Shown piece after piece: positions 1-64,000 of a stretch of DNA of 64,000 nt. The stretch comes from Paraspadella gotoi (Eukaryota > Animalia > Chaetognatha), in the NCBI GenBank assembly GCA_051294375.1, contig CM119265.1:11657818-11721817 (forward strand), given 5' to 3'. The notes beneath the pieces were generated by a model. The model saw only the letters and a program-made list of their open reading frames with translations, was not told the DNA's origin and did not search any database. The stretch's first letter is position 1. The number at the start of each line of letters is the position of its first letter. Made by a program: the position numbers and the translations under genes.

Positions 1-2809
1 AACTATCTTGAACTTATTGACCAAAAACTGATGAGGGGCAGTGTCTACGAAACGCCTTTCTTAAACCATTGATTTCTAACTGTAAAAATTACTACTTTTT
101 AGTGTCTCGTTTGATTCTTTGGTTCATTCTTGATTTTAAAAATCGGTTTGGAATAGTTATCTCTCTGTCATTAAGCACAACGCACTGTTGCTTATTCTAT
201 TACTTCAAAAGTTCTTTCAGAGTTTTTGAACTAATTGAGTTGAAAAATCTATTTCAACTATCGAGTTATGAAATCTACGTCAACTATTGGTTTAAAAAAA
301 TTTGAAAATTTTTAAGCTTTTCGTAAGAAGAAATGGAGCGTAGACAGCGTCAACAGTTTTTTAAAATTTAAATCTAATCTTCTCCTTTCTCTCTTTATTT
401 TTCTCTTTCTTTTTTTCTCTTTCTCTCTTTCTTTCTTTCTCTCGTTTGCCAGAACCCCTCCTCGGACTCCACTTCCGTAAATGACGCTGAAGCCGCCATC
501 GCCATCACCGTCGCTGCCGATTAATTTTAAAGAGAATCATCGGGACCGTGAATTTGCGGCGTCGACAACTTAACTTAATGTTAAAATAAAAACTTATTGA
601 TTGTCAAAAATGCCGATGAAGAGTCGAAACATGTCCGACTAACAAATTGTCTAATTATAATTCGTTGACAAACAATTCAAAACTGTTTTTCTTTAAATAA
701 TAATTTGAATAGTCGTCGTTTGTGTTTTGGGAGCTTAAATGATTTGAACAAAGACGACGACGACGAATATAACAACGAAAACGACGACGAAGTCTTTGTA
801 CTTTGTGACCCGTAGTGGTCAGTAAGAATGACCGTTATGTTATGGATGACCTTTTTCAGCCTATGTAAATACGTATTTGTTGTTGTTGTTATTTTTTACC
901 TTTTTGCTTTTTTTATAAAACTTTTTTACAACGTCTGTCTCTCTCTCTTTCTTTCTTACTTTCTCTTTCCTATTTTTTCTTTCTTTATTTCTTTTATTCT
1001 GTGTTATTTATTTTTTGGTTTATGCTTCAAATAATTCGGTAACACGCGATTTTTTTTTCAATTTTGGTTGCTTAGCAGATTTAGTAAAGTCGACAGATTT
1101 TGCGAAACAATTTTCCGCAAAATCGTGTTGACACGCGGAAAAAATGATTAAAAAATTGTCCTGATGCTTTAAGATAACGGAAAATGATGCGGTTTTTTAA
1201 GATTTAACAAGAATAATAACTAGTCCAACTAATAAAACTATAAAAACAAATAAATCTAAAGTCAAAATGAAAAATAAACTACAATCACAAAAAATCACAA
1301 ATTCAAAGACATCTTAAAAATTTTTTTTTAAGAAAACGCATAAAGCTTTTTTCTTTATATTACAGATATAATTAGCTTATCATGTGGGTAGTATTTTGCA
1401 TAAGTTTCAATTAATTTAAAGAATGTTTAGTTAGTTTAAAATGATGAAATGAAACTAACCATTTTAAAAAATTCATTGCAGACAAACGGTGAATCATTAA
1501 CAAAAATGCTTCTACCCCAGTAGAAAGAACATGAAAGCGAACCCAAAAGCAAAGTAAAAAATTTTCTTTTTCTATCTTCACCTTCAAAGTTAGTGCCAAA
1601 ACTGAAAATGGACAAAAATGGACAAGATTTTTGAAAATAAAAACTGCTTAAAAACTAACTTTACTGTATCAAATTTCTAAGGTTATGGTTTTATTTATTC
1701 GACTGTTGGGCACTCTTTGTGATATAGTCTAAAGAATTAAAAAATTATCATTCATATTTGAAGAATCAAAAGATTCAGTTCATTTCTTGACAAAAGTCAT
1801 TTCGTAGACACGGCCGAGGATGATTCATGATTTTTCTCTTCCTAATTTCCTCCAGCGATTAAGTTTACTTTTATCATCTGTCATTGTCTCTATATTTTCA
1901 AGGGTTTAAAATCCAATATCCTGTGTATAAGCAATGATTATGTCAGCAGCTGCCTTACTAGAAATCTCCCGATGGTCACAAACCTTACCAGTTTAAAAAA
2001 AGATGGTGGATGTAGGCGTCAAAAAAACGGTTAATTTTAAAAATTTTAACGGTTAAAATACTAAAATTTAACCGGTTAACTGTTAAAATCGGTTAATTTG
2101 CCAACTATTATTATAATGATAAAACTAAATAATAAAAAATATTTTTTATTTTCAATAAAAATGAATTAAAAAGGAATTCATCAAAGAAAAAATCGTAATA
2201 TCCAAAAACAAAACAAAACATAAAAAAGAGAGAGAATGTTTGATTACTTGTTAAGGTCAGTTAGATTGAGAAAAGGAAATTAAAAGAAAATTAAAATTCA
2301 GTTAGTATAGTAAAATACATTTAGAAAATGTAAATAAACAGTAACGTGATTAAAATTTGAAACTACGAAAGTAATAAATAACTACATTGTTAAATAATAA
2401 ATATTGAAATAAATGAAAGTGAAAATATAAAGTTGATAGTTTATTTTTTTTTAATATGGTAAAATTATCTCTCTCATTATCACATATTGGGAAATTTCAC
2501 TAAACAAATTTGCACTGAAGAAGATTAACAACATCGCCGAAACATGTTTTTTTAAAATTAAAATAAATTCCTAGTTTGAAATTAAAAATTATTTTTTCAT
2601 TTTTTTACATTCACTGCTACAATCAGATAATCTAAGAATAGCGGGAAAAGTTTTTGAGAAATAGTGACAGTCCCTGCAAAGGAAAACCGTGGAGTGCTGT
2701 GAAACGAAATAAAATTTAAATTAGTAAATTTAAAATCTAACTCCTCGTTATTTTACCAAATTAACCGATCGGTTAAAATTATGTTTAATCGGTGATTAAC
2801 GGTTAACCG

Positions 2810-3609
2810 TTAAGAAAAAGGGTCATTCAATTCAACTTCAAATCAGGCTAATTCAGAAAGCTGACTCCTGGCGATTCCGAAAATGTATTCACTTTAAGCA
2901 TTTGATGCATTCTACCCAATTTATATCGGTTTTAATTATAATATAAAATTAAAAGAAACCTATTGAAGAGTTGCAGGTCAAACGAAAAGGCCAATCCATC
3001 TGATATTTTTTATAAATTTTTTATTACTGAATTAGGAAAATGTAATAGAGAGACATTTTTAAATTTCAACTTGTATCCTTGAAAATGAAACGTTTTTAAA
3101 CTTTAACCTTTTCTTTTTAACTGGAACGCATTTATCAAAATGTCTCTCTATTACATTTTTACAAATGTTTTTAAGATTGCTAATCAGATTTTTAATTCAA
3201 TATTATTGCAGTCGTTTAGGCTGCAACTCTTTAATTCAGTGTAGAGTCGAATTTCTTTACCATCTATTTAACTGAAGATTTTGTTCATGACTGGAAAACC
3301 AACAGAGTAACGAGATTAATTGTTTAATTCTCCCCTTCTAACACTATCCCATACCGTGTTTTAACTTCTTACCTTGAATTTTTTTAACAACCAGATTGAA
3401 AAACAAATCTTTAAAAAATGTGCTTACCCATTTAACTTAACAATTTTGTTATTTACCCATTTAAAAAAAATGATTGAAAACATTATGTTTACATATAAAT
3501 AAGAACTTATTTTTTTGTGATTACTGATGACTATAATGTATTTCTCGATATATTAGCTCTAACACATCAATGATTACGTATTGTTATGCTGAATGACCTT
3601 TCCTCTTAA
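2810..3609. mobile_element. ~800-bp TTAA-flanked MITE (Kolobok-like purine termini); other copies or fragments at ~7550-7990, 17717-18445, 24929-25490, 27620-27891, 61710-62185, 63386-64000
   Basis: TTAA GAAAAAGGGTCATTCA ... TGAATGACCTTTCCTC TTAA; high identity among copies in both orientations. Confidence 0.8.
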
Positions 3610-4213
3610 TCGGTTAAGACCCCAAGGTGGATGTTTCGGATTCTTACCAACTTTTTTGAAGTGGAAGGAAGTTGATCCCAATCTGGATCTTCATTCTAGT
3701 TTTGAGTTTCCTGAATTTCCTGCAAAAAATTCTGTATTCGCCTTTATAGGTTATAGGTACATTATTGTTGTTGTTATTGTTGTAGCATATTATTACTTAA
3801 AAAAAAAATAAATGGTTAAAAATATTTTTTATTTACTTCGATTTCTCTTAGCATGATTTTATCCAAACTTAAGATTAAGCTCAATCAACCTCTTTTCTGG
3901 CCACACACAAAATTTAAGATCAATCCATCTATTTACTCAAGAGTAATGATAGGTCAAAGCTATAGATAGATAGACGAATTTAAACTTAAATGCTATCAAT
4001 GAAGTGGTATAATGTTTCAAAGAATGTTTCAATTGTATGAAAAAACAACTCCCTTAAGTATTAGATTGGGAAATACTATATTGTACTCCGCCCAGCATCA
4101 AAATACAAAGAGCTGAATTTTATGAAATTGGTACAACCAATATAAAAATTGTAATTATATAATTTACATCATTAGTGGTCAATAAATATTTAAATATATT
4201 TTAAGTAATACTC

Positions 4214-5283
4214 TTAAGGCCAGGGATCACTCAATCTAAAATTATAGAAATCTTAATTTACTGTATCTTAATCATTTTCTCACATCTTGTAAGAGGTTTT
4301 CTATTAAAAAATAATCGAAAACTTTTAAAAATCTACCTAAAATGTTCATAAAAATTTTAACAAATTTTTATCTTCGGTAAAACTAGATTTTCAAGAGAAA
4401 AATATTTTTTTAAATGTAAGCCAAGTTTCTACAACCAAATTTTTAACTTAAAACTGATTCTTTATAGTAAGCTCAATTTCTACTTCTTATATTTAATTCT
4501 TCTTTTGGTACAAGTACATACTTGGAGTTGTATCACTAATAAGTCTAAAACAAACTACTCTACACATTTTCCAGATGAGTTTTATGAGTTAAAAAACTTA
4601 TCGAATTTATTTCATTTTGACTTTTTATTTTTTGTAAATGTTTATATCATAAAATAGTTGCCCTATTTTCTAGAGAATCTCTGAAAAAAAAATAAAATCT
4701 GAATTAAAAAAATTAAAAACAGTAAGCTATTTTTTTAAAACATCAGCGTTGAACAAACTCCATCATCACATCCCGTGCTTGTGTATGTTGTGGTGAATCT
4801 TGTAAAAGTAATGAGTACAGAATTTAACTTTCTTGACGAAGTGAAGTTAAGAACGAAGAGTTGCAGCTCAAACCATAGGACTCTTTTTGAAGAAAAAAAT
4901 ATTTTGGGCAAAAAAGAAAAGGTGGGGGAGATTCTATGAGCGCGTTTTTGGAAAAATGTTTTTTGTTTCAAAGATATCAAAGAATTTATCCAAAAAAATT
5001 GACTAAAATAATCAAATTTTCTATGAAGGAAGGTAAATTTTGAAAGTATCTTTTCATAGAATTAGAGTTCGTGACCTAAAAGTAATTCATGCCAAATTTC
5101 ATGAGAAACCGCCTAAACCGTTTGGGCTGCAACTCAAAGTACAAAAAAAATCGAAAAAATGATAACGCCTTTGAAAAAATAGTAAAGTGAATACATTTTC
5201 GGAATCGTCAGGAACTCTCCATTCTAAATCCGAGCTCGGTTTTAGCCTAATTATAATTTGAATTGAGTGATCCCGGACCTTAA
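4214..5283. mobile_element. TTAA-flanked MITE with GG...CC termini (Kolobok-like), related to the family above
   Basis: TTAA GGCCAGGGATCACTCAAT ... ATTGAGTGATCCCGGACC TTAA; shares subterminal AAAGTGAATACATTTTCGGAATCG.CAGGA. Confidence 0.75.
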
Positions 5284-7406
5284 ATAACTTATATGTTAAT
5301 CTAAATTCCTTTTTTACTGTCTTAAACTGTCATAAACTGTCTTAATCAGTCAAACTCAACACATAAATCCTGTAGATTTCTTTGTTAATTTTCAATATAT
5401 TTAAGACAATTTAAATCAATCATAAATTAAAAGCCAACAAAGATTTACAGAATTAGCAATTTTACCGATTTTTACGATTTTCTCGTATATGACGCACAAA
5501 CTTTATGGGCAGAAGTTCAAAATTTTTTCCTAAGTTTAAGGAGATAATGAGCATTGAGCAATGAGAATCCGAAGTACAGTAAAGAAATTCCAATGTTAGC
5601 CTTGTATGACCCATCCTATTAAGCTTTAAATAAAGATTAAAAAGTGTTATAATTAATCAATACTTAGTTGCATAGTGCATACTAAGCATTGCATAAAATA
5701 ATAAAAATAATATTAAGCATAGTCTAATTTAAAAGTCCTGAAAAAAAAATTTAACAGTTGTGATTTTGTCTTCCCTAAAGATGCGGTATCGAACAAGCGA
5801 ACAACATGCATCATTGAATAATAATAGTTCTCATAATAACCGCAAGAAGAGACCAATTATGAGATTTATTTATTGCAAATGAAATTGGGAATCTGAAGCA
5901 ATGGCGTCCGCAGTCATAGTTTTCTCGCCGAAAACACAAACGTTGGCTCACACCCCATATCTGACATACTGACGCCTTTGACAAAAATAATTTTATGTAC
6001 AAAAGGCTTAATATTAGAAAATGCTCTTTCGCTTTTTCGAACCAAGAATCGGTTCTGACCAAATCACTGAACCTAATTTGATACGATTTTACTTCAAATG
6101 GGACTATCGAGGCGATTTTTATTATTTTACCCCTGAGATATGATACAGGGTAGACACATTTTTCTCAACTAGATATAAAGCTACAAATCATAGAAGACCA
6201 CCATTCGATTCATTTTTTTCTGTTCTATGTATGTTACTTTTGATATACTTTATATATCAAAGTGCCACGAGCGTCAAAATATTGAATATTCTTAATTTTT
6301 AATTATTCCATTCGTTTCATTTTTAGTTTTTTATTTAAAATACCAATTTCCAGAAAAAAATGAAAGAAACTTTAAAAATATGCAATATTTTAATTTATTT
6401 TTAGACAAACCGGAAGTAACGTTATTAACATTCCATTTAAACTGAACAATTACAAAAGGCTTCTTATTATAATATGAGGTTATGGCAACGGAGGGACATG
6501 TGGGATGCCTGGGGTGTGAGGCATCTCCCGACAGCTGGCGCTCAGGGCTTTGGACCTGAAGTGACCACCCCATGTCACTGGCGTGTTTATGCCGACACCA
6601 TCACACTTTAACCAGCGTGACCGTGAGGGGATTGAACCCGGTAGGCGAATTTATGATTCGCCACAAGGTCGTAGTTTTTTGTGACCATAATCTGTTCTGC
6701 GAAAACTACTGGACCAAATTTATGGAACTCTGGTATGAACGATCCCGATAAAACTATCGAGGTGAATTTCAATATTTGACCCCTGAGCCGAGTTATGGGC
6801 CCCCGGGGGTCACCCAAATGGGTAAAAAATGGTCAAAAATTATTAAATTATTTTTTTTTGAACAGTTGCACAAACATTTACTCTTCCACAGAAATATATT
6901 TATTACTACAAAAATATTATTTTAATTTAATTTTCAGGTTCCTGAACATCAGTGGTTCAAGTCAGATTTGGAATAATTTGGGAAAATTGAAAGTAAAACA
7001 AACCATACAATGCTTAATTAGCAAAAATCTATCAATTTTAATTCTAATTTTTAAAAAAAATAACTGCAACACTCCTTTTCTTTATCTCTCTCTCTCTTTC
7101 TGATTTTCACCCTACTCATCTGCTTAATCCTCCTCTTATTCTTTCTTTCTTACCATAGCAATGACTTGAATTTTGAATGAAAGTTTTAAAGAAATAAACC
7201 AATCTCGATATTTTGCATAGATTATTTAATAAAAGCCTTAGTAATTAGAAATTAATTCTTTAAAAAAAAATTTACGGGAAAAAAATATAGAAAAAGAAAT
7301 CCTAAAAAAAAAATCTGAAATTTAAAAAAAACGGTAAAGAAGATTCTGAAATCTTTTTGTTTACTCGATTGCGAAAAGATTTACCCCGTTTTATGCGTGA
7401 TGTGTC

Positions 7407-7548
7407 AACGCTGAAGAGTGAAGAAGGCTTGTATTCAAAGCCAAAACATGTCCGTTTCTAAACTGAAATAAAACAAATCGTTTTCACAAACAAATCAAAC
7501 TTAATCCTGCAAATTCCTAAAGCAACGAAACGAAAGGATTACACAATA
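7407..7548 (+). repeat. Solo pLTR remnant: degenerate hammerhead plus tail (further remnants at 611-637, 2512-2548, 31518-31552, 32601-32637)
   Basis: AACG CTGAAGA..GGCTT gtattca AAGCC AAAACATGTC CGTT, then GCAACGAAACGAAAGGATTACACAA. Confidence 0.6.
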
Positions 7549-10021
7549 ACTTGTATCCTTGAAAATGAAACGTTTTTAAAATTTAGCCCTGAATTCTTCC
7601 TAACTGGAACGCGTGTATCAAAATGTCTCTATTACATTTTTACAAATGTTTTTCATATTGCTAATCAAATTTTTAAATCAATATTATTGTAGTCATTTAG
7701 GCTGCAACTTATTGTAGCTCAAAATTCTTTACCATCTTTTTAACTGAAGATTTTGTTCATGACTGGAAAACCAACAGAGTAACAAGATAAATTGTTTAAT
7801 TCTCCCCTTCTAAATTTCTCTTTACTGTGTTTTAACTTCTTACCTAGAACAACCAGATTGAAAAACAAATCTTTAAAAAATATGCTTACTGATTTAACTT
7901 TACAATTTTGTTATTTACCGATTTACCGAGTATTAGCTCTAATACATCAATGATTACGCATTATTATGGTGAATGACCCTTCCTCTTAAGAAATCAATGC
8001 ACCTGATGCTATTAAAATTTTTGAAAAATATGAACGCAATTTTTTGGAATTATTTGGCCCTCCAGCCCTATATCTCCTCTCAGGGGTTAAATATTAAAAT
8101 TCGCTTTGATATTTATTTAGTCAATAGTTCTATATGTAAAATTTCCTAAAATTTGAACAACCAATTCTGGTCACAAAAATTTAATAATATAAAACATTGA
8201 AACAGGTAATTTTGGTGTTTTTTTTATAATTTACTGAAACATGCGGCTTTTCTATCTCAAGATGTATATTACTATCAGGAATACTGAGATTAAGAGAGAG
8301 TGAGTGTTTAAAATAGAACTATTTATTAAATGTAAATTTAAAAAACAAACTTGAAAAAATTATAAAAACTGTAATAGTAACTAACATTAACTAAATCAAT
8401 TTTATTTAATACAAAACAAGTTTGAGCAAACAATGTCGTATCTGCCCACGATCATTATCGGTAATTAATTCATTAATAATTAAATAATTCAAGTTAATTA
8501 ATTAATTAGGCAATTAATTAATTTGATCCCAAATGTTTGTTTTTAGGTCTTTTCGTCACTAACCACGATAAAAGCAATGACGACGATGAGAATAATGTCG
8601 ATAACAATTGACTTGATTGATTGACTGATTAATTATTGATTAATTGACTAATTTATTAATTAATTGATTAATTATTTGATTTATTAATACATCCTGCATT
8701 TACATTTAATATAAAAGGAAAAAGAAGCATAATCAATTAGTGAAACAGGTTTTTTGTTTTTTTCCATTTAAACTCATTTCCACTCAAACGATTCCATCGA
8801 AACTTGATTTCCAGTTTAATCACACACCTTTCTACCCAAATACAAAATTTCAAGTCAATCGCCCAATCCAAATTGTGAAATATATTTATATATATATATA
8901 TATACATATTTTCAAATAGTGAAATATATATATATTTTTTTCAATTTAAACTCATTTCTACTCGGACGATTCCATCGAAACTTCATATACAGCTCAATCA
9001 CACACTTCCCTACCCACACACAAAATTTTATTCCAATTCATCCATCCAATCACGAGTAATTGGTGTTTTTTGCTAAGGTGGGACGGATATAAGTGAGTGC
9101 CCGACAATATTGAGGGGGCGGACCGATGGACCGACAAAGTGAATTAAATTTTTTTCTCACCTGCGCTGACCTCTTAAAGGACCATTTCTCAGGTCATAGG
9201 TCAAATTTCAAAAATCCCCTCGATAGTCCCATATCTATTGCCCGATAGTTAGTTCATGCAAAATATCATAAATATCAATGATCGGAACCGATTCGCGGTT
9301 CGTAAAACGAAAGAGCATTTTCTAATATAAAGCCTTGAGCAAGTCTACTCCAAAATCTAATTAGGAATTACTAATTTTTTTAGGGAGAGATAGTTTTCTT
9401 CGAATACAAAAAGAAACAAATGAGGTAAAGAAGACGGAATAAAAGGCATTATTAGAAAAACATGCAACGGAAATAAAGGAAAGGACAGATAAGATTCTCT
9501 TTGGCTTTTCGAGTTTTTTTTTTTTTTTTTTTTTTTGTTTTGAGCAATAAGATCCCGATGGGTTTTTAAAATTGTGATTGGTGGTCCAAGCCCAAGATAT
9601 GACGATATTGAAAATATTTTCGTAGAGAAATTTGTTAAATCTATATATCGATCCTGTTAAAACAATTCCTGCCCAAATTTAAAAAAAAAAATTAAAAACT
9701 AATTAAAAGTTCTTGCCTCAAAGATTAACAAATCATCAAAGGACTCACCAGCACAAAAAATTTACATGAGCAGATTTTGGTGAATAAAAAATACGAGTCA
9801 AAAGGTCCGAAAGGAAGATCATAGTTTTTTTTTTATGAAAGTTGGAACATAAAACCGGAGGGAAAGTGATATATTCGAGTACGAGAACATGGAATGACAG
9901 AGTTGACCGTGAACGCCAAAAATTTCGAGTTTTTCCTAATTTCGCTATTTTAAGCCTTCCTCCTTGCTCTTTTTCAAAGCATAACTATTGCACAATGACC
10001 AGGTTGTCGAAAAGCAATGAT

Positions 10022-13000
10022 TCAGCAGTCCCATGTGCCGGCCCGAGTGTGCAGCACGGCCTGACATTCGGGACACTTATGCTCCCGAATCTTTGAAAAG
10101 TTGGTGCAGAATGGAACGAAACAAAGACCCAACTGCCCCAAAATTGGAATGCAGCAAAAGAAACACAGACAGGTAAGTCCTTATTTGGAATTCGCACGAA
10201 AAGAAAAAAATGAAAAAAGGGGATAAAAGAGATGAAAAAATGATATGTTGGACCCTGGAACTGTTACCATTTCCTATTTGTAACTTGATAAGTGATTACC
10301 TAACCTAATAAAATATTGGTTTTATGGTGGACTAAAATCCACTAACCGTTCATCAGCAGCCATTGGTGCCAGAAGCAAGTCATTCGCCTCCCAACCCAAA
10401 GGTCGGGGTTCTAGCCCGGTGGTCGCCTAGCAGATAAGAAGGACGGGGCGCTTAACCCGCCTGTAACACGGTGTTACAGCCTGATCCGAAGCTTAGGGAC
10501 TGCTTATATTGAACGGTTCTGTCCCTAACACATAATAATAATTACTGTCTCTTTAATTTACATGATTGATTAGCGTTAAAAAAGAGATAAAAAATCTTAA
10601 AAGTATAGTGATCTTAATGAAAAAATCCGAAAAAAAAAATTGATGCGATAACGAATTATTAATGTAATTATAATTGATTGATTGATATAATAGTAATTGA
10701 ACGATTGATGTAATAGTAATTGATTGATTGATGTAATAATAATTGATTGATGCAATAGTAATTGATTAATCTATATACAAAAGGCTTCATATTATAAAAT
10801 GGATAAGGCGCTACGTGGGCTGAAGATGACTGTCCGTAACTTCTATAACCCCCTCTAGCAGCCATGGAACGGGTCCCTGGGCTTGGAACCAGGCTTGAGG
10901 GTTTGCCATGCCCTCAAGGCGGCTTACGGCCGTCCTCACGCTTCCCTCAGGGTAGGTACCGGGTTGGGATTGAACCCGGTACCTAGTGGTCATGAGCTGA
11001 TGGCTTTACTCAATGAGCCACCGGGTCACAACTGAAAGTTTCATGATTCTAGGCGGGGTAAACTTGGGAATGCCCGACTACCGGTACCCCTTTTTTGTGA
11101 CCAGAATCTGTTCCCACCAAAGTACTCAATCGAATTTTATGAAATTTTACATATACAGTCCTAATGACGATATAAATGGAACTATTGAGGCGAATTTTGA
11201 TATTCAACACCTGACAAGAGATACAGGGTCCTGGGGCTGGACCCCTGGGGGGCCAAAAAGGCTAAATTTTTTTTTTTTTTTTTTTAATATTTTTCTGTAG
11301 GATCAGGTGCATTGACATCTTAAACATATAAAAAAAACATTTTAGAACTAAAATTGATAAATTTTCAATAATTAAGCATTGTTTGAAGATGCATGGTTTA
11401 TCGTTTTACTTCCAATTTTCAAAAAATATTCCAAAACTGACTTGAACAGCTGATGTTCATGAAGATGAAAATTAAGGTAAACTAACATTTTTGAGGGAAT
11501 AAATAGGTTTTTGTGGAAGAGTAAACGTCTGTGCAACTGTTCAAAACAAAAATATTTGAAAAATTTGTAAAAAAGAGGGCCCATATCTCGGCTCAGGGGT
11601 CAATTATTGAAATTCGCCTCAATATTTTTATTTGTAATCACATAGGGATCGTTAATTCCAAATTTCAATAAATTTGGTCAAGTAGTTTTCTCGGAACGTG
11701 TTCTGGTCACAAAAAAGGGGTACCACATTTTATAATATGAAGCCTTCGGTATATATAAATTGTTTTGTAAATAAAACAAACTAGTGGAGGAATATGAAAC
11801 ATAAGCAGAATAGAGGCTCACCCTACCGCCAAGGCCTTTCTCTCTCCCCGGTCTTCTCTGCCCCCTCTCAACGCCTCTTCCTCCTCCTCCTCTTGTCGTC
11901 CCCTCCTCTTCATCCCCGAGTCACGGATTAGAGTCTTGGAGATTGGCCTCACAACATCTTCTCCTCTCGGTCTCGGGGTTTACAAACATTCCCTCTCCCC
12001 CTTTTATGTACTCTCTGTTATTCCTATCACCATTACATACTTACCCTACTTTCTTCTTTTCCCTCATGAGAGACTAGTCAGAACCTACCTTTAGCTAGAT
12101 ACCCATTAGACACATTTGAATCCGACAAAGTTTTAATTAGATAACGAGTCTGGGTGTCATTCTGTTCTTTTTCCAAGCTCTTAACTAAAAAAGTTTTAAT
12201 TAAGAAAAAAACTTTTTCGCCCGAGCCAGGGGTGTTGAGTCAAAATATGGAAATTCACCATTTTTTAGTATTTTTTAGCTTTTTCCATATAATTTTTTTA
12301 ATATAATAATCTTTAATCAAGTTAATTACTTCTGATAATGATTTTAATTTATCCTATTTAACTGTTTTTAAAACATTCATTAAAAAATATTAGTTTTTAG
12401 CTTAAGCCAAGGGTGTTGAAGAGCTAAAATATTTAAATATTTTTTTGAAATATTTATAAATTATAATTTACCTTTTTTTTAAAGATAACTTATTTTAATC
12501 ATGGTAATGAAAATATTTGATATCTCTAAATGCTTTGAGGTGACTTACCACAGCTTTAAGTTAATAAATTAATTTAATAATGTTTTTTAAAACTGAAAAC
12601 CCCAAAAACTTCTATGATCCAAAGCAATTAAGTTTAATTTTTAATCACAAAATGTAATTGTTACAAGATAAAATTATTTAAATAATATTCGGATATTATT
12701 ATAAAAAATATGTTTACTTTATAATATAAATTAATTTTATTAAAAAAATAATTTAAAAATGATATCTGCATATAAATTTTGTACGGATAAGAGTAATAAT
12801 TTGGTTTAACTCTATATACAAATATTTTGTTATTAAATAAAATAATTTTTTTTAATATACAATAATTTTTAACCATTGTATTAATCCTTTCAGCTTCGTT
12901 GAGTGTAGAGATTTAAACAAAGTTTGAAAAATATTTTCATCAACGATTATATTTAATGATATACGGACATGTTTCGACTCTTTATTTTCGAGTCTTCATC

Positions 13001-15338
13001 AACGTTAGTGATGCATTTACAAATTTGTGTAAAAGAAACATTATATTTTTGAAATGTAATGTTTCTCTCTCTCTCTCTTTTTCACCATTTCAAAATCAAC
13101 TTATTTCCCCTTTCTCCTGTCCTTGCCATCACCTGTCCTGAAATCTGACCACTGTCCTTTCTCAATTCTTTGTTGGAATCTCTCTCTCTTTCTCTCTCTT
13201 TTTCTCTTTCTCTCTCTCTCAATCTCTCTTTATCCCCCCATTGTGAAAAATACAACTGTCAAATGCTGATGAAGACTCGAAAACAAGAGTCGAAACATGT
13301 CCATTACTTTGTAATAAAATCATTGTAAAAATACTAAAAACTTTCGTTTTCGAATCTGCTATCTTATTGAACAACTTACTTACTTAAAATGGTTATAACT
13401 CCAACAACCTTGTTTATCGTAATGCTAACTTTTACTTATTCAACCTGAATTACAACTACCTCAAATGTTAATACTAAACACTAACCCTTAACCTAAATTA
13501 GGTAAAATTGCTATAACTAGAACATTAGTTTCAGTTCATTAACAAAATTATTTTCTATGCGATATCGCATAAAATCTGGATAGTGGATATCATTTGAATA
13601 ATTATATCTTTCTTGTAACAATTTCATTATATTATTAAAAAATTTTATGAATTGCTTTGTTTTAAAGATGAATCTTTAAAAAAAAACTTTTTTAGAAATA
13701 GGTCACAATAGTTTGTAATGCTTTTAATTATAAAAAAATCAATTAAATATGTTAATTAACTTGAAAACCATTTAAAATTATCAAATATTTTTATGATCAT
13801 GATTAAAATATGTAATCCTTAAAAAAATAGTAAATTATCATTTGAAAATATTAATTAAAATATTAACTAATATTTTTTGTGAATGAATGTTTTAAAAATA
13901 GTTAAATATGATTAATTATAATTATATTTAAAAAATTTACTGAAAAAAACTAAAAAATACTCATAAAAGGTGAAATTTCATATTTTGGCTCTTTAACATC
14001 CCTGGCTCGGGCGAAAAAGTTTTTTTTTTAAATAAAACTTTTTTAGTTAAAAAGAGCTTGGAAAAACGAACAGAATGACACCGAGACTGGTTGTTTATTT
14101 AAAACAGTGGCGCCTAATGTGGGGCTCAAACCTACGACCTTCTCAATGATGATAAGCCATATATCTAAAGCTTCTTATGGATACATACTTGAGCTATTTC
14201 CAATATTAAAACAGCGTGACGACGACGGCACAAAGAAGCAATACTACTATCTAGGAAAAAAATTAGAAACATTTTTTTTAAAAAGTTCATTTATTCAATA
14301 AAAATATACAAAACATGGGTAAAACATTCTCAATATTTGGTATGCCCTCCCTCGGCATCGACCACTGCCTGCATTCGTCTGGGCATGCTCTCGTAAAGCG
14401 AATTGAGGTACGAAGGTGAAATGTTTTTCCAATGGTGGAACGAGGGATTCCAAGTCTATTGCTGATGAATTGTTGCGTCTTTCCCTCTTTTCTCAGAGCT
14501 ACAATTGCACCTTTATGAACCAAAGAGAGGGGCTGTCTATTCGGCATAACCAAATTTAAAAAAATGAAAAAAATAACTAACTCAATTTGAAATAGAAACA
14601 AATAACTCAATACCAAGAATTGTGGAAAACTAAAGGCGATTTTTTCCGCCATTTTTCACTTGAGGTAGCAATCTTATTTTGCCTCTAACTTCTATACGGT
14701 TGGATCTACGAAAAAATGGAAGGAAGCAACTGAAAGGAAATTTAGTGTAGAATCTGAAACATCCTGATTTTTTAAAAATCGAGCAAGTTTTCGAGTAGAT
14801 ATCCTCAATTAAAAATGTTTCTAACTTTTTTCCTAGATAGTAAATGGTGATCTACGTGTGGCGAGATAAAGAGCGGAAGACTTACTGGTACAAACGCCGG
14901 AAGAGTACTCGATCTCCGTGGTGACTTCCTTTTCACACTTTTCGCAAGTGGTCTGCAACGGCTCGTTCTTGAATTTTTCTTCCTCTTTGCTCTTTTTCCA
15001 TTGCTGGCGACAGGAAATGCGTGAGCGGTGGCGGGGTGATGTGATGAAGTTAACGGGATGAAAATAAAACCAACTCTGCAACTAATAATACTAACTTCAA
15101 AGGAAGGAGGCTTGTTGTCTGGCTTGCGGTGATTGCACATCTCGCTGAGGATGGTAGGATTGGCTCGTGCGGGTTTGCTGCTTCCGAACCCCGACTCCTC
15201 CTGCGCTACAACAACCTCGTCCCCGGCGCCGTCCTTTTGGTCCTGGGCGCCTTCGGGAGACGCGGCGCCGGCGTCAGTCACGTCTTCGCAAGGCTTTTCC
15301 GAGGCATCGACTTTAAGCTCAACTTCGTCGGAAGACAT
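10022..15338 (-). CDS. LITAF/SIMPLE-like zinc-ribbon membrane protein, paralog A (exons 15338-15096, 15003-14886, 10179-10022)
   Basis: GT-AG junctions with matching phases (0,1) give ...EPLQTTCEKCEKEVTTEIEYSSGVCT/RLTCLCFFCCIPILGQLGLCFVPFCTNFSKIREHKCPECQAVLH...: CxxC, a hydrophobic Cys-rich segment, then HxCPxC, which is the LITAF domain signature. Confidence 0.9.
10357..10545 (+). mobile_element. tRNA-derived SINE-like element
   Basis: GC-rich island with a tRNA-like head (TGGTGCCAGAAGC...GGTCGGGGTTCTAGCCC, B-box-like) and a (TAA)n tail. Confidence 0.55.
10773..11755. mobile_element. Palindromic MITE family (AAGGCTTCATATTATAAAATG termini); related segments at 6455-7050, 8000-8180, 41430-41865
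   Basis: Inverted termini at 10773-10801 and 11726-11755; shared ATCGAGGCGAATTTCAATATTTGACC..GAGCCGAGATATGGGCCC core. Confidence 0.7.
10803..11081 (-). mobile_element. tRNA-derived SINE-like insert (related insert at 6481-6674)
   Basis: Reverse complement has A-box-like GGTGGCTCATTGAG and B-box GGGTTCAATCCC; the B-box region TACCGGGTTCAATCCC is shared with 6628-6643. Confidence 0.55.
12963..13004 (-). ncRNA. Hammerhead motif, core C3>U variant
   Basis: Reverse complement: ACG TTGATGA a GACTC gaaaataaa GAGTC GAAA CATG TC CGT. Confidence 0.7.
13262..13305 (+). ncRNA. Minimal type I hammerhead ribozyme, intact core
   Basis: AATG CTGATGA a GACTC gaaaacaa GAGTC GAAA CATG TC CATT: stem I AATG/CATT, stem II GACTC/GAGTC, palindromic ACATGT stem III, GUC cleavage triplet. 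Confidence 0.85.
14108..14139 (-). pseudogene. 3' fragment of tRNA-Lys(CTT) including CCA
   Basis: TGGCGCCTAATGTGGGGCTCAAACCTACGACC matches the reverse complement of the metazoan tRNA-Lys(CTT) 3' end (TGGCGCCCAACGTGGGGCTCGAACCCACGACC, from memory) at 28 of 32 positions, all differences being transitions. Confidence 0.7.
14245..14842 (-). mobile_element. Internally deleted Tc1-family element in LITAF-A intron 2
   Basis: TIR TACTATCTAGGAAAAAA.TTAGAAACATTTTT at both ends. The N-terminal HTH (GAIVALRKEGKTQQFISNRLGIPRSTI) is fused directly to the C-terminus (LYESMPRRMQAVVDAEGGHTKY*). Confidence 0.88.
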
Positions 15339-17012
15339 ACTTGGTGCTTTTTACTTTAATAACTGCCACGAAAAATAGTCTCTTTGTTGTAGATATGAAG
15401 ATTCTGAAAAAAGCGATAAAAGCGAAGAATATCAATATAAAAGACTAATGATTAAATCTTTAAAAGTTAGATATATAATAATGGAGAAAATTAAACGTAT
15501 TTATAAGACGGAAGGCAAATCGTGAATGGCGGCATATTTTGTTCGAAAAAATGAAGGAAAAACAATGCCAATGGATATAAAACTTAAATTGTAAAATTGC
15601 CAAATTGTAAACTTAAAGAAAACAAGCATGCGAAATGTACCATGCCATCTCTGGTTGACAGCTGAAATAAGTCAATAAATTAATGTTATTCAAACCTTTT
15701 AACAAAAAGTCGTGCCAACAGCTAAAAGCCTCGTTATTTTAGTAATATAAAGGTAAGGTAAAAAGGCAAAACAATGGAAACGCTAAACAATAAATAGTAA
15801 GAAGGTAAGGTCGGTTTAAAGGTCAGTAACCTGACCTTGATTAAAATGTCAGTTATGACTTAGTTAAGGTCAGTCTCCTTGTCACCGTCGTTGTTGTCGC
15901 AGCAGGTAGCAATTAAGTAAACAACTTCTGCAGCACACTATAAAAAAACTTCGTTTCAGCAAAATTAACGAGAGACTTATATTTAAAAAATCTTAAAAGC
16001 ATAAGGATCGTCGTAATCGCATAAGAAAAATCTGGATTGACGACAAATTTTGATACTAAAAAATAATAAAATTTGAAAAAATATTTTTTTTTTGTCATTG
16101 TCAATTGTCATTGTCAAATAAACTGATCAACAGAAAAAAAATTTGAGAAAAGAAAATTAATTTATAAACAGAAAAAAAAATTCTATTTTGCGATTATCAA
16201 TTAAAAAAAATAATAAAGTACCAAAGAAAATTAAAGTTAGTTTCTGAAAAAAAAAATTGTTAAAAAAAACTGATCAGCAGACGCAGTCCCTGAGAAAAAA
16301 AAATGAAATAAAAACGCGATGTTGCGATTGAAAAATGATAACATGCACGAATGCGATGCCTAATTTTACGAGTTCATTCCTAATTCTTTTTTTTAAATAA
16401 AAACGCAGAGAGTGAGAGAGAGAAAAAAAGAAAGAAATCAAAAGGCAGAAGCAGCAGGAGAAAAGAGAGAAAAAAAGAGAGCCCTGCAGAGCCAGCTGCA
16501 GACTCAAAAGGCAGCAGCAGAAGCAGCAGGAAAAAAGAGAGAAAAAGAAAGAGCCCCTGCAGAGCCAGTTGCAGATTCGTTTTTTTCCCGATGAATCAGC
16601 ACTGTGGAAAAGAGAGAGGGAGAGAGAGCTACATATAATCAAAAGAGAAAAGAGAGAGAGAAGGAAACAAAAATAAAAGAGGAAATTTGTTTGTTTTGAT
16701 AAAACGTAAACAAAACATTTTAAGCACATCGATGATGAGAAGCTGTATATAAATTTTCAGCTTCATACACCCAAATTTAATCATAAAAAAGGCGATCTAT
16801 AAATTGGAACGCCGACAACAACGACAACGCCACTTATGCCTAAAAGCGTTACTAGATCGTCGCAAACACAAAGCGATTGCGACAATAAAAAACAAATTAT
16901 AGCAGAATATTATTCTTTTAATAACGAATGCCGTATTCAAAAATGATGACAAAGTGGATAGTCGCAAGCGAATAATTTAAGGATAAGGTTCAAATTATTT
17001 TAACTAGATAAA

Positions 17013-20000
17013 TTGTAGAGAACAGTTTTATTTTTGTGACAAAACAACAATTTTTTTTATTTAACATTAGCAGACATGTTTCGACTCGTTGCGAGCCATA
17101 ATCGTTCAAGGGGGATTAATAGATTCTGGTAGAGCTTTAAAAGTTAGGTAAAGGTTATTAATACAACTTTTTAAATTTTTTTTGTTTTATTGATAAAAAT
17201 TTTTAAAAACTATAAAATTCAGCCAATAGTGATGATGATGATTTTTTAAAGTTTTTTCTATTTTTAACCAATTTATAGTCAAAATTTTTAAAAATTGTAG
17301 TACTAACTTTCATTTAACTTTCAAGCTTTATAGGAATCCGTTCTTAAAAATTAAAATTTAAAAAAAAAATTTTATCATTTGTTATATATTAATAAATATT
17401 TAAAAGCTTCAGTGCAACAACCCAATGAACTAATTCAAAAAGTTGCATTGAAAATCGATTTAGTAATAGAAAGAAAAAAAAGGAATTTTTTTGAGAGAAC
17501 TAAGTTATAAAAAGTGTTCAATTTTGGTAGAGCCAAACTTTGTCAATGGGGTGGGTCAGAAGTTTGATTGGGAACCTTTCCAAATGAAACTTCATGCATT
17601 TCTGAGACTTTCAATGGACCAAAATTTTCTAAAAGGCTAGAAGCATTAGTAATTAATTTTTTAATATTTATTTATAGATAGGAAATGTCAAAATTTTTTT
17701 TAAAAATTTGTATTTTTAAGAAAAAGGGTCATTCAATTCAACTTCAAAATAGGCTAAAATGGAGTACAAATTCAGAAAGCTGAGCTCCTGGCGATTCCGA
17801 AAATGTATTCACTTTAAGCATTTAATGCATTCTACCCCATTTTATATCGGTTTTAATTATAATATAAAATAAAAGAAACCTATCTGAAGAGTTGCAGGTT
17901 AAACGAAAAGGCCAATCCATCTGATATTTTTTTATGAATTTTTTATTACTGAATTAGAAAAATGTAATAGAGAGACATTTTTAAATTTCAACTTGTATCC
18001 TTGAAAATAGAAATGTTTTTAAACTTTAACCCTGAATTCTTTCTAACTGGAACCGCGTTTATCAAAATGTCTCTCTATTACATTTTTACAAATGTTTTTA
18101 AGATTGCTAATCAAATTTTTAATTCAATATTATTGCAGTCGTTTAGGCTGCAACTCTTCAAATTCAGTGTAGATTCATTGTAGCTCGAATTTCTTTACCA
18201 TCTATTTAACTGAAGATTTGTTCATGACTGGAAAACCAACAGAGTAATGAGATTAATTGTTTAATTCTCCCCTTCTAAATTATCCTATACCGTGTTTTAA
18301 CTTCTTACCTAGAATTTTTTAACAACCAGATTGAAAAACAAATCTTTAAAAAATGTGCTTACCCATTTAACGTAACAATTTTGTTATTTACCCATTTAAA
18401 AAAAAATGATTGAAAACAGAATGTTTACATATAAATAAGAACTTTTATAATATTTTGATAAGTGGGTCAAAATTGGGAAAAACCTTAAAAAATCATCATC
18501 ATCATCATTCGATGATTTTAGCAGTTTTTTAAATTTTGATGTTTTATTACTAAAAATTAGTAAAAAGTTGTAATTATATTTTTTGCTTAATTTTTTGAGC
18601 TCTATCAGAATCAATTAAAAAAACTAAAAATATCCAAAAAAAATTTTTGACATTGTATAGCAATATAATATTTACAAGGAAATTTCAATTGTTACAACGA
18701 TTTTTATTATTAATAATATAATAATATTAATTAGCGAATTACTCATGGTTCGGAACATTTTTGCAAAAAAATATTTTAATACAATAATTAATACCAATAA
18801 TGGATTAGTTTAATGCTGTTCCCATTAAAATTTGAATTTGGTCGGCTACCGCTAATTTTGGCCCGCCTTAATGCCCAGCTGGGTGGCTTAGGGATGGTCA
18901 AATCCACATCAATTTATACAATACAATGCTGGCCGTGAAAAACCACCTGAACAGCCAACATGCGAGTATCAAATGGACATGTGAAAAAGAGGTGAATGAA
19001 TCGATTCCAATGCTCGATGTGCTGATTCAGAGCAGAGAGAGCGGTTCATTGGAATTTACTGTATCGCAAACCGACCCATACCCGAGTCATTGGTGCGGGT
19101 GCTAGCAAAGCAGGGGATCTCCACCTCAGTGACGGCCCGCGGCTCTCTCCGTGAACAATTAGTGAAACTAAAGGACAAAATCCCCAGACCGAAAACTTCA
19201 GGAGCCGTCTATAGGGCGGCCTGTGCAGCAGCATATGTAGGCGAGACAGGCAAATCTTTCTCGGATCGGTTCCAGCAACATGTAAGAACTTACCGTGATG
19301 CCAGGGGACATTCGACATTAACTGGCCACCGGTTCAGAGACGACTCTCGTGCTGTCCCATGACCAAAACTGGTTCTCAAGAGGTATTAGAGAGGCGGTCT
19401 ACATCAAAGCTCTTGAGCCCTCTTTGAACCGTGATGGAGGATGATTCGATCTCCCTCCAAATTACGATTCCCTTATTAAATCAGTTGTGGAACGCCCTAC
19501 ACCACCACAGCCGCACAATGACTCCCCTGTCCTCACTCAACGGGCCAGGCGGAGACTTTCGGTTAACCGATGGGTACCTGATACCTTTAACTCTCCTGTA
19601 GCAACTCAGTCCCTCTCTCTGGGACCTGAGCGCCGCCCCAAACGACGGCTACAGGAGGAGGAGGAGGTCACTACCAACCCTGCAAGAGTGGCCACCCGCC
19701 CGCCTCACTGTCAGGTGAGAAGAGGGCAGTCGGCAGGCGTATCAGGTCTAAGGGATATCAGGGTAGTACTCGGTTTGTTTCCCAAGGGAACAATGCCTGA
19801 CCCGGCTCACATTATCCTCTTAGCCAATGACTCCAATGACCCGGCACCATCAGCAATACCTTTCCTTCATAAGACCGGGGGGGGGGCCAGCTCATTTTTA
19901 GCTCTTTCTTCATTCTGCAATTTATCTATTATCTCTCACTTATCTACCCCTAATACTCTCACTATCATACTTCAAATTTCATTTAACAAATTTATTTATT

Positions 20001-20406
20001 TCTACAATGTTAAGTCAAGTTTTCAATATATATCTTTCTTCTACATTGCTCAAATGTAATTGTCTATGAACTCTCTCTCTGTCTCACTCTCTCTTTGATC
20101 AAATATAACTTCTTTTTCACAACTTACTCAATCTGACCTAATCTCAAATCTGTCCTCACCTATAACCACTGTCCTTTATCAATTCTTTGTTGGAAACTTT
20201 AAACCTGACCTTTCTCTCTCTCTCTCCCTATTCTTTTCACTCTTATAATTTCAAAACTGTAACAGCGCTGATGATGGCTCGCAATAAGAGTCGAAACATG
20301 TCTGATAATGTTAAATAAAAAAATCGTTGTTTTGTCTGTCACACAAATAAAACTTTGTTTTCTCTACAATTCTAAATCGCAACGAAACAAAGGATTTACA
20401 CCATAG
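17013..20406 (+). mobile_element. Second, internally deleted PLE copy (RT thumb/GIY-YIG remnant ~18880-19500, 3' pLTR to 20406, short inverted pLTR 17013-17100), interrupted by nested MITEs
   Basis: Sequence closely related to 29720-31130 (KTSGAVYRAAC..YVGETGKSFSDRFQQH). 17013-17100 is the reverse complement of ~20275-20372. Flanking TA(A/G)CTAGATAAA at 17001-17012 and 20404-20415 is a candidate TSD. Confidence 0.8.
20264..20306 (+). ncRNA. Minimal hammerhead ribozyme in PLE 3' pLTR
   Basis: AGCG CTGATGA t GGCTC gcaataa GAGTC GAAA CATG TC TGAT; a truncated inverted copy lies at 17069-17099. Confidence 0.78.
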
Positions 20407-20417
20407 CTAGATAAAAA

Positions 20418-21310
20418 AACAAGTTTGAACAAACAATGTCGGATCTGCCTACGATAATTAAGCGGTAATCAGCTAATGGTTGTTTATTATGGATAATTTA
20501 TAAGAGTTTTATTTATACAAATAAACTAGGGAGATTATGATGATTAAAACGATGGTTTAAAATATAAAGTAAATAGTTCATGAACTTGGGAATTTTGATG
20601 TTGGTTTCTTGAGGGTAAGTTGAAGACTGCCTGTTTCTTCTCTCATCTGTCTCCCGTCGATTCCGCGAGGGAAGCCACCTCTCTGATTGGTCAAGAGAGA
20701 AGAAAGGCAGAAAAGCCAAACAAGACAAGCGAGGCAAGTTACACGATCAATCCGTTTCCGATTCCGCGAGGGAAGCCACCTCTCTGATTGGTCAAGAGAG
20801 AAGAAAGGCAGAAAAGCCTAACAAGACAAGCGAGGCAAGTTACACGATCAATCCGTTTCCTGCGATGCTATTAATTCAGTAATTATGGGTTAAAATAAGT
20901 AAAAAGATTCAAGTAAATGTCACACATTTACTACCCACACACAAAATTTCATTTCAATCTATACATCTAATTATTATTAATTAAAATAATTATTGGTTAA
21001 AATATACAAAAAGATTTAAACTAATTTCTGCTCGCACGATTCCATCGAAACTTTATATCCAGCTTCATCACACACTTTCCTACCCAGACACAAAATTATA
21101 TTCCAATCCAACCATCCAATCACGAGTCATTGGAGTTTTTTGCTAAGGTGGGACGGACGGACATATTTTTTTTTTTTTTTGCATAATTCATCATAATTCG
21201 ATGTTTTGACATGATAAAATTGATTTACCGACAAGATTGAGGGGGCGGACCGACGGACCGACAAAGTGAATTATAGAATCGGGATCTGCTGAAAGCGGAT
21301 CTGACTAAAA
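20418..21310 (+). mobile_element. DINE-1/HINE-like (Helentron-associated) repeat; other copies at 8416-9150 (+), 33940-34570 (-), 37010-37954 (-), and a split copy at 22962-33640 (-)
   Basis: Conserved start ACAAGTTTGA.CAAACAATGTCGGATCTGC, 3' hairpin GATCTGCTGAAAGCGGATC with a subterminal inverted repeat of the 5' motif, (GGAC)n microsatellite, variable internal tandem repeats. Confidence 0.65.
20658..20860. repeat. 101-bp near-perfect tandem duplication
   Basis: CGATTCCGCGAGGGAAGCC...AATCCGTTTC at 20658 and 20759, one mismatch seen. Confidence 0.9.
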
Positions 21311-21494
21311 ACTGCATGCAGCATCAGTTATGGTAGTGCGGGGAAATTCGGAACACTTGGAAGTACTAAAATTTTTCACATAGTAAGTTTATTTAAAAAA
21401 TATATCTAGAAAAGGGTCCCCCCTACAGGTTGATGTATTTGTTTATATCCTTTTTTAAAAAATGAAAAATTGGGGTAAAACGTAACACTTAATA

Positions 21495-22834
21495 TACCAT
21501 CTTGGAAAATGAATAAGTCGCCAAACTCTCGATCATTTTTAAACACCTTCCTAACATAATCGAAAGAAAAAAATTATATTTCCAGAAAGCTTGGCGATTT
21601 TCGATCAAATGGAGCCGGTTTATGTTAGATTATGATTAAAATTGCCGTCAGGGCAGAAGAAAGAAAAGAAGGAGATAAAAAAAAATTTGCTTTCTTTTTG
21701 CGTTTTGGCGTATTTCAGATTTTAATAATTTTTTTCCTTAATTTTTTTGAAAATTTTACACTGTATTTTTTTATTATGCCTCAACGTTGACATTTTACAA
21801 GTGATCAACGTGCATCTATAATTGAATTGCACAAAGCGGGTATCAAGAATACTTCCATATCTAAGCAGCTAAGAGTGAATCTTCGCAGTGTGCAGCGGCT
21901 GGTCAAGTCTTACCGTGATGCTGGCAACACAAAAAGAAAGATAGGTTCCGAGAAGCGACGGGCCACAATCAAGGCTCAGGATAGACAACTGGAGAACTTG
22001 GCACTACAAAACCGATTCGATTCAACTGTGAGCCTTCAGAAAAAGTGGATGACGAAATCTTGAGTAAAGGTTTGCCGTAAAACTGTGAACCGTTTGGTGG
22101 AATGAGGGATTCGGGCGAGAAAACCACGAAGAAAGCCACTCAAAACTGCAGCAATGTGTCAAAAAAGATTATCTTTTGTAAAAAGTCATCAAGACTGGTC
22201 AGTTGCTCATTGGTCTCGAGTTGGGTTCAGCGATGAATCCTGGTTTCAACTAAAAGAAAATGGGAGGATTCAACACGTTCGACGTCGCGTCGGCGAAGCA
22301 TTGCATCCTAATTACATATTGCAGACGGTTAAGCAGCAACCGAAGGTCATGGTGTTCGGTGCAATCTCTTCCCGTGCCAAGTCAAAGTTAATCTTCATTT
22401 CGGGACGCGTTGATAGCGCCAAATACAGAAATTCTGGAGGAAGCGAAGATAAAGGAATTCGTCCGAGGTGGAGTTTTTATGGAAAACGCCCCTCCGCATC
22501 GAGCCAAGGAGACAAAAGAGTGGCATCGCCGAAATGGGGTTAAACTTCTACCTGACTGGCCAGGGAACTCTCCGGATCTCAATCCAATCGAAAATGTGTG
22601 GTCAGATGAAAAATCGACTGAGAAATGAACGTCAAACATCTCTGCAAGCCATGAAACAACTTATCAAAAAAGTTTGGGATAACCGCTCCTTAGAATACCT
22701 GCAGTCGCTCTATGAGTCAATGCCGAACAGAGGAGGTCACCCTACATATTGATAACCATTTTTTCTGTTATATTTAAATTTTAATATACAATTAACTTTA
22801 AAATTTGGCGACTTATTCATTTTCCAAGATGGTA
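21495..22834 (+). mobile_element. Tc1-family DNA transposon, full-length but inactivated
   Basis: ~30-bp TIR (TA)CCATCTTGGAAAATGAATAAGTCGCCAAA at both ends. The transposase at 21776-22752 has an HTH, FSDES, NAPPH and WPGNSPDLNPIENVW, with stops and frameshifts. Confidence 0.93.
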
Positions 22835-23231
22835 TTATGTATAATTTTTTATAATATAACAAAAAATAATAACTAAAACACCATTACTTCGATAATAGTG
22901 CCATTTCTTTTAATTCCGGAATATGGTCCCCATCTTTCTTTTCAATTAATATTGTTTTTTTTTCCGATCTGCTTATAAGCAGATAACTCACTTTGTCGGT
23001 CCACCCCACTATGATCGAAGTGAACGTTAAAATCGGAAAAATTATATAATGGCATATTCGGATAGCTTAACCAGAGTAATTCTTGAAAACTTTAGAGGTT
23101 CTTCTCATAAAATCTTAATATTTCCAAAAGGACAAAAATGTAAAATTTGATTTTTTTATGATTCCTAAAGATAACCGAACGCTACGCGCATTTTTTTTAG
23201 CTTTTTTAATTTTTTGCCTCTCAAATACGGC

Positions 23232-23917
23232 NNNNNNNNNNNNNNNNNNNNNNNNNNNNNNNNNNNNNNNNNNNNNNNNNNNNNNNNNNNNNNNNNNNNN
23301 NNNNNNNNNNNNNNNNNNNNNNNNNNNNNNNNNNNNNNNNNNNNNNNNNNNNNNNNNNNNNNNNNNNNNNNNNNNNNNNNNNNNNNNNNNNNNNNNNNNN
23401 NNNNNNNNNNNNNNNNNNNNNNNNNNNNNNNNNNNNNNNNNNNNNNNNNNNNNNNNNNNNNNNNNNNNNNNNNNNNNNNNNNNNNNNNNNNNNNNNNNNN
23501 NNNNNNNNNNNNNNNNNNNNNNNNNNNNNNNNNNNNNNNNNNNNNNNNNNNNNNNNNNNNNNNNNNNNNNNNNNNNNNNNNNNNNNNNNNNNNNNNNNNN
23601 NNNNNNNNNNNNNNNNNNNNNNNNNNNNNNNNNNNNNNNNNNNNNNNNNNNNNNNNNNNNNNNNNNNNNNNNNNNNNNNNNNNNNNNNNNNNNNNNNNNN
23701 NNNNNNNNNNNNNNNNNNNNNNNNNNNNNNNNNNNNNNNNNNNNNNNNNNNNNNNNNNNNNNNNNNNNNNNNNNNNNNNNNNNNNNNNNNNNNNNNNNNN
23801 NNNNNNNNNNNNNNNNNNNNNNNNNNNNNNNNNNNNNNNNNNNNNNNNNNNNNNNNNNNNNNNNNNNNNNNNNNNNNNNNNNNNNNNNNNNNNNNNNNNN
23901 NNNNNNNNNNNNNNNNN
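23232..23917. other. Assembly gap
   Basis: Run of N. Confidence 1.
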
Positions 23918-25526
23918 TCCCGAAGTGTTAGAAAACAAAAGTTAATTGTGTGAAAATCATTTTGCATTCTCATGTTTGCGGATCGATGCAGAATGAAATC
24001 CCGAATACATCAAGTCCGTTATACATATTACATTCATTATATTTAATTAGAATGTAGTGGATTACCCATGATCGCCTAATATAATTTAAAGCTAGAGTTT
24101 TCAAAACTCATTGATACAGTAAAACATTTTTTAGAACAAATTTGTATTTAATCTCATGCTACGGCTGATCCAGTTGTTTATCAAGAAATTAAAAAAAAAA
24201 GTATAATTTCATCATTAAAGTTCCCAGGAATATAAGCTCGCAACCAAAGTGAGTCTGAGAAGTTAGAGAAAAAGCCTTATTATCCCTAAAAAAAATGATT
24301 TTTGACAACACTGATGTATTGCTTGAGAGGGGTTCCCGATGATAGTGCCCTAATTAATTACAAAGCCATATATATTTTTGTACGATGAACTAACCTTATA
24401 CCTTATTCCGATAAAAAAAATTATTTCGATGATAGTGCACCCCCTCAATCTTGTCGGGCATTAATAATTTATCATAATTTGATGTTCTGACATGAAATAA
24501 GTTAGACAATAAGTTTTTGAAGAAATTAAATATTAATATTAAAATATTAATATTAATATAATAATATATATTAATATATATATAATAAATATATTAATAT
24601 ATTAATATATATTAATATATAATTTAGACACATTTGAATCCGACAATGTTTTAAATAAACAACCAGTCTCGGTGTCATTCTGTTCGTTTTTCCAAGCTCT
24701 TTTTAACTAAAAAAGTTTTATTTAAAAAAAAAACTTTTTCGCCCGAGCCAGGGGTGTTAAAGAGCCAAAATATGGAATTTCACCTTTTAAGAATATTTTT
24801 TAGCTTTTTTCAGTAATTTTTTAAATATAATTATCATTAATCAAGTTAATTACTAATGATAATGCTTTTAAATCATCATATTTAACTATTTTTAAAACAT
24901 TCATTCTCAAAAAATACTGGTTTAGGGCTTATGAGGAAAGGTCATTCAGCATAACAATACGTAATCATTGATGTATTAGAGCTAATATATCGAGAAATTC
25001 ATTATAATCATCAGTAATCACAAAAAAATAAGTTCTTATTTATATGTAAACAATCTGTTTTTAATCATTTTTTTAAATGGGTAAATAACAAAATTGTTAA
25101 GTTAAATGGGTAAGCACATTTTTTAAAGATTTTTTTTTTCAATCTGGTTGTTAAAAAATTCTAGGTAAGAAGTTAAAACACGGTATGGGTTAGTTTAGAA
25201 GGGGAGAATTAAAAAATTAATCTTGTTACTCTGTTGGTTTTCCAGTCATGAACAAAATCTTCAGTTAAATAGATGGTAAAGAAATTCGAGCTACAATGAA
25301 TCTACACTGAATTTGAAGAGTTGCAGCCTAAATGACTGCAATAATATTGAATTAAAAATTTGATTAGCAATCTTAAAAACATTTGTAAAAATGTAATAGA
25401 GAGACATTTTGATAAACGCGTTCCAGTTAGAAAGAATTCAGGGTTAAAGTTTAAAAATGTTTCATTTTCAAGGATACAAGTTGAAATTTAAAAATCTTAA
25501 AAGCATAAGGATCGAGCCTGCTTTCG

Positions 25527-25740
25527 ATGGTAACCAAATATTGATGCAATGATAACCAAATATTGATGCGATGATAACCAAATATTGATGCGATGATAAC
25601 CAATAATTGATGCGATGATAACAAAATAACTGATGTGATGATAATCAAATGATTGATGCGATGATAGTCATTCATTGATGTTATGATAATCATTAATTGA
25701 TTTGATGAAATCATTCATTGATGCGATGAATCATTCATCG
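25527..25740. repeat. 22-bp degenerate minisatellite (TTGATGCGATGATAACCAAATA); similar array at 10640-10770
   Basis: Directly visible tandem units. Confidence 0.85.
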
Positions 25741-26359
25741 TAAATAAAACAAACAAATGCGTGTATGAATGAGAGAGAGAGAAAGAGAGAGAGAGGCTGG
25801 TCAGTTTTCACTCTCGTTTATATAAAGAATAATCAGAATTTTTAGAAAAAAAGTCCACGAAAATCTCGGATGTAAATTTGGGATTTTGTATTAAGAAAAA
25901 AGCGCGGAATAAACGGTGGAATAAATAGAAAGAAAAAGAGAGAGAGAGAAAGAGAGAGAGAAAGATAGAGAGAAGCTGGACCGCCGCTGAACTCGTTTTT
26001 CGACGAATCTGAGTAGGGACGAACTCTTTTCCTTTCTATAAAAAAGTTTTAATCTTGAATGAAATTTTAGATTGTTCTTTAAGAAGAAACCAAACGAGCG
26101 TCAAATGTTCATTATTTGCATATTTAACTAATTATATAAATATTTATCCCCAACTCAAATATTATTATTTTATAAAAAAGATAAAAATGATTAAATATAT
26201 ACACTAAAAAAAATTTACAAATAAAATTTGTAAAAATTATCAGAATAACAACAAAAAGTTTTAATTTGACTATATCTCTCTTCTCAACTCCTATTTTAGA
26301 TTATAATTTGCCAATAGTGGGCCGACCAGGTCCAAAGTTACAATAATAAACAATGTATT

Positions 26360-26660
26360 ATTTTCTCTACTTTTCGTTGCTAAGTGAAATTAGGAATTGT
26401 TTATTGTTGACAACGCATTTTTATTTACATAGTACATGTTTGCGACTCTGTTGATTCGAGTCTTCATCAGCTTTTTGAAAAAACATTATCAAAATGCCTC
26501 TACACATTAGTAGAGAGAGAGGACGAGAGAAGAGAGAGAGATTGAGAGAGATTGAGGGAGAGTTTCCAACAAAGGGCTGAGTAAAGGGACAGTGGCCCAG
26601 ATGACGAGGACAGGTGAAGTCAACAGAGAAGAAGATTAATTTTGAAATGGTGAAAGTGAA

Positions 26661-26696
<36 letters not shown>

Positions 26697-26900
26697 AATA
26701 ATTACATTTGACAATGTACAACAAAGATAAATTTAAAAAAAACTTAGAAAATAAGCTGAGATTTGAATTTAACAAAAGTTAAATAAGTAATAATGATGAA
26801 AAATGAAATGGAAATGGTGGTGAGGGATAGATTAAGTTAGTAGTTAAATGTGAAATATATATAAGAGAGAAAGAAGCTCAAAATGAGCTGGCCCCCCCAA
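26360..26900 (-). mobile_element. PLE 3' UTR/pLTR fragment with degenerate hammerhead
   Basis: Reverse complement carries GGGGGCCAGCTCATTTT, (CT)n, CACCTGTCC, TTTGTTGGAAACT, the hammerhead and the CAACGAAA tail, in the same order as 19880-20400 and 31105-31550. Confidence 0.8.
26429..26473 (-). ncRNA. Degenerate hammerhead motif
   Basis: Reverse complement: CTGATGA a GACTC gaatcaaca GAGTC GCAAACATGTA. Confidence 0.6.
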
Positions 26901-29117
26901 CAAAAACAAAAAAAAATATTTTTTTTTTAGAAAATTATACATGCAATTTAAATTATCCGCGCAATTGCCAGACAATATAAGCAGGTATTTGTACAGGCAG
27001 CAAGCTGATGTACATGTGACATTGCCTGCATTATAAGTTATTCTTCCCTTTTTACTAAAATGAATCCACGAAAATCTCGGATGTAAATTGTGGATTTTGT
27101 TATTGAGAAAAAAAATGGCATAATAAAATTTGAATTTCATCTTCAATCATTATATACTGAATATGTAAATTAGATTAAAGCATTTCTAATATACTAATTT
27201 GATATTATAATGAGTACTTATAATCTCATTTGCGTATTGCAGTAAATCATAATGAAGTGAAAATTCAAACAAAAAAATACTTAAATCCAAATGTAATAAG
27301 AAAATATCAAAGCTATTTCAAGATGAGAAGCCATATCTAAATTTTAACTTACTATGATCGCACACTTTTGTAAAACTTTATCATAATTCATAATATTTTT
27401 ATTTTAAAAAAACACGGTAAGTTCACAAACCTATAAAAGCGTAGTAGTTTCTTATATAAAAATAGCGTGACAGCCGACGACGACTCACAAAGAACGCAAA
27501 ACTGTCATATACTGTTTTTTGGTATTAATAAAAAAAAAAAATAACAAAAAAAACAAAGAAGCAAACCTAAAACATTATAGAGCCTGAACCGGCTTCCGTC
27601 CGTATGGCCATCGATAAAAATGTCTCTCATTACATTTTTCTAAATTTGCAAGTATAAAAAATTATAAATAATATCAGAGATAATTGCCTATCGTTTGACG
27701 CTGCAACTCTCTTCAGATAGGTTTCTTTTTATTATATTATAATTAAAACCGATATAAAATGGGAGGGTAGAATGCATGATATGCTTAAAGTGTTGAATAC
27801 ATTTTCGGCGAATCGCCAGGAGCTCAGCTTTTCTGAATTTGTACTCCATTTTAGCCTATTTTGAAGTTGAATTGAATGACCCTTTTTCTTACAGTAGTTA
27901 AATTACAAAAAATATTTTTAAGCTCGAAATTAAAAAATCGGTTATCTTTGTTTTTAGATTCTTGACCAAATTAATGAAAGAATTTTTTAAAAAACAATAA
28001 TATACTTTCATATTAGGGACCAACTCCAGAGATATATAAAATTTCGACTATTAGCAAAGTATTTTAGTTTGTTCTTGACTAAATATTTAAGCAATCATTT
28101 TCCAAAAAATTTATATTATACGTCCTTGATTTAATACATTAAAAAAATTACTTGTCTTTTTTACAATTATAAAATGTTTAAAAAATCTTAAAATTTTTTG
28201 ATGGATTCTGATAGAGCATAAAAAAGATTAAACAGGAAATTTAATTACACTTTAAAATTTTTTTTATGTTTTTCTAATGTGAACTATATAAAAAAGAATT
28301 ATACTTTCATGATGATTTTTTACGGTTTTTCTTATTTTTGACTTGCTTATCATGAAAATATTTAATAAAGAATTATACTTTGTTCAGACAACTTTTTATG
28401 AGTCATCTGAATCTGGTCTTAAAATTTAAAAATTATCCAAAAAATTTTTGGCCTTTCCTGTTTATAAATAAATATTAAAAAAATAATTATTTGGGTATAG
28501 AGCCACAGAAGAAATGTTTTATCCATTGAAAGTATACTTCAAAATGTATAAATTTTCGTTTGAGCATATAATCATTCTAAATTTTTGACTCACCCCATTG
28601 AGTGGGGCTACCCCTATTCATATATCAACTTTTTGCAAGGAATCCAAATCCGATCTTAAAATTATTATCTACTTATTACTATATATAAATGTAGCTCACT
28701 GGTGCCCACTAATGCTTGTGTATCAAGATGGATTCAGATTTTCAAAAACGCTCACACAAGTGATCACACACATATATATATATACTTTAATTTAAAACAC
28801 CTTTTATTCGATTTGAAATTCTCAACATGAGAGATCCCGATCGATTTCTATCTTGCTCCTAAATTATGCAAATTAGCTTACGATCGAATTTGTCAGATAA
28901 CGATGATGCTCTTTATTCGCGTAATTTTAAAAGTTTTATTATTGTAATATAATAAATAATTAAAAATTATAGTTTTTAGAATATATATTTTATAAATATA
29001 AATAGTTTATAGAATTTATACTATTGTGTTTTTTCCTTTCTGTTTCGTTGTGATTTTGATTTGAATTTAGAACAAAGTTTGAAGAGAGATTTAACAACGA
29101 TTTTTATTTCATAGTGA

Positions 29118-29159
29118 AACGGACATGTTTCGACTCACATACGAGTCTTCTTCAGCGCC
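29118..29159 (-). ncRNA. Minimal hammerhead ribozyme, intact core
   Basis: Reverse complement: GGCG CTGAAGA a GACTC gtatgt GAGTC GAAA CATG TC CGTT. Confidence 0.85.
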
Positions 29160-29439
29160 AATTCAATTTGTGAATTTGAAGAGAATTTTGTGCATAAAGA
29201 AGAGAGAGAGAGAGAGAGAGAGAGACAGAGCAAAGTTTCCAACACAGAGTTTGAGAGAAAGGATAGTGTTCAGTTTTTTATTAGGGACAGGTGAAGGTGA
29301 GGAAGAGATAGTTTGTGAAAAGAAATTGAAATGGAGAGAGAGAGAGAGAGAGAGAGACAGTGCCTTGAAATATATTACATTATGAAATGTACAACAATGT
29401 TAAAATTTGGTAAACTTTAATAATGAATAATATCAACAA

Positions 29440-30746
29440 TCCAATTGGATGACATCATGGCACTGCTACGGCTCGACCTGGAACTGGCGTACTTCAGGTT
29501 CGATGGACACGTACTACGCCCAGCCTGGTGGCTTAGGGATGGGCAAGTCGACATCAAGTCCTCTGGCAGATTTCTATATGGAGGACTATGAGGTGGAAGC
29601 TTTGTCCTCTTTTCGATCGTTGCATGGGGCAGAGTCAATCCTCTTCTGGTATCGGAAAGCAGACGATACCATCCTGCCGTGAGACGAGACCTCATTGAGG
29701 ATCTCCTGAATCACCTGAATGGGATTCATGTGAGTATTAAGTGGACATGTGAGAAAGAGGAGAATGGGTCAATTCCAATGCTCGATGTGCTTATACAGCG
29801 CAAAGAGGGCGGCTCATTGGAATTTTCAGTATATCGCAAACCGACGCACACAGACCAATACATTCCTTGACTCTCATGCGCCCTTATCTCACAAGCTTGC
29901 CACGGTCAGGTCCCTTACCAGGAGAGCAGCATTGATTCCGTCGACCCCCGAGCTTCAGGCGCCGAGCTTGAGCACATCAAAAGAGCCTTGGCGATCAATG
30001 GTTACCCATTGTGGGCCTTCGAGAGGGCTAGGTACCGGCCGTGTCTGGTTGAGGGCAGTGGCCACCTAGGGCTGCCCAAGTAGCCGCTGATGTAGTTTCT
30101 ACCTCCGTCCCCAGGAGGCAGAAAGGGAGCTTGCTGCTGAAGTGCCTACCGCCCCCACCACAGCGCAATTGGAAGAAGCAGAAGCGCCCAAAGAACGTGG
30201 GTCACTTGTCCCTCCCCTACCACCAGGGGATCACTGAGTCATTGGTGCGGGTGCTAGCAAAGCAGGGGATCTCCACCTCAGTGATGGCCCGCGGCTCTCT
30301 GCGTGAGCTATTGGTGAAACCGAAAGATAAAATCCCAGACCGAAAACATCAGGAGCCGTCTATTGGGCGGCCTGTGCAGGGGCGGGCAACCAAGCCTGCA
30401 CAGCAGCATACGTGGGCGAGACAGGAAAGTCTCTAACAGACCGATTCCAGCAGCATAAGAGACCCTATCGTGACGCTAGAGGCCACTATCTGCTATAGCC
30501 GAACACACGGCTAATACTGGCCATCTATTCAGAGAATCAGACTGTCTCGTGCTGTCCCATGACCCAAGCTGGTTTTCAAGAGGTATTAGAGAGGCAATTT
30601 ACATCAAAGCCCTCGAGCCCTCTTTGAACCGTGATGGAGGACGATTCGATCTCCCTCCAAGCTATGATTCGCTTATCAAAAGCGTGGTGGAGGCCCCTCT
30701 CCACCACGTCCGCACAATGATTCCCCATCTCCACTCAACGAGATAG
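29440..30746 (+). pseudogene. Frameshifted PLE reverse transcriptase + GIY-YIG endonuclease
   Basis: YYAQPGGLGMGKSTSSPLADFYME, WYRKADDT, HLNGIHVSIKWTCEKEENGSIPMLDVLI..VYRKPTHTDQY, LPYHQGITESL, GAVY..C..C..YVGETG, RGIREAIYI...LNRDGG; multiple frameshifts. Confidence 0.92.
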
Positions 30747-33700
30747 GCGGAGACCTTGCGCAGGCAATGGGCAGACGATACCTCTCCTTCAACTGCAGCA
30801 ACTCATTCCCTTCCTCTGTGGACTGAGCGCCGCCCAAAGCGACAGCTGCAGGAGGAAGGGGGGAGGCCACCACTCCTGTCACGAAAGTGGCAAGAATGGA
30901 CAGCCGCCCACCTCGCCAGCAGGCAAGAAGAGGGCAGTCGGCAGGCGTACCAGGCCAGAGAGACATCCGAGTAGCCTTTGGTTTCTTCCCGCAAGGAAGT
31001 CTTCCCAGCTCTGCACTAGTAGGCTCCACCAACCTGTCCTCTCAGCCAATGACACACCAATGACCCGACCTTATCAATCTAGCCTTTCATTTGTTCATAA
31101 CCAAGGGGCCAGCTCATTTTTGAGCTCTTTCTTATTACTTGAAATTTCCCTTTTCCTAATTACTTAGCTATCCTCACTAACAATAAATATTTCACATTTC
31201 TGAACTTCTATTTCATTTCACTAATTTTTACTGTAGCTAATTGTTGATATTATTCATTATTAAAGTTTACCAAATTTTAACATTGTTGTACATTTCATAA
31301 TGTAATATATTTCAAGGCACTGTCTCTTCTCTCTCTCTCTCTCTCCATTTCAATTTCTTTTCACAAACTATCTCTGTCCTCACCTTCACCTGTCCTAATA
31401 AAAAACTGAACACTATCCTTTCTCTCAAACTCTGTGTTGGAAACTTTGCTCTGTCTCTCTCTCTCTCTCTCTCTTTCTTTATGCACAAAATTCTCTTCAA
31501 ATTCACAAATTGAATTGGCGCTGAGAAGACCGTATGTGAGCGTCGCAACATCGGAAATAAAACTTTCTGTTTTACTTTATTGAAAATTAACTGTTATATC
31601 ACATCGTTTACTACATTTGTTTAAGCGTCACTATTATATAAAATGTCGTTGATCATCTCCTTCAAACTTTGTTCTAGAATTTATACTATATAAATAAGAC
31701 AAAATAGTATTTAAACGGAGCTTGAATGCTCCAAAATGAGGATTTTTGATAAAAAAACTTAACTATTTTGTTTGCTTAAATTCCTTATTACATATAATAT
31801 AATATAAATTGTATTATAAATTGTATAAATCATTCGTTTAAGTTACCATTATACGTGCTTTAATAAATAGGTAAATATGGAAAAACTTGATAATAAGATA
31901 AAAATAACCAATAAAAGTAAAATATCAAAAAAAAAATAAAGAAAATTAATATTATTAAAAATATAACTATTATAACTATTAAAATTATATTTTAAAAATT
32001 ATTGCAAAGAATTTAAATTGTTGAAAATTATTAATAAATATTTTTCTATAGCCAAATAGATATTTTTGAAGTAATTTTTAGTCAACTATTCTCAACAGAA
32101 AATTTTGGTTTTAATCATTTGGTTTTGTTCCGTAAGTAGCATTAAAAGAGAAATTTTTTTTCAGAAACAAAACAAAAACTTTCTCTTTTAAAACAGGAAA
32201 TTTTAAATTTTTAGAACACAAGCTTGGAAAGCCGGCAATTTTAGTGATTAGTCTAATCTTATTCCATATACTATTAATAACAGACTTTTACATAAAACTG
32301 ATAATCATAATATTTGAAAATATTTTTTCTCTTCAACGAAACAAAAATTAAATAAAATTCTAAAAGTTAAAAGCTAAAAACTGAAAGCTAAATGTCAATC
32401 ATTTGATAAATTCTCAGTATATACATATAGATAAGTGAAAAGGATTCATTCAATATCAGAATCAATGATTTAAGTATATTATGTTGGAATGAACAATGAA
32501 ATAAATTAATTTTTCAATCAACAAAATTGAAAAAGTGAGTAAACAAATTATGATTAAAAATAATATGATAATATGATAACATTTTAATTGTTAACAACAA
32601 CGATGAAGGCTAACAATTAGTCGGAAAATGTCCGTTTTTATGTAAAAACATTAAATCGTTATTGTTAACCATTAAAAAGTTATTATTTCGTCTCTAAATC
32701 AAACAACAAATGAAAAGAAATAATACAATAACTAAAAACTAAAAAAAAATCCGAGATAATTTTTTATAATTAAAAAGAAAATTGACTATGGATGCTCAAA
32801 CCCTCATTTATCCTGAAGTATTGGCCTATTAATAGTTATAAAAATGAAACTATAGTACATAGGAAAAATGGGTTTATAATATAATAATAGTTTAAGAAGA
32901 AGGGGATAAATTGTAATCAAATCATATCCGTTTAAAGCATTTTTGTTTTTGTATAAACATTGTCATTGTTAAAAAAAATTTCATCTTTTATTAAATATTA
33001 ATTATATTTATTGTTATTTATCATTGACTATATAAGATCATATTTTATATTAATTTCTCTTTAAATATATGTTCATACTGAATTTCAGTAAAGCAAAACA
33101 AAAAATAGTAATTAATTTCTAAAATGTTTTCCTATAAAAAAACAGAAAAAAACTATTAAAAATCACAACATGCAGCTACTAAAAACTCATAAAATTATTA
33201 ATCATTATGAAATTATTAATAAAACGTAGAAAATATTATTAATAATACAATTTATTTAAAAAAAACTAAACTTATCGTCAAATTTCACATATGAAAAATT
33301 CGCGAATATCCGCCAGGTTCACTAGTATCTTTTGTTCTTTTTGACCGGCTTGACCGGTCTTTAACATTAAAAAGATACGAAATGACGTATTCGATCTCGG
33401 GATCTCTTATGTTCGATGCATTAAAATTAAAAATTTTTATACGAAAATTATTTATTTATACGTCTGATTAAATGTGAGAACGTTTTTTATGAAACTCGAT
33501 GTCTGTATATTTGATGCAAAATGAAAAAAAAGATGCAAGTTGTACTTTTTTGTAATTATTTCTACTATAGTATTTATTTATTTAGCTGATTACGCTTAAT
33601 TATCGTAGGCAGATCCGACATTGTTTGCTTAAACTTGTTATTCTTTTCATTAATAATTTTAATCTTTTTAAATTGCATTTTATTTTTATTTCCTTTTATA

Positions 33701-35287
33701 ATTTTTATATTTATATTAATTTTATATTAATTTCATTTTAAATTTGACTCAAACTAATTTTTTATCCATATTTAGGCGTTAAATTCCATTCCAAACTTTT
33801 GTATATTTTTTATTGCTAAAAATTGATTTTTTAAAGTAACATTAATAGTATAATAATTTTTTTCACCTAATTATTTAACAAATGTTGCTAACTGTTATCA
33901 ATACTAAGTAAATTATTACTAACACATATAACTGATTTTTTTAGTCTGATCTGCTTTCAGCAGATCCCGACTCTATAATTCACTTTGTCAGTCCGTCGGT
34001 CCACCCCCTCAATATTGTCGGGCATTCAATTATGTCAGAACATCGAATTATGATAAATTATGCAAAAAAAAAACAATGTCCGTCTGTCCGTCCTTATATC
34101 TGTCCGTTACTTTAGCAAAAAACACCAATTACTTGTGGTTGGATGGATGGATTGGAATAAAATTTTGTGTGTGGGTAGGGAAGTGTGTGATTGAGCTGGA
34201 TATGAAGTTTCGATGGAATCGTCCGAGTGGAAATGAGTTTAAATGGAAAAAACAAATAACCTGTTTCACTAATTGATTATACTTCTTTTTCTTTTTATTT
34301 TAAATGTAAATACAAGATGTATTAATTAATCAAATAATTAATCAGTTAATTAATCAATTAGTCAATTAATTAATCAATAATTAATTAATTAGTCAATTAA
34401 TCAATCAAAACATTTTGGATCAAATTAATTAATTGACTAATTAATTAAATAATTAGCTTGAATAAATTAATTATTAATTAATTAAATAATTAATTAACAT
34501 GAATTAATTGCATTAATTAATTACCGATAATGATCGTGGGCAGATCCGACATTGTTTGCTTAAACTTGTTTGTTTTTTCCAAAATAATTTATTCAATAAC
34601 TAAAAATTAGTAGTCTTGTCAATCATATATTAATATTCCATAATCATTCCATAATCATAATCAGGCTTGAAAACAACTACTCAAAGACGAAATTTGACTA
34701 GCAGCTTTGAAATTGCTGCTGCAGCTGGTGCAGCAGTAGCGGAATGCTGTAACTTTAAGAATGGAAAGTCAAGTTGGTGAAATATTTAATGCCCCTAAAA
34801 AAATTATGAAATCTCTTTAAACAATTTTTTTATTTCATATTATATGTCAGTGTTCCGAATTACCCCGCATTACCCCCGCATTACATGCTAAGTTACACTT
34901 TCTATAATTTATAAACCTAGGAGGATTTTGCAGGATATATAATCAAGCCCCATAAGTCAATTTAATGGCGTTATTCGATTCAAATTTAAATCTTAATCGA
35001 TTTTTATTTCATTATCTAGGCATATTCGATTTGCATGGATCTGTTTTCTCAACTACCACAATATCACATGCTTTTTATACTTTTAGAATTAGGTGGTCAA
35101 CAATTGTAATTTTCATATCGTTTTTAAACTCATAAAATAAAAGAATCGTTTTAATTTTAAGCTAGACCAGGACGTACAACTATACTATATTTTTTAAATC
35201 CTTCGACTAAAAGTAAAATCGCTGTCAGAACATCATCCCATCACGCGAAAAACGAATCATTTTAGCAATGATATCGTTAACCCTCAG

Positions 35288-38200
35288 TTAATCGGGCATG
35301 GCGCCTGAATCGTAGCACGTAGCCGGTTTTTCGTGCAACACGTATTGGCACTCGGGGCACACGTGCTTTCTGTCCTGTGAATGGTGAAACACGAACGGCA
35401 TCCAAGCGCAGGGACAAAAGACACATGATGCCACGAGACCCACACAACAAAAATCTTTTATTTTTTGGGAGTTTAAAATTTAAAAAAAAAAGAAAATTCC
35501 GAATTTTTTTAAACGAAGCATGAAGATGAAAATGAAAGTTGACAGTTATGGTTTTTAAGAGAGAAATTAATCGTTACAGATAGAAATAAGGTTATTAAAT
35601 GGTATTCTTAAAAATATAACAAGGTCTATAATTCGTTTACAGAAGGCAACTTACAGGTACAGGTCCCGGCATGATAGCGAATTTGAGTGGTGACGCTCTT
35701 CTTGCACTTTTTACAACGCGTTTCGACGGGTTCCTCGAGGAAAACCTCGTCCATCTTCCTGCTCTGCCATTCGATGAAGGACGGCGACGGGGAAATCGAT
35801 CGTCGACTGTGTTCCGACATCCGCCGCAGGATCGATGTTCTTGGCGCCACCTGGACAAAAACGATGAGCTGTGTAAACCGTTTACTCGCTACAGGCGGTC
35901 TTTGGCCAGAAAATCAAACGCCACAAGCAACACAATTTCAAATTCAGTCAAAAACCTGCAATTGGTTGCTTGCTCTGCTGCCTCTCCTCGAAGAACCCGC
36001 TCTAAGCAAAATGTCCTCTGTGATTACGATTGGCGAATCAGTTTCCTGGCAACGGCGCGGAGTTGATTTAAAAGAGAAGGAGGCGCAATTCTGGAGCACA
36101 TAGCGGAATGGCATGTACCTGAGTTTTGCTCTTGCGAGGCGAGGGAGACGGACTGCGTTTGTTCCGCTGACACGACAAAAGAAAAAGTAAACCAGAATTA
36201 ACTAATCTGTAGTTAATTTCAAATATTTTTCAGAAATAAGTTTGATTTATTTGTGACAACGATTCATAATAAAATGAAAACAAATAAATCAAACTTATTC
36301 CTGCAAATTCCTAAAGCAATGAAACGAAAGGATTACACAATAAATATTTTTCAAAAACGTTAGGGTAGTGCGGGGTAATTCGGAACAATTTTGAAAAAAT
36401 TCAAATTCTTCACAGTAAGTTTATTTAAAAAATAAAATTTCTGGTGATATATCTAGAAAAGTGTCCCGCTACAGGTTGATGTATTCGTTTTTATCCTGTT
36501 TATCCGTTTTTTAAAAATTAAAAAGCGTTCCGTTTTACCCCTCCCTGGGGTAAAACAGAACACTTAATACATTTCGTATAATTTATAATAATATTACAAA
36601 AAATAATAACTAAAACACTATTATTTGGAGAATTGATGTTTAATGTATAAAAAAATTTAATCTTACAATTTTAAGTGGGTAAAATAATTCTCACTTTTGA
36701 AAAATTATTGAATGACAATAGATACCAAATTTGTATATATTTTTTAATTTATAGTATTTTTGATGAAATTTTTTATTTATTTTCATTCTTGAATATGGTC
36801 TTTTCAATTAATATTGGTTTTTTTCCCTATTTTTCATTTCCAATATTATTTTTTATTTTATTTATTATTTTTATTTATCTTTTTAAATTGTATTTTATTT
36901 TTTATTTCCTTTTATAAATTTTTATATTAATTTTATATTAATTTCATCTTAATTTTGTCTCAAACCAATTTTTTAACAATATTCAGGCGTTAAATTTCAT
37001 TTTAAAATATTGTCGGTAAATCATTATTATCATATCAGAACCTCGAATTATGATAAATTATGCAAAAAAAATGATATCCGTCCGTCCGTACGTCCCCCCT
37101 TAGCAAACAACTCCAATTACTCGTGATTGGATGGATGGATTGGTATAAAATTTTGTGTGTGGGTAGGAAACTGTGTGATTGAGATGGATATGAAGTTTCA
37201 ATGGAATCATGCAAGTGGAAATTGGTTTAAATAGAAAAAACAAAAAAATCTATTTCACTATTTGAACGCCAATTGCTCATGAGTGGATAGGGCAATTGAC
37301 TTGAAATTTTGTATGATGGTAGGAAAGTGTGTGATTGAGCTGGATATAAAGTTTCGATGGAATCGTGGGAGTGGAAATGAGTTAAAATGGAAAAAAACAA
37401 AAGTCATATTTACTTGAAGTATTTTTACTTAAATTTACTCGTAATTATTATGTTTATTAAAAATTGGATAGATAAATTGAAATGGAATATTGTGTGTGGG
37501 TAGAAAAGTATGTGATAAAGCTGGATATAAATTTTTTGATGGAATCGTAGGAGTGGAAAAGAGTTCAAATTAGAAAACCAAAAGACACATTTATTTGAAT
37601 TTTTTAAAGTTTCTCTCTATCTCTCTCTGATTGATTGACCAAATTATGCCAGTTGAGCAAATTATGCCAGTTGACCAAATTATGCCGGTTGAGCAAATTA
37701 TGCTTATTGACCAAATTATGTCAGTTGACCAAACTATGTCAGTTAAACAAATTAAGTCAGTTGACCAAATTATGTCAGTTAACCAAATTATGTCAGTTGA
37801 CCAAATTATATCAGTTGACCAAATTATGCCAACTGACAAAATTATGCCAGTTGACCAAATAATGCAAGTTGATTAAATTATGCAAGTTGACCAAGTTAGC
37901 TTATTACCACTTAATTATCGTAGACAGATCCGACATTGTTTGCTCAAACTTGTTTATTGCTGAAAATAGATTTTTTAATGTAACCTTGAGGGGTATTGAA
38001 GGTGTGAGGAAATAGAGAGAAAATCGTATATTTCGCGAAGAGTAAAATGGAACGGCAAGCTAAATCCTCCTCTGGTAACATTAATAGTATAATAATTTTT
38101 TTGCCTCATTATTTAACAAATGTTGCTAACTGTAATCAATACTAAGAAAGTTATTACTAACACGTTATAAAAAGCATATGAAGTAACACAGAATACTTAC

Positions 38201-41200
38201 TTTACAAGTGTTCCATTTTACCCCAATATAATTGTAGCTATGTAAAAAATAATTCTCTATTCGAAACCCCCCCCACATTAGCCTTTTGTCTCTCCAAAAG
38301 GCGAAACACCGCGCTGTGACCAGACATGTGAAACAAACAAAAGTCAAACGAAAAAAATATACTCCCGGCCTCAGCGACAGCAGAGCTGCATCAGGGCCCA
38401 GTCCCGACGCTGCATCACTCTGTCGAAGTGCTGCTGAGCCGGGTGACGCATCACTTCTTTTTTCGCTTATTTTAGCGCTTTTTTTCGATTATTATCGGGA
38501 CTTTCCTTCGATATTACCTTTTCATATCGAATTTTGAACTTTCACGCTCGTCTTTATGTCCTCTCGACGATCGTAAGAAATCGCGCGATAAACCTCGAGA
38601 AGGATCACGCGATCGCAGTTCGACGAAATCTTCGGTTTCCAAGGGTTTGAGGGACCCTGAGATTCACGTGGGCGCGACTGCGTCGCAAGATGCCTCGCGC
38701 CCCGGTCGGTGTTTTCTCTCCACCCCCCTCCTCCACTTTAGGCGCTGTCTTCTGTTACCTCGGTAACGGCGCCTCGGGCCGCGCGCACAGGGGCGAGCGC
38801 AATCGGGTGGAGGCCTGAAAGTATTTCGCTTTTTGAAGGACACCCTCGACGGGTTTCGCAAGGACATGCAGGATTCGCTTCGCCGGGAGATGGACGATTT
38901 CCGCCGGTGAGCGTTAATTTTGGGTTCTTTTATTCGAAGTCGTTTGCAAATTCTTTAATTTGCCCCTCCATCAAATTTTTCTCTTTTCTTTCTTTCGTTT
39001 TTATTTTTATATTTTGGTTTACACGCCGCATTTTTCTCGTTACTGAGGCTAATGTGGGGGGGGGGTTTCGAATAGAGAATCTGTAATTCTGAATGGAATT
39101 ATGATTCTTATCGAAACCCCCCCACATTCTCCCGCCGCCGCCCCTTTCGCCTCTGGGTGAGTGTGGTCGCGGGTGTGGTTCGGTTTCCATTTTTCTGTGT
39201 GTGTATAGTTTCAAATAGTTTCTTTTTTGCCGAATATTTGTGGATAGAGAAAAAAGGGGGGTTTCCTCAATTTGATATTTGATCAAATTCTCGTTTTTTG
39301 CTTACGTTCATGTGTGATTCTTATCGAACGGACGACTTCACTTCGCTTTTCCCTTCGCCGCTGGTCCTTGACAAGTCCTTCGCTTTCAGAGAGCAGTCCC
39401 GCTCACGGGCTCCTGCCTCGGCCTCTAGACGCGGGAGTCAGGGGAGTTGGCGAGAGGCTGGCGTCTCGCACAACCTCCTCAACCTCGCGCCTTCGTCGTT
39501 GGGTGGACCATACCTCGTCGGCGTCGTTTCTACTTCCGGATCACAACGGGTGTTTGATCCCGCATTTCGAAGCGGCTCTCTGCACCAGATATCCTGTCTG
39601 CCGTCAACACGTACGCACGATGCAGGCGCGTCGGGTCACGCCGCCCTTTTTGTCGCCGAGGATCTACCCCTTTTGTCAGAGGCCATCAAGGCGGGCTTTT
39701 CAGCGGGTCAGGTGGTGGAGCGCATGGCATCGCCCCTTCGCGACATTGCATCTTTCCAGGCATCTGCGTTTAACTCGGCGCTTCTGGAGTTCAACGTTCA
39801 GTTTTGTCGAAGGAGTCGATCGATCTGCGTGGGACGCTGCAAGACGCCACGCCCACCAAAAAGTTTATCTTCGATAATCTTTCGGATCAAGTTTCCTCAG
39901 CGGTCAACGCTGCCTTTTTCCGATCCACCTCACGCCCTCGCTTTGTTGATAACCGCCATCAGGTTTTCAAAGCGTCGAAGACCAGCTTCAAGCCGTGGAA
40001 GAGCGGCAAGAAGCCCTTTTTCTCTCAAGAGGTCGTTCGGAAGCTGGAAGAGTCATCGGGGATCTTCATCCTGGTCGCCCCTTTCTGGCCAGCCCGAGTG
40101 TTTCTCGTCGTGGCTTAACCTGAAGTTTCTGGAGGCTCAACGTCTTCCGGCCCCAGAGGATGCCGTCGTCGCCCTCAGCACAGGATCCCCGCCGCCGCAA
40201 GCCGATCGTCTCAAGCTGGTCGCTTGGCAGTTTTTCGGCGGGCGAACGACAGCGACGACCTCAGCGATTCAGCCTTCGACATCATCGCTGTCAGTTGGAG
40301 AGGCTCGACACGAGATCGTTACGCTCGAGCCTGGACCTCCTGCTCTTTCCTTCAATGTGAGGAAGCTCGAGGACTTGATGCGTCTCTGAAGGATGTTCTG
40401 GAGTACCTAGCCCATCTTGTTGGGTTGGGCTTATCGTACAGCTCAGTGAACCTTCATCGCTCGGCCTCGTCGTCACAGGGATCGTACTCGATGGGGGAGC
40501 ACCCCCTCGTTTGACGCCTTCGCAAGGGGACCTTCGAGTGGCGTCCTTGTCGGTTTTTTCCTCCGTGGGATGCGGCATCGGTTCTACGTGTTTTGGATGT
40601 CGCCCTCCCGCCATCTCCCGCTCTCGTTCTTCGGCGCTCTTTTTCTTTGGCGCTCGATTCGGCCAGGATGCCGTCGGAAATAGTCTCGCTCAAGTGTGAT
40701 TAAGCCCTTTTCTCGCTCGCTTCGGATCATGGGCGTTTTTGTTCCGTCCAAGCTTTCCAGGACAGATCGTGTCGGGCACTTGGGCCCGTACTTCAGGGTG
40801 GACGCCCTACCGGCGTCTTCGCGTTGCCCCATAGCGGCTCTGAGGGAGTGGCTTCGAGTCAACGAATGTTTAGTGCCGTCTCACGTTTTCTTCTCTGCGC
40901 CCCTTCGCCGCCCTTTACTCCGTTTTCGCCCCAACGTTTGATTCTCGAGGTGCTCTTTTTGGAGGCGGATGTCGGCGCTCCGCCAGGATCTTCGCGTGCC
41001 ATGGCGGTCTCAGAAGCCTTCGCCCGCAGCGTCGATCTCGGCGTCATTCTCAGGGCTGGAGACTGGTCTGGAGATCAGACTTTCCTTCCGGTTCTATTGC
41101 AGGGACGTCTCATGGGGCATTCCGTTTGGCGTTCTCGGGACTAGTGACGCGTCCCCCGGCTCAGCAGCACTTCGACAGAGTGATGCAGCGTCAGGACTGG

Positions 41201-42134
41201 GCCCTGCAGCAGCTCTGCTGTCGCTGAGGCCGGGAGTATATTTTTTTCATTTGACTTTTGTTTCTGTTTCACATGTGGTCACAGCGCGGTGTCTCGCCTT
41301 TTGGAGAAAAAAGGCTAATGTGGGGAGGGTTTCGATAAGAATCATAATTCCATTCAGAATTACTGATTTTTTTTTTTTTGAAATTATTTATTCAATAACT
41401 AAAAATTAGTAGTCTGTCTATCATATACAGAAGGTTTCATATTATAAAATGAGGTACCCCTTTTTTGTGATCAGAACTCGTTCTGAGAAAACCTCTGGAA
41501 CAAATTTATTGAAATTTGATATGAACGATCCCTATGTGAATACTAATAGAACTATCGAGGCGAATTTCAATATTTGACCACTGAGCCGAGATATGGGCCC
41601 CCGGGGGGTCACTCATTGGGGGCAAAAAATGGTCAAAATCTTTTTTCAATTTTTTAATTATTTTTGTTTTGAATAGTTGCACAGACGTTTACTCTTCCAT
41701 AATAACGTATTTATTACCTCAAAAATATTAGTTTACCTTAATTTTCAACTTCATGAACATCAGCAGTTCAAGTAAGATTTTGAATAATTTGGGAAAATTG
41801 AAAGTAAAACGATGAACCATGCATCTTCAAACCATGCTTAATTATTGAAAATTCATCAATTTTAGTTGGTGAAATATTTAAAGCCCAAAAAATTATAAAA
41901 TCTCTTCAAACAATTTTTTAAATTTTATTTTATAATTCAGTGTTCCGAATTACCCGTTTCGATTACCCCGCACTATCCCCTACTTACCTTCAAAGAATCG
42001 CCGGCAACGACTCCAAGCTGATCGCGCGACGCCGTCGCAACGGAATTTCGCCTCGAATTCTGCGGAGATCTCTGGGGAGATCTCGGCGCCGACCCTGGCG
42101 TGCCTGGCTTCGAGTCCCAAGCGGTGTCTTCCAT
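35288..42134 (-). CDS. LITAF/SIMPLE-like protein, paralog B (exons 42134-41988, 36166-36119, 36045-35956, 35850-35655, 35454-35288)
   Basis: Phase-consistent exons give an S/R/P-rich N-terminus, then EEPVETRCKKCKKSVTTQIRYHAGTCT/YFCCVGLVASCVFCPCAWMPFVFHHSQDRKHVCPECQYVLH. The phase-1 intron inside the domain is at the same position as in paralog A. The three 5' exons are less certain than the last two. Confidence 0.85.
37632..37895. repeat. 18-bp minisatellite (TTGACCAAATTATGTCAG, ~14 copies) inside a HINE-like copy
   Basis: Directly visible; it explains the repetitive ORFs in three frames. Confidence 0.95.
38252..41368 (+). mobile_element. DIRS1-like tyrosine-recombinase retrotransposon, non-autonomous (RT/RNase H missing)
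   Basis: ~200-bp inverted terminal repeats (38252-38455 and 41143-41368) with mismatched outer ends, an ICR, and ATT at both termini with no longer TSD. Coding remnants: gag-like region, methylase-like VVRKLEESSGIFILVAPFWP, and recombinase motifs SWRGSTRDRYARAW..LEYLAHL..GLSYSSVNLHRSA, CPIAALREWL, SSRAMAVS..ILRAGDWS..TF. Confidence 0.9.
39046..39128. other. Internal complementary region (ICR) of the DIRS element
   Basis: The first half is the reverse complement of the left terminus (ATTCTCTATTCGAAACCC..CACATTAGCCT). The second half is the reverse complement of the right terminus (GGTTTCGATAAGAATCATAATTCCATTCAGAATTAC). Confidence 0.9.
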
Positions 42135-43654
42135 CGTCACGCTGTGGACGATCTGTTTCCGTTGAAAAAAAAATTGAACGAAAAACGTATAATATGACGC
42201 CAAAAGACAAAATCGAGATTTTGAAGCCGAAATATAAATGAACATCGAATAGCAAGAGATTGGGGGGGGGGGAAACTTTCACGTCCTTTGATCAGCAACA
42301 AATCAGCCTCATCTTTCTACCTTCGAAAATCCTTTAACCGGGCAAAACAAAGATTTAAATAAAATTATAATCAATATAAAATTGGCGAGTCATTTCCGAG
42401 AAATAGTTCCTTGTTGGAAGGAATTTCCTGAATCCGCACGTCCTCTTCGTCGTCTTTGTCGAAGCCCGAGTACCAAACAAACCCCAAATCGCGTCGTCGT
42501 CTCTCGAAGTCCGACTCGACGTCAGCGTGGGCGACGGGAAAGGGCGCCGCGCCGAAGGTGCCGAGCGGAGGCCGGAAGTAGTCTGGGGAGGGGGTGGAGA
42601 AGAGAGAGTTGAGGAAGAGGAGTCGATTAAAATGAAATGATAACGAGGCAGTTGTAGAGATATTGTCCCCTTTTCCTCCCCATTTATTTGTTTGCCTTTT
42701 GTAATTACCGTTTCTGCCGATAGATGTCTCTTTTCTTTTCTTTAGGAGATTTCACTCCTCTTTTCTTTTCTTACCAGATATATTAGGCCCATAGATACTA
42801 ACTACTAAGGACTTTTCTGCCCGTCACCATGTAAGAGATGATTATTTAATATGATCTTAAATGAGATTGAATCTCTCAATCTCATTTACATATTGCAGTA
42901 TTGAATCTAAATGTGTCTAATTTCATTTTGGATTTTGGTATTAGTTCTGTTTCATGGTTTTCTAGTAGCTAAATATTACACTGTTTTTTTTTAACCATGC
43001 AATCGAAAATTTTCACAATCCTGTACAGTTTCTAGTATAATTTTAAGCGCTTAAAACGATTAACAAGGTGTCGTCAATCAGATTTTGCATTTGACCTGCG
43101 CACAATTTACCGGAAGTTGGCGTGGACTACATTATGGAATTTTTCTTTTTACTACAAATGAAAAGTTAGGTAGTTGTTATTTACTTATCCTGCAATTAGT
43201 ATAATTATTTAATAAGTAGTACTGAGACAAAAAATGTTCAAAAAAGGGTTTTCATCAATACTGGGCGTGTCCCAAACCGGAAATAGTGCTCGAAAATCAA
43301 TTAAATATGTATTATTAAAAGTTTTTGATCTATTCAGACTGCTAATGGTTTTTTACTGCTATATGACAGCTTTATTACAAAGGATTATCATCCATATCAT
43401 AAAAAAATCCTATCATATTTATCAATTATTACATCTTAAAAAGATTTGTTTTTTAATAGCCAAAGGTCTTTAACTTTAACTGTAAATATTCAAAATTTCA
43501 TTTCAATTTTATTCAATTAATGAGACTTTGCTAATTTCAAATCTCTAATCCATTTTTGTCGGTTTAGCGTAATAGTAATTTCGTTTTTCTTCTTTGGAAC
43601 CTTTGGGTGGGGGCCGGCGTAATCTGGATCTGAGGGATCAAGAGGAGACGAAGA

Positions 43655-44290
43655 NNNNNNNNNNNNNNNNNNNNNNNNNNNNNNNNNNNNNNNNNNNNNN
43701 NNNNNNNNNNNNNNNNNNNNNNNNNNNNNNNNNNNNNNNNNNNNNNNNNNNNNNNNNNNNNNNNNNNNNNNNNNNNNNNNNNNNNNNNNNNNNNNNNNNN
43801 NNNNNNNNNNNNNNNNNNNNNNNNNNNNNNNNNNNNNNNNNNNNNNNNNNNNNNNNNNNNNNNNNNNNNNNNNNNNNNNNNNNNNNNNNNNNNNNNNNNN
43901 NNNNNNNNNNNNNNNNNNNNNNNNNNNNNNNNNNNNNNNNNNNNNNNNNNNNNNNNNNNNNNNNNNNNNNNNNNNNNNNNNNNNNNNNNNNNNNNNNNNN
44001 NNNNNNNNNNNNNNNNNNNNNNNNNNNNNNNNNNNNNNNNNNNNNNNNNNNNNNNNNNNNNNNNNNNNNNNNNNNNNNNNNNNNNNNNNNNNNNNNNNNN
44101 NNNNNNNNNNNNNNNNNNNNNNNNNNNNNNNNNNNNNNNNNNNNNNNNNNNNNNNNNNNNNNNNNNNNNNNNNNNNNNNNNNNNNNNNNNNNNNNNNNNN
44201 NNNNNNNNNNNNNNNNNNNNNNNNNNNNNNNNNNNNNNNNNNNNNNNNNNNNNNNNNNNNNNNNNNNNNNNNNNNNNNNNNNNNNNNNNN
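43655..44290. other. Assembly gap
   Basis: Run of N. Confidence 1.
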
Positions 44291-45476
44291 GAAATTAAAA
44301 AAAATCAAATGTTAAAATCGGTAGAAACAAGCTAAAAAGATGGAAAATCATAAATTAAAAACCTTGTTACAAACGGTTGACGACTGACGCGCAAGATGAA
44401 TTTCGAATGAATGACCTGTCAACCAGTGATTTTCCTCGATGGGTTCATACGAATTTGGCGGGAAAAAAGGTTGGACGGTGATTAGTTATTCCTAGGAAAA
44501 AAATTCTTCTCCGTATCTCTCGATGGTGATTGGTCGATGGCTTACCACAAATTTGAGGGAAAAAGGTTATTTTTCTCTCCATATCTTACGACGGTGATTG
44601 GTCGAGGCCCGCGAATACAGGAACTAAGGTAAGGTATACTCGCTATCTCAATCTGATATGCGGAAAGGAACCGGATTGGCTAATATTAAAAACTATCTAA
44701 AAATTAATTCTAAACTATCTTTAAAGTCTGCACAAACTTATCATTAATATACCTTTTTAAACCGGAAGTGAGCGCCATATATTGGCGCGGAAAGTCCATC
44801 TAGAGTAACTTTAGAAAATTTTCTATATTATAGTCGTTTTCAAAACAAAAAATAGTACCAGAAACTATGCGAGAACTGTAGGAATTCTATAGGTGGATAT
44901 TTTTCTGGGAAGTCTATTCGTTTACAGATCGCATTACTATTAATTAGCCATCGTCGGGGTTTATGGTTTGTTGTTTAGAGTTTGTTGTTGCGGTTTTATA
45001 TTATTCGCATAGTGGCTAAGCCGAGCTTACCTGAGAGGTCTTTATTTATTGATTCATTCCCGATGCTTACTTTTGCTTACCTCTAGATTTGATCCTTAAA
45101 GACTCGATCCTACATGCATTATAGATACTCTCAGAAGGGTGAGCAAGAGACAGAAAACCCCGCTCATCAGTCCTTCATGTCACCACCGTCACCTTTTGAT
45201 AACATTTGCAGACAGTGACGTAATGGCCATAGAGCCCACTACAAGACCACACTTCGGGAGACTTGTGGACGTACTCGTGGTCAGACTTTAGCCTCCATCA
45301 CAGACTTGTGGCCCACGTCTTACGGCCACACTTGGGTGACGATAGCCTCGCCGATTACGGGCTCACGGCGCCGACTTACGGCGCAGTCGGGCCCTGACTC
45401 CCTTCATCACGGCAAGTCGACGTCTTCGGCGCACGCTCAACGGCGCCAGACGCGGTCATGCCCACTTCCGGAGACG

Positions 45477-47935
45477 TCAGCGAGGGACGTGGAGGACGAC
45501 GGTCCTCCGTAGCGGCGCGACGGCGGTCAAGTTGAGGCGGCTACACGTGCACACGGCAAGTGTTCGTACAGCAGTCAGACCTGAGGGCGCTCGGCACACG
45601 AACTCCATGCATTCCATTCTCCTTGGAAGATCTTCCTCTGGTCCAGCTATGAACGACTCCGGGTGGAAACCCGGCTGTAAACGGAGTCGACCGTCATAGT
45701 TCGGATGCAAAGTGGGCAGGAGCCAAGTCAGAACGGCGCTCTTTTCGCAATACTGGTCCTGAACGAAGCCGCGGATTTGGGCGTAGTAGACCTTGAAGAA
45801 AAAATTACATTAGTAGTAAGACATAGAAAAGAAAAGAGCAGGGAAAAACAAGATAAAATGAGGACCTGTTCGTCGTCGGCGTCTACCACTGAAACGATAT
45901 CGCCCTTTTGCCAAAACTGATGGCGAAAGTAAACCATCTCCTGCGTGACGATGGAGGCGACGCGCTTTGGACCGCGGTTCACTGATCCCCGCTGGAAACA
46001 AAAACTATGATAAATTGGAAATGCGGTGTTAATTTTTAAGCAACGTGCTTCAATTAATTGAAAAGTTATACTATCAGAAAACATCACTCACTCAATGCTC
46101 ATAACCTGTTTAAAGAAGAGGTTCCGCCTTCCGACCTTGGATCTACCGGCGTTTTTCCCGTTAACCTTTCTCTTCGTCAACGTCGGAGGCGCCGCGCTGG
46201 CGGACCGCGCCTCCACTCGAGCCTTTCGACTGTCTTCTTCCACAACGCCGGCCTTTAACGGCACCGGTTCGCTCGTGACTACGACACCGACGCCGCTCCG
46301 AAGCTTTTTGTCATCGAGGACCGAAGTGGCCTTTGACTTTCTCATCTCATCCTCCGTCGTCGTCGTCACAGCAACCGCTTTCGGTTCGGCTTTCGATCTT
46401 TTTTCGTCCGAAACAAGACCATCATCTCCGCCATCGCCTCCGTCGACGCCGCCTTCGACCTCCTTCAGCTTTCTCCCAGCCGCCACCCGTTTTCTCGATC
46501 CCGCCACGCCGATTCTTTCTTTCGACGCTGTCTCAGGCTTTTCCGGCGTCGACGCCTTTTTGACGACCCGCCGGCGGCGTTCTTTGCGCTTCCTCTTTAA
46601 CTGCATCTCTCTAATCTCCCGCTTCTTTCGCGAGGTCATGCTGTCGAGGAGCGACTTGGCGATCGCCGCTTGCGGAGATTTACGCTTATTCGGCGAACAT
46701 GGGATCGCCGTCGTTAGTTTGGATGAGGAAAAGACTTCCGCGTCCAACGCTGCCATAGATATTATCTTTGCGGACGCTGCATTAGAGATCTTCGGCCGAG
46801 TGAACCTTCTCTTTTTTGGGGTTCTCTTGACCCGGGGCTTGACGATCGCGACGCCCTCGCCGCCCTCGTCCGCCACCTTCGCCGACTCCCGATCTTTGCT
46901 GACCAACGACTTGGCGACTCGCTTAAATATGTTATCGACGACGTCGTCTTCTCCGAGGCGGTCCTCGTTGAGACTCTCCACGATCAACTCGAGGTTGTCT
47001 CTACGTTTGGGCGGAGGGGCGTTCTCTTCCGTAGTCGGAGACGCGTCATAGACTTCGTCGGAGCAGACGACGTTTATCTCCCAGTTCGAGACGGGATTTC
47101 CCGAATCGATCGAAGCCAATGTTTCGCCGTCGACTTTCATTAGGACGGATTCGGATTCGAAAGAGTCATCTTTGGCGGGGGAAGTCTTCGGCTCTCCTTC
47201 GTCGTCGGTCGAGGTACGTCGGTATTCGTCGTCGGTCAAGGTACCTCGGCATTTGTCAGAGTCCTGGACACCCTTTGCCGTCGAGATGAGTTCGGGATCC
47301 ACAGCGGTAGCAATCTCTTTCTTGTGAACAAGTGGACTGGCGGAGGTTGTGGAGGCGTCGATAGAACCGGTAGATGAAATCGAGAAAGAAGACGACCCCT
47401 CGGGGCCATAAACTAGCTCCATTGCAGAAAGAATGGGAGAGCCTGCAGAAAGGTAGGAGGTGGGAGGCAAGGCAGTAATGACAGTGTAATTGTCCTGCGT
47501 TGCGGTTTCATTTTCAGCGAGTGATGTAGTTCGATCCGGGTTTCGGCCATGAGGAGAAGAAACGAGCCCGACTGTTTGCCCTGCGAGAGAGTCTTTTGTG
47601 TCTTTTGTCTTTTGAGAAATAATGGAGGAAGCCATCGGAGTCGTTCGAGTCAAAGCGCTCGATGAAATCAGTACAGAGGATGCAGAAGCCGGCGGTCCGA
47701 GGGAGGCCGGCAACGGAGGACGATTCGGGAGAGCGCCGTTAGCAGCGGGCGACGGCGTTCGACTAGTGGCGCCACCGCCGCTTTTGTCAATTTTGTAGCA
47801 CTCACTGCACAGAATGTTTCCGCTCGCTTTGTGGCGTTTCCAAAATGGAGAAAAAGAAGAAAGGCAAAAGTGACAGATGGGAGATTCCACACGAACGGCG
47901 ACGTTGGGGGAAGGAGAAGCCGTCGGCTCGTTCAT
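45477..47935 (-). CDS. GATAD1: GATA zinc finger domain-containing protein 1 (exons 47935-46106, 45991-45866, 45791-45477)
   Basis: N-terminal CHFC-x19-CSEC finger (SSFSPFWKR..GNILC). The C-terminal block KGDIVSVVD..EQ/VYYAQIRGFVQDQYCEKSAVLTWLLPT...FHPESFIAGPEEDLPRRMECMEFVCRAP closely matches my recollection of the conserved GATAD1 C-terminal domain. Confidence 0.93.
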
Positions 47936-48131
47936 CTTCAATTTAGTTCTAGTTTTTCTTGTATGTGATACTGATACTAGTCTTTATGACACGTGATCTC
48001 AGCATATTTTAGCTATGTATAAAAAGAATAGATGTTTAAAAGAATATAAAAACAAAAATAAAAACAAGATTATAAAAACAAAGTTTTCAAAAAAATATAC
48101 ATCGCAATTATAACGAAGGGGAGAACGAAAT

Positions 48132-51100
48132 TCAGCGCCTCATTTTTGAGGAAAGCTTCGGTTCGGCATAATTCTTGTTGCTTCGGGCGCGGCGGCTTCC
48201 TCTTCCAGCCTCGTCCGGCGAAGATTCGACGACAACGACGTCGGACTCGCTCCCGCTGTTGGCAGTGACGTACCTGGAAGACGTCCGCTTTTTCGTGGTG
48301 GCCGCAGAGAGAAAGTCTTCGGCACCGGAGGAAACGGATTTGTTGCGCACTAAGGTCAAGACGGGTTCTGAAGCGGGTGTTGGATTGGTCATCGGTTTGG
48401 GCGCATGGAGGTGCGTGGCTGAAAAACATGTCAAGTCTTAGTCAGTGATTGCGTCACAACTTTTAGTCTATTTCAGTTAACAAAGGCCTAATATGTACAA
48501 ACATACAAAAAAAAAAAAAAAAAACCAGAAAAACATACCAACTGTTGAGAGAAAAACGTCGGAATCATTCAGATCATCCTTACACTCGCCTTTTGCCTCC
48601 GTCTTTTTCTTAGGCTTTATCCTCTTCGTCGTTTTCGAATCGATCGTGAAGGTGACGTCTTCGTCACTCGGTTTTCCTTTGGTCTTTTTCTCCTTCGTCT
48701 CGAGCGCGTCGTCCGAATCGTCGGTGTCTTGGTAGACGACGGACTTTTTGTGACGGCGTTTTCTTGGAGACTCGGCCTTTCTAAACTCGTCGGTGGCGAG
48801 TGAAAGAAAATCTTCCTCCTGAGAGTCGGCGTCTTTGGTCGCTCCGCGCGAGGGCAAGCGGACCGGGGCTTCCTTTGCCGCCTTGGAAATCTCAGGGTCG
48901 CGATGAGAATTTGATGTCTGCAGCGGATGCTTCTGAGACTGTTGCTGTTGTTTCTTTTCTTTAAACTCTTGCAACGAAGGAACGTGCGAGTTATCGAGGA
49001 AAGAAAGATCTTCGCCAAAGCGAGCTGTGGCGTCAAAGGCGGCGTATTCGCGTGGTTTGGCTTTGGCTTTGGCGTCTGAAGAAAAAAAAATTCCATTACT
49101 TTCTACTTACTTTCTCTCATTTATTGTCCAGAGTAACTCACCGGCAGAGGCCCGGATTTCATCCTCAGCCGCCTTGCTCATTTTTCGCTTCTTGGATCTC
49201 CCCGTCGTCTTAGATTTTTGTCCGACGACCATCTTCTTGTAAATCTCTATGTCGACTTCCCCAGGTTTCGTCGATCCCGTTTTCGCCGTCGCCTTTATCT
49301 TTCCACCCTCTTTCCTCTTGGGTTCAGTCTTGGCGGGAGCAGGTTTTTGCGACGGCGCGGATTCGGGCATCGTGCTCTCGCTCCTGTCTAACTTTTTCTC
49401 CGCAGAGATCTCGGAAGATCTGCTCGAGCGGGCGAAAAAAGCCTTTGAGCCGGAGGCGGTGGCGACAGGGGGCGAAATTTCGTCTTGAGTCTGACGAGCC
49501 AGCGGCGAATCGACACGATGAAAAGCGGGATCGATGTGTAGCGCCGCATTAGAGAGCGACCGGTTACCCGAACTTGTCTTGACTGGCTCCTCCTCGGGCG
49601 GAGTGGGGTTGAGACGGATAAAACTGCTGCGACGCTGATCCGTAAGGGTTGGAACCAAAAATGCGACGTCAGACTGTGACGGAGCCATTTTCCCGATCGG
49701 CGACTCTGTTCCGGGAGCCGACTCTGTCAGTTCCATGTCGTCGGGTTCGGTATTGGTCGCATCGGCAGCCGCGACGCCATCGCCAAGATCAAAGAAGAGG
49801 TCGATAGCCTTAAAAAAAAAATATCTCAGGACGACGTTCAGTTTTAAAATTAGACGATCGGGGCTCAACTTACCTTCTGCGCCTCGTTTTTATCGTCCAA
49901 TTCGAAATCGGACAACACCGGGGATTCGAGAGCCTTGTTCAACAAATCGGGCGAGGAAGTTTGCAAGGATGGAGTCTCGAGATCAGTCATGGATCTGGTT
50001 GACTTACTAATTAAAAAAAAAAAGATCGTTGATCAGTTATTGTTTATTTGTTATGAAACAAACGAAGAAACCAGGTGACTGGTGACTTACTTATGAGGAG
50101 TCCCAGATTCTTCGCTTTGAAGCTGCATCACGCGCGGAGATCGAGCGAAAACTCCGGATCCGAGACCGGAAGGAGACAGTCTGCGGTTCGGGGGGTTGAT
50201 GACGAAAGGATTATTAAAGTTCTCCCCCCTCCCCTCAAAAAAATATTTATCTAACATAATAGACTCGCGTCGAGAGTTTCTGCTGCCGCTTCGGGAGCGC
50301 CGCGCGCCATCTTCATTGCCTCCGCTCTCTCGTTTTTGCTGCTGCTGCTGCAGCGGCTGGGATAAGATGGATGAACGGTTCGGCACCGAAGAGCTTTGCC
50401 TGCGAAAAACTACGGAAGAGCACCGTTTCGTTTCTTCTTCCTCCATGACCTTGAGTAAAGAGACGAATTTTTAAAAAAAATTATGATTAACTTGCTCATT
50501 CACATCTACCGATTTACCTGCGACAACTTGGGCGGGGCGACGGAGCCTTCTGCCACCGCCAAACGATCAGCCTCAGAGGTGGCGGCCATTCCAGTTTCGA
50601 CGCTCTCTTCCCAAGGGAGCTTGAGACGGCGCTGAGTTGGAGGATCCGTCTTGTCTTTGATGATTTGCTGAAGGCGAGAGACGTCGTGGTGCAGCGTCGA
50701 TGCGTTTAAGGGATGCAAGATCGATGGCATCGCTGACGAAGAGAGAAAATCAACGTCATCCTCGAGGGCGAGCTGAACGGAGAAAAAAAGGAGGCGAGGG
50801 AAATAGTAAGTATATTGTATAAGACTAGTTTTCTGGGTTTTCGATGTCCTACCATGATGGAAAAAAAATTGTCGCGGTTTGGAAAAGTCAGTTAATTTCA
50901 TTGTCAAATATATTTTTTGGCCGGTAAATATATTTTAATATGTAATATGACCTCCTTAGGACTGAATAAAAAGATTATTTCTCAATAGCATAAAATTATT
51001 AATACTTTTAATACTTCCAAGAGGTTGTCTTGTGGCGGTATATTCAGACCGCCTATTTTTGATCAAGAAGACTATCAGATTTAGGGTAAAAAATGGTCCT

Positions 51101-51643
51101 TGTTACATAATGTGATGATATATTGTCTTTCATTTTAACAATTTTTTTTTTAACCTGTCTGATATTTTGTTCTAATAATACATCCAGAGTAGGGTGAAAT
51201 AAACGTTTGAAATCAAAATTCAGCAGTTACATCTTGAAAACTATCATATTAGTGAATACTAATCTGTAATTATTTTTTTTTTACAAATAGAGTAGCCCAA
51301 TCAGCTTATTTTGTATATAGTACTACCTTTATATAATGTCAAAATTTTCAAAATTTTTTTTTTTAAATTTTTAGAACAGATTCAGATTCCTCGTTAAAAG
51401 TTGATAATAGAAAATATAAATCTTTTTTAAAAATTATGTTATTAAATAGATAAAATTTATAAAAAAATATATTTTTAAACTAGAAATTAAAAATTGGCGT
51501 CTTTACATTTTTGACCAACTTAATGAAAGAATTTTTAAAAAAGAATTATACTTTCTTATATTAACTTTTTGCAAGGAATCTAAATCCGATCTTAAAATTT
51601 AAAAATTTGCATTTTGAAATTTTAGTTATTATATACTTATATA

Positions 51644-51681
<38 letters not shown>

Positions 51682-54600
51682 CCTACAGATGCCCACTAAT
51701 ATATAAAATTAAAAAATAAATTTACTAAAGTATTTTTATTGGTTTTTATTTTTATGTTTTATTTGCTAAATTTTAATTTCCTAAAGTTTAATCATTTTCA
51801 CATCACTCTAATCCAAAGGTAAATAAAAAGTATAACTTTGCTCATAGAAAGGTTACCCAGAGCATTATAACTTCTATTGATACTTTACAATATAAAAAGA
51901 ATATTCTGGAACATCTACAGCATTAATAAATTTTTAATTATTATTATTATTTTATGATTATTTTTTTGACATATGAATTAAGAATTATCCCTGAATCTAT
52001 CCTAATGGAGATGATGCAATAACTATTTGACATAAAATAAGAGAAATAATAACGGTTTAATTCAAAAAATAATAAAAAAGAACCGGTAATTAATATAAAT
52101 AAAAAGTGTAAATATGAAAAAGTTTAAAAAAAGAAATAATTTTTTTAGACAACTCATTTTCTTTTGCATGGAACTTTCCAAACTTTCTCGATATGCAAGT
52201 TATTTTTCGATTCTCACATTGTGATTAAACTTTCTTTCGTTGTGTTTTGAGTTGAGATTAAAGACGAAGTCTTGTTACATCTATTTGTTATCTATATGTT
52301 ACATTTATTTTATGGTACAGACAAGTTTCGGCTTTCATTCAAGCCTTCATCAGTGCTTTGACAATTCACAATTTTCATGTTTTCCAAATTGACTTTGAGA
52401 GAGAGAGAGAGAGAAAAGAAATGGTCAACAAAGATGTGAGACAGGACAGTGGTGAAATGACTCTCTCTCTCTATTTCTCTCTCACTCTCTCGCAAAGTCA
52501 ATTTGGAAAACATGAAAATTGTGAATTGTCAAAGCACTGATGAAGGCTTGAATGAAAGCCGAAACTTGTCTGTACCATAAAATAAAATCGTTGATGTAAC
52601 AAGACTTCGTCTTTAATGATTCTCACATTAAAATTCCGAAAAATAGCTGGAAAGTAACCGCGACAATTTTTTTTTTCCATCATGGTACCTGCAAATTGAG
52701 TTGTGCATCTTGCAGTTTTTCGAGGAATTGTCCCAACATTTCTTTGTGATCTGATGTAAGCTTGGCCGCGTTTCCTATCAAGTCGTTCAATTTAACCACG
52801 CGATCGCAATTGTCTCCAAAAAAAGAAACCCAAGGTTCGAAGTCGGCCTGAGAAATAAAAAACAAAATGTAGTAATACTTTACTTTAGTTTTTTAAATCA
52901 GTACTTGAAGCTTGGAGAAATTCTCGTTGACGAACGTGACGCTGCAAAGAAGTTTGGTCAACATTTCATTGCTCAAGATCATCGCGACGTCCTTCAGAGC
53001 TCCGTTGTGAGAAGACAAGGCCTTTTCCACGCGCTTCTTGACCAAAACACGAACCTCGTCGTCTTTGTGACCTTGAAAAAGAATAACGAATTGATGCGAT
53101 GTGTAGGACTAAGCTCTGACGAAAAAAGCCAATATAGAATGATGGCAATATTGCTATTGTTAAGTTTCCAAAAAAATCCGACCATAGATATAGAAAATAT
53201 TAACAAAAAACTTCGGAAAATCCACCACTTCTTTGGAAGATTTTCGCCATATTCTATGGCATAGAAGATTTTTCCCGAATCTGACTCCCGGTTGAAAACT
53301 CTTAGAATTCCGATCGTTAGCTCCTCTTTTACTTTTACTTTAAATAAAAATTTCACCAAAATGGACTAATTCACTTTACCATGATCGTATCATATTAAAA
53401 TAACCAAATAAAATATAAAGAAAAATTTTGAGAGCCCTTCAGCAAGAGGATTCCTGAATTTGACGTCATTTGTTGAACAGGAACATACCTCAGTCATGTT
53501 TATATCGTTTTCAAAGAAAAAAATCCCTTTAATTTCTATATAAAATCAGAGATAGATAATTTTCTGATATCAAAATATTGATGGTTTGACAAGAGAGAAA
53601 AAATGCGAGCTCTTCAGATTAGATATGTCGCTCTGCGCTTAAAAAAAAATCCGAAAGAACGAACGCGGTTTCTGATAATTTTGTTTCCTTGCAATTTTTA
53701 CACCAGTAAGCGCAGTAAATATTACAAAACCAATGGATGATTTCTGAAACTGCAGTGTTGGGCTATCCAACGCCGCCCGGAACAAAGAAAATCCATAAAG
53801 GTTCTTGACTAAAAAATACTGAAAATAAACACGACGCTTAGTCTGAATTCGTTTTAAAATTTTTTTATTTTGCGGTATTTACTGTATAAGTCAAATATAC
53901 AGCGGTCATGCACTGATTCCGATTCTGTTGGGTTTAGCCTAACTCTTCAAGAACATAAAACAAAAATAAATTGACGTCATAGTAAGAAATAATAGCAATT
54001 AATCAATTTTTTTTCTCAAAATTTGGTTATCATTTTTGTTCTTCCTTACGTTTTTTGCCAACATGCCCTTAAAAATTATAAAATAAAGATTAGCTAATGA
54101 AACTACAATGTCTTAGGTACATTTTGTGCCGGCAACACAAAGAAAATTCATTGATTTTATAGTATCAATATGGAGCCTCTGAAATAACTCATTTTCTCTT
54201 TGCAATTTACCCCTCTCTCGCTCTAGCTCTCGTATTGCAATAAAAAAATCAAAACAACATATTAGCTTCTTGAACCCCTAACTCAGCTACAAGCTCGCAT
54301 ACTATACGGCCTTGCGAATCTTATACCGAATGGTATGAGAAGATCTGTAGTGTTTTTTTATAAAAAAAAAGTGTGATTATATTAAATTATACCTCAGATG
54401 GCCCATGATTGCCAAAGGTTTTCCCAATTGCACCTGAAAGACTAAACAAAAACTTAGCAAATGATAGATAATACAGTCGTTTAGCCCTATGTCAGCTCGT
54501 TTTAAATCACCGGAACAAAAGTTTGAAACTCCCTAAATTTCATATTCAAAGTCATACTCTTTTTCAACCGGTTCCTACTATGGAATTTTTTTATAATTTT

Positions 54601-57600
54601 TTTGTTTTTCAACAAAATGATAAATTCATTATCCTTAGTATATTATATAACATTTGAAGTATAGAAAATCTTTTTGTTAATATCAGAAACATAATTCCAA
54701 TCTATTCTTCTTTCAGACATCTACATTTATTTATTATTTTTTAATTATGCCAAGTGTATTTATTTAATTTCAAAAGTTGTTATACTTTTGACTAAGATTC
54801 CGATCCAGATTTTTAAAAAAATCCCTTTGAAACATTTGAGAAACATATTATTGGAAAAGATGCCCCATTAATTATGGCCTTTAATATGATACCAGTCTTC
54901 ATCGTTCTATCATTTTTGGTCAAAAGATAAAGAAAATCAATTTTTTTATACCAATGAAGTCACTCGGCTTGAAGCTAAAAATTTAAAGTGAACAAAAAGA
55001 AAATTTAATGACGAGATTTGTTTTAAAAATTGGGCGTGGAAAATGACCATTTTTTGTAAATTATTTTTCAACGCCGTGGGTCGATTGATTTGAAATGTTC
55101 ACATCAACAATATTGACATCATTTCCTATCAGTAAATGTAAAAATATTTAAAAAACATTTATAAACGACCAGGTAAACTTGCCTATCTATAGATGCAACA
55201 CTGTCGGGATCGAGTGTTTTTACTAGAGTTCCGATAACCGTTAATTTTTTTAGGAAATTCGCTTAACCGTTTAAAACGAACATTTTTTAACGGTTAACCG
55301 TTAAGATCGCGTTTAATTTTATAATTTAACCTTAAATTTAAAATATATAAGATTTAAAACAAACTTAAGTATTTAATGGTATTTTCTCTTTACTCTGCTC
55401 TTGAATGCGCTGATAAAGACTTGAAACAGAGTCGAAACATGTCTGTTTTTTTATGTCAAATAAAATTGTTGTTTGTAACAAAACAAAATATTTTTGCTAA
55501 TCTCATAACACAACGAAACGAAAGGATACACAAAATTCTAATTCTATATTTTGTTTCTCTTTCTCTCTTTTGCTTTCTCTTTTCTTTCTCTACTTCTTTC
55601 TTTCCTCATTATTTTTGTAGTTTGTTAGTTTCTTAAACGCTTGTTTTTGTGTAGTCTTTTTATAAACTATGACCAATGGCCATTGACCACTAAATATAAA
55701 TATGAATTTATAATCATGAGTAGACTGGTGATTTATCAATTGATCAAAATATTTATGATTAATAAAATATATTTTTCAGTTTAATAAAAGTATATCATCA
55801 TTATTCTTATTTATGTCTTTTTTAAGATTCGTTTCCTTCTCTATTAATTTTTAAATTTTTTAAATAATTTTTTATTTTGGTTTTTATTCTTTTTTCATTC
55901 ATTCTGTTTTTTATTTCATTCTGCTTCTGTTTAATTTTAAAGGGGAAAGAAAAGAGATGAAAAAGTAAAAATAAGAGGGTTATTTATTTTTAGCTAAATT
56001 GTATATATATTATTGCATGAAATGAGCAAAAAAAAAGGAAAAGGTAAATGCAAAGGGCGAAAAAAGGATGAAAAAGAAAGGGGAAAGAAAAAGGGGAAAA
56101 GTGAAAAAGAGAAAGAAAGGAACAGGAGGAGATAAATAAAGGGGAAGAAACAATAAGAGAGAGATGAGGATAGAAAAAAAAGAAGAAAATAACAAGGGAA
56201 AAAAGCAGGGAAAAATTGGAGAAGAGAGAGAGGGGACCTCTCTCAGAGGGGTAAAAATATGGTGAGAAGGGGAGAGGAGAATAAGAGAGAACAGAAAAAA
56301 AATATTTTTTTTTAAATTTAAAGATTTCATACCAAAAAATGAAAAAAATCACATTTGAAAATTAACCGAATTTAACCGTTAAAATAAATATATTAACGGT
56401 TAAGTTAAAATTATTTTTAACCGTTAATAACCGTTAACAGTTAACGGTTATCGGAACACTAGTTTTTACATCTATTTTTTACTGGAATTTTCCCCAGGGG
56501 CGTTTATAAAGTTTAGTAGTCAGATTCGAAAGAAAATCTCTGTTGAAAAAATCTTCCTTAACTTCTAAGAGGCTCCACGTACGATCGACGTCCTTTAGAT
56601 AACGATTTCTGAGACTTAAATAATTACCCATCTCTTTTGATCTCAGTGATAAGTATGAAGTTTTCTTTATTAAAAAAACGGTTTGCTATGGTTATCTCCA
56701 TTCTTTATTACCTAGTACTGTTCAGTTAAATTTCTATGAGTTAAAAATACGGTAAGAACATGATTTCTTTGGAGATTATTAATCTAAAATCCCATTAACA
56801 ACCTAATTTGAGATGAAGTATGATGATGAATTTATCGGTACCAACAACTTTTAAAGATCCAAATTCCTCCTTTTAATTTTGTGCTTTATTTACACAAAAC
56901 ATTTTCAGACAAGATGCCACATTATCTGATACATTTTTTCCCCTTTCATACCGTTTCCTGATTCTCTTTCTTCATCTCTTTTTCTCTGTGTTTCTATTTT
57001 TATCTTCCTCTTTCCTCCCCTACTTTTCACGCCGCGAAACTTACCTTTTCTATGACCCTTACCTTCTCTGCCACTATTTCACTTTCCTTATCCTTTTTAT
57101 TTGCCTTCTCTCCTTATCTTTCTTTTCCCCTTTCCCCCTCTTGTTTCTTTCCATTTTTCCCTTCTTTTTCCGCCTTTCCTTTTATTCCTTATTTTTTTCT
57201 TCCTTTGCCTTCTTTTTATGCTTTTCCCATTTCTCTCTCATTCTCCCCTTCTCCTTTTCTTGTTTCTCTTTCCTGTTCCCTCCCACTACTTTTCTGCCTT
57301 TACATTGAGACCAAATCAAAGAAATTTCTTATTATCCTTTATACAGACAAAGAAATTTACGGTATCTCTCATGATTTTTCTTTCAATTTTGGCTTGCCTG
57401 GCAAATTTAGTAAATCGACAGATTTTTGCGAAATATTTCCGCAAAATCTTGTCGATTCGAGAAAAAAACAAGTCTCGACGCTTTCCATTGGTTTTAAAGG
57501 ATGCGGTTTTTTTTTGTTTTATTAACGTCAGTATGTTCCCCTCAACTGTTTAAAACTATAAATAAATTTAAAATCTTATCTTTATTAAAAATAAATGGCA

Positions 57601-60454
57601 AGTCACAAAAAGTCACAAATTAATTGTCGTCTTTAAAAATATTTATGGCTAAACGAAATGAGTTTTTTTGATAATTTTGTAGGTGTTAAAAGCTTATTCT
57701 GTGCCTATATTTTCTGTTAGTTTAAGCCAATTTAAACTATTTTTGTTTAATAAATTATAATAAAAACTAAAACTGCGACTTTTTGACTTGTCAACTTTCA
57801 AATTAATATTCATAAGTGAACTATGAATGCATATAGGAAAATATTTTACTCAGGGTGAAGAAGATAAGGAAGAAAGGAATTCCAAAATAAAAAAAATTCT
57901 TCTCAACTTTCCTTGGCATTCAAATTTGAAGACGAAAGTGAAAATGGACAAAAATGGACATGAATTTTTTTTCATAAAAGTTGCAAAAATGTTACTCTTA
58001 TATAGGAGTCGACGTCGTTTTAGAGATCGAGGAAGATTTTTTCAATGGAGATTTTCGTTCAAATCTGCCTACAAAACATATAAAACGGTCTCTCGTGAAA
58101 AGTTCCGACAAAACATTGATGTTAAAAGACTCGATTCAGAGTCCTGTTGCATCTGAAGGGCTCGCATTTTTTGAAAGGGTTGATTGACTTGACTTAATGA
58201 TTGAAATTTTTTGGGTTTATTTTACTGCCGCCCATACCAAGACATAAAAGGTCTTGATTTCAAGTCACATGTCCAGATTATCTGTACCTTTCATGCACCA
58301 GCATTCCGAACTTTTCTTTTTTTCCCTTTCAAATGTATTAAATAAAAAAAATTATTTGAAAAGAACGAGTTGCATGGACGATGCCATTGGTAGTCTTAGT
58401 TACCCCTGTTCCAGATCAAATTTTTACGAGGTTTTTCCTTCTATTTCAAACATAACACTAACTTATTGGTACTAAAATTTCTTATTTTTCAATTTCTATT
58501 TTGTGTAATCAGAGAAACATTTAGCGTACTCTAAAACTTGGTAAAAAAAGGTAAAATGTTCTGCCAAATTTAAAAATCGATGAGGAATCTACTATAATAT
58601 TCTTTTATTCCCTGGACATGTCACTACCACAAACATGAACAATTTCTTGACTAATTGCCAAGTATTGAAACAAAGCTATCATAGCCGCATTTTATAAAGG
58701 TTTTAAAAAGTAGTGTTTTTTTTATTTTTTACCACTTTGAAATGAATTATCTCAGCTTTGGGACATTAAATTTGGTAAAAAATATTATATATTTAGAATC
58801 CTCGAGTTGCCCTCTTTCAATGATGCCCACATTGAAAAAGTTAGCAGAATGCTTTATTAAAATTATTAAAATTTTAATAATATTTAAAAAATATTAAAAA
58901 TATTTAAAATTTATTAAAATTAAGGTTTGATGTATATTTGTTAAAGTTGATGAATATACTATCGTCAAACCAAAAATTTTAAAAAATGGATACTTTAGTA
59001 AAAAAAATTGAAAAATGATAAATGCAACAATATGCAAATGAGAGTTTTAAAAATGTTTGAGAAAAATTTTTTGCTTTAGGGTTTTTTGAATATGGTTTAA
59101 CTGGTTTATAGGCAAAGAATAACAATATTTGCATTAATATTTTAGCAGGATTGACCATTGAATTTTGTAAAAAAAATTTGGCCTGTGCCAAAAGTTTTAA
59201 AATGATGAAATTATATATGCAATGCAGGACTACCCAAGGCCACTTATTATACTAAATTTAAAACCATAATATTCACAAATAAGAAGTTATGCATCATTGA
59301 AAAAAAGACCCATCCAAAATATCAGCACTGATAAAAATGGCAAAAAATTTTTTATAGTAACAATATTCTACAGAAGTTTACAAACCCTCTTGAGTACAAG
59401 TTAGCAAAATTTAAGAAAAAATTTCAAAATATATTAGAGCTATGCAAGTTTTTAACCAAATTTTGACCCAATTTTTAAGAGGTTTAGGATTATTTATTTG
59501 AAAAATTGCTAAATGGGCAATAGCCAGACATCCAGACAACTTCCTATAAAATCCTAAAGCCATTTATCCTATAAATGGAAAAGTTATTACATGTACAGAC
59601 TTACGACATTCTAGGTTTCCGGTACTGTAATAAAATAAGAGGGATTTCTCAACTTCATTACAATATAAACGCATTTAAGGCAGTGTTGTGATTTTACATA
59701 AACTTCGAATTCAGGAATCCAATAGCCATATGTCTGAAGGGCTCTCAAAATTTTTCTTTACATTTTATTTAGTTATTTTAATATGAAACGATCATGGTAA
59801 AGTGAATTAGTCCATTTTGGTGAAATTTTATTTAAAGTAAAAGTAAAAGAGAGCTTACGATCGGAATTCTAAGAGTTTTCAACCGGGAGTCAGATTCCGG
59901 AATATTCTTCTATTGGCGAAAATCTTCCAAAGAAGGGGTGGATTTCCGAAAGATTTTGGTTAAATTTCTATATTTATGATCGGATTTTTTTGAAACTTAA
60001 CAATAGCAATATTGCCATCATTCTACATTGGCCGGTAAAGAATATATTAAAAAAACCTCTGGCTTTTTCGTCAGAACTTAGCTATCTTATATGATTAGAA
60101 ATAGCTGGAGATGGTTTTAACTAATCCGTATTTGGCCTATTTATATTATGGGCAATTTAAATTTTATTTGTTTAATAGTAACTGAACAATACTGGAAAAA
60201 ACTAGTTTTTTATCTGAATGCGAGGATTGTAAGCAGAGGCAAGAGTGACAGTCTCCTACGATGTGGCAAAGAGAAGGAAGACAAACAGAGCCCTTAGATG
60301 ACTGACCTGTGAGTTGCCTGAGCCGAACGATTTCGTCCTGCATGTCCTGACGTTCTTGAGAATAGTTGTCGATGAGCATCCGGGTGTCAGTCTTGAGCCG
60401 ATTTAACTCTTGCGCCAATCGTCGGTTGTTTTCGCGAAGCTGTCGAGGGTCCAT
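48132..60454 (-). CDS. Shugoshin-like centromeric cohesion protector (exons ~60454-60307, 53071-52905, 52847-52689, 50772-50518, 50449-50091, ~50006-49874, ~49808-49142, 49075-48539, 48418-48132)
   Basis: N-terminal coiled coil (LRENNRRLAQELNRLK, with the shugoshin N..LA..L pattern), a long low-complexity middle, and a C-terminal SGO basic box RRARSNKNYAEPKLSSKMRR*. Phases fit at all junctions except around 49800-50090. Confidence 0.8.
52317..52356 (-). ncRNA. Minimal hammerhead ribozyme, identical inverted copy of 52534-52573
   Basis: Exact reverse complement of the plus-strand motif. Confidence 0.8.
52534..52573 (+). ncRNA. Minimal hammerhead ribozyme, intact core
   Basis: GCA CTGATGA a GGCTT gaatga AAGCC GAAA CTTG TC TGT. 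Confidence 0.8.
53105..53640. repeat. Dispersed repeat family with internal subrepeats; inverted copies at ~57975-58170 and 59640-60080, direct copy at 62185-63385
   Basis: Shared blocks TAGAATGATGGCAATATTG, AATTTCACCAAAATGGACTAATTCACTTT, GAGCCCTTCAGA. Confidence 0.8.
55224..56461. mobile_element. hAT-type MITE
   Basis: TIR TAG(A/T)GTTCCGATAACCGTTAA, 8-bp TSD GTTTTTAC (55216-55223, 56462-56469), subterminal TTAACCG/CGGTTAA repeats. A related motif array lies at ~2025-2812. Confidence 0.85.
55407..55446 (+). ncRNA. Degenerate hammerhead motif (G8>A) in a solo pLTR fragment
   Basis: GCG CTGATAA a GACTT gaaaca GAGTC GAAA CATG TC TGT, followed by the CAACGAAACGAAAGGATACACAA tail at ~55511. Confidence 0.65.
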
Positions 60455-63400
60455 GGATCCTGAGGGGGAGGGAGGGAAGGGGGCCCGAACTGTTGTTAAG
60501 AGAAATCTGGATGATAATGAGAGATCAAGGAAAGACGTGATCCCAATTCCTAAACAACTACCTAATTATTTTATGATATAACGTAACAGTACGTGTACTA
60601 CTAAAGGTTCCACGTACAATCGAACTCTTGTAGACTTATTTCTGAACTTAAATAATTAACAACTCTTTTGATCTAAGCGATTAGTATGACGTGTTCTTCA
60701 TTTAAAAAAAAAATGGTTTGCTATGGTTATGACGCAGAGACAGATCACGCTTAATTTGCTTCCCACCCTACTTATGATCATTTTTACTTCACTCGTCGCC
60801 ATATTTGATTCATAATCTTTTAGCTATAGTTGTTGTTTGGTACTCGGAGACCTAAGGTACTGTCTCTATGAGTATCAACCGCCCACAAGAAGGGCAATAG
60901 GGTCAGGAAAAGAAGAAATCTGATAAAAAGTCCAGAAAAATGCTTACAAAAAATTGTAGTAGCATTATGTTAAGAGCCTTGGTTAACTTACGAATGTACA
61001 TAATAAGCTTTAACAATAGATATTCATTATCTACAGAAAAGAACAATATTTCAGACCCATTAGTAAATAATTTTTTATCTAGGAATAGTACAAAATATGC
61101 AAATGAATTATGATACTAGAATTACAAAATAATTTTTTTTTATCTATATTTGAACTTGTTCATTGTAATAGACCATCATCATCAACAGTAAAGATATTCA
61201 AAAAGATTTTTCAAAAGAGCAATCTTTTGCCAATAAGCATGATAAATTTGGCTGCTTAATGAAGAAGATAGAATAATTCAATTTTTGAAAAAAACATTTT
61301 TGTGTTCCGTTCAAATCTGACTACCCAAATTGCAAACGCGATTGCCAGAAATCCGGGTAAAAACCATTTGTAAAAATGCAGGATTCCGATAACGTTTCAT
61401 CTGAAGAGCTTGTCCTATTCGTTTTATCGCATTTGATAAAGGATTTGATATCAAACAATCCAGGGGAAATGCACTCCTTATCTTCAGAGAATTTTCAACC
61501 TCATTTTTACTATAGAAATGAACGGGAAAGTTTACAAACTAAATTGCAAACGGGATTGCTATATGTTTCTGTTACATGAGCGATTCCGATAGCTTTGTGT
61601 CTGAAGAGCTTGTCCTATTTTTCTTTCTTCCTTTTATAATGATTTTGACATAAAATTATCAGGTTTAAATGAAAATGAAAGAAAATAAAAGAAAATGAAA
61701 GGAAAAACTTTAAGAAAAAGGGTCATTCCAATCAACTTCAAAATAGGCCAAAATGGAGTACAAATTCAGAAAGCTGAGCTCCTGGCGATTCCGAAAATGT
61801 ATTCACTTGATTTGATGCATTCTACCCCATTTTATATCGGTTTTAATTATAATATAAAATAAAAGAAACCAATCTGAAGAGTTGCAGGTCAAACGAAAAG
61901 GCCAATCCATCTGATATTTTTTATGAATTTTTCATTAATGAATTAGAAAAATGTAATAGAGAGACATTTTTAAATTTCAACTTGTATCCTTTAAAATGAA
62001 ACGTTTTTAAACTTTAACCCTGATGCGATAAACCTTTCGTTTTCGTTGTTATTTTCAAATAAATTCGTTGTACCACATTCAAAAACTTTGGCTTTCTCTA
62101 TAATTTAACCCTGAATTCTTTCTAACTGGAACGCGTTTATCAAAATGTCCTCTCTATTACATTTTTACAAATGTTTTTAAGATTAGGACTAAGCTCTGAC
62201 GAACAAAGCCAGAGGTTTTTTTAATATATTCTTATACCGGCCAAGGTAGAATGATGGCAATATTGTTAATATTAAGTTTCAAAAAATCTAACCATAAATA
62301 TAGAAAATATTAACCAAAATCTTTGGAAAATCCACCCCTTCTTTGGAAGATTTTCGCCAGAGAAGATTTTTCCGAATCTGACTCCCGGTTTGAAAACTCT
62401 TAGAATTCCGATCGTTAGCTCCTCTTTTACTTTTACTTTAAATAAAAATTTCACCAAAATGGACTAATTCACTTTATCATGATCGTTCATATCAAAAAAT
62501 AAACGAGTAAAGAAAAATTTTGAGAGCCCTTCAGACACTTTGCCAAAGGATTCCAAAATTAGACCTCATTTGTTGAACAGGAACATACCTCAGTCACGTT
62601 TTATATCTTTTCAAGGAAAAAAATCCCTTTCATTTCTATATAAAATCAGAGATGGAAAATTTTTCCATCGAGAAGCAGTCTATTTGTTCTGGCTTGTTTG
62701 ATATCAAGATGATGATGATTTGACAAGAGAAAAAAAATGCGAGCCCTTCAGATGCAACAGGATCGCGAATCAAGTGTTTTACATCGATATTTTACCAGAA
62801 TTTTTACCAGGAGCGTTTATATTGTTTGGTAGTCAGATTTGAACGAAAATCTCCATTGAAAAAGTCTTCCCTCGATCTCTAAGAACGACGGAGGACTCCT
62901 AGTTAGCTCCTCTTTTACTTTTAATAAAATTTCACCAAAATGGACTAATTCACTTTCCCATGATCGTATCATATCAAATAACCAATAAAATGTTAGAAGA
63001 AAAATTTTGAGAGCCCTTCAGACATATGGCTATCGGATTCCTGAATTTGAAGTTTATTGTAAAATCACAACATATGTTAAAGTGGTTGACATTGTATGAG
63101 AGTTGAGAAATCCCTTTATTTATATATATAATTGCATCGAAAATATTTCCAGAGCGGACCCAGTCCATTGAATCTGATGGTTTGATGTCAAAATGATGGT
63201 TATTTTGTCAAGAGAAGAAAAATGCGAGCCCTTCAGATGCAACAGGATCGGAATCGAGTGTTTTTACATCTATTTTTACCTGAATTTTTCCCAGGCGCTT
63301 GGACATTATTTGGTAGTCAGATTTTAACGAAAATCTCCATTGAAAAAGTCTTCCTCGATTTTCTAAGAACGACGTAGACTCCTATTAAGATTGCTAATCA

Positions 63401-64000
63401 ATTTTTTAATTCAATATTATTGCAGTCATTTTAGGCTGCAAGCCTCTTCAAATTCAGTGGAATATCAATTGTAGCTCGAATTTCTTTACCATCTATTTAA
63501 CTAAGTAAAATAAACTATTTGACTGAGTAAACGAGATTAATTGTTTAATTCTCCCCTTCTAAACTATCCCATACCGTGTTTTAACTTCTTACCTAGAATT
63601 TTTTAACAACCAGATTGAAAAACAAATCTTTAAGAAAAAGGGTCATTCAATTCAACTTCAAAATAGGCCAAAATGGAGTACAAATTCAGAAAGCTGAGCT
63701 CCTGGCGATTCTGAAAATGTATTCACTTTAAACATTTGATGCATTCTACCCCATTTTATATCGGTTTTAATTATAATATAAAATAAAAGAAACCTATCTG
63801 AAGAGTTGCAGGTCAAACAAAAATGCCAATCCATCTAATATTTTTTATGAATTTTCTATTACTGAATTAGAAAAATGTAATAGAGAAACATTTTTAAATT
63901 TCAACTTGTATCCTTGAAAATGAAACGTTTTTAAACTTTAACCCTGAATTCTTTCTAACTTGAACGCGTTTATCAAAATGTCTCTTTATTAGCACTTTTT

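What the first reader, a model, noticed from the sequence alone, without database searches (positions are those of the whole stretch)
52221..52617. 397-bp non-coding palindrome with a hammerhead ribozyme on each strand and its own 12-bp TSD
Seen: near-perfect inverted arms, each with an identical intact hammerhead core, a short spacer of PLE 3'UTR, a CAACGAAAGAAAG tail on one side only, and a perfect GATTCTCACATT duplication, indicating a discrete and probably recent insertion. Established: PLE pseudo-LTRs carry minimal hammerheads, and 5'-truncated PLEs often have an inverted pLTR. Inference: this is either an extreme truncation product or a self-propagating non-autonomous family. Its RNA would be a rod-like hairpin with a self-cleaving motif in either polarity, an architecture that recalls viroid-like RNAs and differs from direct-repeat retrozymes. 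It lies in a shugoshin intron, so the pre-mRNA contains a sense hammerhead that its own antisense arm could sequester.
Basis: partly seen in the sequence, partly recalled or inferred. Interest (0 to 1): 0.82.

Follow-up and report, generated by a model that had tools for sequence, protein, structure and literature searches.

The report
One-off Penelope palindrome, not viroid-like
This 397-base mirror-image insert in a shugoshin intron is two short stubs of a common jumping gene (a Penelope-like retrotransposon) joined head to head; its central joint is likely private to this one site, so it is an ordinary truncated insertion and probably not a self-copying, viroid-like ribozyme RNA.

Summary
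In detail: 12-bp TSD, inverted arms with a 94-bp perfect core, one minimal hammerhead motif per strand, a 36-nt one-sided tail, inside an intron of a shugoshin gene. The 'self-propagating family / viroid-like' reading is not supported. In sequencing-run contigs the spacer is abundant (summed depth 16,686 next to the joint in run X1), but only one contig of depth 150 continues across the joint, and none does in three other runs; the other copies run on into the intact pLTR. The window holds a longer sister insertion with the same anatomy (inverted pLTR, tail, 15-bp TSD) around RT and GIY-YIG fragments. Inverted pLTR plus tail plus TSD, and hammerhead pairs 100-700 bp apart on opposite strands, are published for Penelope-like elements. 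The hammerhead's helix III has lost the palindrome that its sisters keep, and in the pre-mRNA its core is predicted to be fully paired with the other arm. Likely origin: both cut target strands primed reverse transcription at the element's two start sites; fold-back is the rival. This scan has noted the architecture before (262 findings, at least 37 genomes).

The parts
52209..52220 (+). left copy of the 12-bp target-site duplication
   Evidence: flank-joining contigs of host-repeat copies
52221..52256 (-). 36-nt PLE 'tail' with the CAACGAAA motif, on this arm only
   Evidence: same motif downstream of sister hammerheads; 30-40 bp tail in PMC8557442
52257..52459 (-). longer 5'-truncated pLTR copy (left arm); family contigs continue beyond 52459 into intact pLTR sequence
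52320..52353 (-). minimal type-I hammerhead motif, sense in the shugoshin pre-mRNA; predicted cut after the C at 52320
52416..52459 (-). unpaired centre: the part of the pLTR present in the left arm only; abundant in the family
52460..52617 (+). shorter 5'-truncated pLTR copy (right arm), begins at or just before the CT tract, ends at the tail start
52537..52570 (+). minimal type-I hammerhead motif, antisense to the host gene; predicted cut after the C at 52570
52618..52629 (+). right copy of the 12-bp target-site duplication
50773..52688 (-). host intron (GT-AG) of the shugoshin gene; nearly filled by a repeat with ~30-bp terminal inverted repeats into which the palindrome inserted
29010..31689 (+). 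comparator, not part of the finding: 2.65-kb 5'-truncated PLE of a sister family with inverted pLTR, one-sided tail, 15-bp TSD and broken RT + GIY-YIG coding sequence

Best explanation
The element is a single, heavily truncated insertion of an abundant endonuclease-positive Penelope-like retrotransposon: two pLTR stubs joined head to head, with a joint that is likely unique to this site, and likely made when both cut strands of the target primed reverse transcription. Shown: the anatomy, the TSD, kinship of the arms with hammerhead-bearing pLTRs, the abundance of the family and the rarity of the joint in contigs. Inferred: a GIY-YIG nuclease cut the two strands 12 nt apart, leaving two 3' ends; the top strand (ending ATT) primed cDNA from the distal start site (tail end, about 239 nt copied), the bottom strand primed from the proximal start site (tail start, about 158 nt copied), and the two cDNA ends were joined, so the 36-nt tail is the gap between the two start sites. 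The two hammerheads are passengers of the pLTR. In the shugoshin pre-mRNA the antisense arm is made first and is predicted to pair with the whole sense hammerhead, so cleavage is unlikely. The one-off PLE stub reading has about 0.88; within it, two-ended priming about 0.6 and fold-back about 0.3.
For: Joint rare, spacer abundant: X1 summed depth 16,686 at 52457-58 falls to 150.4 (one contig, 0 differences) past 52460; X2 2,976 to 0, X5 838 to 0, X9 251 to 0; 6, 4, 1 and 1 contigs leave at 52459 into a shared pLTR continuation. Single-locus contigs in X1 have depths of about 115-180, the neighbouring exon 295. Sister element 29010-31689 shows the same plan with 15-bp TSD, arms 96.5% alike over 319 nt and RT/GIY-YIG remnants. 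In both elements the tail-less arm stops 14 and 19 nt before CAACGAAA and the tailed arm stops 22 and 26 nt after its start, at ...CAC(A)/AT, as expected from two fixed RT start sites; Frangieh 2024 (PMC11167929) showed two start sites bounding the tail, cutting of both strands and an ATT preference in vitro. Pen2a_Av has inverted pLTR, 31-bp tail, 9-bp TSD (PMC3846280). Dual min-HHRs 100-700 bp apart on opposite strands were reported as probable truncated PLEs (PMC4209133). Predicted pairing probability 1.0 for all 34 core positions with the antisense arm.
Against: No genome assembly was held, so copies could not be counted directly. Contig depth is not a copy number by the tool's own warning, the one joint contig has only 11 letters past the joint (short of the tool's 31-letter rule for bridging), a filter can drop records, and X1 may be the source sample. 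The test covers this joint only; a small subfamily of a few copies, or copies present in other individuals, is not excluded. No intact parent with this exact pLTR was recovered, so the link to RT rests on a sister family about 59% alike. The paired-end argument rests on 2 elements. Nothing here separates two-ended priming from fold-back decisively.
Confidence: 0.85

Rival explanations
1. Same element class, different step: one cDNA folded back on itself through a short match and copied itself (self-priming), giving the second arm.
For: Arkhipova 2013 favours self-priming for head-to-head PLE junctions (discussion passage). The joint reads TG-AC, which matches the family's GTTGAC just upstream of the CT tract, so a 2-nt TG overlap is possible. 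Both arms share alleles that are in the minority among family contigs (C at 52576, where 84% of X1 depth shows A).
Against: No palindrome at the joint, a 44-nt unpaired centre, and different CT tracts in the two arms; a tract like the right arm's interrupted one occurs in other family contigs (2 contigs of X9), which hints at a second template. Fold-back does not explain why the short arm stops at the same place relative to the tail in two sister families.
Confidence: 0.28
2. A self-propagating non-autonomous palindromic family: the whole hairpin is transcribed, processed by its hammerheads and reinserted as a unit by a PLE protein.
For: Discrete boundaries, clean TSD and intact core residues. 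pLTRs alone can mobilise unrelated sequence in trans (PMC3846280), and non-autonomous PLEs exist (MRC1).
Against: The joint is carried by one low-depth contig in 1 of 4 runs, while the adjacent spacer is about 55-110 times single-locus depth in X1. No second copy in the window. The second short inverted element at about 12870-13345 has a different centre.
Confidence: 0.06
3. A viroid-like or retrozyme-like RNA replicon with a working ribozyme in each polarity.
For: Rod-like fold and one hammerhead motif per strand.
Against: The rod is simply the DNA palindrome. Each polarity has one hammerhead, so no monomer can be released; the core is predicted to be fully paired to its own antisense copy; helix III cannot form the usual dimer (duplex ACUUGU +0.3 against ACAUGU -4.6 kcal/mol); single min-HHRs showed no cleavage in vitro. 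No contig of the spliced-RNA-bearing run X9 crosses the joint.
Confidence: 0.02

Closest known systems
EN+ Penelope-like element insertions with inverted pLTR, one-sided tail and TSD (Adineta vaga Pen2a/Pen2, PMC3846280, passages read; general scheme in PMC8557442 Fig. 2 legend, passages read)
   Same: head-to-head inverted pLTR, 30-40-nt tail on one end, 8-15-bp TSD, 5' truncation, hammerhead in the pLTR
   Different: no ORF sequence or direct pLTR pair left: both arms are shorter than one pLTR
Dual min-HHRs on opposite strands in Schistosoma mansoni (Cercyon-related; Cervera and De la Pena 2014, PMC4209133, parts 1-2 of 4 read)
   Same: two minimal hammerheads on opposite strands within 100-700 bp (here the cores lie about 185 bp apart); extra base between A9 and G10.1; G10.1-C11.1 pair; short helix I
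   Different: helix III loop here is non-palindromic (UU); that paper gives no TSD, tail or junction analysis in the parts read
Poseidon of Anolis carolinensis, PAc (Frangieh et al. 2024, PMC11167929, parts 1-2 of 4 read)
   Same: two RT start sites bounding an AC-rich tail, cutting of both strands, ATT preference, fit the two arm ends and the TSD ends here
   Different: that work did not show head-to-head products in the parts read; the link is my inference
Non-LTR retrozymes of animals (bioRxiv 10.64898/2026.07.22.740005, part 1 of 5 read)
   Same: non-coding, PLE-derived, type-I hammerhead
   Different: retrozymes are head-to-tail tandems with at least two hammerheads in one polarity; this is head-to-head with one per polarity and a private joint

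Membership tests
EN+ Penelope-like element insertion | pLTR carrying a minimal type-I hammerhead | tested here: met
   9 motifs from the window align; 92% of cells pair, 4 of 10 pairs show two-sided changes, slid controls 21-44% (the structure was drawn from these sequences, so controls lean in its favour)
EN+ Penelope-like element insertion | inverted 5'-truncated copy with 30-40-nt tail on one end | tested here: met
   36-nt tail on the left arm only
EN+ Penelope-like element insertion | target-site duplication | tested here: met
   12 bp; flank-joining contigs of host-repeat copies
EN+ Penelope-like element insertion | parent ORF with RT followed by GIY-YIG | tested here: inconclusive
   shown for a sister family in the window; no parent with this exact pLTR recovered
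Penelope/Poseidon clade | RT phylogeny; no Zn-finger linker before the endonuclease | tested here: inconclusive
   sister fragments match RT-GIY-YIG proteins with a short linker; no tree built; frames broken
Non-autonomous palindromic family | same inversion joint at many loci | tested here: not met
   joint depth 150 of 16,686 in X1, 0 in X2, X5, X9
Non-LTR retrozyme | two or more hammerheads in head-to-tail tandem in one polarity | tested here: not met
   one per strand, head to head
Viroid-like RNA | circular RNA replicating through both polarities | not testable with these tools
   only contigs were available; no raw RNA reads
Active hammerhead ribozyme | self-cleavage at the GUC | not testable with these tools
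   core residues present; helix III dimer not predicted; core sequestered in the pre-mRNA fold

The most novel reading that the evidence does not exclude
The insert is a fossil of two-ended priming from two different RNA templates: each strand of a 12-nt staggered cut primed at one of the element's two start sites, so inverted pLTRs and the one-sided tail are one and the same event. The matching arm ends in two sister families and the mismatched CT tracts would be genomic evidence against the published self-priming model. A family of many copies that has fixed a non-palindromic helix III would also suggest its hammerhead works without the usual RNA dimer, for example with help from the element's protein.
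Probability: 0.3. Interest if true: 0.5.

Novelty: new member of a known kind. Interest (0 to 1): 0.2.

Why it matters
As an element it is ordinary. Its modest value is as one data point on an open question, how PLE inverted repeats form; this scan's earlier, unreviewed notes from genomes with many copies address that question with more power. A secondary point is that a long hairpin in a shugoshin intron would be a substrate for RNA editing or small-RNA pathways, which is untested here.

Tried and rejected
Own genome: none held. Rfam: 0 hits at gathering in the whole window; at E up to 10 only generic hairpin (miRNA, snoRNA) models below their thresholds, no hammerhead family. Sequencing runs: no RNA holder listed; X9 is a guess, although one of its contigs joins exons. 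One search returned no depth over the microsatellite centre, so the joint was read. Metagenome scans for the joint and for the hammerhead: 0 matches each. Word-based protein searches with PLE fragments: 0 hits of 245 and 947 candidates; Pfam did not recognise the broken fragments directly. The shugoshin motif was first sent in the wrong frame and found in the right frame; the N-terminal coiled-coil exon gave no Shugoshin_N hit and only weak Atlas leads. Paper searches: 'Penelope palindromic non-autonomous hammerhead inverted' 0 papers; 'Penelope twin priming inverted palindrom' 1 review on human TEs, listing only; 'Penelope inverted pLTR' 3 listed. An early idea that the right arm lost the spacer by deletion between two CATTTC words was dropped after one search showed the true family continuation. 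Polymorphism: in X1 the joint (150) and flank (159) contigs have about half the exon's depth (295), and an empty-site-like contig (143) was listed in X1 only; it differs from the window flank and may be a paralogue, so this is a hint only. No TSD of 6 nt or more was found for the 13-kb element.

Full report
Observation. The insert spans 52221-52617 and is flanked by GATTCTCACATT at 52209-52220 and 52618-52629; this 12-mer occurs only twice in the window. The arms share a 94-bp perfect block and a 25-bp perfect outer block, separated by a segment of 22 nt in the left arm against 6 nt in the right, and they differ in the CT tract. The RNA folds as one rod, -232.7 kcal/mol, with 0 of 100 shuffles as stable. 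Each arm has the core CTGATGA-A-GGCTT-loop-AAGCC-GAAAC-TT-GTC, at +52537 and -52353. A 36-nt extension with CAACGAAA lies outside the left arm only. The host gene has a Shugoshin_C motif (E 3e-9). A contig of run X9 joins the exon at 52689 to the exon ending at 50772, which places the insert in a minus-strand GT-AG intron, 50773-52688. That this intron and the motif exon belong to one gene is inferred from the run of minus-strand frames between them.

What the arms are. A relaxed scan found 9 motif hits in the window, 8 of them hammerhead-like, and further degraded copies were read by eye; most are followed at a similar distance by the same CAACGAAA tail motif. The strict motif occurs 6 times against 0-1 in 30 simulated sequences. 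Nine aligned cores keep 92% of cells paired with two-sided changes in 4 of 10 pairs; this structure was drawn from the same sequences, so the controls lean towards it. The motif has the features listed for metazoan PLE min-HHRs in PMC4209133 (parts 1-2 read): extra base after A9, G10.1-C11.1, short helix I. [quoted passage not shown] A related fragment at 19063-19332 found 331 proteins at E up to 0.001; of 10 scanned, 6 carry RVT_1 and 3 of these also GIY-YIG at E up to 0.001, some below the curated cut-offs, and one such protein aligns to 29433-30352. So this genome has endonuclease-positive PLEs with this pLTR design. The finding's left arm is 53-66% alike to the 8 sister pLTR pieces; its own parent was not recovered.

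Family or one-off. No assembly was held, so I used contigs of 4 of the 9 listed runs. Over the hammerhead, summed depth in X1 is about 150,000 against about 115-180 for single-locus contigs and 295 for the neighbouring exon, so the family is large. Across 52413-52470, X1 depth is 16,686 just left of the joint and 150.4 right of it, all from one contig with no differences; X2, X5 and X9 drop from 2,976, 838 and 251 to 0. Contigs that leave at 52459 (6, 4, 1 and 1 in the four runs) continue into a common sequence that resembles the upstream pLTR of sisters. The joint is therefore at about one dose while its neighbour sequence is at about 55-110 doses. Limits: summed contig depth is not a copy number, the joint contig has only 11 letters past the joint, records can be filtered out, and X1 may be the source sample. 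A high-copy joint would still be expected to give a deep contig, and none was seen. The flanks are themselves repetitive, and contigs of other host copies join the left flank to the right flank without the insert, which supports the TSD. A second short inverted element at about 12870-13345 belongs to another family and has another centre, so the shape arises repeatedly.

Mechanism. Frangieh et al. 2024 (parts 1-2 read) found that a Poseidon protein cuts both target strands, prefers ATT, and starts reverse transcription at two sites that bound the tail. Here the left TSD copy ends in ATT and abuts the tail end, and the right arm ends at the tail start. In the finding and in the 29-kb sister the tail-less arm stops 14 and 19 nt before CAACGAAA and the tailed arm 22 and 26 nt after its start. 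I infer that each 3' end of a 12-nt staggered cut primed one cDNA and the two were joined head to head. The wording 'twin-primed' and the lead to PMC3846280 came from earlier unreviewed notes of this scan. The rival is fold-back self-priming, which Arkhipova et al. 2013 favour (passages read). For it: a possible 2-nt TG overlap at the joint and minority alleles shared by both arms. Against it: no palindrome at the centre, different CT tracts, a right-arm-like interrupted tract in 2 other contigs of X9, and the matching arm ends. Mutation after insertion could also explain the arm differences.

Ribozyme. Helix III is ACTTGT here and ACATGT in 8 of 8 aligned sisters. The self-duplex that supports the dimer form is predicted at +0.3 against -4.6 kcal/mol. 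One search lists no alternative letter at that position among contigs at least 85% alike, which suggests the variant is common to the family, though the tool warns that no row does not prove sameness. Single min-HHRs showed no cleavage in vitro and dimers little, and the Anolis ribozyme needed protein. In the pre-mRNA the antisense arm is transcribed first and all 34 core positions are predicted paired to it with probability 1.0. Cleavage of shugoshin pre-mRNA is therefore unlikely; this is a prediction, not a measurement.

Comparison and novelty. Inverted pLTR, one-sided 30-40-bp tail and TSD are described for PLEs, and PMC4209133 already reports dual min-HHRs 100-700 bp apart on opposite strands as probable truncated PLEs. 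It fails the retrozyme definition of tandem hammerheads in one polarity (part 1 of 5 read). Two searches found no paper on twin priming or palindromic non-autonomous families in PLEs, but the library lacks most subscription papers and I did not read supplements. The scan's own index holds 262 findings with these words in at least 37 genomes and no look-alike of this sequence. Verdict: a real, ordinary, one-off PLE stub; interest 0.2.

Noticed in passing
window 29010-31689: 5'-truncated PLE with tailed inverted pLTR, 15-bp TSD and broken RT + GIY-YIG; the 3' pLTR's hammerhead is damaged and followed by about 90 nt of other sequence before the normal end
   Followed up: yes
window 12870-13345: second, older short head-to-head PLE element with a hammerhead on each strand (one with U3 in place of C3), from another family; arms much diverged; no TSD found
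   Followed up: partly
window 50850-52687: repeat with ~30-bp terminal inverted repeats and flanking TA fills almost the whole shugoshin intron; its right-hand TA overlaps the splice donor; high contig depth at its ends; Tc1/mariner-type MITE is my recalled label
   Followed up: partly
window 2515, 7420, 17080, 20268, 26470, 55410: further hammerhead-bearing pLTR relics of several families, most with the CAACGAAA tail; 18900-20400 keeps RT/GIY-YIG remnants about 70% alike to 30236-31480
   Followed up: partly
window 39250-41150: reading frames that look like a DIRS-type retrotransposon (label recalled from motifs; no Pfam hit for 39283-40386)
   Followed up: no
window 22106-22543: Tc1/Tc3-type transposase fragment (HTH_Tnp_Tc3_2, E 5e-5, below cut-off)
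   Followed up: no
window 46088-47983 (minus strand): 631-aa open frame with a weak GATA zinc-finger match (E 0.016), starting just downstream of the shugoshin motif exon
   Followed up: no
window 51330-51635: AT-rich imperfect palindrome, 149-nt arms, 75% complementary, in the same intron
   Followed up: no
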